Shown: in pieces, positions 1 through 60,268 of the stretch
How positions within the stretch are numbered: position 1 is the stretch's first letter
Layout of the letters: the number at the start of each line of letters is the position of its first letter
DNA from: Craspedostauros australis
Lineage: Eukaryota
Assembly (NCBI GenBank): GCA_030167865.1
Contig: JALAGF010001672.1
Location: 1-60,268 of the forward strand
DNA length: 60,268 nucleotides
Direction: 5' to 3'
Translations under genes and position numbers: made by a program
The notes under the pieces: generated by a model
Databases searched by the model: none
Seen by the model: the letters and a program-made list of their open reading frames with translations, nothing else
What the model was told of the DNA's origin: nothing

Positions 1-2
1 CA

Positions 3-227
3 ACTCTCCCAGAGTACGCATTTGATGAATTCGACGGCCTCGACCTACTTGGAGACAACTTGTTGGGGACCGGCCTGAATGAGCCAATGAAGGAGGACAG
101 CAATGACGAGGACAGCAGCTACGAGGACAGCAATGATGAGGGCAGCAATGATGAGGACAGCAGCGACGAGGACAGCAGCGAGGAAGAGGACAGCAGCGAC
201 GAGGACACCAGCGAGGAAGAGGATTGA
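3..227 (+). CDS. 3' end of a gene entering from upstream of the window; acidic Asp/Glu/Ser-repeat C-terminal tail
   Basis: Frame 3 is open from position 3 to TGA at 225-227 and reads TLPEYAFDEFDGLDLLGDNLLGTGLNEPMKEDSNDEDSSYEDSNDEGSNDEDSSDEDSSEEEDSSDEDTSEEED*. The AT-richer sequence after it is consistent with a 3' UTR. The start lies outside the window. Confidence 0.55.
   Translation, partial: TLPEYAFDEFDGLDLLGDNLLGTGLNEPMKEDSNDEDSSYEDSNDEGSNDEDSSDEDSSEEEDSSDEDTSEEED
93..224 (+). repeat. Degenerate ~15-bp coding tandem repeat (gaggacagcagcgac-like) encoding EDSSD/EDSND units
   Basis: About 8 imperfect units are directly visible, most starting gaggacagc. Confidence 0.85.
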
Positions 228-1623
228 TGACATCGTACCGAAATACATATAACAGTAAACAAGCCACACACACACTCTTGTACGCAGTAGCAAATAGTAA
301 ACCAGTAATTCGCCGCATACAAATAAGCAGCAAACATCAGTACTGTATGACAATGGAGCAAAATTCTGTTGTTCCATCCACTTAAAGGTCACGAAATGAA
401 TAGAAATATCGGGCATGGCAGTTTGCTCGCCTTTTCGCGATATTTTGATGTTGATGCAATTATATTTCAACACATGGCATTACCGCGCCTCCCGGCGCAA
501 TTCAGACATGCGATCGGTGGTGATGTGTAGCTGTTGCCGTTGACGAGAGAACAAGAGGAAACAAGCCCAACGGCCCAGCATGGACCCATTGCGCACTGTT
601 GGTGCTTGGTTGGCGTCGGTGATGTTGGTGATGTTTGATGGCGCGTTGTGTGCTATGTTTCCTTTTTCCGCGTTTGTTATTGTGCTGCCCAAAGTGTCCT
701 ACTCCGATACTGTACCGGGCGACGGATGAGAACGGTACCGAGAGTGCTGTGAGTGTAACGCTGGGACATTTGAGGCTTGATTGAAGATACAACCGTGAAA
801 ATAAAGCCTCCAAAGTGTTGTGTGAGCAGCGAACCACGGCTCTTTCCCGCGGCGTTGGGGCTAGAATGGCCCTTGATTCACATCCAGCTATTGTCATTTA
901 ACGATCGTGATTCGAGTTCGCGATGTTGAAATCGTGAGTCACCCATTCCTCCTCATGTTTTCACGTCAAAGTATCTCCTGAGATTCTCCCGCTTTGCTTT
1001 GGTGTCATCAGTACAGGTGCGTTTTGCGCGGTGCTTTCGCACCTTAGATGTTTGGCGGGCGTCCATGGTTATCTCTTGGCACGAGCAGCCTTCGACTTCG
1101 CTTCGTCTCTCTCCCTCCCTCCTTTCTCCTTGTGTAGCTCTTACCAGTACGTGTGCCATGATGTGTTTGTGTGAATGTGCGAGGAGATTTCATTTGCCTT
1201 CTCGTTGTTGTCGTTGAGACCCTTGGCCATGCCCAAGAAGCTGCGCAATCACATCAAGGCTTCGCGAACCAAACACAAAATCACATCACAGTTGACACCC
1301 AAGGCAGGAAGCAGAAAGCAAGAGCAGAAGCCGTATTCTCTACCTCATTGAAGCAGCTGCCCTTGGAGCCGCAGCCCTCACAGAGCCATCACCCAAGACG
1401 GCTTGGCCACGGCAAGTTGCCAATCAACCATTGTCCAGCGAGGCGATCATTTGATCACCAACCCTCCGCATCGTTCCCAAACGAGCAACAGATCACTCAC
1501 ACACCCACATCAGTGCGCCCACATCAGTAGTAGCACCCCCGCAACCCACCTGGCTCCTCTGTTGCTCTGCACATCTCCAAACACAGCAAGAGACGAAGTT
1601 GGCGATCGAAGGTGATATGCACA

Positions 1624-2898
1624 ATGCACCATACATTCATGACGGAGCCAGCATTTTCCAGGACCTCGTCCTCATCGTCGCTGGAGTCGGTGCTGTCAGT
1701 CTGCACGTTTGACTCGCCGGTGCATCAGAGAGTCATGCTGGACGCCGACATGCGTCCAAGGCGCACCGTCTCCCTGGAGGGGCCAGTGGATGTGGGCTCG
1801 CCGCCACCATCTCGAGGTCGCAGGCGACGACGCAGAGTTCAGTTCGATCTGAACCGCACGACGGTGCACACGATCCCTGCCAGACCGCACAGCAACAACG
1901 CGCACATCGATGAAGACCGAGATTCACAGATCGATCGCAGCGGCAGCTCGGACGACTATGACGGCGAGCTTGAGACGACCAATCAGGCTGAGAATGACGA
2001 CGGCGACGACAACGGTGACAGCCACAGAAGCGAGACGGATGATGGATGCGACCATGCGGATCATCCCACCGCGCATTGCGTGCGGACGGGCGCATTGGTG
2101 GAAGAAGCGCTGAGGTGCATCCGCGATGAACCTTGTGTCCTGCCTCCTTCTTCGACAACGCGATTCATGAACCAACGGAGGAGACGGCGGTATCGAAGGA
2201 AGGGCCATAGCAGTTCCACATCTCACTTCGCATTCCCACCCGTCCACGATGCAGCAGGGTCGAAGGACGACTTGGCGCTCGATCAAGGCTTTCAGGCGTG
2301 GTTGGGGGCGAATGATGGCGACAACGTTTCCATGAACAATCAAGGGGGTCTTCGGTTAGCCCGATTCGGTGGTGGAATGGAAGAGTACGGAGGTCGCAGC
2401 ATCAGCGATGGTGATCTCAACTACGACAACGTTGGACTGGGATATCACTCTGCCAGCTCATCATCTTCGTCCAGTTCGCAGGAACAGGGACGCGCGAAGG
2501 ATCTCCCAGCATCCCACAACGCTGCTCAACCCCTGCCGTTCGGAAGCCTCCAATTCCCATGCCTCGATGACGAAGTGCTGAACGGTGGCAAAGGCAGCGA
2601 TGACAGCAACGTGCGCGACCTGCCTCCGCTGCAACCAAAGCCAACCCACGAATATCGCAATCGCTTCGTCCAGCTCGACGAAGCCACCGGTCCACAGAAG
2701 CTTCGCTGCAAACGGCTGCCTCAGGGGGGAGACTTCCATTTTGGAGTGGATCACGGCAACAGCGACACTGACGCGGATTCTCAAACCAAGCTGTCGCCGA
2801 ACAGTCTCATGTCCTTCCTCGTTCCACCGGTTGCCCCGAAACGGGACATGGCCCCACTACCTCCTCGTCGACGACGCAGCTCATCGTCGCAGGACTGA
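1624..2898 (+). CDS. Hypothetical low-complexity protein with an RVxF-like motif and a C-terminal PxxPRRRRS motif
   Basis: First ATG in the long ORF is at 1624 (424 aa). Contains RRRRRRVQFDLNRTTVHTIP and ends PPVAPKRDMAPLPPRRRRSSSSQD. Composition is disordered and D/S-rich. Confidence 0.7.
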   Translation: MHHTFMTEPAFSRTSSSSSLESVLSVCTFDSPVHQRVMLDADMRPRRTVSLEGPVDVGSPPPSRGRRRRRRVQFDLNRTTVHTIPARPHSNNAHIDEDRDSQIDRSGSSDDYDGELETTNQAENDDGDDNGDSHRSETDDGCDHADHPTAHCVRTGALVEEALRCIRDEPCVLPPSSTTRFMNQRRRRRYRRKGHSSSTSHFAFPPVHDAAGSKDDLALDQGFQAWLGANDGDNVSMNNQGGLRLARFGGGMEEYGGRSISDGDLNYDNVGLGYHSASSSSSSSSQEQGRAKDLPASHNAAQPLPFGSLQFPCLDDEVLNGGKGSDDSNVRDLPPLQPKPTHEYRNRFVQLDEATGPQKLRCKRLPQGGDFHFGVDHGNSDTDADSQTKLSPNSLMSFLVPPVAPKRDMAPLPPRRRRSSSSQD

Positions 2899-3127
2899 GC
2901 GCAGAGTGGTCGTCATGGGTCACAGTCACAGAGTAATGCAGCAGCACTCATAGAACGATCGTGAACGTCCCAAACACTCCTTTTTGTGTTCTTTTCGTGT
3001 GATGAGAATTCCTTCTTCGCAATCAGCGTTGGTGAAGGGCCAACTACGAGTACACTACACTACACTACACTGAAGCAAAGCACCTGCCACTGCAATACTC
3101 TTCATCCCAAATGAACAGCTACTGACT

Positions 3128-4930
3128 TTATGTCCCCCGAAATTCATCATGCTCAAATCGCCCCCGCTGCTTCTCTGGTGTGGCCCTGGGATAGAACGTG
3201 CCGATGCCGTGCATCTTGCCATTCTCGAAGGATCCGGCGTAGGTGTCGCCATTGTCGAAGCGGGCGACGCCGATCCCGTGTGGCAAGAACACGCTGGGAT
3301 CTTCCCTGGATGGCATGACGGGGCCGCTGTACTTGACGTGCATGCCGCGCACTTGGAAGTCGAAATGTCGCACGCGTGTGGGTGTGCTTTGGGCCATAAC
3401 TTCGTCCTCGAATGTGACTTGGCGTTTGAGCTTCTGCTGCGCCAGGCTGATGTTGTCTGGCGTCCCCGGTGGTCTTCGGTAGCCCATGATGTGACGTGGC
3501 GATGGGGCTGTCTTTCTCGGCGTAATGTAGCTGCTGTTGTTGTTGTTGTTGTAGCTATGCTGGCTCTGGCTCTGGCTCTGACTGATGATGCTGTCATCCA
3601 TGGAAGGTCCCTTCATGATCATGGCTTCGACGCTTTCGGGTGGCTCCCCTTTCTCGGCCACTTGCTTCACCTGAACCGCCCGGTCGTCGTCTTGACGACC
3701 CGGCGTATTCTGCTGCTGTTGTTGTGTCTCGGAAGATGCAAGATCTGATCTGGAGATCATGGAGAACGACTGGGACATGGAGAGCGACATGGACATCGAA
3801 GGAAGCGGCCTGGGCGATTGCTGCGATGCGTTGGATCCGCTGTACTTGCTGGTGAGATCGATGACGGACATGTCTGTCTGCTGTTGTTGTTCTGGCGTTT
3901 GCTGTTGTTGTTCTGGCGTTTGTTGTGGCGGAGTCGATGGAGACAGCGGTTCACGATTGCCGCCATGATTCGGACTGGTGACATTCTTATTGCTGCTGTG
4001 GTTGTTGACACGACCTTGCGCATTCCCATTGTCACCATAGTCTTGTTCCTCCTCCGAAATGACGGAGATCGGCTCCTTGAAGGAGCGACCCAACGGATCA
4101 TCGAGCAGACCTCCAATCTGCTTACGCAGATCCCGCACGGTCGCCTGCAGCAGACCGATCTGCTCCGCCTGCTTCTCGATGAGGATCGTCTGCAATCGAA
4201 TCTCCTCGTCCTTGCACCCGCACAGATCGCATGGTTTCAAGGAAGGATGCAGGCTGTTGCCATCCGTTTGATGTTGGGAGAAGTGCTGCAGGACGGATTG
4301 CGTACGCATGTGATGATGGCTGTGTTGCGCATCATCATCATCATCATCGTCGTCCTCCTCTTCCGATGAGATAGAATGCTCCTCCTTCTTCTCTTCGCCA
4401 TCATGCGATGAGAACGAGAACGGGGACGACGTCGACGCCGCCGACGAATCCAGAATGGGCGACAGAGGTGCGCCCACCGTCGGTTCCTGCCTCAGAAAGT
4501 GCGGATTGGACAGACTGGAGATGGTGGATTTGCTGGACAATCCGGAGGAAGCGTTGGGCAGCGACAGCCGTTCGTGAGGCACCATGACGAGGGCGTCCTT
4601 GGGCAGCGACGCCGGCGGATCGGCCCGGTGAATGACCATGCCTCTGCCATTGCTGTTCATCGTCTTTTTGGGGACAAGCATGCCGACTCCGGCACCCAGA
4701 TTGGCAGGTGCGTCTTCGCCCGTAGTGTGCTGCATCTCGGTGAGCTGTTGTGGCTGCGGATGCGTGAGTTGCTGTCGCTCTCCAGCAGCTGCGGCGGCCC
4801 TGTTCTCGACAGAGGGAGACTGCGTCGCCGATAAGGTGCCTTGCGTCGTTGGCGGGTCATTCGCCCCGAAGATGCCGTTCGACGTGAACTCCGTCGATGG
4901 CCAAAACGAGTTGCTGAACACGGATGTCAT
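3128..4930 (-). CDS. Coiled-coil plus C-terminal MORN-repeat protein (array member 1)
   Basis: 600-aa ORF. CDLCGCKD is followed by the heptad IRLQTILIEKQAEQIGLLQATVRDLRKQ. The C-terminus YSGP...LPHGIGVARFDNGDTYAGSFENGKMHGIGTFYP matches the MORN consensus YxGxF/WxxGxxHGxG. Confidence 0.85.
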   Translation of the reverse strand: MTSVFSNSFWPSTEFTSNGIFGANDPPTTQGTLSATQSPSVENRAAAAAGERQQLTHPQPQQLTEMQHTTGEDAPANLGAGVGMLVPKKTMNSNGRGMVIHRADPPASLPKDALVMVPHERLSLPNASSGLSSKSTISSLSNPHFLRQEPTVGAPLSPILDSSAASTSSPFSFSSHDGEEKKEEHSISSEEEDDDDDDDDAQHSHHHMRTQSVLQHFSQHQTDGNSLHPSLKPCDLCGCKDEEIRLQTILIEKQAEQIGLLQATVRDLRKQIGGLLDDPLGRSFKEPISVISEEEQDYGDNGNAQGRVNNHSSNKNVTSPNHGGNREPLSPSTPPQQTPEQQQQTPEQQQQTDMSVIDLTSKYSGSNASQQSPRPLPSMSMSLSMSQSFSMISRSDLASSETQQQQQNTPGRQDDDRAVQVKQVAEKGEPPESVEAMIMKGPSMDDSIISQSQSQSQHSYNNNNNSSYITPRKTAPSPRHIMGYRRPPGTPDNISLAQQKLKRQVTFEDEVMAQSTPTRVRHFDFQVRGMHVKYSGPVMPSREDPSVFLPHGIGVARFDNGDTYAGSFENGKMHGIGTFYPRATPEKQRGRFEHDEFRGT

Positions 4931-5686
4931 CGCCCCTCTCAGATCCCCTTGATGCGTTGCTTGTGATTGATGATTGATGATTGATGGTCGGCACCCTTGG
5001 AAGGCACTGCTCTACTCTGACAATACGTTGAGTATGCAGATGTCACAGGTAATGAGACCCCCACAATCACTGTTCAATACTGCGATTGAGGGTGGAATAA
5101 TGAATGATTTCGTCGTCAAGGCGCAAGTGATTACTTTCACCTCAAATGCAGAATGCAGAATGCACAATACAGAATGCGCAATGGAAATGGAGATTCATGT
5201 GGGGTTCAGTTTGTTGGAGCAGAGTGGGATGCCTCCAACGGTGCGTTCTGGGCCGCTTCTGACCTCCTCTCATTCAAAACACGCACGGACAGATGATGAT
5301 TAGCATTCCACGTTGGTGTGATACTTCCGCCCATCGGCCTCGCGTGGTTCAAAACCCGTGGCGATAAAAGGGGTTCGTGTCAGGCGCGTTAGACGTTATT
5401 TACGGTTATGTCGGTGTATGATTCGAGGTTTCAAATTCGAGCAAAAACAACTCGTCAGAAAATTGCCCTGGAAGAACATAGCAACAATTTACGGCCATCA
5501 TCATGCTCGTAGCAACAGGATTTGGATGGTGGAGGTGCGAGTGCCTGCTCCAAGATTATTACCATAGAGCAGAGCGATTCATTTCTGCTCCTCTATCCCA
5601 ATGCAGGAACTGTTCTCCCATTCCCTTTTCATGCGTCTTACTATACGACCCAGGGCTCTCCCATCCCCCCACCCCTACCCGCATCA

Positions 5687-6961
5687 TCACTGAACCAACC
5701 GATTGCGATCAAACCGCCCACGCTGACTCGGCGGCGCGTCAACGACCCCATCCTCTTTGGCCGGATACAAGGCGCCGAGACCATGCATCATGCCCATATG
5801 GAATTCCCCGGCGTACAGTTCCCCCGACTCGAACCGCGCCACGCCAACACCATGCGGAATCAGCGTGTGCGGATCGTCTGGCAGCGTCGTCGTGGGGCCG
5901 CTGTACCGCACCGTCTCGTCGCGCATTTGGACGAAGTGGTTGCGCACGCGTTGTGGTGACGACGTTGATAGCGGGGAGACGGCGCTGTGTTGCGGCGCCG
6001 TGTTCAATCGGCGCGGCGGTGTGCTGTACGCAGTCGATGGCAGGCTCGTCGTCACGTTGTTCTTGGGGCTGCGTGAGCTGCTCGTGGTGGCAGCCGTGTC
6101 CACACTGCTCGTTCGAAGAAATCGGTGATTGCTTGTTTTCGTTGGTGATTCTGGCGGGTCCGACCTGCCACGCGGTTTGGAGATGGGACTCTCGGTTACG
6201 TATCGTGGCGCTTCCACGTACATGCGAGCGACCGTCAAATCGACGGCGTTGCCTGTCTTGTGCTTTGGTTTCTGCGTCAGTTGAGGCGGTGCAAGTCTGT
6301 CTCGCGCTTGCTTCGATATTTGTGGCGGCCATTCCAATTCGTCGTCCATGATAGCAAGCGTTTGTTGGCGGTGCCGCAGAAGCGACGACCTGTGCTCCAC
6401 GGCCTGCTGCACTTGATCCTCCTTGCTCTCCTCCAGCAGAGTCCGAACCATGCGGCGGTACGACTGCTCCTGCTGCTGCAGGAAGGAATTGCGGTTGCGC
6501 AGCTGGTTCATCTCCTGCTCCATCCTGGAGATGGTCTCGTTCTGCCGTTCGATCAACGCCAGCTGATGCCGGATCTGATTCTGATTCTCGACGCAGCATG
6601 GCCGTCTGATTGGCACCTCCTGCTCATCGTGTGACTGCGAAAGATCGATGACGTGTTCCGGTCGGGGACTCTTCGATCGACGCCAGAAGGCGCGGCGAGA
6701 CTTGGATTTGCTTTTCGAAGCGCGAAAGTCCTTGGTGCTCGCGATTGGGTTGGACGTTGGTGGTTCCATGCCTCTGGAAGCCTGCGGCGTCACGACGGGC
6801 CGGGACGTCACATGGCGATCTGGTTTGGGATCCGCGCTCTTGCGTTGGGCGGCATAGATGCCTCGGTTGGGCGCAACACCGCGAGGCTCTCGTCGACGCG
6901 ATGGTTGCGAAGGTGGTTCCGGAGTCGACCACAACGTCACCAGCCATCCCAGGAAGTCCAT
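5687..6961 (-). CDS. Coiled-coil plus C-terminal MORN-repeat protein (array member 2)
   Basis: 424-aa ORF. Coiled coil PCCVENQNQIRHQLALIERQNETISRMEQEMNQLR. C-terminus RVRNHF...VRYSGP...IPHGVGVARFESGELYAGEFHMGMMHGLGALYP...RGRF is clearly paralogous to 3128-4930. Confidence 0.85.
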   Translation of the reverse strand: MDFLGWLVTLWSTPEPPSQPSRRREPRGVAPNRGIYAAQRKSADPKPDRHVTSRPVVTPQASRGMEPPTSNPIASTKDFRASKSKSKSRRAFWRRSKSPRPEHVIDLSQSHDEQEVPIRRPCCVENQNQIRHQLALIERQNETISRMEQEMNQLRNRNSFLQQQEQSYRRMVRTLLEESKEDQVQQAVEHRSSLLRHRQQTLAIMDDELEWPPQISKQARDRLAPPQLTQKPKHKTGNAVDLTVARMYVEAPRYVTESPISKPRGRSDPPESPTKTSNHRFLRTSSVDTAATTSSSRSPKNNVTTSLPSTAYSTPPRRLNTAPQHSAVSPLSTSSPQRVRNHFVQMRDETVRYSGPTTTLPDDPHTLIPHGVGVARFESGELYAGEFHMGMMHGLGALYPAKEDGVVDAPPSQRGRFDRNRLVQ

Positions 6962-8172
6962 TGCACTGTGATTCTGTGTTTGCAGTGTTGTTGATTCTGT
7001 GTTGATGTTGTGATGGTGAAGTATCTGAGCTATGACAGCGACGATGGCAGTGACAACAGCACGGGCATCAAGCGTCGGAGCGACGAATTGGACGAGGAAG
7101 TGGGTTGCATGTAACCAGGAGTTCCAGTGTCATTCGTGAGAGGCCCGTTGGTTACCCTTCACGCTGATGGTGAAGCGTACTCGTCCTGTGACAGTCTGCG
7201 ATTATATTGACAAGGCGAAGCCTGATTCAATTTGAAAGCAGCAGGAGTATGGAAGAGGAAGAACGGTATCATCCCACATGCCATCTATCCTCACTGCCTC
7301 CTGTGCGAACATTGTATCCACGCATGCACGCATCGATGGCCATGAAGACGATCTGTTTCGCAAAAACCTGGAAGAATTGTGACGTTGGACAGCCGTTGGG
7401 GTGCGCTCTGAATCGTCGAAAACGTGACATGATGCGAAGCTCGGTGTAAAATCCGGACACATGCGCGCAAGACTCATCGGAATGCCACATGTTTGGAAAC
7501 TGAGGTGCGTGATGGGATGAACGGTTTTACACGACCGTATGGATGAGGTGGGCATACCAGAACGTGCCTCATGCCAATTCAACTGAAGACGTCTGTCGAC
7601 ATGGAGCTGGAATCAGGCAGATGCTCGTCAGATGGGAATGAAGTACTGGCAGGTCTGTTGCTCTGGGGGGCTCCTGTGCGTCATCTCCTTATCATTCATA
7701 CTCGTATGCGTGCAGATGGAGAATGCACAGAGTGCTCGAATAGTAATCAATCTCAATGGATACGTAGAGTATTAGATAGTTTGCAGATAACTATGATAGA
7801 ATCCGGCAAGCCGTTGATGTGCCAGCCGAAAATCCGAGCGCATGGATGGGTCCAGTCGCCAATACGTCCTTGCCGTTCGCACGATGAACGACAAGTGATG
7901 GATGCGCGATCCGATCATTGATTGGAAATGAAGATGATGGCGGTGCATTTCGCCGATTATTCAAATGGGAGAGGTGAATCGATAGAGCAGATTGCTCGAC
8001 AGCGACAGAGGCGGTTGCTTCATGAACCTTCCTCCGTCACCTTCCTATCTCCCATTGTATAATGTGATAGGTACTATGTGGAAAACCTGCGTCAGCTTGT
8101 GCGTCGCAAGGGGGACGCAGTTGATGAGATCGCGGCTAAGTTGCGCGGAATTGGAGCATGCAACCAGCCAAC

Positions 8173-9261
8173 TTACTGGCTCATGTCTTCACCGTCGCTG
8201 CCAATCGTGTCCTCTTCTGCCTGGATCTCGATGGAGTTCTCTTCTGGAATAGTGGAGCAACCGATCTCAACCCCAAAGTCTTCCGACACGATCGTGGTGA
8301 ACTGGTGGAAGCTTGTTCTCTGTGTGAGCTCGAAGATCTCTTCTATCTCTGTGTCTTCCTCTGTCTCTTCACGTTGCTCCTCCTCTTGCTGCTGCTCGTT
8401 CGTAACCTCTTCTTCCTCCATCAGCGAGCTGACGGTGTACTTATCGTCAACCTCCGTTGGCTCTGCAACCTCAACTTGCTGTTCCTCCTCCGAATCGCTG
8501 GCGTCGTCTGCCACGGTCTCGTCGTCCGTCTCGGCATCCATATCCACAAGGGACTTGATCACTGGCTCCACGACGGGTTCCACAACTGGCTCCACAACTG
8601 GCTCCTCGATGGGTTTCTCAACTGGCTGAGCCTTGGCCTTGGATCCAATTTGCACCCTGTCGATGGTGAAGTTCCACGACCAACCACCCTTCAAATCCGA
8701 GAGCGATGGTTTGGAGGGAGATTTCTTCGTTGGGGCAGTGGTCTTGGTGACGACGGTGGGGCTAGCGACGGGCACCTCGACGACGGGCACCTCGACGACA
8801 GGCGGCTCTTCCACCACTTCCTCCGTCACAACGACTTCCTCCTTGTTCGCACGCTTACGCTCGGCCGCCTTGGCCTTGGCACGCTGCACGAGCGCCTGTG
8901 TGGAACCGCGCAGACCGTTGACCTCTTCCTCGAGCTTGCGAATCAAATCGGCCTGCCTGTAGATCATGAGCTCCTTGATGCTGTCGTCGTTGGGATTGAG
9001 GCCAGCATCGAAGCTGTCTGCGACTGGCACGACGCGCTTGTGAATGGCGGCCGGTGGATCATGGCAGACGGTGCGGCGCGGGTAGCCGAACTCTTGCTTG
9101 GTGTCGGCAGGGATGCGCGTTCCGGCCGCTCGTCTCTCTTCGACGAGCTCGAGGATGCTCTTTGGTGCAGCCTTGATCTCCTCTGGGGTTGGGTCGGCCT
9201 CGACGTCGGTTGGGAGCGACGTGGTGGTGCTGAAGCACGGCATGAAGGCGACGTTGATCAT
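8173..9261 (-). CDS. Acidic coiled-coil protein, probable divergent MORN-less member of the array
   Basis: ATG at 9261 (MINVAFMPCF, 362 aa). The upstream part of the longer called ORF looks like an aac-rich 5' UTR. The coiled coil DDSIKELMIYRQADLIRKLEEEVNGLR resembles those of the neighbours. It has EPVV repeats and an E-rich tail but no MORN motif. Confidence 0.75.
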   Translation of the reverse strand: MINVAFMPCFSTTTSLPTDVEADPTPEEIKAAPKSILELVEERRAAGTRIPADTKQEFGYPRRTVCHDPPAAIHKRVVPVADSFDAGLNPNDDSIKELMIYRQADLIRKLEEEVNGLRGSTQALVQRAKAKAAERKRANKEEVVVTEEVVEEPPVVEVPVVEVPVASPTVVTKTTAPTKKSPSKPSLSDLKGGWSWNFTIDRVQIGSKAKAQPVEKPIEEPVVEPVVEPVVEPVIKSLVDMDAETDDETVADDASDSEEEQQVEVAEPTEVDDKYTVSSLMEEEEVTNEQQQEEEQREETEEDTEIEEIFELTQRTSFHQFTTIVSEDFGVEIGCSTIPEENSIEIQAEEDTIGSDGEDMSQ

Positions 9262-10067
9262 GATTGCAGAGGGTGAGAGGGTGATGGATCGGCGATGGAT
9301 GGGTGATGGAGATAGAAGTGGGGAATGGAAATAGAGTGGGAAAGATGTGAAGTTTCTTGAAACAATGAATGTCAAGGTTGGAAGGTGACTTGGTTCGCTT
9401 GTTGTGTTTGTGCTGTTTGTGTTTGTGTCTGTTGCAGTGTTGGTTGTTATGAAGATCTCACCACTGATGAGGATGCCGCTGCCGCTGATGATGCGCAAGT
9501 GCGCTGAGAATGATGGTGAAGTTCCACCATGGAATTTTGCCAGATCCGTCCGAACCACGAAGTTTTCACGTTGCGGAGAGAGGAGATGGCGAGTGACGAA
9601 ACCAACAAAAATCTTGGCGGTTGGGAGCCGATGTTCTCGTCAAATTTATCGAAGCATGCGCAGCTCAACCGACAACGCGTCATAGTGAGAGCGCGCGCGG
9701 TTCCGCATCATACAAAGTTTTGTGTGTGGTCAATGTCGAATCGTTGAAAATTAGAAATTCACACATACAACAGTGTGCGCGCAACGAATCTGCAGAGGTT
9801 CTCGCTCGGCTTGGCGCCAAAATGTCCACGACAAAAAACTTGAGCATGCTTCCCATAAATTCACTTTCTTCCTCCTCTTGGAGCGGTACTTTTGTGCATG
9901 TGTGGAAATGTGATTGGCATGTCGGTCAGTGGTGATGTGAAGTGGAATAGATGTGCTGCTACTATTACAGGTTTGCAAGTTAGGCAAAGTGATGGCACCT
10001 CCAAGAGGCCAAACACAAATAGCGAAGATCAGGCCGCCGTGAACGGACGTTGATCCTTACATGCAAG

Positions 10068-12584
10068 CTAGCCCTTCTTGGTTGGAGCCAGCGACGTCCA
10101 TGTCTGGCGAGATACCTGCCCATCCATTCCGACGATGCTGCAGTAGGTCTTGTCTCGTTGACCGTATGCTCCTCCTCGAGGTCGTCGGTGTTGCTGTCGT
10201 TGTTCCTGCTTCTGCTGCTCTTCCTGTTTGTTCTTCAAGCTGATTTTGTTGACACTTGTCTTCTTGACGCTACAGCTGGTTGTGCCAATGCTCTCGCTCT
10301 TGGGTAGCACCTGGGCTCGACGACTGCTCGCCGGATACAACGTGCCATGACCATGCATCTGTCCTCTGTGGAATTCTCCCAAGTACAGATCGCCCGATTC
10401 GAAACGGGCAACCCCCGCGCCCTCTGGCATCCATTGATCGGACTGATGGAGGGCGGGTCCGCAGTACTTGGCAGGACGGTTGTTGATCATGATGGAAACG
10501 TGTCGCACGCGCTCCACAGTAAGCACGGGCGCACGTTCATCACTTTGCTCTATTGTCTGGTCCTTGTTGGCGTTATCACGCGGGCTCTCATCAGACTGCG
10601 ATGTGCAGGCTGATGGCGGCAACGACGATTGTGATACCGACATGGCTGCCGTGACCGCTGTGTTGTCAGCGCGGTCTTCTTCGAAGGAATCCTCGGCGAC
10701 AGAATCGGCATAGGGCTGTGCTGGTTCCTTGAGGTGATGAGGCGTGGTCACGTCATCGTCGTTGGCTTTATCAGTCGTGCTTCTCGCAGTGTTGATGGAG
10801 TCGGAGCTGTCTGAATCGACGTTGGCGGCTCGTTCGCTCTCGTCGACTATCGGTGAGGTTGGAACGGAGGAAGCCGACGTGGTTGCTGAAGTATGTTGAG
10901 AGGAGATGTCGCTTGGCTGGGATTGAATGACGTCGTTGGTGATCTCACCACGCCCTGCCTCGCAGGTTCCACTCTCGCAACAAGACGCGAGGATGTCTTC
11001 CTGCGGCAAAGGCCGGGATTGATCATCGTTCTCCAACTCGCAGTCATCCGTCTGCGTCGCTGTAAATGTAGACGTTGTCACCGGCTCGTGCTTCCTTCGG
11101 TGCTTCTTCGCTTGCTGCTTGAGCTGTCGGATGGTCTTCTCGAGTTCTTGGATGCGATCCTGCTGCCTTGCCACGAGTAGCGAGAGCTGCACCATGGCCT
11201 GGTCCTTGCCTTCACAATCCATGCAATCGCTCATGCTTTGCGATGTTGCCGACACCAACGACATCGATGATGTTGATACGGATGCTGACGGAGACGCAGA
11301 ACAGCAGGAAGGCTGAGTCGGACCTGACGCAGTGTCTTGGAGCATGGCGTCCATCTCCACGATGCACTCGTACTTGTGAATGCTCTGATGCTTGCCGCCT
11401 TCCTTGTCATGACGGATGGACGGCTGCGGGCTTCCATCGAAGTTGCTTGTCTCGGTCCTGTCAGCATTGAAGCCATGACACTGTTCCCTTGCGATGTCCT
11501 GATGAATCTCATCGGCCCAGACAGAAAGGGAGCTTTGGTCCACGAGGTGATGGTCGCTGGTTTCGTTGGGATGGGTTATGGTTGGCATCATGAGATTGGC
11601 GCTTGGTGCGTCATCGACCTGGTTCATTGCTTTGGACACATCGCTGCTCTCACTGTTGCTGTCCAGGTCAGAACTGGTGCCGGGATGTGCAGTGTGGTTA
11701 CTCTTGGCCACCATACAACCGGGCGATGGTGACGGCGATGCGGTGCTGACGGAGGCAGTACCTTCCAGCTGTTCCAACGGACGAGGATGGACAATTTGCT
11801 TGGGATGTGGCCGTGATGATGGGCTTCTCAGGACGTCCGAAAGAATGTCTTCTGGAGTGGGAATGGGATCCACAAGATCGTGGATGCAGATGCTGGGAGA
11901 ATCGCATTCCTGCTCAGCTTCGTTTGCTGTTTCGTCTACGTCAACGTCAACGTCATTCAGCTGCTCATGACCGTGGCTTTGCTGCTCCTCGACCTGATCC
12001 TCGCTGTTGCTGTCAACGGTGCGAATCTTGTGAAAGATGCATGAGAGAGCAACGGAGCTGAAATCGTCGTCGTCGTCATACATATTGGACTCAGCATGAT
12101 GATGGTGCTCGATGATCGCCGGGATGCCAGCGAGGTTCTGCGACGGGATGGATGCGGATGCAGACGCAGATGCCAAAGATGGAATTGAGAGCGATCTCAG
12201 GATGTGATGGATACATCGAGGAGATTCCGAACCATGCAACGGTGTTTGCTCTTGTGCGCCTTGGCTCTCATCGTCAATATCTTCGCAATGGTAGGAGTCA
12301 ACTTCCTCCAAAGGAGTATCGCATGGGGTGCCTTGCGCAATTGTTGCTAGTGCACCATCTGTTGGTGGAGCTGATGTGTTGTTGTCTGACTCTGGTGCAG
12401 ACGATGATGAGCTGGTTCGCGATTGCGTCGTGAGCGTTGATGTAGACGACGCGATGGACACAGGCGATGTGTCGCCGGTTGCCATCGCAGGCAATGTTGG
12501 ATACATGGATGCAAACCCAAATGCAGAGCCCTTGGTTGTCATCATCGCCATCGACACAAGCGATGATTGCGGATTGCGCAACAT
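10068..12584 (-). CDS. Coiled-coil plus MORN-repeat protein (array member 4)
   Basis: 838-aa S/D/T-rich ORF. Contains CMDCEGKDQAMVQLSLLVARQQDRIQELEKTIRQLKQQ and RVRHV...KYCGP...MPEGAGVARFESGDLYLGEFHRGQMHGHGTLYP. Confidence 0.85.
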   Translation of the reverse strand: MLRNPQSSLVSMAMMTTKGSAFGFASMYPTLPAMATGDTSPVSIASSTSTLTTQSRTSSSSSAPESDNNTSAPPTDGALATIAQGTPCDTPLEEVDSYHCEDIDDESQGAQEQTPLHGSESPRCIHHILRSLSIPSLASASASASIPSQNLAGIPAIIEHHHHAESNMYDDDDDFSSVALSCIFHKIRTVDSNSEDQVEEQQSHGHEQLNDVDVDVDETANEAEQECDSPSICIHDLVDPIPTPEDILSDVLRSPSSRPHPKQIVHPRPLEQLEGTASVSTASPSPSPGCMVAKSNHTAHPGTSSDLDSNSESSDVSKAMNQVDDAPSANLMMPTITHPNETSDHHLVDQSSLSVWADEIHQDIAREQCHGFNADRTETSNFDGSPQPSIRHDKEGGKHQSIHKYECIVEMDAMLQDTASGPTQPSCCSASPSASVSTSSMSLVSATSQSMSDCMDCEGKDQAMVQLSLLVARQQDRIQELEKTIRQLKQQAKKHRRKHEPVTTSTFTATQTDDCELENDDQSRPLPQEDILASCCESGTCEAGRGEITNDVIQSQPSDISSQHTSATTSASSVPTSPIVDESERAANVDSDSSDSINTARSTTDKANDDDVTTPHHLKEPAQPYADSVAEDSFEEDRADNTAVTAAMSVSQSSLPPSACTSQSDESPRDNANKDQTIEQSDERAPVLTVERVRHVSIMINNRPAKYCGPALHQSDQWMPEGAGVARFESGDLYLGEFHRGQMHGHGTLYPASSRRAQVLPKSESIGTTSCSVKKTSVNKISLKNKQEEQQKQEQRQQHRRPRGGAYGQRDKTYCSIVGMDGQVSRQTWTSLAPTKKG

Positions 12585-14509
12585 GCTTGCAGTCCGATTG
12601 GTATTCTATGTTGATGGTCGAGCGACTAGTATGTAGAGTATGAATGGATGTTGCGAAGAAGTGATGTGATGTGAACGAGTGAGAGACATGTGTTGGTGTG
12701 AGTGATATGAATGACAAGGCTGCGTAGGAGAGAATCCAAGAAGCACACAGAGATCAAGCAGCAGCTCCATGGGACGCCCACCGCAGGATCCAATGCCGCC
12801 AACTCAACAAAGGTCATCACACTCGTAGTCCTCACTCACCTTTTTGATTGATTGATTGATTGGTTGTTGGTATGGTAAGGGTTGGCACAGCACAAGGTCT
12901 TCCGTGGGATTGCTCAAACCGAGCTGGTTCAAGCCGTTAGTCGACGGGTGCGTCAAGTGCTGTGATGCGTCGCTGCTTGTGTGCCGTCCGCCCCTTGGTC
13001 TGCGCTTTATGAGTACACTCTATCTGGAACTCGATTGCTGTCGGCGTGGTCCTACGTCTGATGTCCCGTTGCGATATGTTTCTCGGATACCGATGGTTGC
13101 CAACTGCGTGCGTATCTGTACATGCGTCGATGTGTGTTTCCAAAACCACCTCGACGATGAACATCACAACACCACAAGAGAGACCAGCAGCGACGATGAT
13201 GGCCCGCCGACGGATTTGTGCAACGGGAAGCTGTGATGCACTCCCTCGCAAGAGAGAAGATGCAAGAGCCGCAAGATGGCGGCAGTATCTCGACAGCCGA
13301 TGGCCGAAAATAGAAGCCGATCCCGACTGGCGATCTGCTTCCTTGTGTTGCCCGATGATCGCCTGTGCTCGGGAAGAGTGGAAGAGCTGATGAATGAGAT
13401 CCCTCGCGCCATGCAGCGCAGCCATCAACCAGGCAGCGGATCGTCCCTGTGTCGCTTTGGATGCGCTGGACTGGTACCCGTGCCGCACTCGCACGGCGCG
13501 CATCGTTGATTCCTCTCTTTCCCACCAACGCTGATGGCGCTGTTCCCGAACTGAATTCCCATGACTTTCTCCATCCACGCATTTCTGCTCTCTTGGTTCG
13601 TTGCCACGCGTTGCGACGACATCTAATCTGCATTCCTCTATCTGGGCTGAAATCGCTTCGCTGTCGGTGACCTTTGCGCAACATGGCGCACAAGTCGGCA
13701 GCCCCATCCCGCTTCTCGTTGAAACGAAGCAGAACCCCCACAGTACCCATGCTCCTACGATCCCTCCCACGTGCGAACCACGCACTAGCAGCCGCGCGCA
13801 GATCAGAACGCCGAAAACAAGACGAGAAGGGTGGTGGGCGAAACGTCCCAACAACTCCGCTGACACAACGTCCTCTGTCTTTTCGGGTGTCATGATGAAC
13901 TGCCGTTGCGGCGGATCGCGAAGGCCATCATCAGGAACAGAACAAATTCGCATTTTGACATGTCTGGCTGGAGTTGTGTGAACGAACGAAAACTTGGAAT
14001 TTTGAGACATGCTGCGACGACTCACTCGAACAAATCGAAGAAAAAGAATGTTCGAGTTGGTCAAAGTGCGTCTGTCAATAAGCTACGGAGATAAAACAAG
14101 AGTCTTGACCCACCCGTTCGATTTGCGTGGTTGATCCAACGGCGAAGAAGCATGTCACAAGTGACAACACTCAGCATGATCATCTCTGGCTCGTATTACA
14201 TGTCTAAAAGTCTGCCTTGTGCAGCTCATTCCTATTCTGATAATATTCAATTACATTTACGTCCTGTTGCTGTATCGGTGAGTCGCCGCAGTTTGCACAT
14301 CAGTCAGTTTGCGTCCGCGAGTTGTATTGCAGTTGCAATCTGTCTGCTTGTTTGTTCTTCAATCTCACCCTTGGTGCTTGCGCATTTTAGCTCTTCATTT
14401 CATTCTTTGTTTGCTGTTGTGTGAGGGTGCTGCATGTTCCATTCGCCAAGGACCTGTACTCGTAGAGAGTCTTGCAGACGTTGTGCGGTGCTTTCGTTAA
14501 CAATCGAAG

Positions 14510-15877
14510 CTACGCGAAGGTGGCATCCTTCATTGGAACGTGCTGCTGGCTCTCCGATACCTCAGCGTCGACCTTGCTGGGGTCTGTTTCCGGCGCCGTC
14601 TCATCGTCACCGAGACCCGATCTTGCCGTGGTGTCATCGCCGACTTCTGTGTCGTCGTCGTCGATGAGCTCCAGATTCTCGGCCTCTGCGGAGATGAAGA
14701 GTTGGTTGAGATAAAAGATGATGAAAAGAAGTTGAAGTCGAAGAAGTGATTAGAATAGAATAGAGTGGAGGAGGTGAGTGCGTCGATTGGTTTCATATTG
14801 TTCCATGCGCGGCAGACTGCAGGCACAATCACAAGCAGATGGAACATCATTCTCCCAACTAATCCAAAACACGGGCGACTTACGTTCGTTCCACCACACA
14901 TTGTAGTACACGCCTCCGGCGACACTGCCTGCGACGAGGATGAGGAGAAGGAACACCTCACCCCAGTTGGTCTTTGTCGGTTTTCGCTTCATCTCCCACC
15001 CGTTGATGTTGTTGCATCCGGTCTGGTCGGCTCCGAATCGGTTGACCTCCGTGATGGCATCCCAGTAGTAGTGGCTGGTGAAGTCTGGGGCCTCGCATCG
15101 GTAGTTGGCATACGTGTACATGTCGTCGCAGAGCTCCCTCAGCTCGTATTCCTGTCCGTCCGCCTGATCGTCGTTGTCGTTCCATTCGGCACAGGGGATG
15201 CAGCTCGTGGAGACGAAGCCGCCATCGTCGTCGTACGGCAGCGACCAGCCGCCCGAGATGTCCTCAAAGGCGCTCTCTGATTTCTGGGAGCAGTATTGAT
15301 CGTCGTAAACGCCGATGGTGATGTCGATTTCGTTGCTGCTGCACATCGGTCCGAGGTAGAAGTAGGAGCCGTCGTCGTTGTCCTCTGGTTCGTACTTGGC
15401 GCACTCGGCATAATCCTCGAGAGCGAAGTTGTTGTCCTGGTCGTCGCCCTGGTTCATGTTGTCCTCCTGATCCTGCAGGAAGGATTGGACGAACGTGTTC
15501 AAACCGACGGCGTAGTCGGCCGAGTTGGTGCCGTCACACCCGCCGGTGCTGTCGCTGTCGCAGGAGTCCTTGGGACACAGCCGGAAGATGACCAGCGAGT
15601 AATCCGTCTCGCCCGTGTTCTGGTTGACGACCTCCTGATCCGAAAGACATTTGATGAGCTTGAGGGAGTACAGCTGGACGAACGATTCGTTGTCTCCGCC
15701 GGCATTGTTCTGGTCCAGCCGTCTGGCTTGCTGTACGAGGTTCTGTGTGGCGGATCGCGACATGTTCATCCTTCGCGTGTTGCTTCTGCCGATCTCATGG
15801 GTGGATGCCGCTGCCGTTCTGCTGATGGTCGCCGTGGCCAGGAGGCTGGAGAGGAGGATGGTTGGGAACTTCATCAT
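14510..15877 (-). CDS. Silicanin (Sin1/SiMat7)-like type-I membrane protein of the silica deposition vesicle; 2 exons, 389 aa
   Basis: Exon 1 is 15877-14884, the intron is 14883-14686 (GTAAGT...CTAAT...CGCAG) and exon 2 is 14685-14510 (TAG); the join is in frame. Features: signal peptide MMKFPTILLSSLLATA; RRL (RXL) motif at 15724-15716; N/Q/D-rich lumenal domain with 12 Cys and family-like motifs (YSLKLIKC, VIFRLCP, DYAVGLNTFV, FYLGPMC, IGVYDDQYC, CIPC, ELCDDMY); one TM helix VFLLLILVAGSVAGGVYY; acidic cytosolic tail. Confidence 0.8.
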
Positions 15878-18302
15878 CGTGGCTGTGCTTGTATTGATCC
15901 GCTGTGTTGTTGATTGATGTTGTCGTTTGATGCTGATGTTGGAGTGAGAGAGGGCTTCCGTTGTGGTGTTTCTGCGTGTGGGACGGAAGGTCGGATGGGA
16001 TGATGCGGCCGATACTGTTTGTGACACAGCGAATGTTCTTCCTTTTATTTGTTGTCCGACAGAGAGAGGGAGTGAGAGAGAGCTGTGCCAGTATGGTGGG
16101 AGCAGAATCTCTGGAACAATACCTGCAGCGTTGGTGGACAGTGATGGACAGTGATGGACCGTGTTGGGGCAGCGTGCTGAGCGAAGACACCAAGGATGTG
16201 TTCGAAGAGGAAGGTTGAAGGGAGAATCGCCGCCGGCGACAACCACATGGAAGACAGCTACCGTTGATTTACGAGGCTGCCGAATGGACATGCGCAGCGA
16301 TAGTCTTTGTGTCACATTGTCGAATTATTTTGTTTGAGGGTGCACACAGACAGATCGTCATAGCGCGTCCACGGTGCGACTTGAATCGGTAGCAAGCTAT
16401 CCGTTAATTTGAATGTGCGCGTTATTCATCGCCAACACCATCATATTGCTTGATGTTGCACATGGCTAAATTATTCACTGTGATGAAACAGCGAGGCACA
16501 AAGACTCATTTTGTGAGTGTTCAAATCGCCTGCTCTGTATCGTACAAAAACAGTTCTTCCGCATCCGCTTCTGCATCCACTTCTGCATCCTCGCGCCACA
16601 GACATTCGCACCTTTGCCACAACCTCGACAACGAAAACGACGACGACAATGATGTTCAGTGAACGGACAACCTCTTGCAGGCTTGAGAGTTGTGGGGTCT
16701 ATTCATACTTTGCCCTTCGAATGATCCACTCTGCACGAATGTAGCCCGCTTGCATTGGTGTTGAGTGCTCCGTGCAAATGAGCAGCAGCAGATACCAGAC
16801 ACTCGGAACGCTTCGTGCTTGCGTTGGTGATGGCTCCATCCGAAAGATTGGTTTGATGCCACACATCTGGTGGCGTTTTATTCCCCATTCGTACAGACTC
16901 GGCATTCCCCGATTGCATGAGCAGACACAATCGTCCAGTGGGAACATGTTCGCTGCCCTGCAAGCCACCTACGGCGTGAACACGGTGTCCTGTTGGACAT
17001 CACATTGCCTTCGAACCGACACATCGAATCAGGTTGGTGACAAGTGCACTCATGTGCTGTCGGCCACGTGATGCACGAGCCTTTCGGGGAGTGGTTCATT
17101 CGGCAGTGCGACAGAAGAATTGGTGCCAGTCTGCATCAAGCGTGGTTGAACTCCGCATTCGCAGGTTGCATCATCATTGTGAGCTTCCTGGAATGCACTT
17201 GCAAGTCGACCTTCGACGGTTTGTTCCGACGGCCTTGCTCCTTCATCTCCGAACAGCCGCCGTTGTGTGTGCAATGAAGTAGAATAGAACTCAAAGCCGT
17301 TTGGGAGCATCGTCGGACCAAGCCATCGTGGTGGTCGGGAAACGCGGAGACTCCATCATTGCCGTGCTGCCGACAAGAGCCGGTCTGGCGGGGATGCCGC
17401 CATTTCTCTTGCGACCAAAAAATGGAGTGCCAGGCACGTGGGACTGGGGTTGCGGTCTGCACGACTGAGGCGCAACACGAAGAGACAACAAATACAGCAT
17501 TTGGCTCTTGTGCTACTCTGAACACCGCAAGTTGACGAACAGTCATGGTGCCGTTTCTCCATTTAGTCTGTGTGCTTCTTTTACCGTGACTGAAATACTG
17601 CGGCAACGTACGCAACAGCGTGCACAACAACACCACGAATCACATCGTTCGCCAACAAACCAAAATGTGAGACCCTTTCGATTGCGGCAACGGTGACACC
17701 AAGAGAAAGAGAGAGAGAGATGATGATGATGATGATAATGACGCAAGCAGGTACTGGTCGCAGCCCAGAGGCAATCAGAGGTCATGGATTGATTGTAACA
17801 TGCTGTGTTTGGATAGCGTCGGAATGCGCAAGTGAGGAATTCAGCAGCATAGATGAAATGTTTGGGCCGGCCAAGAGCCGACAGCCGACAGCCAACGAGA
17901 CACATTTGACGACAGCTCTGGTCGGTACTGGTGTGGCAAGTCGGAAGTGTTCAGAGACGTGCCTGGTACCATGTTCTTCCGCATCATTCGCACTAGTGGG
18001 TCGTTCACACTTCACCATTAAAACTCCATGATACATATATATTGCACCCACAGTCATATGACTGTCTACCGCGTGGGGATAACTTGATGTACTCAAGGAA
18101 TGCTGCGGCGATGGCGGCAAACTGTTCCTTCATGACCTTGTTCATCACCAGACTGTCAGAATGAATTTGGAATGCTCACAAAATCAATCAACTTGCATCT
18201 CAAATCAACACTCGCATACAAACCGACACGCAAACGCACAAACAGCAGGAAGAAGAATACCCATATATTTTACACTTTATCTCACCGCGTTACTCATCAA
18301 TC

Positions 18303-19589
18303 ATGCCATACTCCAAGAGAAAGTCCGCCACATCCATTCGCAACATTCTGTCCATGACGTTCTTACTCGGGATGCTGAAGAAATCCCGTGGAGCGAGATA
18401 CGCACCCATTCGAGACCCCGAGAACATCTACACCCTCCCAGCCGAAGACACGGATCACGAAGGAACATGGTTGCAGTGGCCGCATGACTACGGCTGGGAT
18501 CGCAACCACGTCGCGCGCTACGAGAGCAGCTGGGTGGAGCTCACGAAGGCATTGCACACCGGCGAGAAAGTCCACATCATCGTGTACAACAACCACGAGA
18601 AGAGCCGCGTGAGCAACCTGCTCAAGAACAAAGGAGTGACGATGTCCAACATCGACTTTTACATTTCACCCACCGACGACGTTTGGGTCCGTGACAATGG
18701 TCCCATCTTCGCATTTGATTTGGATGGCAACATGGTCATCGAGGATTGGTCCTTCAATGGATGGGTAAGTCGTTTACATACTCCACAGTCCTGCTCAATT
18801 CTTGATCGCATTTGCTGCTCTTGCGATTTGATCTATGTCTAACCTCTTCTTCCCATCGCCTGTTCCCGATTGCCTCTCGCCATTTCGCAATGCTCCTTCC
18901 GCCACCATTGTTCTCACACCGACGTTCATCAACAGGGCAACAAGGCCGATTGGTACAACGACGACTACATCCCAGGGTTCATCGCGTGGGAGATGTACCA
19001 GGACTCAAAGTACATCCGCATGGTGAACGAAGGCGGTTCCATCGAGGTGGACGGCCGTGGCACGCTGATGGCCAAGCGCTCCTCCATCCTCAACCGCAAT
19101 CGCAACCGTCGTTGGACGCAGAACAACGTCGAGGAGTACTTCCGCCGGTACCTCGGCGTGACCAACTTCATCTGGCTGGATGGTGTCAAGAACGGGGATA
19201 TCACCGACGATCACATCGACGGGTCGGCCCGATTCGCCAACGGAGACACCATCGTGACCATGGAAGAGGAAGATCTGGTGACGCCGTCCGAATACGGCGT
19301 GCTGTCCAATGCCCGCGATGTGAATGGGCGCAAGTACAACATCGTGACGTTGCCCGTGACGCGGAATAAGGTGCAAGGCATCGATGACTATGGCATTTAC
19401 ATCAACTACTACGTTGGAAACGACGTGGTGATCGTGCCATCGTACAATGATCCCAACGACGCCGTCGCAGCGCGTGTGCTGAAGAAATTGTATCCAAGCC
19501 GCACCATGGTGCTGATCGACTTCCGTGAGCTGTACGCCGACGGTGGGCTTGTCCATTGCGTCACCATGCAACAGCCAAAAGCTCTCTAA
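18303..19589 (+). CDS. aguA: Agmatine deiminase (agmatine iminohydrolase, PAD_porph family); 2 exons, 371 aa
   Basis: Exon 1 is 18303-18764, the intron is 18765-18935 (GTAAGT...AACAG) and exon 2 is 18936-19589. Splicing restores FNGW|GNK. Motifs: LPAE..HEGTWLQWPH, DVWVRDNGP, NEGGSIEVDGRGT, NRN, DDHIDG, YINYY, and GGLVHCVTMQQP with the catalytic Cys. An alternative start is ATG 18354. Confidence 0.93.
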
Positions 19590-22500
19590 GGGCGCTTTTT
19601 AGGTCGCTGATGGGTGCATGATGATGCGCGACATGCGATGAAGGTCCATCAAATGGGCCGCTCGATCACCACCGTACCCATGAATGAATTCTACAGAGTC
19701 GTCAGGTCGTCGAGAGTACTCCAGCTGGTATCGAATGATACTCCTCCACTTTCTGTCTCCAGCAGTTCTCATGGAGAACCCTGGGCTTGGTCTGATGCGA
19801 TGGGCTCCGTCTCACTAGAATCATATAATACGTAGTTTCGCTAAGAGTAGCTTTACGTGATATGCGACTTGGAGTTGTCCTGTGATTCGCAGATAGAATC
19901 GGAATGCTCGCTGCTTGTTGATGGTTGCAGCGATCTCCGTTCCCACAGATGCGCTGTGCGCATTGGGAGAATTCAGAAATTCACAGAATCGTTGGCGCAG
20001 CTGGGCCGCGTGTTCGCCAACGCATCGCATCACGAGAATCTACCTCTTGCATTGCAGTGCCTTGAATCGGAGTTGGTCTCGCCAACGAAATCGCCAACGT
20101 GATTGTCATGCGTCGCAATGATCAAATGGATTGGCGGGTGGATGGCATTTTACATCGTCGTTTCCAGAGATGCAATTTGCGAGGATTTCGCTTGATTGGA
20201 TCGCTACGATGTACATTCCGACAATCTCCAGAGTGGAGTGATGCTGGCTGCCATCATAGTAGTACGGCACACGATGCAGTCATTCGTTCGTTCGTTCGTT
20301 CGAGAGAGCCTGCTACGACACCGGATAAGACCCGATGTTCAGGTGCTTTTTGCGGAACTGAGCAATCTTTGGTCTATTATAAATCGCATCCAAATGATTC
20401 CACTTGCTACCTCGCGCAACCATTGTGGACTCCCGTGCCATTGCTGCTGCTGTTGGAGACGAGATGCAGAGGTTGAGGAATGCAGGAAATGAAAGTCCAA
20501 CCAAGATTCTGTTAGAAATCATTGTCGCAGCAATCATAATATATGTGATGCAGCGCGTTCCCACAGAATTCCAGTGACCGTATTCACTGCTGCATCATCC
20601 ATGACAATTGCATGAACGCACAGGTCAACGAATGAACCAGCGCCTCGCGACCACCACCCCAAGCAGACCGCAGTCGTCCAAAGTCAGATATGATATGAAA
20701 TGTCGTTTCCTCCGCACGATTTTGGATATTCTCGGAATCTACTATCTATTGTGAACAAGGTTCATCTTCATCCTTTGTCCATGCGGTCGCTTTGCTTGTG
20801 GTTGCCGGTGGATGATTGCTTTGCGCTGGTCCCTATTCGTCTCTTCCGGCCATTTCTTTCTCATGTTGTACTCGCACGAGCGATGGAAGCAGGCAAGGAA
20901 GGTGCGTGGGATACCAGCGAAGCTATTGTCAAGTGGAGCGCCACGGGGTTACATCGCATGGGGGCGGGTATAGAGGAGCCACTTTCTCGCGAGGCAAGAC
21001 AGCATGCCGCATGATGGCTTCGCCTATCAGACCTCCAAGCCTGCATGCACGCCATACCATACACACCATGAACTCGAACACGTGCATCCATTCTCGGTGG
21101 TTCCATCTGAAGGTTGCGTACCTTCTCTCATCTTGCTTCAGCTCTTGGCTCTCTGCAAGTGTCGATGCCATACTTTCCGCATCTCGCCTCGCCTCTCCTT
21201 GCCTCCATCATTCTCCTCATTGTTTGTTGGACGTGACGCAGGTTCTCCCCCAAGAGCGGCTTTCTTGCTCATGTCTGCCACATGGCGTTGATGCTTCTGG
21301 CGCTGTCTCTCATGGCTTCATGTGTGGTGGGCCGGTATTCTTGGTGACCTTCTCTTTCCTTGTCCCTTCCATTGATGTTCTTGGCCCAATGGTTTGCGCA
21401 GAGAAGAGTGACGATCTTGGTGGTCGTTGTTCGGAGCGACGAGGAGGGTGTCAAGTCCATGTTCTCTTCTTCGCCACCGCATGGATCTTTGGTGCGTTGT
21501 TGTTATCGATGTCATCGTTGTTGCCGAATGAGTGGCTTCTTTCTCACCGGTTGCCGGTCAGACGGTACTCGTGGATGACCAAGCACTTCGAGAACCGAAC
21601 GCAAAGTTCCGACAGAACGCTTGACATGCGAACAGAATCCTGCGCACAAGCGGTATTAAATTCTACTTACGTACTACGCTACTGCTGTTGGATGTCACAC
21701 CGATGCGAATCTGTTCTCATCACTCACGTATTCAAGTTTCCGCTGAGTGAGTCCGTCGTGAGCGCTTCCACGAAAACCGAACGCTGTTGTCACGACATCT
21801 ACCCTCCGGTATATCTAGCGTTGCGCAAACAAAATACTGATCACAGCGCACTCCTGGCATCTCCATGAACCTCCTTGGCCACCATCGTTGTTTGGTCCAT
21901 TTATGATTGCCTTGGTCTCACACATTCCATGCTTCTGGGCATGAAGAGCTGCGATGCCTCGTTCGTTGCACGTTCATCGAAGGTGTGTTCGTGGAGGTTG
22001 TGAAAAAACAGGGACAACCTTGTTGGCGCGTATCCAAAGTTCGCGAATCCTGTGATATTTTCATTGGATACGACCACGCGACGAGCGACAAAGATGTGAG
22101 GTGCGCAGCCCGCAATCGTCAGCGAGGGTGGTGCCAAGAGGGCAAGGTGGTCGGCAACGAGCGGGATGCAAGTACAATTGGGCCCATCCAAACATGATCA
22201 ACTGATCAAGCGAGGAATCTGTGGACCACTACATCGTCCGCCTTGTTGCGCTGCGACAATGTCACTGAGAAAGTCAAGGGGACAGCCGATGGGTGGACAC
22301 GAAGAATCCATCCTTGTGTGCGTTGGCTGATTGGTGCGACAATTCCCTCCACCTGTCAGGACCCGCGACAACCAACATTACTCGGGCGAGTACAAGTACT
22401 CGTAGAGCGGAATATCAAAGGGAACGGGTTTGGCACCGACGCTTCACCCCAAGCAGTTTTGGGTGAGCCATCATTCCACAGCTATCGCGCAACCGCAGGA

Positions 22501-22737
22501 GGAATACAACGCGCACCCACACCGATCCACCTATCGACACTCACATCCGCTGCCACATTCACCCCAAAGCACCCATTTGGGTTCCACCTCCGTTTCCGCG
22601 TCCAAAAAGCTTCTGACCAATCATCACAAATTTGCATCTGGTGCAGAACAACAACAGTTCATCACCAGTCAGATCAAACAGACCAACAGGCTCAACAGAC
22701 AAACGCCAAGAACAAACAAACAAACAAACACCACACA

Positions 22738-24447
22738 ATGGTATTCAACGTGAGCGAATCCGCAGCATGGGCCGTCCTCTTCGTGATCCTGATCATCTTC
22801 ACGGTTCTGGCCGTCGCATCCGCCGACTTCATGTCGAGCATCGTGCCTGAGGGGGTCGCCAACCTCCTGCTGCTGGGCCAGCGCAAGGACAGCAACGGCG
22901 TCGACATCTCCGGCGGCGCCATCGACTACTTCCTCGCCGCCAGGAACTCCGCCGGAACGTGGTCCATCGCCCTCTCCTACTTCGCCTCCGGAATGGGGGC
23001 GTGGATCGTCTACGGAACCACCGAGATGGGCGCCAACCCAAGGCTCTCCTGGCTGGGAGTCCTCGGCTACTCCGGCGCCAGCTCCATCCCGGCCCTCCTC
23101 GTGTGCTGGCTGGGACCCAAGGTCCGCGAGCACTCCGACGGCCACCGCGCCTTCTCCACCACCGACTTCGGACGCCAGCGCTACGGCCGCATCATGCAGG
23201 TCTCCATCGCCTGCATCTCCGGATTCTTCATGTTCATCTACATCGTCGCTGAGCTCACCTCCATCAGCAACGTCTTCGCCCTCCTCACGGGAGAGTCCCG
23301 CGAGTGGTTCGGCATCGGCGTCACCATCACCATGGCCGTCTTCACGCTATTCTACACCGGCGTGGCCGGCCTCCCAGCCTCCATCGTCACCGACAAGTTC
23401 CAGGGCGTCATCATGTTCTTCCTGGTGCTCCTCCTCACCATCGCTGTCTCCTCCTACGAGGAAAACCAGATCACCTCCAGCGAGTTCTCCAAGGCCTCCG
23501 ACATCACCGATGAGGGCCTCATGGCCGCCATCACCCTCGTCATTGCCATCGCCTCCGCGGAGTTGTTCAACCAGTCCACCTGGCAGCGCGTTTGGGCCGC
23601 CAAGGACATCCCAACCCTGCGCAAGGGCTTCGGCCTCGGCTCCCTCTTCGTCTTCCTCCTCATGATGTTCTTCGGAGTCATGGGCATGATCGCCTACGCC
23701 AACGACCCGGAGGCCTACGACAACTTCGAGAAGTTCGCCTTCCTCGCCTTCTTCGACATCCTGGCGCCGCTGCCAAACGCGTGGCACATCATCTCGCTCA
23801 TCCTGGTCACGGCCCTCGCCGCCTCCTCCATTGACAGTCTGCAGAACGGAATCACCTCCGTCTTCTACCACGACCTCGTCAAGCTAGGATACCAGCCGCA
23901 GACCACCGCGCGGATCTTGGTCGTCCTCCTCAACATCCCGGCCGTCTACATGGCGTCCGACAAGTACGACGTCATCTCGCTCTTCCTCGTCGCCGATCTC
24001 GTCTGCGCCACCGCCGCCTTCCCCACCTTCCTCGGACTCCAGAAGGAGGACATGCTCGGAGGCATGCTGCCGGCACCAACCGAGCTCGGTGCCTTCCTCG
24101 GAATCATCAGCGGCATGGCCACCGTCCTCATCAACGGTGCCATCAACGACGTCGATGGCAACGCCTTCGACTACTTCTGGCTCAAGAACCAGGGCATCTG
24201 CTCCCTGTGCGGAAAGAAGACCATGGTCTCCTTCATCATCACCCCGATCGTCTCCGCCATCATGACCTACGTCTTCTCCTTCCTCGACATCATGGTCCGC
24301 GGCGACCGCGCCCGTATGCCCATCATCCCAGTCTCATTCGATGACGACGACAAGGACACCGTCAACGAAGGCGACCACGACATGGAGGGCAACGATTACG
24401 ATGACAAGAAGCTGGACTCCTCCCACCGCTCTGAGCTCTCTGCCTAA
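22738..24447 (+). CDS. Solute:sodium symporter (SSS) family transporter, DUR3/DUR31-like (urea/polyamine)
   Basis: ATG at 22738 follows an aac-rich UTR; 569 aa with more than 12 hydrophobic segments. SSS motifs: DYFLAARNS, ALSYFASGMGAW, DFGRQRYG, YTGVAGLPASIVTDKFQG, QSTWQRVWAAKD, ALAASSIDS. Codon bias toward C-ending codons is very strong. Confidence 0.88.
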   Translation: MVFNVSESAAWAVLFVILIIFTVLAVASADFMSSIVPEGVANLLLLGQRKDSNGVDISGGAIDYFLAARNSAGTWSIALSYFASGMGAWIVYGTTEMGANPRLSWLGVLGYSGASSIPALLVCWLGPKVREHSDGHRAFSTTDFGRQRYGRIMQVSIACISGFFMFIYIVAELTSISNVFALLTGESREWFGIGVTITMAVFTLFYTGVAGLPASIVTDKFQGVIMFFLVLLLTIAVSSYEENQITSSEFSKASDITDEGLMAAITLVIAIASAELFNQSTWQRVWAAKDIPTLRKGFGLGSLFVFLLMMFFGVMGMIAYANDPEAYDNFEKFAFLAFFDILAPLPNAWHIISLILVTALAASSIDSLQNGITSVFYHDLVKLGYQPQTTARILVVLLNIPAVYMASDKYDVISLFLVADLVCATAAFPTFLGLQKEDMLGGMLPAPTELGAFLGIISGMATVLINGAINDVDGNAFDYFWLKNQGICSLCGKKTMVSFIITPIVSAIMTYVFSFLDIMVRGDRARMPIIPVSFDDDDKDTVNEGDHDMEGNDYDDKKLDSSHRSELSA

Positions 24448-25803
24448 GTGCTTCTTCCGTGAGGAAGGATGCACTCGCTGGAGCAACAACGGCACAACAC
24501 AGGCAACTATCAATCTCGCTGACAATCCGTCGTGAGATCTGCCGTCGCTCGTTGCTTCCGGGCATGAATATTTTACATACGACTTATGAAAAAGTAAGTG
24601 GCAACGGATGGCTACGACAGCGACCAATGGCGGCGGCGGTGTACAATGCGCATGCAGACGGAAGCGCGGAGGAAATATTCATCTTGCCTTGATCGCATTG
24701 CATCGCACCCCATCTCACAATCCAATTCAATCCGCCCATGCCACTCCATCTCTTCCTCTTCCACCCGACGACCATCCAACAACAACGACCGCAGAAACAA
24801 AACTATCTGATGTGTCTGATTTTAAGACATTCCGTTTGCGGGAGCCATTGAGTGCTGAGATTCGTAAAATGTTGAATGAGCCAACGTTCAAACCGTTTGA
24901 ACCTGATCGTGATAATGCGCGCGATAGGGAACAACTGGAATGTTCTTGGAATCACCAAAAACTACACAACAAGAGAACATACAAACACAAAGACAATACA
25001 AAGATGAAACGCGGTGAGCCATGTTCACCAGGCATGCAACAGCGTGGGTACGATTTTGCATACCCATGTCTTCACATGAATGAATGGATCGATAACCGAG
25101 ATGAGTGGATGACGGGAATGATTGACTGATTGATTGACGTTGGCGGATGGATGAATGGATGGATGGCGTGGGTAATTGTATCTGCTCGACACCATTTCAT
25201 CGCTCAAACACCACCACCACCACCAACCAATGGATCAAACCAAACAACAATGACCATCAACTACCTGACTCGGAAGGTCTCTATTCCTTGGGGAGAACAT
25301 GGCAAACAACTCTACACACCATGAAATAATTAATTGTGGCTGTTTTATCCTTTCATCGTCAATTTTCTTTCCTGGATGTTTGCGCGACGGCAGGAGGGGA
25401 GGGTCCACGTGCATCCACCTCATACTCTGTTCGTACCATCGGCATCAATGCCGACGCCCACAGAACGAGAGGACTACAATTATGCCGCTGCTCGTGTCCA
25501 GAACCAGATAATTGTCGGCAGCAAGGAACTCCATGCCATTTTTTGCTTTCTGCCACACACACTGTTGGTGTGCCGCGTTCCATGTTTCCTGCAGACAGAG
25601 TCCTCTCTGTCTCTCTAGACTTGATCCGAATAGTCTAATGGAGCCGAATCAAATCTACTTTAATCCAACCTAGATATCAATCTACATACTCTACAATCAA
25701 ACTGGGCGGCGTTGTGCCCAGTTGAATTGGGAAGCTATTTCATTGTCATCTATTGTATTGCACAAGAGTATTATTATTTCATGCTTTTTTTCAATTTGAG
25801 CCA

Positions 25804-26895
25804 TCACTCCGAGCGTGAAGCTGCCACGGAAGACTGCGGTCTCGTTTTAGTGCACGATCTGTCCACGTGCCGCCTGGAACGACGGCCACTGGCGGACCGA
25901 GTCCTTCGTAGACTAGCGCCGCGGCTGTGAATGCGTCGCGGCGCTGTTCGCGCATCCGATTCCTGCGTGCGACGTTTCTTTCTCAGTCGCAGGCCACGGC
26001 TCTTGCACGATGCGACTTCCTTCTCGTCCGTCTTGGCGAGATCAAGGGCGCGCTGCACGGCATCTTCGCTGATCTTTTGGCACGATCTCGCTAATCTATG
26101 CTGATCGGAGCAGGTTCCGTTGCTGCGGAGCTGGCGCACACGTGAGCGCCGCAATACGTTGCTGATCTGGCTTCGTTCCTTCAGCTGTTTGACCGCCAAC
26201 TCGTTGTCGATGAGGCATTCGAGTCCGCGCATGCAGTATTCTTCTGCAAACCGTTGCTGCTGCTGCTGCTGCTGTTGAGTGGCATTGGCGTTGGTCTCCG
26301 TTGCGTTGTAGTGGTCCACGTCGACCACGGTTTGGAACTGATGCCGCAGCATCTCTTCGGCGGAGTACCAGTATCGCGATACCTCGCCGTCTGTCTTTGC
26401 AGGGATGCTGTGCACCATCGTGAACAACGTTGGATCCGTGGGGAATCGGACATTCTTCGTGGGCTTGCTGCTTCCCGCGTTCCCACTGACGAGGCAACCA
26501 GCCGGCTTCGGCGGTGGAGCTGTGCGTCGGACGGGTGACCTTCCTGTGCGTCTCTTCGGTGTGATGGGCGAAACTGGCGCGGCACTGTCGTGGACGGTAG
26601 CATCGATCTCCGAGAATGAGTCCTCGAGGGATGACTGCGAACCGATCGTCTCGGCCGTCGATGAGTCCTTCACGTCCGAGGAAGCGGAAGCCGATGGCAA
26701 TGATGAGAACTTCGACTGGAGCTTCGAGAGCTGAAGATCGAAGGAATAAAAGCGCTTTTTCTTTTCTGACTTGCCAGTTGGCCTCTTGCTCTCAGTCGCT
26801 GTTTGGTGAGCGTCTTTGAATGCTGACGGTGCAGCGGATCTCATTGGTGCTGCTGCCGACGAAGGCGACTTCAATCGATTCAGCGCCTTGACCAT
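25804..26895 (-). CDS. Diatom-type hypothetical protein (VxF / WYS..E / RGLE family)
   Basis: Likely ATG at 26895 (MVKALN); upstream ATGs near 27024 are possible. Contains KNVRF...MVHSIP...YWYSAEE...CMRGLE...LARSCQKISEDAVQRALDLAKTD, a motif string typical of a large diatom-specific family. Confidence 0.75.
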   Translation of the reverse strand: MVKALNRLKSPSSAAAPMRSAAPSAFKDAHQTATESKRPTGKSEKKKRFYSFDLQLSKLQSKFSSLPSASASSDVKDSSTAETIGSQSSLEDSFSEIDATVHDSAAPVSPITPKRRTGRSPVRRTAPPPKPAGCLVSGNAGSSKPTKNVRFPTDPTLFTMVHSIPAKTDGEVSRYWYSAEEMLRHQFQTVVDVDHYNATETNANATQQQQQQQQRFAEEYCMRGLECLIDNELAVKQLKERSQISNVLRRSRVRQLRSNGTCSDQHRLARSCQKISEDAVQRALDLAKTDEKEVASCKSRGLRLRKKRRTQESDARTAPRRIHSRGASLRRTRSASGRRSRRHVDRSCTKTRPQSSVAASRSE

Positions 26896-28668
26896 CGGGT
26901 TTTGCTTCTGCTTCTGCTTGGTGAGGATGCACCCATCATCTTCTAGAAGGAAAGTGTCGGATAGTCGCCGATGGCACGAGTGCTTACCGCGCGATGGTCT
27001 GTGGAATGAAGCGTGGCCCATCATGTTTTGTCGTGTGTTATCGTGTATTTTCGGGTATTGCTGTTGCTGTTGCTACTGTCAATTTTATGATTGGAAATTG
27101 TGACCAGCAACAGTTGTCTGTGTCCGTCCATGACTGGTCACGTTCGCACCCGACGCTCAGCTCACTGGGCAACCACGTTGCGTGGATTGTGGAGGAGATG
27201 AGCGGAGCCGAAGATGGGAAAAGTGCACACATGAGTTTTGTGTCATTCGCACATGGCAATGCAACTGTGATCGCTCGTTTTGTGTCGACCATCGCCGAAG
27301 GCGAAATGTCAACCAGCGATTGGAGATCCGATGAGGCACTCGGTTTGATAGGGACATGTGGCTGCGCAACGCGACAGAGAGAAGAGGGCTTCCTCTCTTC
27401 CTCCCCATGAAGCCTCTTCTGTTGGCGCACGATGTGAAAAGCTGTGATGTGCCGACGTGTGGCTGCGACACCTCTCTGTCCTGTTGTGCTCGAAGTGGCA
27501 CACCATTCGGTGGCTCCAGTCGGACGTGTGCTCTTCTCTCTGTCTATCCTGCATGAATCGGATGCATCAATAACGTGCCACTATGTTTGAGACAACACGA
27601 TGCACGCATGTGTGCCTGTAAGTAATGCTCAACCCACTGTTCATCGAATCGAGTATCATAGTGAAGGTGGACGTTGTTGTTTTTGTTGTTGTTTCTCATC
27701 GTTATCTACTCTTGTTCAATATAGCCTCGCAGCCCATATGATCATCAGGTATTATGACCGTACGTCACCAGTGTTTCTGCTCGCAGACAAACTGTCTCTC
27801 TTCGGTCTGACCGCCATCCAATACATCTGTCGCAATTGGTACTTGGTCAGTCGTTACAAATGATTAGAGTATCCCGGTTGAAAACGGGATTAATGTTCAA
27901 GTTGATCAACCCACGATTCACAAACACGTTCGCGGTTTCGGCTTCAAACTCGGTCAGACGGAGTGGGAAGAGGCAAGATGGCGGTGATCAATACCTATGG
28001 TCGCCACTGGTAATGGAGATCATAGGTATTGGCGGCGAGGATGGAGATGAGTGTGCGTATCGTGCATGGAATAGAGGAGATTGTGGAGTATGGCAGTTGA
28101 TTGGTTCCTTATGGCCTTCGGAGTGCGGCGGGCCAAGAGACAGGCATCCCTTCTGGTGTGGCGGGTCTCCAGTTCTTTGATGTGATGTGGTGTGATGTCG
28201 CGCAGTGTGATGTGGTGTGCCTGGTATCACTTCACCGACGTGCACCTTGCCGATCCCTTCCTCTCTCTCTCTCTCTCTGAGCTGATTCGATCAGGTTCCT
28301 GCTGGCGGCTATGATCACCGTTCTGCGATGAGAATGCATGTGTACGAGTTATGATAGCACCCATTCCCGCGCGATGAACCTGACTTTGCTTGTCGAGTGT
28401 GGCGGTAATCGAGTTGAGCGGAGTTGAGCGGCATAGCATTGTGTTGTTCTGTCTTGTTTCTAATGCTTAATTGCTTTCTAGCTGGTGTGCCACCGTGGCC
28501 ACCTATTAGTGTAGTCGTACATTCTACTTTTCTAAGCGTATACGAGTACTCGTTGAAGATGATGAGAGATGCGTTGCTTTGCCTTTTGAGGCTGGGACAC
28601 CAAGCACGGTTTTGGTGTATCCCTTCGCGCGTGTTTGCAGCACCCGCAGTTGACTGCGCGTCGTTCGC

Positions 28669-29745
28669 TCATGCCGCCCATCTGTTGATCCGCGGTGGAT
28701 CGGACTTGAGGAACTTGGTGTAATAGTAATCCACGCGGGCTTGAAGGACCTCGAGATCGGACTGGATGGTCTCGAGCCGATCGGCCACCAGCGAATGCGA
28801 TGTCGGCGTCGATGTCATCGATGTGCTCGCCATGTTGATCGTGATGAGCTCGGCGTTCAATGCTTGCAGCCGTTGCTGCAGAACGACGAATTGCGGTGGC
28901 AACATCGGACGCTGTTGCAGCTGCTGCTGTCTGGGTCGCTGCTGTGGCGGCGTGCTGACTTCCACGTGCATTGGTTGCGATGCGTTCATGCGGTTGGATC
29001 GGCGGCTGGTCGAAGCTCGTTGACGCGTGTCCGCCTCGCCCCATCGGCTCGTGCCGACGGGCGCGGCCGGTCCGTTGGAGTTGGCCGCGATGCAGATGGA
29101 TTCCATGCTCTTCGTGCGGCGCATGCGGGTCTTTGGCATCGCGCCATGAGGCTGCTGTAGCGCCGGCGACGACGCGGATACTTGTGACAGCGAGGAGGAG
29201 GAGGTCGATGGAGCAAGTGACTGGGCAGCAGGCTGCCTTGGTCTGCGGCCGCGGCGGGTCAGGCGCTTCCTGTTGTTGGTCCTCGCGATGTTGTTGGTCG
29301 AAACGAAGTGCAGCAAATCGTTGGAAGCCGAAGCGAAGGAAGACAGCGAGTCATCGAGGGAAGAGAAGGACTCGTGGTGCTCGTCGATCTGGAACAACGA
29401 AAGCGATGCCGATGCCAACGAGGAAGAGGACAGCGACGCAGTGAGCGAATGGTTTGAGCGCGAGAGCTCATCTTCCGGCTCTTCCTCTTCCTGCCGCTCC
29501 TCAGGCTGTTCCTGCTCTCCGTGCTGCTGCTGCGTCCGCAGGCGTCGAAGTCTTGATGTGCTCTTTGAAGATTGAGCATGGCACTTGTCGGTGCTGAAGC
29601 TCATCTCGATGGCGCTGGTTGGGGTCGCCAGCTTCGAGCAGGATGCGGACGATGCTGATGCTGATGCCAGTGTGAGTGTTGGTGAAGATGGCTCCATGGT
29701 CGACATGTGAATCACATGGTGCTGGAAGTCGTGGTTAGGGAGCAT
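28669..29745 (-). CDS. Hypothetical Ser-rich protein with a C-terminal helical/coiled-coil segment
   Basis: Likely ATG at 29745 (MLPNHDF). The upstream part of the called ORF is acacg-rich and UTR-like. C-terminus LQQRLQALNAELITINM...LVADRLETIQSDLEVLQARVDYYYTKF. Confidence 0.65.
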   Translation of the reverse strand: MLPNHDFQHHVIHMSTMEPSSPTLTLASASASSASCSKLATPTSAIEMSFSTDKCHAQSSKSTSRLRRLRTQQQHGEQEQPEERQEEEEPEDELSRSNHSLTASLSSSSLASASLSLFQIDEHHESFSSLDDSLSSFASASNDLLHFVSTNNIARTNNRKRLTRRGRRPRQPAAQSLAPSTSSSSLSQVSASSPALQQPHGAMPKTRMRRTKSMESICIAANSNGPAAPVGTSRWGEADTRQRASTSRRSNRMNASQPMHVEVSTPPQQRPRQQQLQQRPMLPPQFVVLQQRLQALNAELITINMASTSMTSTPTSHSLVADRLETIQSDLEVLQARVDYYYTKFLKSDPPRINRWAA

Positions 29746-32700
29746 GGTATCGATGTAATGTTGTTGGCGTTGCTGCTGAAGTTGGACTAGCGGCAGTGGC
29801 GTGTTTGGGAGTGATGGTGTATGTGCTAATACGGGTACGTACGAGCTGTGGTAATTGTGTGAGTATTGATTTTGTGAGGCTTTCCGGGTCCGGAGGGTTC
29901 GAACGCGATCGTACGAACTGTTGCTGTGCACTGGTACCAGTGGGCGTGGTTGGTATGGTTGGCACGAGTGTGTGTGTCGTGTCCGCCTCGTATCGTGCGT
30001 CGTGTTGTGTCGTGTGGTGTCGTGTCGTGGTTCTGGATTGTTCCTTTGTGAGCTGTGTGGAGTTGATGGGACTCTCTGCGAAGTTTGGCTTCTGGTTGTG
30101 TTTGCGCGTGTGCTTCTGTGACCCGATTTGGCTTGTCCTTTTGTGGTGACTTCGAGAATAAATGTCGCTGGCGATGGCATCGGTTTGGTTTTGAATGCGT
30201 GAGGGCGGAGCCAAAGGCGTTTGTTTACATTCGTACGAGCACATCGTACTCGTGTCCGTGCCGACGACTCCGGAGAGTGACGAATACTGCCTCACACCGA
30301 TCGATCGACGGAGTGCGATCTCTTGGTCTGTGTCTGTTTCGTCGAAGTACTCGTTGGCGTTTTCGTCGGTATTTTTCTGGTTGTGTGTGGTCGTGTGCGT
30401 GAGCAGCTTTGATGGGTTGTGATTTCAATTTGTGGGACTCAAACGTCGCTCCCAAGGACGATACCAGGCATTCCATGTCGCATAAGTAACCCATGACCGA
30501 AATGCTGTTTTTTGCCGTCGATGGACATCGAAATGACCAATGGGGGTCATTCTACACGATATATGTTTGATCACAGCTGCTTCTACCAATGTCAAGTGCC
30601 AACACCAACGCCAGCCAGAGAAGCCAGACTGGCAATTTCCACCCCAGCCAACGGTTGCTGAGAGCACGCAGAGCTGCTGCAATACAAGCTGCTCGCACAC
30701 TCCAATCGATCATGCTTCGCAACCAAGATGGGGCTGTGGCGTGGTGGTCTTGCTTGTGCTATTCCACAAGACACCAGCCACCGACCATCAACCACCATCA
30801 TGGACATGCATCATGACCACAAAATGATCGACGCAGTCAGCGACCGACATGGGTCGACAGTGACACTGACATCAGCAACAGCGTTCGTCCTGTGGCGTTC
30901 CAACACTGTGGCCGCCGATGGCAACTCTTCCGTGCGAATCGCAAGTGCGACCGCACCCAACAGATACCCCGCGATGGCCACCCAATTTGCAGAGAGAGAG
31001 AGAGAGGTGCAGGAACCATTGGGCGCTGTGCGAAGGGAGCAGCCCGAACCCACGCACGGCAAAGAAAATGTCATCGAGGGAAGCAACGCCTGGGTCCAAT
31101 GAATGACAAAACCGGACGAGTGATCGACTTCTTCCGAGGCCCACGGCGACGATGTCTGTGACCTCTCCAGCAACCGGAAGCTTTCCCGAAACAAGAGGGT
31201 GTGCGGAAAGCACAGCACGATGGCAAACACAGACACAAGCCGCCGGTGGGACTCAGTCGGCTTGGAGGAACGTGGCTGTGTGCGAACAGATCCTCTGCGG
31301 AACATCTTGCAATCTATTTGTTCACAGAAACATTCCATTGAGGCTGTCAACCCACATTGTTCAAGCGGGATTTGGTGCGTACTAATGCAAGCTTTGAGTG
31401 CAGCATGATACTACTACAAGCGACACCAAGCATGGTGGATGGCTTCTGTGGGAACGACCACCATCTCCTTCGTGTACGAGTATCTGGGCCAGCACTGCCC
31501 GGAGCGAGAAGAATTGTTCGGCACACGATGGCGGTGCCCACACGCTGTTTGAGACTTTGTTGCCTTTGTCTGTCGTATCCGCTGCGTCCGCTTTCCGTGA
31601 ACTTCGATTGTGATTACGATTACGACTACGATTGGCATGCTTGACACCAGCATCATCCGCTGACTCCACACGCTTCAGCGAATGTCGAACCACGAGTAGG
31701 CGGCAAGCGTAGCTCGTACTGTCTGTCGATGTTACGCACATTGGCACCATCGCACGCGCTTCCTGAACAACGCATCTGGTGGAACCTGCAGCAACCATAC
31801 AATACTTGGGCAGGAGCGCTGCCTCGATGACGACCGCGTCAACGCATCGGTAAGGCGCCTCCCATTGATCAAGGAGTGCCACGGAACGAGAAATGCCACG
31901 ACTCGAACTCATTCCAATTTAACATTACTCAAGTCCTATTTCTAGAAGTGTGTCGCTCGACGTAGATAGATCGTGTGTTGCTAGATCCCTCTATGCACAA
32001 GGTCTTCCGCAAAACAAACAGGTGCTGCGTACGTGCACGCGCCCACGTCTCGATTCTGAAGGGAGGCAACGATCGGCGGAACTCAAGCTTCCGGATAGAG
32101 TATGATTCAACAAGCGTCCTACAAGTTGGTATAGAGAGCACAGATAGGTCATAAACCAGGTACAAGCAAGTTCGCCAACCAGCAGAGGTCAACAGCAGAG
32201 GAATGAAAGGAGTGACCTCATTTTGGGTCGGCTACGTCGAGGGCAGTAGGTGAACCGCGCATTGCAGTTGTGCGTCATTTGGCCGAGACGATGCGTAGTG
32301 CCGCGCCAATTCTGTACCTCATGTCTGGACTCCGATGATTTGCATCATGGTCGTGGTTGTGGATGCCGTGGAGGTGATGCCGTGTCGGAGCAAAACGTTG
32401 CGTCGATGGTGGCGATGCCGATGCTGACATGGCCATTGACACGTGCATTGACGTCGACATCACAAGTGTCAAGACCAAGATTTCCGTGCAGAGCAGAGAA
32501 GCAGACTGTGATCCCTGGGTCCAATCGTAGGTCGCGGATGGTGCGGCATCACGCTGGTACATAATGGGATACGCATTCGCACAAGAGCATCGTGCCAAGC
32601 AGCATCGAAATGGAGTACTCCACGAGTATGAAATGTCCTGCTACAGATGCGATGCTTCACCTTTTGGGTACGCGAGTTCCACGGAGGAGGTTCTGTGATA

Positions 32701-34256
32701 GCGGCAAGCGCATAATAGCTGATGGCGATGCGGAATTCTCGCGTCGTGGCGTGGAAGCAGTGACGACTGCCATGGATCGTTCCGAGCGTCCTTAAATTTC
32801 GCCGGGCTGCACATCTCATTGCATGGACTTTGGGAATCCTTGGGCCAGTTCTGGTCATGGCGTACTTCGCGTCCGCAGGTTGGACGATCACATTGGTGCC
32901 ACTTGTGGACGTGTGCTGGCGTGAGATGGTGGTTGCGGCACGGAGCGGAATGGAATACGAATACAACGCAGGAGCGTAGAACGTCTGCAGACAGAGGACT
33001 CCGTAGTGGTGGCATGAGACACTGCGAGTATACTATTACGTGCCCATGGATGCAAGTGCAGACACGAAGATGGTGGAGAGAGCGATAGAAACAAGCCAAA
33101 CCAGAGCAAAGCAGAGCAGAACGAAAAAGAAAACGGAATCGAAAATGAAGGAAAGAAAAGGAATGGACAATTTGAAGTGAAGCAGAGAAGCGCAAACCAT
33201 CATGGCTCGTGATGAAGCGCTCGGTTGATGTGACTTGGTTGCCGCTTGGGCGTGTTCAATGCACAGATCTTAGCTCCGCTGTGTATCATCCCGACAGAGT
33301 ACGATCGCAATTGTTCTCGTTGGCTAGGAGGGATGAGCATAGATCCAGAGCCAGAGACAGCAGATGAGACCGGTTGTGCGAGTGGGACAGACCAGAGTAA
33401 TGGCGGAAGTGTAATGTTGCTCGTGGATCACCATGGAGGTGATGGATGGTGAATCTTCTTTGTCGTGGGTCGACATTGCCTGCACAGAGACTATCGTCTC
33501 TCTACAGTTGTTGTGATGTCGTCGCCATCCTTCCCGGGATGATGGCCATGCGCGTCTGCGCCCACGAGCGCGAGTTGTTCGTGGAGTTTGTTGGCGCTGT
33601 GATGCAGATTCGTGGGACAGCTCAAGCGACGAATCTGTTGTGCACAAGCGTGGGGGACTTGGTGCGGCTTCAAGTAGATGACATGACGAATGGCGATACT
33701 CCGCCTTACTTATTGGCCTATCGTACTCGTGCGTACAATCGTTTCTTTGGTGCGGTTCCTGTGATACTTGGGTACTACGAGTTCGTCCAACGCGAATACT
33801 GAAATGTCTATATGCACCTTCAATTAAGCTTCTGACCCTTCGGTTGAAGCTCCAAACAAACGATTTGCGAAGTCCGCGATGTCAGAGCCGAACTCCAAGA
33901 CAAGTTGCGGCGCTGCGTTCTTGGTGACGTTCGCAAAGATGTGCGAAGAGGAATCAGTGGACGCGCCAGTTGCACACACAAGCTGTGGGAGAGTAGGGAA
34001 TCTGTGTTCGTGGACATCACCTCCACCGGCATTGTTAACGGAGCCTTGCGTACCAGTATCGTGTGAGGTGGCGTGGACCATCTCGAAATATCGTGAAGTT
34101 GCACTTGGTTTCTGAAGAAGCGCCGACTTTTGTCATTGCTTCTCGAATGGGAACATAAAACCGAAGACTGATCCAAATCAATCAGATCTGTCATCCATCG
34201 ATCATTCATCATCATTCATTCATCACCAACATCATCATCCGACATAAACAAGAACC

Positions 34257-35882
34257 ATGGCACGCACCTTCCTCGCAAGCCCGCTCACCATCCGCAAGGG
34301 TGTCCGCAACCACAAGCAGACGCAGACAGCTGCTGCAGCATCGAACACCACTAATAGCAACAACAACCATGGCAGACGGAGAAGCAGCACCAGCAGCTGC
34401 GCCAGCGATGCCTCCAGCAAGGCAGCAGATCTCGCACATCAGCTGAATCAAGCGCGCAGGATTCTGAAGACCAACCAGAACCGCCTGCTGCATGCCTGCG
34501 TCAGGCGCCATTGGAAGCTCATCGTCGAGACGTGCGCTATGTACGCCAGCGTGGTGGTGGAGATGGCTGCCATCGGCCATCGCGATGGCAGCAATGACCT
34601 CCTGCCTCTCATGCGCAAGCAGCTGCGTCACGTGGATCCGTGGGGCAACACGGCCCTCCACATCGCCTTGTACGAGAAGCCGCCGCTTTCGGTCGTTCGC
34701 GCCATTCTGGATCTGGAGCTGTTGCTTCAAGATGCCGCTCCAACTGCCACCACTAGTCCATCGGCAGGCAACAACAAGGACGACGCCCCACACGCCCTCC
34801 TGATCTGCAACTCGCGCGGACAGACGCCGCTGCACGTCGCCTGCGCCAACGGATGCTCCACGGCCGTCCTGCAGGTGCTGGTCGATGCCAACACCTACTC
34901 GCACGTGGCCACGCAGGCCATGTTCCTGCCGGATCACACGGGATACACCATCCTCGATGTTCTGCTGCATCACTACGAGATGTGGCTGCACGTGCCGACC
35001 GTTCGCGAGTACAATCCCAAGGTGGAGCACTTCACTGCGGAACGCATGCTGGTGGATGCAACCGTCGTCGATGGCCATGCTCCTACCGACGACCCAGACC
35101 AGCAGGATATCAGCCACAGCAGCACCATCGACGACTATGATGGCACGTACTACTGCGATGGAGACGACGACGATGACGTCGCTGGCCTTTACCTCCGATT
35201 TTGGAATTCCATCGACCTGCTCCTGCAAGCGGCCTGGTGGTCGTCGCCGCTCGAAGATCATCACGATCGCCAGCACCACGAGCACCATCACGCGCAGCGG
35301 TCCTCGCTGCCGAGTCTCCTGCACGCCGCGGCGTACTGCTCCACCATCATTCCATCCAAGGTCGCCGACGCCTTGTTCCGCGTGGTGCAGATGGAGGAGA
35401 AACGCTACACGCCCTTGGACGTCATGGTTTCCACCCCCATGCCCCAATCCACCTCGCACGATCACATCCTTCTGCAGAATCGGAGATACTTCATGGAGGA
35501 ATGTGCACGCCGGTACAACCTGGACAAAGACGACAATGATGCGACTGCCTCCTCCCTCTTGCACCAAGCCATGGCGTCCGGATACCTCTGGAACGAACAT
35601 CCCCTCACCGAACAAATTCAAACCGAACAAATTCAAACCGAACAACAACAGGACACCAACGCACCCTTCCGCTACCGATCGCCCAGCGCCTTGTCCATCC
35701 TGTGGCAACACGTATCCGGCAAGGCAGCTCCATTCGCCATGCACGACGCACGCACGGGATTGTATCCCTTCCAGCTTGCCGCCATCGCGTCTGATTTCGC
35801 CGTTCACAATGACGTCAACGCTCTCGATACAATTTACCAACTCCTTCGTCTCAATCCGCACGCTGTCAGCGATCAGCTCTAG
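34257..35882 (+). CDS. Diatom-type ankyrin-repeat protein
   Basis: 541-aa ORF. Ankyrin motifs DPWGNTALHIAL, NSRGQTPLHVAC and DHTGYTILDVL. Family-typical C-terminus DARTGLYPFQLAA...LDTIYQLLRLNP. Confidence 0.85.
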   Translation: MARTFLASPLTIRKGVRNHKQTQTAAAASNTTNSNNNHGRRRSSTSSCASDASSKAADLAHQLNQARRILKTNQNRLLHACVRRHWKLIVETCAMYASVVVEMAAIGHRDGSNDLLPLMRKQLRHVDPWGNTALHIALYEKPPLSVVRAILDLELLLQDAAPTATTSPSAGNNKDDAPHALLICNSRGQTPLHVACANGCSTAVLQVLVDANTYSHVATQAMFLPDHTGYTILDVLLHHYEMWLHVPTVREYNPKVEHFTAERMLVDATVVDGHAPTDDPDQQDISHSSTIDDYDGTYYCDGDDDDDVAGLYLRFWNSIDLLLQAAWWSSPLEDHHDRQHHEHHHAQRSSLPSLLHAAAYCSTIIPSKVADALFRVVQMEEKRYTPLDVMVSTPMPQSTSHDHILLQNRRYFMEECARRYNLDKDDNDATASSLLHQAMASGYLWNEHPLTEQIQTEQIQTEQQQDTNAPFRYRSPSALSILWQHVSGKAAPFAMHDARTGLYPFQLAAIASDFAVHNDVNALDTIYQLLRLNPHAVSDQL

Positions 35883-36054
35883 ATGCACAGCATTTTGAAC
35901 ATAAACCAATTTTAACTCTCTCTACCAAACATCCCTTGCACTCTGCCATACCACAACTACATTACCAACCAGTACGGATTGCAATGACCCTACTTTACTT
36001 CAATTCGCTTCACTCAATACTCGTAGCTACTGTGCCACTGCTCCTCCATTATTC

Positions 36055-39000
36055 TTACTGGAATTCATTCGTAAAAGTGATGACCTTGCCGATACCGCGC
36101 GGCATGTCATCGCGCAGCTGCTTGCCCCAGTTCTCGCCCAGGTTGGCGAGGAAGCTGTGCATCATCTTGTCCGCCATCATGCGGCGCTCGTCCATGCGGA
36201 ACACGCTCAGCGTCACGTGGTCGCGTCCATCCCACACGGCCACGAAGTCGCTGTCCTCGCACCGGGCGATCACCATGCTGCCGTCGCCAAACTCGTTGTG
36301 CACCGACGTCGCGATGACGTTCATGCGGAAGCGCTCCAGGATGCTCAGCAGCATCGTCTCCATGTTCGGGCTGTCGTCACCGCCGCTGCGGCCGAACTGG
36401 AAGATGGAGTGGCGGCCGAACGCCCTCTGCTCGATCTGCTGCTGCTTGGCGGCCTCCAGGTTGTAATCGGCCTGGCTGAACTTCACGGGGCTGTAGTCGC
36501 TCTTGTACTCCAGCGTTCCACCTTGGATGACGGATGGGTACACGATCAGATCCGTTCCGGTCTCCAGCACGGCACGTTCCATGGCGCGGACGCCATCGAA
36601 GGCCTCCTCGTGGAGAATGTCGAGGCTCAGGATGTTGAACTGGACGCCGGGGTCGGTGCGGCGTGTCGTGGTCGCCTTCGGTTGGATGAGCAGCTCCGTG
36701 CGTGTCAGCAGGTCGAGATCGATCTTGCGCCGGAGATCCTGGATGGCGTTGCGTCTCCACTCCTTGCCGTCCACGTCGATGGTGGCCAGCAGCTGGACGC
36801 TGTAGTCCTGGAAGATGTTGCGACGGAACGTCCAGAAGCTCGTGAAGATGCGGGCCATGGCGTATGGTGCGGTCCAATCCAGCACGGCGGCATCGATGAT
36901 GATCTCTTCTTCCTGGTTGGCCTTGATTTCGTCGGCCAGCTTCTTACGACATTCGTGAATCTCCATCAACGTCTCGTGATCATCCATGTTCTCGTCGTCG
37001 AATTCGTACGTCTCCAGTCCGGCGCATGTGTACACCTTGATCACCTTGCCGATGTGGTCGTTGCTCTCCAAGATGGTGGCGGCTGGGCATTCGTCGACGC
37101 CGCAAAAGACAATGGCCGTGGTATTCTTGAACGCCAGCTCATTCACCATGGTATGAAGTGCGGTTGCGATAATCTCTGGATCTTCCACGATCTCCTCAAC
37201 GGATTGCAGCTTGCGCGACGACACCGCTTCGTCCACCTTGTCGTCATCGATCGAAACATCCGATCCTGATCCCTTGGTTGCCGTGGTGGTCTCCTCATCG
37301 AATTCGAAGGTCTTGCCATCGCACTTGCGCGTGTGGTTTCTGAGATCGGGTCCGATCAGTTCGGAATCCTCCTCCCACGAATGGCTGCCGTACATTCCAG
37401 AAACGACGACGCGGAAGGATGAGGCGCTGCTCTTGTGACCCACCATCTTGCCGCTGCCCAAGGCCTTCACGAGCGCAGCACGCGTGGTCTCCATGCGCTC
37501 GAAACGCCCCCACAGGTAGATGTCCATGGCGACGTAGTTGTGCTCCGGCCAGCGGCGCGCCATGACGTAGCCCTCGGCCATGGCGACGGTGATCTGGAAG
37601 ACATCACCAGAATTGTTCTCGGAATAGATCGAGGTGAATTCGAGTTCCTTCAAGGTCGTCGTGATGGCCTGCTCGACATCCTCCATGGGGAGCGTGCAGT
37701 TCTCTGCCTCGATGACCATGAGCATACCTTCACTCTTGCCGCTGCGAGGTCTATCGGCCTTCTTGAGACTGTCCTCGATGGCCATGTTGAGCTTGGCGCA
37801 GGATCCATCGAGGTTGGGGTCGCTGTTCTTGTAGTCACGCCACAGGTAGTACGGTCCGCCAGGGTACTCGCCGACGTCCGGCAGCAGCAGGTTCTCGACC
37901 TTGTGATCTGTGAGGTCGTCCTGTCGGAAAAAGTCGATGTGGTTGCTGCCGAGGATCATGGATTGATCGCAGATCATGGGGCAGTGATAGTAGAAGGCGT
38001 CGATGGCGTAGTCGAAAACCTTGGACATCTGCGTGAAGTACGGTTCGTTCTTGACCATGATTCCATCCGGCTTGACGAGCAGGGCCATGGCATCCAGGAT
38101 GTCGATGTGATCCGTGACGGTCAGACTGGTCGCTGTTTCGGAAACGTCCACCATTACGTAGTCGAAGGAGTTGGCGTACTCCTTGGGAAGCAGCACGAGG
38201 GACTTGGTGGCATCTCCGAACCACCATTCCACGCGTTCGTCGTCGAAGTTTGGCGAGGTGTGGAAGTAGCGGAAGGAGTTGCGGACGACGACCTGATCGA
38301 GCTCCAGTCCCATGACGAGTTCGAGGTTGGGATACTTCAGCACCTCCTGCAGGATCATGGAATCGCCACCGCCAATGAAGGCGACGCGCTTGATGTCCTT
38401 GAGGTACCGCGCCGCGTAGTTGACGGCGTATTCGTGATAGTGAGGACGGTAGTTGTCGCAGATCTGGACGATCCCGTCCAAGTCCATGCACATGTTGTAA
38501 TCTCCGAGCTGCTCGGTCTTGACGTGCCCCGCCTTCTCCGCCGAGGTGGCCGTGCTGAAATCCTGGAAGAAGGAAATTCGCTGGTACTCCGTGTTGATGT
38601 TGATCATCTTTTCGTACTTGCTGAAGTCGAGCGTGATGGAGTTGGGACACGTGATGAATCTTGGCCGCTGCACATCCTCCTCGTTCTGGAGCTCCGGGTA
38701 CATGACCTCGAGACCGCAAGTGTCGCTGGAGCCACGGATGCAGCCCAGCATGGTCTCGTCGTCGAAGCCATCGTGTTCCGGCGGCATGCGCGTGGAGATC
38801 TCCTTGACGGCGTTGGACATGGCGACGATTCCAGCATCCACGAAGGCAACGAGGGAGTCCCATTCATGCTGGGGGATGATGGTGTCTTCGCGACGCGCTG
38901 CGCTCCACGCAGCTGGCCCTGACGCAAGCTCGTCCATGCGCATGCGCACGAGGCGGCTGAGATGCTTCTTCATGGTCATGTGCGCCTCCTCGTCGTCGCC

Positions 39001-40231
39001 ACCATCGATCCAGATGACTTTGTAGGGACTCTCGCCATCCTCGACCTCATCGTCAGAATCAAGTTCGATGTCAAAGACCAGGCTCTCGATGTCGAAATCG
39101 CTATCACGGAAGGACCAACGCTGCGGGTATTCCTCGATGAAGCCAAAATCTCTGAACAGATCTGTGATTCAAGTTGGTGGCGTTGTGTTATGTCGCGTTG
39201 CATTTGCATGAGGGAATGAGTGTATTTGGTAGAGCATGTGAGAGACGGATGCATAGAAATGGTCAGACGATGGCGGAAGCCGCTGTACAGAAGAAAAGCT
39301 CGGCCAACCCAATGCAAGACTTGGAACTTCGAATGTCGGTGGCATAACGAAAGCAAACATGGCACATCCTCAACCCACCTGGTGTTCCGTACTCGTCTTC
39401 ACGAGAGCAGCTGGGACAATCGACGTATGAGATGAAGAGCTGGTCTCCCGGACTGATATCCTTGGTTGCGTAGAGTTCGTAGCCGACACCCTTCTTGAGC
39501 TTGGCCTTGACGTTGGTGCCCGCGCCATCATGGTGGTTGTACAGGTCGTAAATCGGAACCAAAGCATCGAAATCAGCACGCGAGACCATGTGCATCGCGG
39601 CCAGGACTTCCGTGTAGGAGGTGCCGCCGCCGCAACCCTCCATCCAGTCGGTGGTGATCCAATGGTAGAGCTCGACTGGTGGCAGGACGACGAACCGCGT
39701 GGTTCCCAACTGAATGGCCCCCATGAGATCGTGCGCGAGATCGCTGAAGAGGGAAGGCAGCTGGGGCATCGGGGTGGCCTTGAGGAAGTCGATGAAGGGG
39801 GCCAATTTGGACTCCTCCTGCGAGTTGAACTCCTCAATGAGCTTGTACGTCGCAACGCACGGGATGTCACCATGGAATCTCTGTCCTCCCTCACCCACGT
39901 TGTTGATGACAGCATCCAGCGGGATCTTCGCCAGCAGCTCTCCCTCGTCGAGCTCGGCCTTGGCGAAGACGCCCAGCCCTGCGACATCGCTGCTTGCGTG
40001 GAACGAGGTGGACCCGACCTCCTGAATCATCTGATCTGCGTTGAAGTAGCCGTTGGGCATGGCGTTGACCCAGTCGGCAACTGCCTTGGCCTTCTCGACG
40101 CGCTCCGAGTGCGGCAGGGCGTGGCTTGGATCCAGCTTCGTCTCCTCCGCGGCCACACTTCCTGCGGTTGCTGCGCACGCAACCACGGCCAAGGCCCATG
40201 CCGCAAGCAGCAGGTGGTTTGGCTTCCTCAT
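36055..40231 (-). CDS. Secretory multidomain fusion: signal peptide, SET methyltransferase, spermidine/spermine synthase (aminopropyltransferase), degenerate AdoMetDC-like domain(s); putative long-chain polyamine synthase; 2 exons, ~1319 aa
   Basis: Exon 1 is 40231-39379 (alternative ATG 40273), the intron is 39378-39162 (GTGGGT...CACAG) and exon 2 is 39161-36055. Splicing gives YGTP|DLFRDFGFIEEYPQRWSF and joins the 336-aa and 974-aa ORFs with no stop. Signal: MRKPNHLLLAAWALAVVACAATA. SET: GLGVFAK, LVPIYDLYNH, GDQLFISY. Aminopropyltransferase: EYQRISFF, DLDGIVQ, YHE, RVAFIGGGDS, ELDQVV, GDA, FDYVMVD. AdoMetDC-like: EGYVMARRWPEHNYVAMDIYLWG. Confidence 0.9.
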
Positions 40232-43200
40232 CTTTGTTCTCGTACTTGTCTTCGTACTTGTCCTCGTGCTCATACTTCTCGTAGCTCGAAAGAGTCGCCG
40301 ATGTTGTTATTATGATCCTCACAACTGATCTCTATGCGGTCTCTGTGTCGGTGTTCTTTGGGATACGAGTCGAGTGCGAAGTTGCTGGACTCCCACCCAG
40401 TTGCATTGTTGGTGGCGGAAATCATGTAACGACTCAATGCGTGCGAAAGATTTGTGGAAGATTTGGGCTGTTGGAGCCGCTCAGAGTGTCTCACACATGT
40501 TATTTCTCTTTTGTGTCATGGGGCACCGTATTTACAGACCCATGTGATGTTAACTGCCAAACGTCAAAATACCAGCACGAGCACCTCGTTCCAACGGTCA
40601 CAATTCAACGGCTACATTGGCGCACCAAGAGAACCAGAGGTGATCGATGACGAGAGTTGGCTCTGTCCCTCCCCTCCCTCCACTCTCTGCTTGTACCACA
40701 CATCTGTAGAGATACTTCACTCCAGGTAGATCATGGGCAATCCTTCCAGACTACTATTATTCTACATCACAGAGAAGAGCAGAGGATGCCACTATGGCAT
40801 TCGAAGGGATGTTCGTGGAAGCAAAGATTGCTATTACACCGAATGGTGTGGCGGGGATCGTCAATGCTGCCCACGAAACGGCACGCTCTCACTATGGCAA
40901 CAAATTGGGGAAAGTCTTCCGCACATCATGCTCCGTCTCCAATTCTCTGGGGAGGACTTTGGAAAATGGATAGGGAGGCATGCGCTGGTGCTATTTGCAA
41001 TGGGATTTGGTCTTGGCAAATTAGAACCGATCCAAACTAATCCCACAACTGCGGTTCCATCCATCCATTCATTCATTCATTTTATTCGTTGAATCAGTTG
41101 TCTGTTCCTGCACCCCCATCATCGTGCTCGCAGATGAGTAGCTTTGACTCTACTTGCGTGGTCATTGATCCTGCAGTACATGCTAACCAAGCCTTGAAGC
41201 TATCGTGCAACCTAACCTCTCCCTCCCAGTGATGTGCTATGCACGATACCAATCCCGCAAACATGGGAACTCTCATCGCGCTGGTGACCACAAACACCGC
41301 ATGCCATCCTTTGCACATTGGAAACTTGGGTGCTCTCTATCTATCTATCCATCCATCCATCCATCCATCCATGCACGCATCAAAATACAGCCAACACGCT
41401 GGAACCAGCTGGTGCTGTGATCCTCACAAAATGAAGACGGCAATTCATTTAACCACTCCTCCAGAGGATCACCTTGTCCATCACGTCCAGAAATGCAGAG
41501 AACACATGCGAAATGATGTGACGGACCACCATGACACGTTCGCTCCAACCGATCCAAACTCCATCGCACGAGCACGATCATTCGCACTGCTCTACTGACG
41601 TTGCTCTGTCTTCCTCTCTGCCAATCCCGTGGCACGATCACCATCGCAAGCATGCCTTCGCTGCGATCGAATGTTTGGCGAATGTACCATACAATGCACG
41701 CGAATGTAGATGCGAATGAACGGATGCTGTCCCTTCGAGGTTGTGTCACTGGATTCCAGTACGAGTAGCTCGCGGAGCAGCGGAATGATCACTGCTGCGG
41801 AATGAGCAACGACCTATTCTGTGCGTGAAGCATCATGGACGAACCACAAACATGAGAGGAGCGCGGAATGTACATACTCGTGGAAGAGCATCGATCAGAT
41901 CAGTGTCCACCGTCTTCCTCTGAGGACCATCAGTGGCATGGAGTTAGAGCGCATACTCTATGGATAACAGCAGCAGCAGGAACAACATCGCCCAACAGAG
42001 TTGAGCGGCATCTTGTGGGCCGGTGTCTGCGGTTCCAATGTCGTACGATCTATTATGCCAAACCGCACCTCCATTTTGCGGCAGCTCCTGTGGCCTTCTT
42101 CTGCAACAAAAAGTGAAGCACGCATCACGTCTGCAAACTTCCAATGTTCGTCTGTGTTCTGATTCGTTGGTCTTGTTGATCTTGTAGTTGGGTCTTGAGC
42201 AAGAAGAGTCCCTGTGCCAAACCTCAAGAATTGACAAAACAGTTTCTCTCGGAGATATTTCGTTGGGATAGCCCGTTTCGAATGACACACCAGAGAGGCC
42301 TTGACGGACGATGAGAAAACGGACAGCGGCACGAGGATCGTCCGAAAGAGGTCATTGTTGTAGTGAGCGGACATGTCGCGCGGAAAGAGTATGTCTGGCC
42401 CTACGAAGCCTGGTTCTGGTTGTGGTCATCCACTGGCATACTCGAAGCATCTGACCAATCAACGTGATCTAATTTTGTAGGGCCTTGTCCAAGCGATGTC
42501 GCATCGACGTGGTGGATGAGTTTGACCTGTAGATACGATTGCGCGTTGTGTCCTTTTGTGCCTGGTGTTGGATGGGAGGCATCTGCGTTTTTGCGCCCAA
42601 GTTGTTGCGCGAGCGCAGCCGCGTTGGCGTAGTACCCGAGACCGCTTTGCCTCTTGTGTTGTGTGTGCGTGTGTTTGGGGGAGTCGTACTACTCGTCGCG
42701 ACAGTAGCGGCCACGAACGCTCGATTGTTTGCATCACCATTGGACGAGGCAGCAACGAGTACCAGTGCGCTGTTTGTTTTCACGTTGTTTCGTAGTACTG
42801 ATGAAGAGAGAGAGGCAAAACGCCCGAAAAAGCAGCAGCAGCAAGAACAGCGCCAAAGCAGCATGAACAGCAGCAAGGAGCAGAGGCAGCACAAAGGGAC
42901 GCTGGCCGCAGTCACTTGCGCATCCTTTCCAGAGAGAGAGAAGTCACCATCTGCGCCGCTCACCCACCAGACCAGGCCTGCCATCAACACCCGACCAACC
43001 CCAACCACAAAGACATCAACAAAGCAACAAGCCGACAAGCAAAGACATCAACAAACGAGGAGGCAATCAAATCAATCAAGCCAATCAAGCCATCGTTGGG
43101 CGAAGGGAAGGACCTGAGTGCTTGCAACGCTGTCGTGGAGATCCGCATTCAGAGAGAGGGAGAGAGAGACATCTTGGCGAGACGCAACCAAAAGACCGCC

Positions 43201-43762
43201 AAGACAAAGAGGCACGACCAGACCAACCAACGCTCCTTTCTCCTTGTTCCTGTCTGACTGGCATCGCTGGCAAACGGCAACGACTTTGAGTGCCCTGTTC
43301 TGCAATCGGTAGTTGACAACAGCGGCATCAGCTTCGACACCAACACCAGCGGCATCAGCTTCGGCATCAGTCGTGGTCGTGGTTTTTCGCCGGTGGAAGC
43401 GTGTCTCATTCTCCCTGTCGCGGTGCCAGCGCAAACACCACCATCCTGGCGAAGTCCGGTTCCTGGTGCATCGCATAGCACAGCATAGCCCGCACCAAGC
43501 CTTGCTGGTGTTGGTACCACCGCTACACACTACACTTGATCGCACACACCAAGCATCAGCAACCAAGAAACCAAGCAGACGGTCAGTCACATAAGACCAA
43601 GTGATCTACCAATACCAATACCAATACCATAACTATACTCAGCGAACGACCAGAGCCAGCATAATACAACACAACACAGCATAACGCAACACAGCATCAC
43701 TCAACTCAACACAACACAACACAACCCACAAGTCGCCAGCCATCAGCTGCAAGCCACAACAG

Positions 43763-46312
43763 ATGCTGAACAAGGAAGCAGACAAACCAACGTCGAAGAT
43801 GACCAGCAACAGCGCCCCGCTCCCGAGGTGCTTCTGCAACTGGAAGCACTGCCGGACCTGGCAGAAGGAGTTTGCGACCACCGGCCACCCGCACTTCAGC
43901 GGGGTCATCAAGCTCAAGTTCTACACCGACAGCACCAAGAGCATGGCGCTCAAGTCCGCCGTGGAGCGCTGCCTCCGGGTCGACGCCAGCCGCCGCAACG
44001 AGTGGAAGGTCGTGGACGGCCGCGAGCTGGCGCGCTTCTACGTGGCCAAGCACCACTACACCCCGCAGATCCTCGAGGCCTACAACAAGGACCGCAAGAC
44101 CTGGGACTGGAGCGAGCCGCTGGATGCCATGGACGCCAAGCAGCTCCTGCACGAGCGCTCCGACGCCTACTACTCCGACGATGAGGAGTCCGTCGACAGC
44201 GACATGGCCCGCTACGTCCAGACGCCCAACGTGCCCAAGGACAAGGTGCGCGAGGCCCTCTCCCTGTGGCACGAGAAGCTCGACCAGATGGAGGAAGGAA
44301 AGGACGCCGGCGACAACGAGGACCACAACGTTGGCCACGACGTTGGTCACGACGCCGAGCAGGACGCAGAGCAGAACGAAGACGCCCAAGACCAGGACCA
44401 GGACCAGGACCTGGACCTAGCCAACGAGGATGCTCAGCAGCAGCAGGACCATTCGGACCCGCAGGCCGATGTCAAGCCCCCCGCATCGTCGCGAGCCGGC
44501 AACGGAGAATCGCAGCACACGCAGAGCACCCTGGCCACCACCGTCACCGACCTGCACGCCATGGAGAACCTCTCCATCAGCGGCCCGTCCCCCACCGGCA
44601 GCAACAGCAGGAACCACAACAACAGCCACCTCACCACCATCAACGGACCGGCGCCTCCCGTGGCTCCCACTCGCTCTGCGGACGGCGGCAACGCCCAAAG
44701 CGAGGAGAACGTGCTGCTGCGGGAGCAGCTCAGCGCATACCAGGATCAGCTCAGCCAGCTCCAGAACCTGGTCCAGACACTCACCAGCCAGATTGGTCCC
44801 GGCATGGCCGGTGCTGCCGGTCCAGGTGCACCTCCGCCACCCGCTCTGCAACAGCAGCAACCGCCGCCATCGCAGGACACCGCGCCATCCAGCCGCAGGA
44901 AGAACAAGAAGGCCAACCGCGACGACAAGAGCAGCGGCCGCGAAGAGTCGGAGGACGAGAACTGGAACGAGCAAGGTGCCCGTCCCGGTGGCAAGCGCGG
45001 TGGCGCAACCAACAGACCCGCCAACGGCCCAGCGGACGACGACGACATCGCCCAAATGCCCACGTACAACCGCACCGCAAGGCACGGCCCTAGATACACG
45101 GCTCGCAAGAGCAGCGTGCGATCGAAGCGCTCCATCCGCAGAGACAGCATGCACTCCCGAAGGAATTCCATCCACTCTCGCCGCAGCATGCGCGGCGGAG
45201 GCGGAGGCGGAGACGATGCCTCGGTCATGTCACGCCAATCGCTGCATTCGGTCTCCCCCAGCATCAAATCGCTGCCGCGTGAGATCGAGCTCATGGACGA
45301 CGACGAAGACGAGGAGGGGAGCGAATCCATGCGACGTCGCGGTGCCGGATCAACTGGACGACGTGGGGGACGCAACCGCGGTGGCGCCACCCCAGGTGCA
45401 GGCGACGACGACTACAACGAAGATCAGTACCGCCGTCCCGAAGACGACACCCGTTCCGTCGGTTCCCGAAGCGCCGCATCGCGACGGTCCAGGCAATCCT
45501 TCGTCGGCAGGAACCGAGCCAGAGGCTCCCGTGTCGGCGGTGCCAACAACAACGCAGGCGCCGCCAACAATAACAACAGCAACAGCAACCGCGGTGCACA
45601 ATCCTCCTCCTCCAGCCGCGGCAGCGGTCGCGGCGGCGTCAGCGTCCCTGTTGAGATCGACGTGTCCGGCGACGAGCTCGAGGACGAGACCTACGCCAAC
45701 GTCTCCAATGACACCCTCTACGTCAAGAAGCGCGACATCGTCGACCCCTACGGCGAGCAGGGCGTGTACACAGGGGCTCTGTCAAGATCCACCGGCATGC
45801 CCAACGGACGCGGCCGTCTCGAATACGAACGTGCGGGCAGGTGGTACGAGGGCGACTGGTGCCACGGACGATGGACCGGCTACGGCCGTCTCTCCAACGG
45901 CGACGGCGACTTCTATGAAGGCGGCCTTCGCAACGACCACAAGCACGGTCGCGGCAAGATGCACTTTGCCGATGGACGCCTGTTCGAGGGAGAGTACGTG
46001 CGCGGCCAGATGGTTCAGGGACAGATGACGTACCAGGACGGCAGCGTGTACAACGGATCCTGGGTGGATGGAATGCGCCACGGAACAGGTCAGTGCGTCT
46101 TCGTGGATGGATCTGAATACCAGGGCGAGTTCAAGGAGGGCAGCTTCCATGGCCAAGGCCGAATGACATGGAACGACGGTGGCTGGTACATCGGCCAATG
46201 GTGGGACGGCGAGATGAACGGTCGCGGAAGAGAAATTCGCCCCGACGGCAGCCTGCGTCATGACGGAGAGTGGAGTCGGGGACAGCCGATTCGCAACAAG
46301 ACATCGAGATAA
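43763..46312 (+). CDS. Protein with a Cys/His N-terminal domain, coiled coil, disordered R/S/G-rich middle and ~8 C-terminal MORN repeats (paralogue A)
   Basis: 849-aa ORF with strong codon bias. N-terminal CFCNWKHC...YVAKHHYTP. MORN units: YTG, YEGDW, YEGGL, FEGEY, YNGSW, YQGEF, YIGQW, HDGEW. Confidence 0.9.
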   Translation: MLNKEADKPTSKMTSNSAPLPRCFCNWKHCRTWQKEFATTGHPHFSGVIKLKFYTDSTKSMALKSAVERCLRVDASRRNEWKVVDGRELARFYVAKHHYTPQILEAYNKDRKTWDWSEPLDAMDAKQLLHERSDAYYSDDEESVDSDMARYVQTPNVPKDKVREALSLWHEKLDQMEEGKDAGDNEDHNVGHDVGHDAEQDAEQNEDAQDQDQDQDLDLANEDAQQQQDHSDPQADVKPPASSRAGNGESQHTQSTLATTVTDLHAMENLSISGPSPTGSNSRNHNNSHLTTINGPAPPVAPTRSADGGNAQSEENVLLREQLSAYQDQLSQLQNLVQTLTSQIGPGMAGAAGPGAPPPPALQQQQPPPSQDTAPSSRRKNKKANRDDKSSGREESEDENWNEQGARPGGKRGGATNRPANGPADDDDIAQMPTYNRTARHGPRYTARKSSVRSKRSIRRDSMHSRRNSIHSRRSMRGGGGGGDDASVMSRQSLHSVSPSIKSLPREIELMDDDEDEEGSESMRRRGAGSTGRRGGRNRGGATPGAGDDDYNEDQYRRPEDDTRSVGSRSAASRRSRQSFVGRNRARGSRVGGANNNAGAANNNNSNSNRGAQSSSSSRGSGRGGVSVPVEIDVSGDELEDETYANVSNDTLYVKKRDIVDPYGEQGVYTGALSRSTGMPNGRGRLEYERAGRWYEGDWCHGRWTGYGRLSNGDGDFYEGGLRNDHKHGRGKMHFADGRLFEGEYVRGQMVQGQMTYQDGSVYNGSWVDGMRHGTGQCVFVDGSEYQGEFKEGSFHGQGRMTWNDGGWYIGQWWDGEMNGRGREIRPDGSLRHDGEWSRGQPIRNKTSR

Positions 46313-48237
46313 TGATGCTGCGACGCACAGTGCGTCCAATCACGACAGGTCGCTGGCAACAACGCAGACAGAATTGTATAACACCACCGACATGGATTTG
46401 GAGGTCCTCGAATACACACAGCTGCAATTACAGGAGCATGATTCACCGCCTCTCAAGTACTATTACTCTATAAGTAGCCAAACTTTCACACATAGCCTTC
46501 ACCATGCCAGCATGTGCCGATAGCAGATGAGCAGCGTGATAGGATATGGTGCAAGAGACAGAGGCAGAGAAAAGCTGTTGTTGCTGATACGCGAGATCCA
46601 ACGAACGCATGTGGCGGACCGGCGCTTTGGATAGGAGCAGTCCGCGTTTGATTGCAATCCCATGTTGTGTGACAACATCAGCGGCCAGAGCTGATCGAGC
46701 ACGACATTCTGCACACATGCATCCATTCGTGGACATCCTGATCTGTATGCACAGGGAAAGCCAGCTGGAGATCGTCGAAAGGATGGATTCATTCAACAAT
46801 GAAATGAAACGAGGTGTCGGACTCTTCGAGCAAGTCGCGAAGGAGGCGAGAGTAGTGCTCGGATAGAATTACTCCAAACTGATTCGGCTGTCTGCTGTCC
46901 GTACGTCGGGTGTCTGGCCAACGCGGAACGGGCGTTGCTGTCATCCTATTGCGACACCAGACGATGCGTGGAGCAATCGATGATGATCATTGTGTGGGCT
47001 TGGCACATGAGGACTTGCGTGCAGCGCGTTTTGTGGATGGCACACAATGTGCGTTCGACTTCGCCCCTGTCTGATGTGGTTGACTGAACTTGCTGTGATC
47101 CCTTTGTCAATGGAGACCATGGGCTGTGGAAAGGCGCCAACGATGATCCATGGGTAGCACAGCCCCCACCGAAGCTGTGCGCGCCAATGTCGAAGGACTG
47201 CATTTAGCGTGACTCATTTTGTGTCATGACGAAGACTAAGTGATCGTGGCGAGGAACTGGGCAATTATGGGAAGAGCCATACTTGTCACACAGTCCCAAG
47301 CGAGCCAGCAGGGGATCGATGCCCAGAAATTAAGTTCCTTTTCCTGCCTCGAACGAAACGTGCCCAACAAATGACAAGAAGTCGTTGCACGTGAGTGGAA
47401 AGCGTGAAGTCGACTGGTTTTGACGCAACATGGGAAACTACAGGTGGAAGCGCGGACAGAAGGACGATGAAGAAGGAACCGCAGATATTTCTTGCGCACT
47501 CTGTTGGCCGCACAACGACGAGAGCACATGGTACAACTGCACAACAGCACGGACGACGGAGCCGACAACAGCCACAACGACCAAGAAAAGCAGCATTTGC
47601 CAAAAACGTTGAAGAAGAGGTTCAGAGAAGGGGACAGCAAGATCAACAAAGAAAGCAGACAAGAGAGAGAGGTTCACGAGCGGCATCTCCTTGTGTGCGA
47701 TCGACCATTGTGTCATCACTGACCAAGAGACTGTACTATTATATTATATAATAGAATAGAATAGTATACAGCATTGCACGACTATTCATCGGGAGCAACC
47801 ACAGGAGCAAGGACGGCAAGAGAGGCCAGCAAGGAGAGCGAAGTGCGCACAACACAAGACAAGACAAGACAGCACAACGCAGTCGAAGGAACAGCCAGAC
47901 CTGCCGTTCCCCAAACCGCCGTGTGACGAAATCTGACACGATCCGGTAAGACCAAAACACAGGCGACCGCGGTGGCGCAAACGAACGTTCTCTCTTTGGA
48001 CCAAGAAAAGGCAAAGCACGAACCAGCGCGGAGTGGAGAGTGGAGAGCGGAGAGTGCAAGAAGTCCCCAGACAAGCAGACAGGATCACGTTGCGTTGAGT
48101 TGCATTGAGTTGCATTGAGTTGCATCCATACTCGTAGTAGTACCATAGTCGTATGATCCACTGGTGCTGCCATTGGTGTCAGGCCATTGATCACAGAACA
48201 GCACAGAGCAGAACACAATAGAAGCACAAGTACGACT

Positions 48238-51015
48238 ATGGTGGTGAACGAGGAGGACAGGAGCTTCGCGACGAGGTCCATGGGGACGCACAATGACAGG
48301 TCCATCACCAGCAGCCACCATGGCAGTAGACACACGAACGGCACTAGCAACAGCAATGGCGGCAGCAATGGCAACAGCAATGGCAACCAACTAATGCCCA
48401 AGTGCTTCTGCAACTGGAGCAACTGCAGAGCATGGCAGAAGGAGTTCGCAGCCACCAACCACCCATGCTACACCGGAGCCATCAAGCTGAAGTTCTACAG
48501 GAGCAGCCCCAAGAGCATGGCGCTCAAGGCGGCCGTGGAGACCTGCCTCAACGTGGACCCCGGCCGCAGGGACGGATGGAAGCTGCAGGACGGCGACCAC
48601 ATGTGCCGCTTCTACGTCGCCAGGCACCACTACACGCCGCAGATCCTGGAGGCCTACAGCCGCGACAGGAAGGCCTGGGACTGGAGCCAGCCCCTCACAG
48701 CCGACCAGGCCAAGGACCTCCTCTACGCGCGCTGCCACCCCTACTACTCTGACGACGAGGCCTCTGTGGACAGCGACGACGCCAGGTACATACAGACGCC
48801 CGACGTTCCCATGGATCAGGTCAGGCAGGCCATGTTGCGCTGGCATGAGGAGCTGGATCGCATGTACGCGGATCAGGATGAGCATGAGCATGACAATGAG
48901 CATATCAATGACAATGAGCATATCAATGACAATGAGCATATCAATGACAACCATCAGGCGCAGCATGCGGACGTGGTCAAGTCGCCCACGGGCGGCAAGT
49001 CAGCCTCGCAGCACACGCAGAGCACCTTGTCCACCAACGTCACAGACCGATTCGAGGCCATGTCCGTGGGTGGAGGCCCCAGCTTGGATCAGAGTCTTTC
49101 CCATTCTCATGTCACCAACAACACCAACACCAACAACAACACCAACAACACCAACAACGCTCCTGGCAGGGAACAACAGAACCAAGCGCTGAGGCAGCAG
49201 ATCTCCATGTGTCAGGAGCAGATCGAGCAGCTCATGAACATCGTCCAGACCCTCAACACTCATGTCAATCAAGGAGCCGCTGTTGCTCCTGCCCCTGCTA
49301 CCACTCCTCCTACTCCTACTGCTACTCCTACTGCTACTGCTGTTCCCACAACCACTACCACTGCGACCAATGCGGCCAGACCGCGACGTCAGATCTCAGG
49401 TGCAGATGCCACGTTTGGTGGTGGCAATGCGACGCGTGATCAACGTCCCGAGGACACCAGCAATGCCCCACGTCGACGCAGAGCGCGAAAGAACAACAAC
49501 AGCAACAACAGCAACAACAGCAACAACAACAACCACCGCGATGATGCCAGCGGCATTCGCAGCAACACCAGCAGGACCGATGAGTCGGAGGACGAAGGAT
49601 GGAGCGAGACGAAGCAGCAGACGCCACCTTCCGATGACGATGAGACGATATCCACCTTCCACATGGCGCACACCAACAACCGATCGTCCCACTCGCGACA
49701 TTCATCCCGACAATCCGCCCGCAAGGGCAGCATCCGCTCCAAAAGATCCATGCGCAGGGACAGCATACACTCCAAACGCAACTCGGCGCACTCCAGGCGC
49801 AGCATGCGAGGTGGCGCCACCACCAACAGCGGCAGCGGGGGCGGTGACGATCAGTCATGCATGTCGCAGTCGCTGCAATCCATATCGCCCAGCATCCGAT
49901 CGCTGCCCAGGGAAATTGAGCTCATGGACGAGGACGATGGTGACGATGTCATGAGGCGCCGTGGTGCTGCGGCCGGCATGAACGCCATCGGCGGTGGCAC
50001 GGCCACCAACGCCAACCATGTCGGCGGAGGCAACCGCGGGCACCGGGGCGGTCGCAACCATCATCGTGGCGCTGCTGGCCCCGGCGAGGACGATCAATCC
50101 TTCTTCGATGATTCCTACCGCCGTCCAGATGACGATGCGCGATCCGTCGGGTCACGCAGCGCGGCATCTCGTCGTTCGCGTCAATCGTTTGTCGGTGGCA
50201 GGAATCGCGGTGCCCGGGGCGGATCCAATCGTCTGGCTGCCCGAACCAACGCCGGCAGCACGGCGCCAACCTACGCCACCAGCGGCAGCCAGTCACACTC
50301 CACCTCCAGCCGCGGCAGCGGCCGGGGAGGTTCCAGCGTGCCCAGCGAGATCGCCCTCTCCGGCGATGAAATGGAGGACGAGACCTCCGCCAACGTCTCC
50401 AACGACACGCTCCACGTCGTCAACCGCGACATCGTCGATCCCTACGGCGAGAAGGGCGTTTACACGGGTGGCCTGTCCAAGTCCACCTCCATGCCATTCG
50501 GCAAGGGACGCCTGGAGTATGAGCGTCCCGGGAGATGGTACGAAGGCGACTGGTGCCACGGCCGCTGGACAGGGTTTGGTCGCCTGTCCAATGGCGACGG
50601 CGATTTTTACGAGGGTGGCCTCAAGAATGATCACAAGCACGGCTCCGGCAAGATGAAGTTCGCAGACGGACGCATCTTCGAAGGACAGTACGTCCGCGGC
50701 CAGATGATGCAGGGCAAGATGACCTACCATGACGGCAGCGTCTACAACGGAGCCTGGGTCGACGGCATGCGCCACGGACGCGGTAAGTGCGTCTTCGTCG
50801 ACGGTTCCGAGTACGAGGGCGAGTTCAAGGAGGGAAGCTTCCACGGCCAAGGCAAGATGACATGGAACGACGGCGGCTGGTACATCGGCCACTGGTGCGA
50901 CGGCGAGATGAACGGCTACGGCAAGGAGATTCGTCCTGACGGCAGCCTACGTCATGAAGGCGAGTGGCGCAGCGGGCAGCCCCTTCGCGATTCGCAACAG
51001 CACAGGAGGCGGTAG
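48238..51015 (+). CDS. Tandem paralogue B of 43763-46312 (Cys/His N-terminal domain plus ~8 MORN repeats)
   Basis: First ATG at 48238 (925 aa). Shares closely similar blocks with paralogue A: CFCNWSNCRAWQKEF, SMALKAAVE, HHYTPQILEAY, LPREIELMD, SVGSRSAASRRSRQSFVG and the whole MORN domain. Confidence 0.9.
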   Translation: MVVNEEDRSFATRSMGTHNDRSITSSHHGSRHTNGTSNSNGGSNGNSNGNQLMPKCFCNWSNCRAWQKEFAATNHPCYTGAIKLKFYRSSPKSMALKAAVETCLNVDPGRRDGWKLQDGDHMCRFYVARHHYTPQILEAYSRDRKAWDWSQPLTADQAKDLLYARCHPYYSDDEASVDSDDARYIQTPDVPMDQVRQAMLRWHEELDRMYADQDEHEHDNEHINDNEHINDNEHINDNHQAQHADVVKSPTGGKSASQHTQSTLSTNVTDRFEAMSVGGGPSLDQSLSHSHVTNNTNTNNNTNNTNNAPGREQQNQALRQQISMCQEQIEQLMNIVQTLNTHVNQGAAVAPAPATTPPTPTATPTATAVPTTTTTATNAARPRRQISGADATFGGGNATRDQRPEDTSNAPRRRRARKNNNSNNSNNSNNNNHRDDASGIRSNTSRTDESEDEGWSETKQQTPPSDDDETISTFHMAHTNNRSSHSRHSSRQSARKGSIRSKRSMRRDSIHSKRNSAHSRRSMRGGATTNSGSGGGDDQSCMSQSLQSISPSIRSLPREIELMDEDDGDDVMRRRGAAAGMNAIGGGTATNANHVGGGNRGHRGGRNHHRGAAGPGEDDQSFFDDSYRRPDDDARSVGSRSAASRRSRQSFVGGRNRGARGGSNRLAARTNAGSTAPTYATSGSQSHSTSSRGSGRGGSSVPSEIALSGDEMEDETSANVSNDTLHVVNRDIVDPYGEKGVYTGGLSKSTSMPFGKGRLEYERPGRWYEGDWCHGRWTGFGRLSNGDGDFYEGGLKNDHKHGSGKMKFADGRIFEGQYVRGQMMQGKMTYHDGSVYNGAWVDGMRHGRGKCVFVDGSEYEGEFKEGSFHGQGKMTWNDGGWYIGHWCDGEMNGYGKEIRPDGSLRHEGEWRSGQPLRDSQQHRRR
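48898..48951 (+). repeat. 18-bp coding tandem repeat x3 (EHINDN)
   Basis: gagcatatcaatgacaa(t/c) occurs three times in tandem. Confidence 0.9.
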
Positions 51016-51511
51016 GCGGCGCAACGCAATGCAATGCAATTATGCCGATGCCCACCGTAATATAGCATGCAGAATATACTCTATAGCATAGCATAATATA
51101 GCATAGCATGGTGCCATTGTACTCGATCTTTGCTCTTTTCTATTGGTGTTGCGGAGAGATGTGGAAGAATGGTACGAGTACTAATCCTGCGCTGTAGTGA
51201 TGATGCTCGTAGCAACCGCGATGAAGCTAGAAGGATACGACTACTCCTACGACTTGTTCGAGCATCCACTCACAACAATTCCGAACACGGTGAGAAAAAT
51301 GAATGACCCACGCTCATGCCTGTTGGCGCGGAGATATTTCTTTGTGTGGACAGATGGTGACCAGCTGCCGGAACGCTGACACACAAAGAACAAGCATCCC
51401 ATCATCGGTCTCTGTCTCTCTCGGATACCATTGTTCCTCTGCATTCATCTTTCGGATCGTAAAACGTAAGTGGCCATCACATCGAAGTGAGAACGAGTGC
51501 GTCCATCACAG

Positions 51512-51602
51512 CAACCATAATAACCACAACAGCCACAACAACCATAATAACCACAACAGCCACAACAACCATAATAACCACAATAACCACAACAGCCACA
51601 AC
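51512..51602 (+). repeat. ~27-bp tandem repeat (caaccataataaccacaacagccacaa), about 3 copies, in the 5' region of the DUF3119 gene
   Basis: Directly visible; the third copy is imperfect. Confidence 0.85.
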
Positions 51603-51649
51603 AAACACACAAATCACAACAACCCAATTCAGCAACAGCAACAGCAACA

Positions 51650-52844
51650 ATGAAGATCCTTCTCTTGCTTTGGATTCCAACCGTCGCCACGGCCTTTGCC
51701 TTGAGCCCATCCAAGCAACAGCGTTGCTCCACCACATTGAACGTCGGCCTGTCGCATTGGCAGGATGGTGGCAGCAACGACGATTGGAGCGACAAGCCAA
51801 TTCCGAAGTACGAATCCACAGCAACCCGGTCATCGCTGGGGCCTGTGCCTGCCGTGCAACGATGGATGAAGGAGGACGTCATGATCGACCCGAGCTACAC
51901 GTTGACCATGGCGGTCGCTGCGCTGGGTCCGTTGATCATGTGGTATCATCCATGTAAGTTGTGATCACATGTGTCTGTGGGTGTGTGGGTATGATGGTGG
52001 GTTTGGTGACGGATGCCGCGAGCGGATACAGATACGGGTGCGCATGTGAGAATTCCTCTTCAGAAGAGCGCTGAAGCCTCTTCACCCTCTGCGTGCACCA
52101 TTGCTATGAACGACATCAGCATTCCCATTGCGTATCGTAGAATGCCAACCTCACCCATGCATCATGCACCACGCCATACTCTCTCGTCTTGCTCGTTGCC
52201 ATCGTCGCCTTCTTGTTCTTGTTCTGTTGTTCCTTCGGATCTTCCGTTGGTGTTCTTTTCCCCTCCCCGTACTTTTCCAACGGCTCGGTTGAATGCAAAT
52301 GCCATCCATCCGACTATCATCATTTTCATACCATGCGCATCATACCATACGCATCATCCACCTCACAGCCTACGCATTGGATGGATCCCCCTCTATGATC
52401 GGGATCATGGGTGGGTGCTTCCACCTGCTGTTCGCTGCGCTGCTCTGGGTGCAGACTCGTCGCGTTCGCTGCGTCTTTGAGCGCGATGCCTTTGAGTTCT
52501 ACAACATCAAGGGGCACAAGCTCGATCTCGACAAGGGCGCCCGTTTGGAGACCAAACCGTCCAACTACGTCACGGGATCTTCCAATCGTTGGAGGTATGA
52601 CAGCATCATCCACTACGGATTCTTCCCCTCCGAGCGATTCCCTGTCATCTGCTATTTCAAGGAGACAGATACGCCGGAGGAGCAGTGGAATCGCTGGTTC
52701 GCGGCATTTGATTCCTACGGACGTGGCCAACCGCACTTCTTCCCGGGCATCTGCGACGTCGCCCAGTTCAAGCACGAGATGGAGAGCCGCGGAGTGAAGA
52801 GAAAGGAGATCCCCACATTCAAGAAGTTGGCAAGCCCCAAATGA
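51650..52844 (+). CDS. Plastid-targeted DUF3119-family membrane protein; 2 exons, 259 aa
   Basis: Exon 1 is 51650-51953, the intron is 51954-52368 (GTAAGT...CACAG) and exon 2 is 52369-52844, in frame (HP|S-YALDG). Signal peptide MKILLLLWIPTVATA|FAL has the ASAF-type plastid motif. Family motifs: LWVQTRRVRCVF, NYVTGSSNRWRY, PVICYFKET, GQPHFFP. Confidence 0.8.
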
Positions 52845-53258
52845 GAATGTATCCATCCTGCACAGCGATTCAATGGTGCCCCTCTGGGGTATGCGCGAAG
52901 CGTGTACGGCGCAGAGGGACCATGCCATGCGTACAAGTCGTCTGGCAAACGGCGAGAGCACCAAGACGAAAATCGTGGAGATGCAAGGTCCAAGGCCCCA
53001 CTTGACTTCCTCCCACACCGAATCTTTGATTCATCAAATCCATTCTAAACACAGACAGAAAAACAATAGATATCTCATACATTCCATCATGCGCACGAGT
53101 AATGGTGTCGTTCATTGTTGATTCTGCGTCTTTGCTTTACCACATCGTGGGATGTGCGGACCATCATACTCGGAGGAGTGTAATACGAAATCCCTACTTC
53201 GCAGGCACAGGATCACCGAGTCACCCCTTTCGTTTATCCGTCCAAGACAGAATGACAT

Positions 53259-54508
53259 TTAACTGCTGCCTTTCTTCTGCCGCGATTTCGCAAGCGAATC
53301 TATGTACACCTGGAGGTTGTTTTGAACGTGCTCTTGCGTCATGAAGGCGCAGAAATCATCAGCATCCGATTGCCGATGCCGAATGAGATCATCGATGCGA
53401 GGCTTGCGGAACCACAGCTTGCTGTCGGCGCGTGCTGCGGAAGGTATTTCTGCCACCCATGATCGCAGGTAGGATTGCGCAGCCTCCAGGATGGCGTCGT
53501 CATGCGTCATCTCGACGAGCTGATCGACCAGACCAACTTGCAGGGCGTCGTTGGCATTGAACAGAGTGCCGCGCGCAAGGGCGAGTTCGGCATCGCGTCT
53601 TCCGATCGTATCGATGTACAACTGCGCCAACCACGGCGCGCAAACGATGCCAAGCCTGGACTCGTTGAGACCGATGTTGTAGGAGCCATTTGTCGCTGTG
53701 GTCGTCGCTTGCGGTGGCGATGCGAACATGCGGTAATCACAGAGCATGGCGAGGATGCAGCCACCAGCGATGGTATGGCCTCGGATGGAGGCGACCGAGG
53801 CCAACCTGGAGCCGTACAGGTCGATGTAGAGCTGCTGGAAGGCATGCCAGTACAGAGGCAGGCGATTTTCATCGGGCTTGTGAAATTCTTTCAGATCCAG
53901 GCCAGCCGAGAAGATGTTGGGGACCGCGGAATGCAGCACGAGGCCATGGATAGAATCATCCGACTCGGCTGCTTTGACCGTCTCCGACAAGGTCTGCAGC
54001 CTGTACTTGTAGCGTGATGCATATTTCGCATGGTAGTTGAGTATAGAGTGGAGTATTGCAATTGTGCATTGGCGTGCAAGTGGGAGCATGATATGATACA
54101 CGTGAGCGCGCACATGAGCGTTTTGCGGATGGAGAGGAAACGGAAATCAGTTGGTTGAGCCCGCAGGCAGAAGACCATAGAGTATTATATAATAGAATAT
54201 AATAGTACGCATTCATTGAACAGTCTCTGCAGAGAAAGAGAAAGCGAGGCATTAAGCGGCACATACATCTCAAGTGACAGCGTGTTGACTGGCGGGCTGT
54301 TCAAGGTGACAGTGATGATACCGCTATCAGTCTCCTTGTCGATCAGCACCAAGGAAGAGGAGGGTGAGCTTGATTCATTTGAGAGACGCCGGATGAGAGT
54401 GCCTTGTGCAACCGTATTGTGGAGCGGACGTCCGCCGGGAAGAAGTCTGCGGTTGGTGGCTGCTTGTGTTGCCTTCCGCAATGGTCTGAGGAAGTGGATG
54501 GATGCCAT
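53259..54508 (-). CDS. ECI1: Mitochondrial enoyl-CoA delta isomerase (crotonase superfamily); 2 exons, 327 aa
   Basis: Exon 1 is 54508-54267, the intron is 54266-54001 (GTATGT...TACAG) and exon 2 is 54000-53259. The junction gives LNSPPVNTLSLEM|LQTL. Motifs: IFSAGLDLKE, IRGHTIAGGCILAMLCDYR, IGLNESRLGI, ALQVGLVD. The N-terminus is Arg-rich and transit-peptide-like. Confidence 0.9.
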
Positions 54509-56259
54509 GTTTACATGTGACAGAGTACGAGCTATGTGCGCTGTTGTGGTTGTGCTGATGTTTTGTCTTCGTCGCTGGTCTGGGGCCCTTGCGTTGGGTC
54601 TGCGCTGTGCATTCTTCTGTTTTCTGTCGATGGTGACACGTTTTGTTGTTCGCTGAAGTTGGTGGCTCCAATGGCGGATCGTGTGTCAGTGGTGCGTGTC
54701 TCGTGGCGTTCTCATTTTCAATGGAGGCCGTCAACAAGTTCCGGTACTGATGGCTTGGTTGTCCGCAATGCTGTCAACCCTTCGCGAGAGGGTCTTCTGG
54801 ATACGACGTGCGGTATCCGATCTGGTTTGGGGGAAACGCCATCTCTTCTCCCAGAGCAGAATTTCAATTCTCGTCGTTGCCGTCGTTGCCGCTGTTGCGA
54901 TGTGTAGAGTATTTCAATTCTGCCGTTGCCAAGGCATTTCATAGCTCGGCACATAATAGATCTGCCATACCCTGACATTTGGAGTGCAACTGTGTCGCAA
55001 TGGAATGGGATATGCTTTGGTCTCTGCGTCGCTGTCCTCTCTCTAGGCGGTTGAGATCCTGCAATCTTGAACGATGCAAATATTCGTGGCACGTCGAGAA
55101 TTGAGACATCGCGATGATCATTGGAAAGGTTCTTGCGTGGGTATTCATGCGTGTGTATGGTAGGTACGACAGAGTTTGATTGTTGGTCATGCTGTCATGT
55201 CCGTGCCATGTTCGTTCTTGACGAGCAGTACTCTCGTACCATCCGAGTACACCGGGGAAGATGAACTCGTGGACCAGAACATCACATCACATCACATCAC
55301 ATCAGTACCATAGATCGTACTCGTAGCACGTGTTGGTCTCTGATGCCATCATCTTTTGTTGAAGTTTGCTGTCGACATGGGGTCTCGATTACCCGTGCCC
55401 GTGCTCGTACTTGTATTGCGCCATCGTACCAAATTATGATTGATACACCTGCCATCGTATCCGTATCCGCATCCGCATCCAGCTTCATGTCCACAGGGAT
55501 GGGGCGACTGCTTTCTGGCTGAAGCGTGCTGAATTATTGGTTGGATCATCAGGCTCATATATTCCGTATAATAGAATGAAATACTATACTCGTACCCACG
55601 AGTGTGTGTGTGTGCGCATACCATGTTCCTGCCCAGGCAATCTCAGGATTCCCAACCAGATGGGGGATCTCATTTGTGGTGATGAGGCGAATGCCAGGAT
55701 ACGAGCAGGAGTACATCGTGCCAGGAGTTGTATTCTCCTCCCGATTCCAGAGTGTTCCGGCAGCTTGGGCATAGCAGATCAACTTCGTGTGACCTGAGGA
55801 GAGCAGAGCACTCTGGCTGGATTGCCCCCTGTCGTGGATGCGATTGGCGATTGGCAGGTCCATCTGGTGCCTGATATCTGATGTCTTCTCGTTGCATTGG
55901 TGTTGGTATTGCCAATGCTGCTGTTCCTGAGGACGTCCTTGACGGCATTCGTCATGACCATCGGCAGCGAAACCGGTCACCGGCATCCATCTCTCGTCAT
56001 GCTGCAATGCTTCCTTCGCTCGCCGTCTTTCCTGCCCACAAGGCTAGTTGTGTTGGCCATGACGATCGGCATCATCCATTGCTCACCATCGTCGGCCACG
56101 ATTGCCCGCTCGTCGTCTCCGGAATTCACATGGGTGTATCAGCACAGCGCACCAAGCCGGACAACACAACAGGCCGGACAATGCAACGCAGAGCTGAATT
56201 CGAAATGAAAACGGAAAGAAACCGACGGCGTGGCGCGAGACGTGCGGGATGCGTGAGAT

Positions 56260-56268
56260 GCACGTGCC
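56260..56268 (+). promoter_or_regulatory. GCACGTGCC palindromic E-box matching the CACGTG-core motif reported upstream of low-iron-induced diatom genes
   Basis: Exact sequence gcacgtgcc lies ~670 bp upstream of the ISIP2a-like ATG. Function is inferred from context only. Confidence 0.4.
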
Positions 56269-56392
56269 TTGGTGACGAGGGTTGAAGTCAGACCCATCGA
56301 CAGTTCCGATCTTTCTTTTTTCGCAACAGGGTGGCGTCTGAAGATTGGCGTGTGTCAGGCTCGTGGCTTGATCTAGAACTGGTGGAAATTGG

Positions 56393-56404
56393 TTCCACGT
56401 GGAA
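56393..56404. promoter_or_regulatory. Perfect 12-bp palindrome TTCCACGTGGAA (G-box core) upstream of the ISIP2a-like gene
   Basis: Directly visible ~530 bp upstream of the ATG at 56934. Confidence 0.4.
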
Positions 56405-56933
56405 GGGAATGGCAATTTGATCGCGTGCTGGATGCGTGCTGGGTGCGTGCCGGGTATCTTTGATGTCACATTTTGGCCAGCACACGTCTTTTCGCCACAA
56501 ACGCAAAGAAAAAGGCGCGTGTCGTTCCTTCACGCGTCACGATTTCGCCGTGTGAGCCAACCAAGCCGCATCTCTCGTCATGTATCGAGCACACGATTTT
56601 GGTGCGCGGTTGCCAATGGCGGCATCATGCCCTCACTCCTTGGTGTGATGATGTGTCACTGCTTGTTGTTGCAGGTTGCCTTTGGTGTGGATCGTTCGGC
56701 GAGGCAAGGATTCTGTTTGGCTTCTGATGTGTTGCAACGCAATTGCACGCATGACACCTGTCATCTCCTGGTCGTTCTTGTTGTCTGCACGCCATCCTTC
56801 TCGCATCCTTCCCGCATCCTTCTTTCAAGTTTCCTTCGCCTTTCCTCTGTTTTGCTTCTATTCTCTCACAAAAACAAATCTTGTACAAAGGCAAACCACA
56901 CAACAACCAACAACCAACAACCCAATTTCCATC

Positions 56934-58646
56934 ATGGTTCAGTTCCGCTCCCTCGCCCTCCTCTCCGTCCTCGCCACGGCCGCCGCTTCTACCGAGAAGA
57001 TCGCCAACTATGAGCCAGAGACCAAGGTCACCGACCACGTACGTAACAATACACCACCCCCATGCATTCAGCATGTCCATTCAGCATGTCCACTCAGCAT
57101 GTGCAGTATGGATAGATCCAATCATCATTGCAACAATGCAACTGCGCAAGCCGCTGCTGCTGCTGCTGCTGCCGCAACACCTTTCTCACGTGTCTTCACA
57201 ATCCAACCATTCCGCCGCCATGCCCACCCCCACTTTAACTCCTGATGCCCACAGAATGCCCTCGACCAGGACCAAAAGCTGATCGAGACCCTCCTCTCCG
57301 AGACCAACAACGACCAGGCCTTCAACCAGGCCAAGGCCGTCTACGAGCAGGGAGCCTTCTCCAAGTCCGTCGCCACCCTCCAGGTCACAGCCCTCACCGC
57401 TGCGTTCAACAAGGGAGACAAGGTCACTGGAATTGATGTCTCCGGAGAAACCGTCACCGGAACCGTCTTCAAGAACGTTGCCATCGGCGCAGACGAGCTC
57501 ATGGTGCAGTACGACACCACCGCCATCCAGGCCACCTACGTTGACTGCAAGGTCGGAGCAAACCCCGATCCTGTCACCAGCGGATGCCTCAAGCAAAGCG
57601 GAACCATCACCATCGAAGGTTTCGCCACCCCAATCACCTACCAGTACGTCGTTGGAACCGACAACAACAACGAGCGCAACATCCAGGGATTCTCCCTCCA
57701 GGCTGAGGACAAGATGTTCGATTGCGGCAAGGGATGCCCACACGCCACCTACAACAAGTTCTTCAAGTACTACGGATTCCACAACTACGCCGACAAGTGG
57801 GTGCAGGCCGCCTTCGCCGGAAACAGCGCCGGACTCACCAACGGTAACGCCGACTTCTCGCAGTACACCAACATCGGAAAGGAGCAGATCATCAAGAAGG
57901 CCACCTCCTACATGCACATCTGGATGTACGTCATCCGCGAGATGGAGGACGCCGTCAACGACTGCAACGACAACTGTGCCACTGAAGGATGCAACGACGA
58001 TCCAGTCCACGCGTGGGACGAGGCCGTCGCCTTCTACACAGGATCCCTCGAGGGCACCGACGGCTCCGGATCCGGCGTCATGCCATATGCCCTCGCCGAC
58101 AAGCGCTGCCAGAACTTCAAGACCTGCGGCGTCGATGCCGACCAGGTCACAGGTACGTCCAACGTCAACCTGGAGATCTTCCAGGAATTCCGCCAGGGAA
58201 TCGACAAGCTCGTCGATAAACAGTGCGCAGATGGCCGCGCCCACCTCGAGGCCATCGAGAAGCAGATGTTCATCCCGCTCATCCAGGGAACCATCAGATA
58301 CGCCTACAAGGTCGGCGTCGACGGCGACGGCGAGCAGTCCAAGTCCGAGGGTGCTGCCTTCGCCGCCGCCATCCTCCCAGTCGTCCACGCTTGCGACGAA
58401 GACGATGCCACCACGATCTACGACAACATGCGCGTCGGTGCCTCCTCCACCGACTTCGAAGCCGTCAAGAAGGCCTTCGAGAGCCAGTACAAGTGCATGG
58501 GAGTCGACGGCAAGAAGGTCGGTGGACTCTGGAACGACGACCTCCAGAAGTACTACGACGGAGCCGAGCCAAGCAGCGCCTCCATGACCACCACCATCCT
58601 CGCCTTCGGTGCCGCCGGTGTTGCCGCCGTCAGCATGCTCTTCTAA
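56934..58646 (+). CDS. ISIP2a: ISIP2a/FEA1-family (phytotransferrin-type) iron-starvation-induced cell-surface protein; 2 exons, 498 aa
   Basis: Exon 1 is 56934-57038, the intron is 57039-57254 (GTACGT...ACAG) and exon 2 is 57255-58646. The junction gives IANYEPETKVTDH|NALDQDQ. Has a signal peptide, the FEA1-domain motifs YVIREMEDA, VHAWDEAVAFYTGSLEG, YALADKRCQNFKTCG, MFIPLIQGTIRYAY and EGAAFAAAILP, and a hydrophobic C-terminal anchor. Codon bias is very strong. The assignment is family-level; orthology is untested. Confidence 0.85.
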
Positions 58647-60268
58647 ATCCTGACCAGTCCATCAATCATACCCGGCAGCGCAGCCGCAGATCACGACATA
58701 GCACACTACAAACGACGTCGAACACAGTGCTCCGCATGAACTTGCAACGCTGTATGCCCCATCAGACTAGTCGCTCCATCGTTTGAGCGCAGTAATGTAA
58801 CTCCAGAAATGCAATAGCCAAAGCACACGTAACATCTTCTACCCAGCCTTTGCTTGAAACTTGACCAGCCCACAGCTTGCAAATGGCAGGTTTGGCCCTG
58901 TGCGACGCGAATCATGATCTCTCCACACGCTTCACACCCATCTCCGTTTCTGACATTACGCACTATCATCTTTCGTAATCTAGCACTCGTGTGTCAGAGA
59001 TCAAACACGAAGGAGCGCGTCTTCCAGATCAAGGTGAACAAGTATTTGTGAGGAGCACCGAACAAACTTAGGGTACTTTACTGCCAACGTATCGTGATGG
59101 AAGAAAGTGGAGGAGGGTAGAGTACTTCCAGGTACGGATGCACGTCAGGATCGACGTCGTCCGAGGCACTCCCCTTGTCATCTTACGGGTACAGCGCTGC
59201 GACAGAATAGTAGAGCGTTGGCGCCATTTCCAGGAAACCAGATGTGAGATTATACCTTCAATATGGTACCAAGAAGAACGGAAATGGACTAAATCGACTA
59301 TAAGGACAATCAACATAGTACCAGCCAACACAAGGACAACAATAGTAGTACATATTTGAGTGTCTGTCTGTTTACCAAGAAAGAAGTCATACAGACATGG
59401 TTTGCATGTTCGTGGAGTGTCTGTTTGTATCTTGTCTGTTCATTTCCTGTTGAGCCATCGAACCACCCCAGAATAGGGACAAGGAGGATAGCCAGTTTCG
59501 CCGCGTGCGAGCTATTCGTGTCCGTATGTGTCTATTACTGTCATTATGCTCGCTGTCTGACTTCGTGGATCCATGCGGGGGTATCGGATCGACGTTGTCG
59601 ACGGGTGCAGTGCGCAGTTATGCCAGACAGGGCTGCTGCGACACCTCGACTCAGCTCAGTCGCTGCTGTTCTGGGGAGCTATTCCACTCCCTTCCATTCC
59701 AACCAGTTCCGTCCTGTTCCGTTCCGTTTGGGTCACCGACGAGGTATGGCTGGGAAGATCCGCTCTCTTCTTCATTGGCCATGATCGGTCATTGGCGCCA
59801 GCGTCGATCCTTGCTCCGCGGACCAACAGGCTCAGAGCCATCCGACCACAGCAGGTCGAAGATTGAAGAACCAGTCAGCACGCCGCTCTGCTCCACGGCG
59901 GCCAATTGCGCAGTGCACCGAAGAAGTGCTCTGCCAGTATATCCACAAGGATTTTTCGTCGCACAAAAGTCGAAAAATTGCGTCAGGACGCAACAGTCCG
60001 ACACAACCTCCAAAACCTTGCGTCCTGACGCAACCCCAAAATTAACGCGTAAATTTTACACGAGACTTGTTTCTGATTGACCACATCGAATGGTCGCAAT
60101 CTAAATCGGTTTATTTAGAGAGTTTTCTGTTCAGTCTTTTGCTCGCAATGAGCCGTCCATTGTCGATCCTCATGCAGTTTCAAAGGGATGTACTTGTGTT
60201 ATTCCATCAACAACTGCTAGTATGTTTAGAGTTTACATCTCTGACGTTTCCCTTGGGATTCTTCCTTC

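Follow-up and report, generated by a model that had tools for sequence, protein, structure and literature searches.

A two-exon gene of the diatom Craspedostauros australis that codes a predicted secretory fusion of SET, aminopropyltransferase and AdoMetDC-like domains

The synthesis of the long-chain polyamines (LCPAs) that shape diatom silica is a long-standing open question, for which a family of multidomain fusion proteins is the main candidate, still unproven. Two separately called ORFs of C. australis, found in the window under study (the whole stretch of DNA analysed, 60,268 nucleotides of contig JALAGF010001672.1), raise the question of whether they code together for one member of this family and of which activities such a protein would carry. 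The sequence-only reading of the locus had proposed that a 217-nt intron joins the two frames into a single product of ~1319 aa. The elements of the gene are the following:

39263..40273, minus strand: ORF of 336 aa (SET part)
36055..38979, minus strand: ORF of 974 aa (spermidine-synthase part)
39379..40273, minus strand: exon 1, 298 codons and the first base of codon 299
39162..39378, minus strand: intron, 217 nt, GT-AG, phase 1
36055..39161, minus strand: exon 2, 1034 codons preceded by the remaining two bases of codon 299, with the stop at 36055-36057

Comparative evidence, from which the splicing is read, confirms that the two ORFs are one two-exon gene. The intron borders on the minus strand are GT at 39378-39377 and AG at 39163-39162. 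Exon 1 ends with ...TAC GGA ACA CCA G and exon 2 starts with AT CTG TTC AGA..., and translation across the splice junction reads YGTP-D-LFRDFGFIEEYPQRW. The spliced CDS has 4002 nt (1333 codons, single terminal stop) and codes for 1333 aa from the first ATG (40273) or, as had been proposed, for 1319 aa from the second one (40231). No stop interrupts the frame between 39161 and the terminal one at 36055-36057, with 60 open codons preceding the ATG of the 974-aa ORF in the exon 2 frame, and neither the mapping of homologues nor the open frame gives a sign of a further intron in exon 2. Retention of the intron would end the frame after 38 unconserved codons.

Three lines of comparison bear out the proposed intron and its in-frame join. 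The full-length homologues used in tblastn (9/9) each yield a pair of HSPs, one in frame -1 and the other in frame -2, which abut in homologue numbering at 39368/39162-39204. When the fusion protein was aligned with 60 homologues, all of more than 1150 aa, 56 of them crossed the junction without insertion, as YGTP/EIFRDYGFVExFPQRW; three (P0010, P0061, P0095) feature a G-initial insertion exactly at the junction, like a retained phase-1 intron, and one (P0060) is without the junction motif. Among 213 in-frame, stop-free GT..AG joins scored with an HMM that contains homologues only, the join 39378/39162 ranks first (1106.3 bits, versus 1097.0 bits for the runner-up). With this splice the SET domain regains its C-terminal motif, for which the beginning of exon 2 supplies FRDFGFIEEYPQ, the segment aligned to YGFVEPYP of SETD6.

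The order of domains in the spliced product is as follows:

40148..40273, minus strand: signal peptide or possibly type II signal anchor (basic amino terminus followed by hydrophobic residues 19-42; hydropathy)
39115..39979, minus strand: SETD6/SETD3/LSMT-class SET domain, interrupted by the intron (Pfam, family profiles)
38650..39000, minus strand: mostly helical linker between SET domain and aminopropyltransferase (P0001 residues 54-170; modelled secondary structure)
37933..38649, minus strand: aminopropyltransferase with spermidine-synthase fold (P0001 residues 171-409; motifs Q, YHE, GGGDS, LELDQ, GDA, DVSET)
37399..37740, minus strand: AdoMetDC-like fold 1 (P0001 residues 474-587)
37570-37572, minus strand: Gly530 at the position of the pyruvoyl Ser, with Trp550 at the Cys position (alignment to AdoMetDC proenzymes)
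36508..37224, minus strand: Rossmann-like (class I methyltransferase-like) domain without recognisable cofactor motif
36058..36429, minus strand: AdoMetDC-like fold 2 (P0001 residues 911-1034; family motif WDGRxHxDxNLF)

Pfam matches on both exons place SET, Spermine_synth and AdoMet_dc in one chain and in the order that defines the family, in agreement with the combination that had been read from the sequence. The SET match reaches 31.3 bits (curated cut-off 22.4). The family profile of this domain has as nearest relatives of solved structure the non-histone methyltransferases SETD6 (8.7e-11), SETD3 (2.5e-9) and Rubisco LSMT (4.5e-7), EZH2 being far weaker (5e-3), which strengthens the earlier proposal that the domain does not act on a histone. 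The SET His is kept in 60/60 homologues and the C-terminal Tyr in 50/60, both residues being intact in C. australis; its SET domain reads NHHDG where homologues have R (59/60) and N (58/60). The Pfam Rubis-subs-bind lobe gave no match at E<=0.1, and a helical region follows the SET domain in the structure model. An exhaustive search with exon 1 yielded 458 matches at E<=0.001. Word-based searches with exon 1, at near and at longer lengths, returned no match; the one at longer lengths missed the known fused relatives too, so that both results are uninformative. The phmmer searches of PDB sequences with exon 1 and with the C-terminal 155 aa gave chance-level matches only.

The aminopropyltransferase domain matches Pfam Spermine_synth (PF01564) with 64 bits (cut-off 22.9), and its model superimposes on solved spermidine synthases with Z 22.6 and rmsd 2.9-3.0 over 245-248 residues. 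The motifs Q, YRPxYHE, GGGD, LExDQ, WWFGDAxK and D-x-S-E-T vary little or not at all among 60 homologues and 65 rows of the alignment, and the residue-level alignment shows the catalytic Asp and the dcSAM-binding motifs (GGGD, ExD, DA) to be present. The Asp of GGGD, which gives dcSAM preference over SAM, is found in 60/60 homologues. The second acid of the canonical DSSDP, an Asp on the acceptor side, is Glu throughout the family, and for this reason the acceptor is not readable from the known enzymes. The cut-offs of the SpeE equivalogs NF002010 and TIGR00417 are not reached (80.8 versus 260 bits and 60.6 versus 249.55 bits, respectively). By these sequence comparisons the domain is related to ordinary spermidine synthase and is not an orthologue of it.

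The domain that had been described as AdoMetDC-like has the expected fold, but looks catalytically dead. Fold 1 matches Pfam AdoMet_dc (PF02675) with 35.3 bits (cut-off 25) and resembles class 1b AdoMetDC (2iii, Z 13.8, 114 residues aligned; 1vr7, Z 13.6). In AdoMetDC the chain cleaves itself between Glu and Ser, which yields the pyruvoyl group, and a Cys of the active site is catalytic. In the alignment to solved proenzymes AEG of fold 1 lies opposite AES and LWG opposite TCG, and the substituting Gly and Trp are invariant in 65/65 aligned family rows, so that the pyruvoyl Ser and the Cys are both absent in every one of them. Since Gly replaces the pyruvoyl-forming Ser, fold 1 is predicted to be unable to make dcSAM by the known route.

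Structure prediction delineates the rest of the chain. The whole exon 2 product models as one body (pLDDT 83.0, pTM 0.86). The C-terminal half (last 450 residues; pLDDT 82.9), left unnamed in the sequence-only reading, consists of the Rossmann-like domain and of AdoMetDC-like fold 2. The latter (last 124 residues), also identified with Foldseek, resembles class 1b AdoMetDC (2iii, Z 13.3, rmsd 3.1, 111 residues aligned; 1vr7, Z 12.7). Folds 1 and 2 are related in hhalign (E 6e-5, against E 0.03-0.5 in six control pairings); the prediction of a complex between them scored 0.01, in a run that had no controls alongside. The eukaryotic two-lobed AdoMetDC is not among the best 50 matches of the 1034-residue model, which is uninformative at that size. 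Four Cys of the Rossmann-like domain are invariant (P0001 residues 686, 691, 712 and 737). Many class I methyltransferases are tied as structural matches of this domain at Z 8-9, the probable spermidine synthase 3gjy (Z 8.5) included, and a protein atlas search with this part gave no usable match. A tandem duplication of the aminopropyltransferase and AdoMetDC module is only a guess, because hhalign gives no signal between the aminopropyltransferase and the Rossmann-like domain (E 0.16) and the structural matches are tied.

A lumenal location of the fusion protein is supported indirectly, by the hydrophobic amino termini, by 15 Cys columns conserved to at least 80% in the family alignment and by the KDEL-type ends of relatives. 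Residues 19-42 are the sole hydrophobic stretch of the protein and are preceded by basic residues, as expected for the secretory signal that had been noticed at its amino terminus; with ~22 residues the stretch is long enough for an uncleaved anchor. By hydropathy 43 of the 61 aligned family rows have a hydrophobic amino terminus, most complete relatives among them. Standalone SET relatives have signal-like amino termini, and 12 of the 50 with 360-520 aa among the matches listed end in [DE]EL, versus 4/120 fused or aminopropyltransferase relatives and a per-position motif frequency of 0.002. These KDEL-type ends point to the early secretory pathway; the C. australis fusion protein itself ends in NEFQ, which is no retrieval signal. 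Its net charge is -96, and the median of the homologues is -6.1 per 100 aa. Targeting to the plastid, which follows an ASAFAP-type rule, was weighed and dropped: no Phe is found after the likely cleavage site SVA/AEE. In a biosilica proteome preprint (10.1101/2021.09.18.460806) the terms SET, spermidine and methyltransferase are absent from the main text; its supplements may list such proteins.

The C. australis gene adds a member to a family that is already in print (Michael 2011; Nemoto 2020), and the idea is thus not new. That diatoms carry such fusions, which the sequence-only reading had given as established, is borne out by passages of PMC3820600, PMC6356823, PMC12029483 and PMC12803844, where they are proposed, citing Michael 2011 (FEBS Lett 585:2627), to synthesise and N-methylate LCPAs. 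Two of these sources, reviews of 2018 and 2025 (PMC6356823, PMC12029483), describe the AdoMetDC-like domain in the passages concerned as dcSAM-making. In Seminavis robusta the 'BacSETs' and 'AMDC-APT' families peak in expression with cell-wall genes, according to a part of bioRxiv 10.1101/2020.11.23.393678. The earlier remark that the activity lacks a biochemical demonstration still holds for the literature searched, where none was found, and a passage of PMC12803844 still names the fusions in December 2025 as needing further study. Diatom members are collinear with the C. australis protein (E 1e-125 to 1e-174, 78-100% cover) at 29-37% identity, the best homologue having 35-37%. Given this low identity no close orthologue is on record, and no orthologue with experimental data was found among the homologues.

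We consider it probable that the gene codes for a ~1300-aa enzyme of the secretory lumen, soluble or anchored by its amino terminus, in which an aminopropyltransferase and a SET N-methylase cooperate, presumably with LCPAs as product. Judged from their residues, both of these domains look catalytically competent, while the two AdoMetDC-like folds and the Rossmann-like domain look non-catalytic. A role in scaffolding or assembly is the most likely one for the latter three, by analogy with the dead AdoMetDC-like N-domain of human spermine synthase. The aminopropyltransferase would transfer the aminopropyl group of dcSAM onto a terminal amine, either of a polyamine or of a silaffin-type lysine, the same nitrogen would next be methylated by the SET domain with SAM as donor, and repetition of the cycle would build the N-methylated oligo-propyleneimine chain of diatom LCPAs. 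The dcSAM would be made by a separate active AdoMetDC and delivered to the lumen. This step is a gap in the mechanism, because a lumenal aminopropyltransferase needs dcSAM that its own AdoMetDC-like folds cannot supply, and to our knowledge there is no known transporter for dcSAM into the lumen.

The gene and its location might be the same and the substrate a protein, the SET domain methylating lysines of silaffin- or cingulin-type proteins and the aminopropyltransferase starting or extending a chain on the lysine epsilon-amine. This is a possible alternative, of clearly lesser probability. SETD6 and LSMT act on lysine and SETD3 on an actin histidine, the standalone SET relatives look resident in the ER, where secretory proteins are modified, and the net charge of -96 would suit lysine-rich basic clients. 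Free LCPAs are nevertheless also present in diatom silica (passages of PMC6356823 and PMC11554505), and the missing Pfam match to the substrate-binding lobe of Rubisco LSMT argues in the same direction. Rather doubtful is a bolder form of the LCPA proposal, according to which the protein works in the lumen as an iterative assembly line complete in itself, with active domains that alternate on the growing terminal amine, and with the three dead domains (the Rossmann-like one being rich in Cys) and the negative charge holding the polycationic product and setting its length. It presupposes that dcSAM and SAM are imported, by a route not yet described, into ER, Golgi or silica deposition vesicle (SDV), as the pyruvoyl Ser is lost family-wide.

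It is improbable that the protein is an inert paralogue, for instance a scaffold or regulator of active members, even if three of its six domains look dead, the SET domain deviates at two conserved positions and the family is large (32 aminopropyltransferase fusions in Nitzschia inconspicua, according to a passage of PMC12803844): this copy retains the motifs of the aminopropyltransferase as well as His and Tyr of the SET domain, and its frame of 4002 nt is unbroken. Very improbable is a cytosolic or nuclear enzyme that joins a histone methyltransferase to the usual synthesis of spermidine or spermine. The cytosol is the source of dcSAM and SAM, and reviews speak in places of a 'histone N-methyltransferase domain' (PMC3820600, PMC12029483). 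Such an enzyme is at odds with the basic and hydrophobic amino terminus common to most complete relatives, with the KDEL-type ends and conserved Cys columns of the family, with a SET domain whose nearest solved relatives are non-histone enzymes and with NCBIfam spermidine-synthase equivalog scores far under the cut-offs. Least probable of all are two independent genes, a secreted standalone SET protein and an aminopropyltransferase starting at the ATG of 38979, for which the 50 standalone SET relatives among the matches listed and relatives of ~950-1050 aa without SET match would speak. Against them, the codons upstream of that ATG are conserved as well as open, no in-frame stop occurs from 39161 to 36058, the unspliced SET ORF loses the class-defining YGFVExYP and gains 38 unconserved residues, no join scored higher than the spliced one, and the shorter database entries may in many cases be models cut at the intron that three long ones keep.

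Three points of the analysis bear on the planning of experiments. As the AdoMetDC-like domain cannot supply dcSAM in this clade, assays must add dcSAM and a route of lumenal supply must exist. Half of the protein being a second, degenerate module of Rossmann-like and AdoMetDC-like domains matters for the design of such experiments, on which the ER-retrieval signals of the standalone SET relatives also bear. The C. australis member is divergent, with at most 37% identity to anything on record.

Human spermine synthase (3c6k) likewise combines an aminopropyltransferase with a dead AdoMetDC-like fold of the bacterial class 1b type, which plays a role in dimer formation (a passage of PMC12803844). 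The diatom aminopropyltransferase aligns with 3c6k over 211 residues (Z 17.6) and fold 2 with its N-domain over 95 residues (Z 11.6, rmsd 2.5, 20% identity). The domain order is, however, reversed in the diatom protein, which carries two dead folds and not one, and in addition the Rossmann-like domain, the SET domain and the secretory signal. SETD6, SETD3 and Rubisco LSMT share the motifs NH, GEEIxxSY and C-terminal YGFVExYP with the diatom SET domain, whereas the diatom protein is predicted to be secretory rather than cytosolic or plastidial and is fused to domains of the polyamine pathway. The diatom-restricted BacSETs (Nemoto et al. 2020, Mar Biotechnol 22:551), for which action on cell-wall proteins and LCPAs has been suggested (passages of PMC11554505 and PMC11151724), may be comparable, by their cited description, to the standalone SET relatives with their signal-like amino termini and, in 12/50, [DE]EL ends. 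Bacterial class 1b AdoMetDC has the same fold as both diatom AdoMetDC-like domains. Bacterial AdoMetDC-aminopropyltransferase fusions contain a working AdoMetDC (a passage of PMC12803844), in contrast to the diatom family, where Gly and Trp stand for Ser and Cys (65/65). The diatom SET-aminopropyltransferase-AdoMetDC-like fusions of Phaeodactylum tricornutum (XP_002177222.1/B7FPJ4), Nitzschia inconspicua (KAG7339654.1), Cylindrotheca closterium (CAJ1961982.1) and Seminavis robusta (CAB9519730.1) are collinear with the C. australis protein from end to end (100% query cover) and share with it the Pfam order, the junction motif, the hydrophobic amino terminus and the invariant motifs.

The two ORFs that the sequence-only reading had placed in one gene lie on the minus strand and are separated by an intron:

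39263..40273, minus strand, upstream ORF of 336 aa in the ORF listing
36055..38979, minus strand, downstream ORF of 974 aa in the ORF listing
39378..39162, minus strand, intron of 217 nt with GT-AG ends, read from the sequence at both borders

The donor border reads ...CCA G/GTGGGT at 39379/39378 and the acceptor border ...CACAG/ATCTG at 39162/39161. Exon 1 codes for 298 residues with the carboxyl terminus EYGTP, the codon split by the intron (G/AT) codes for Asp, and translation of 39159..36055 gives a 1034-residue open frame beginning LFRDFGFIEEYPQRW, which extends the 974-aa ORF by 60 residues ahead of its ATG. The spliced coding sequence has 4002 nt and 1333 codons with one stop, at the end; initiation at the second ATG (40231), chosen in the sequence-only reading, yields a product of 1319 aa.

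Three independent tests (homologue mapping, junction alignment and best join) place this junction beyond chance at the level of sequence comparison. In tblastn searches against the window, 9/9 full-length homologues gave two HSPs each, in frames -1 and -2, and the paired HSPs abut in homologue coordinates in all nine; in the homologue P0004, for example, residues 25-266 match 40087..39368 and residues 263-1210 match 39162..36073. The spliced protein was aligned with the full set of 60 homologues above 1150 aa in length; no insertion was found at the junction in 56/60, which share the motif YGT[PA]-[ED]I[FL]RDYGF[VI]Ex[FY]PQRW. One homologue (P0060) is without the junction motif, and three (P0010, P0061 and P0095) carry an in-frame insertion that opens with Gly exactly at the splice junction. 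This is the pattern of an unspliced phase-1 GT intron, so that other diatoms seem to share the intron position and these three sequences are probably gene models that retain the same intron. The region allows 213 GT..AG joins that stay in frame without a stop; when all were scored with an HMM built from homologues only, the 39378/39162 join ranked first (1106.3 bits; runner-up 1097.0 bits). A profile built from SET relatives, both standalone and fused, aligns its segment YgTpeilrdyGfVeqyPq with IHMYGFVEPYPD of human SETD6, which positions the intron within the SET domain; a reading as two genes would therefore remove the conserved end of this domain. The proposed joining by a 217-nt intron is thereby confirmed, and the sequence evidence makes it very likely that both ORFs form one gene.

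The SET domain encoded by exon 1 is recognized by Pfam at residues 99-283 (31.3 bits; curated cut-off 22.4), and the family profile matches Rubisco LSMT, SETD3 and SETD6. A SET-only profile finds SETD6 (8.7e-11), SETD3 (2.5e-9) and LSMT (4.5e-7), followed by weaker matches to plastid PAP7/pTAC14 (1.5e-4) and EZH2 (5e-3); by profile similarity, the strong matches are all to enzymes that act on substrates other than histones. All 60 homologues retain the NH-motif His, and 50/60 retain the SY-motif Tyr. Note that the protein studied here has NHHDG versus NHRNG in the family.

Exon 2 codes for an aminopropyltransferase (APT) domain, matched by Pfam Spermine_synth at residues 240-372 of the exon-2 product (64 bits; curated cut-off 22.9). 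NCBIfam spermidine-synthase equivalog models score far under their cut-off (80.8 versus 260 bits), which makes the transferase a relative of ordinary SpeE rather than an orthologue. Structure prediction, proposed as a check in the sequence-only reading, was run on the whole exon-2 product with AlphaFold2 and a 65-row family alignment (mean pLDDT 83.0, pTM 0.86) and recovered the APT and AdoMetDC-like folds. The APT model superimposes on solved spermidine synthases with Z 22.6 and rmsd 2.9-3.0 over 245-248 residues, with a Foldseek probability of 1.00. Alignment to Plasmodium spermidine synthase and column counts over the 60 homologues show that the Gln of DGxxQ, YHE, GGGD, ExD, GDA and the first Asp and the Ser of the DSSDP motif are kept; the roles of these residues are those described in the spermidine synthase literature. 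The second acid of DSSDP is a Glu, the segment being D-L-S-E-T in 60/60 homologues and DVSET in this protein. The Asp of GGGD favours decarboxylated SAM (dcSAM), and putrescine N-methyltransferases have lost it. Since this Asp is kept in all 60 long homologues, the annotation 'Putrescine N-methyltransferase' of one of them, CAB9519730.1 (P0116) from Seminavis robusta, looks automatic and is probably wrong.

A first AdoMetDC-like fold follows the APT domain (Pfam AdoMet_dc at residues 493-573 of the exon-2 product, 35.3 bits; curated cut-off 25). Aligned to the proenzymes of Aquifex and Thermotoga, VAMAEGYVMARRWPEHNYVAMDIYLWG faces their self-cleavage region: Gly replaces the pyruvoyl-forming Ser, Arg stands in place of His five residues after the Ser position, and Trp replaces the Cys of TCG. 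This Gly and this Trp are invariant in the 65/65 rows of alignment A2 and in the 60/60 long homologues. The fold itself is retained (2iii, Z 13.8 over 114 aligned residues; 1vr7, Z 13.6). Because the three catalytic positions are changed, the domain is predicted to be dead and cannot, on this reading of its residues, produce dcSAM by the known pyruvoyl route. The fused AdoMetDC-like domain is given as the dcSAM source in passages of reviews from 2018 and 2025 (PMC6356823, PMC12029483).

The last 449 residues were also folded on their own (pLDDT 82.9). The final 124 form a second AdoMetDC-like fold that matches class 1b AdoMetDC (2iii, Z 13.3, rmsd 3.1, 111/120 aligned; 1vr7, Z 12.7) and the AdoMetDC-like amino domain of human spermine synthase (3c6k 5-120, Z 11.6, rmsd 2.5, 95 aligned, 20% identity), with a Foldseek TM of 0.65-0.69 on target. 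Profile-profile comparison of the two folds gives E 6.1e-5 over 84 columns versus E 0.03-0.54 for six control pairings of other regions. The second fold has the family motif WDGRxHxDxNLF and no recognizable Glu-Ser site. The ~200-240 residues ahead of it match many class I Rossmann methyltransferases, all tied at Z 8-9 and including a probable spermidine synthase; no cofactor motif was seen in this Rossmann-like domain, and hhalign of the Rossmann parts gave no signal for the carboxyl half as a degenerate APT plus AdoMetDC-like copy. The domain (36508-37224, minus strand) has four invariant Cys, at positions 686, 691, 712 and 737 of the exon-2 product, which might pair as disulfides or bind a metal. 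Two of the four are found at the position of the methyltransferase glycine-rich cofactor loop.

The sole hydrophobic stretch of the 1333 residues is found at 19-42, preceded by a basic amino terminus and followed by SVA/AEE. Its sequence fits a cleaved signal peptide, and its length of ~22 residues would also suit a type II anchor; in both cases the catalytic body would be on the lumen side. Near the amino terminus, 43/61 aligned rows have a 12-residue segment whose mean hydropathy is 2.0 or more, several of the remaining rows plainly lacking their start, and at 15 alignment columns Cys is conserved in 80% of rows or more. Exon 1, used as query in an exhaustive HMMER search, gave 458 relatives, and lengths and ends were read on 143 matches new to the homologue set. 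Fifty of these (P0202-P0268 and others) are standalone SET relatives of 360-520 aa; those compared have signal-like amino termini, and their alignment begins in the signal region, spans the helical linker and ends there. Termini of the [DE]EL type (HDEL, KDEL, NDEL and similar) close 12 of the 50, against a per-position frequency of 0.002 for the motif, and are also found in 4/120 relatives of the first homologue set. These KDEL-type ends suggest that some family members reside in the ER, and the sequence signals are good indirect evidence that the family is at work there or elsewhere early in the secretory pathway. The protein studied here ends in NEFQ and, like its homologues, is very acidic (net charge -96; homologue median -6.1 per 100 residues). 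Its location is likely lumenal.

The window also carries the following ORFs:

34257..35882, plus strand, ankyrin-repeat ORF of 541 aa, convergent, its end 173 nt from the stop of the fusion gene
3128-4930, minus strand, MORN-repeat ORF
10068-12584, minus strand, MORN-repeat ORF
43763-46312, plus strand, MORN-repeat ORF
48238-51015, plus strand, MORN-repeat ORF
22738-24447, plus strand, sodium:solute symporter family ORF (E 8e-12)
53259-54089, minus strand, enoyl-CoA hydratase ORF (E 1e-35)

None of them has an evident tie to the fusion gene. PMC11151724 links ankyrin proteins (dAnks) to the patterning of silica pores in diatoms. The MORN repeats are located at the carboxyl ends of the four ORFs, two being strong (E about 1e-21) and two weak. 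G+C reaches its maximum for the window, 0.652, in segment 44001-46000 within ORF 43763-46312, where the AT skew is also strong (0.35); this composition suggests that the coding sequence there is repetitive or of low complexity. The symporter and enoyl-CoA hydratase ORFs are ordinary neighbours.

The observed gene model, folds and motifs are best explained by a scheme whose substrates and cycle would follow the hypothesis made for the family and whose location would follow the sequence signals. The protein would be a lumenal bifunctional enzyme alternating aminopropyl transfer and N-methylation on a terminal amine, the dead domains serving as scaffold, and dcSAM and SAM would have to be delivered into the lumen. 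The weak point of this mechanism is the supply of dcSAM to the lumen, needed because the AdoMetDC folds are dead; we know of no carrier for dcSAM or SAM into this compartment. A role on long-chain polyamines (LCPAs) or silaffin lysines is given an even chance.

Such a role has already been proposed in the literature. That diatoms carry fusions of this type, with a proposed part in LCPA synthesis and N-methylation, is stated in PMC3820600, PMC6356823, PMC12029483 and PMC12803844, all of which cite Michael 2011. Diatom-specific SET methyltransferases (Nemoto et al. 2020) have, according to PMC11554505 and PMC11151724, cell-wall proteins and LCPAs as suggested substrates. Part of a Seminavis preprint (bioRxiv 10.1101/2020.11.23.393678) describes 24 'BacSETs' and eight 'AMDC-APT' genes that peak with cell-wall genes, and a section of PMC12803844 (December 2025) counts 32 APT fusions in Nitzschia inconspicua and states that diatom fusions of this type need further study. 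The interpretation offered by the sequence-only reading is largely right, although as a hypothesis it was already in print. The present analysis adds the dead AdoMetDC folds, the second module, the class of the SET domain and the ER-retrieval signals in relatives. The named homologues are all from diatoms, so that this gene, with 29-37% identity to family members, is a new and divergent member of a described family for which the hypothesis has also been described.
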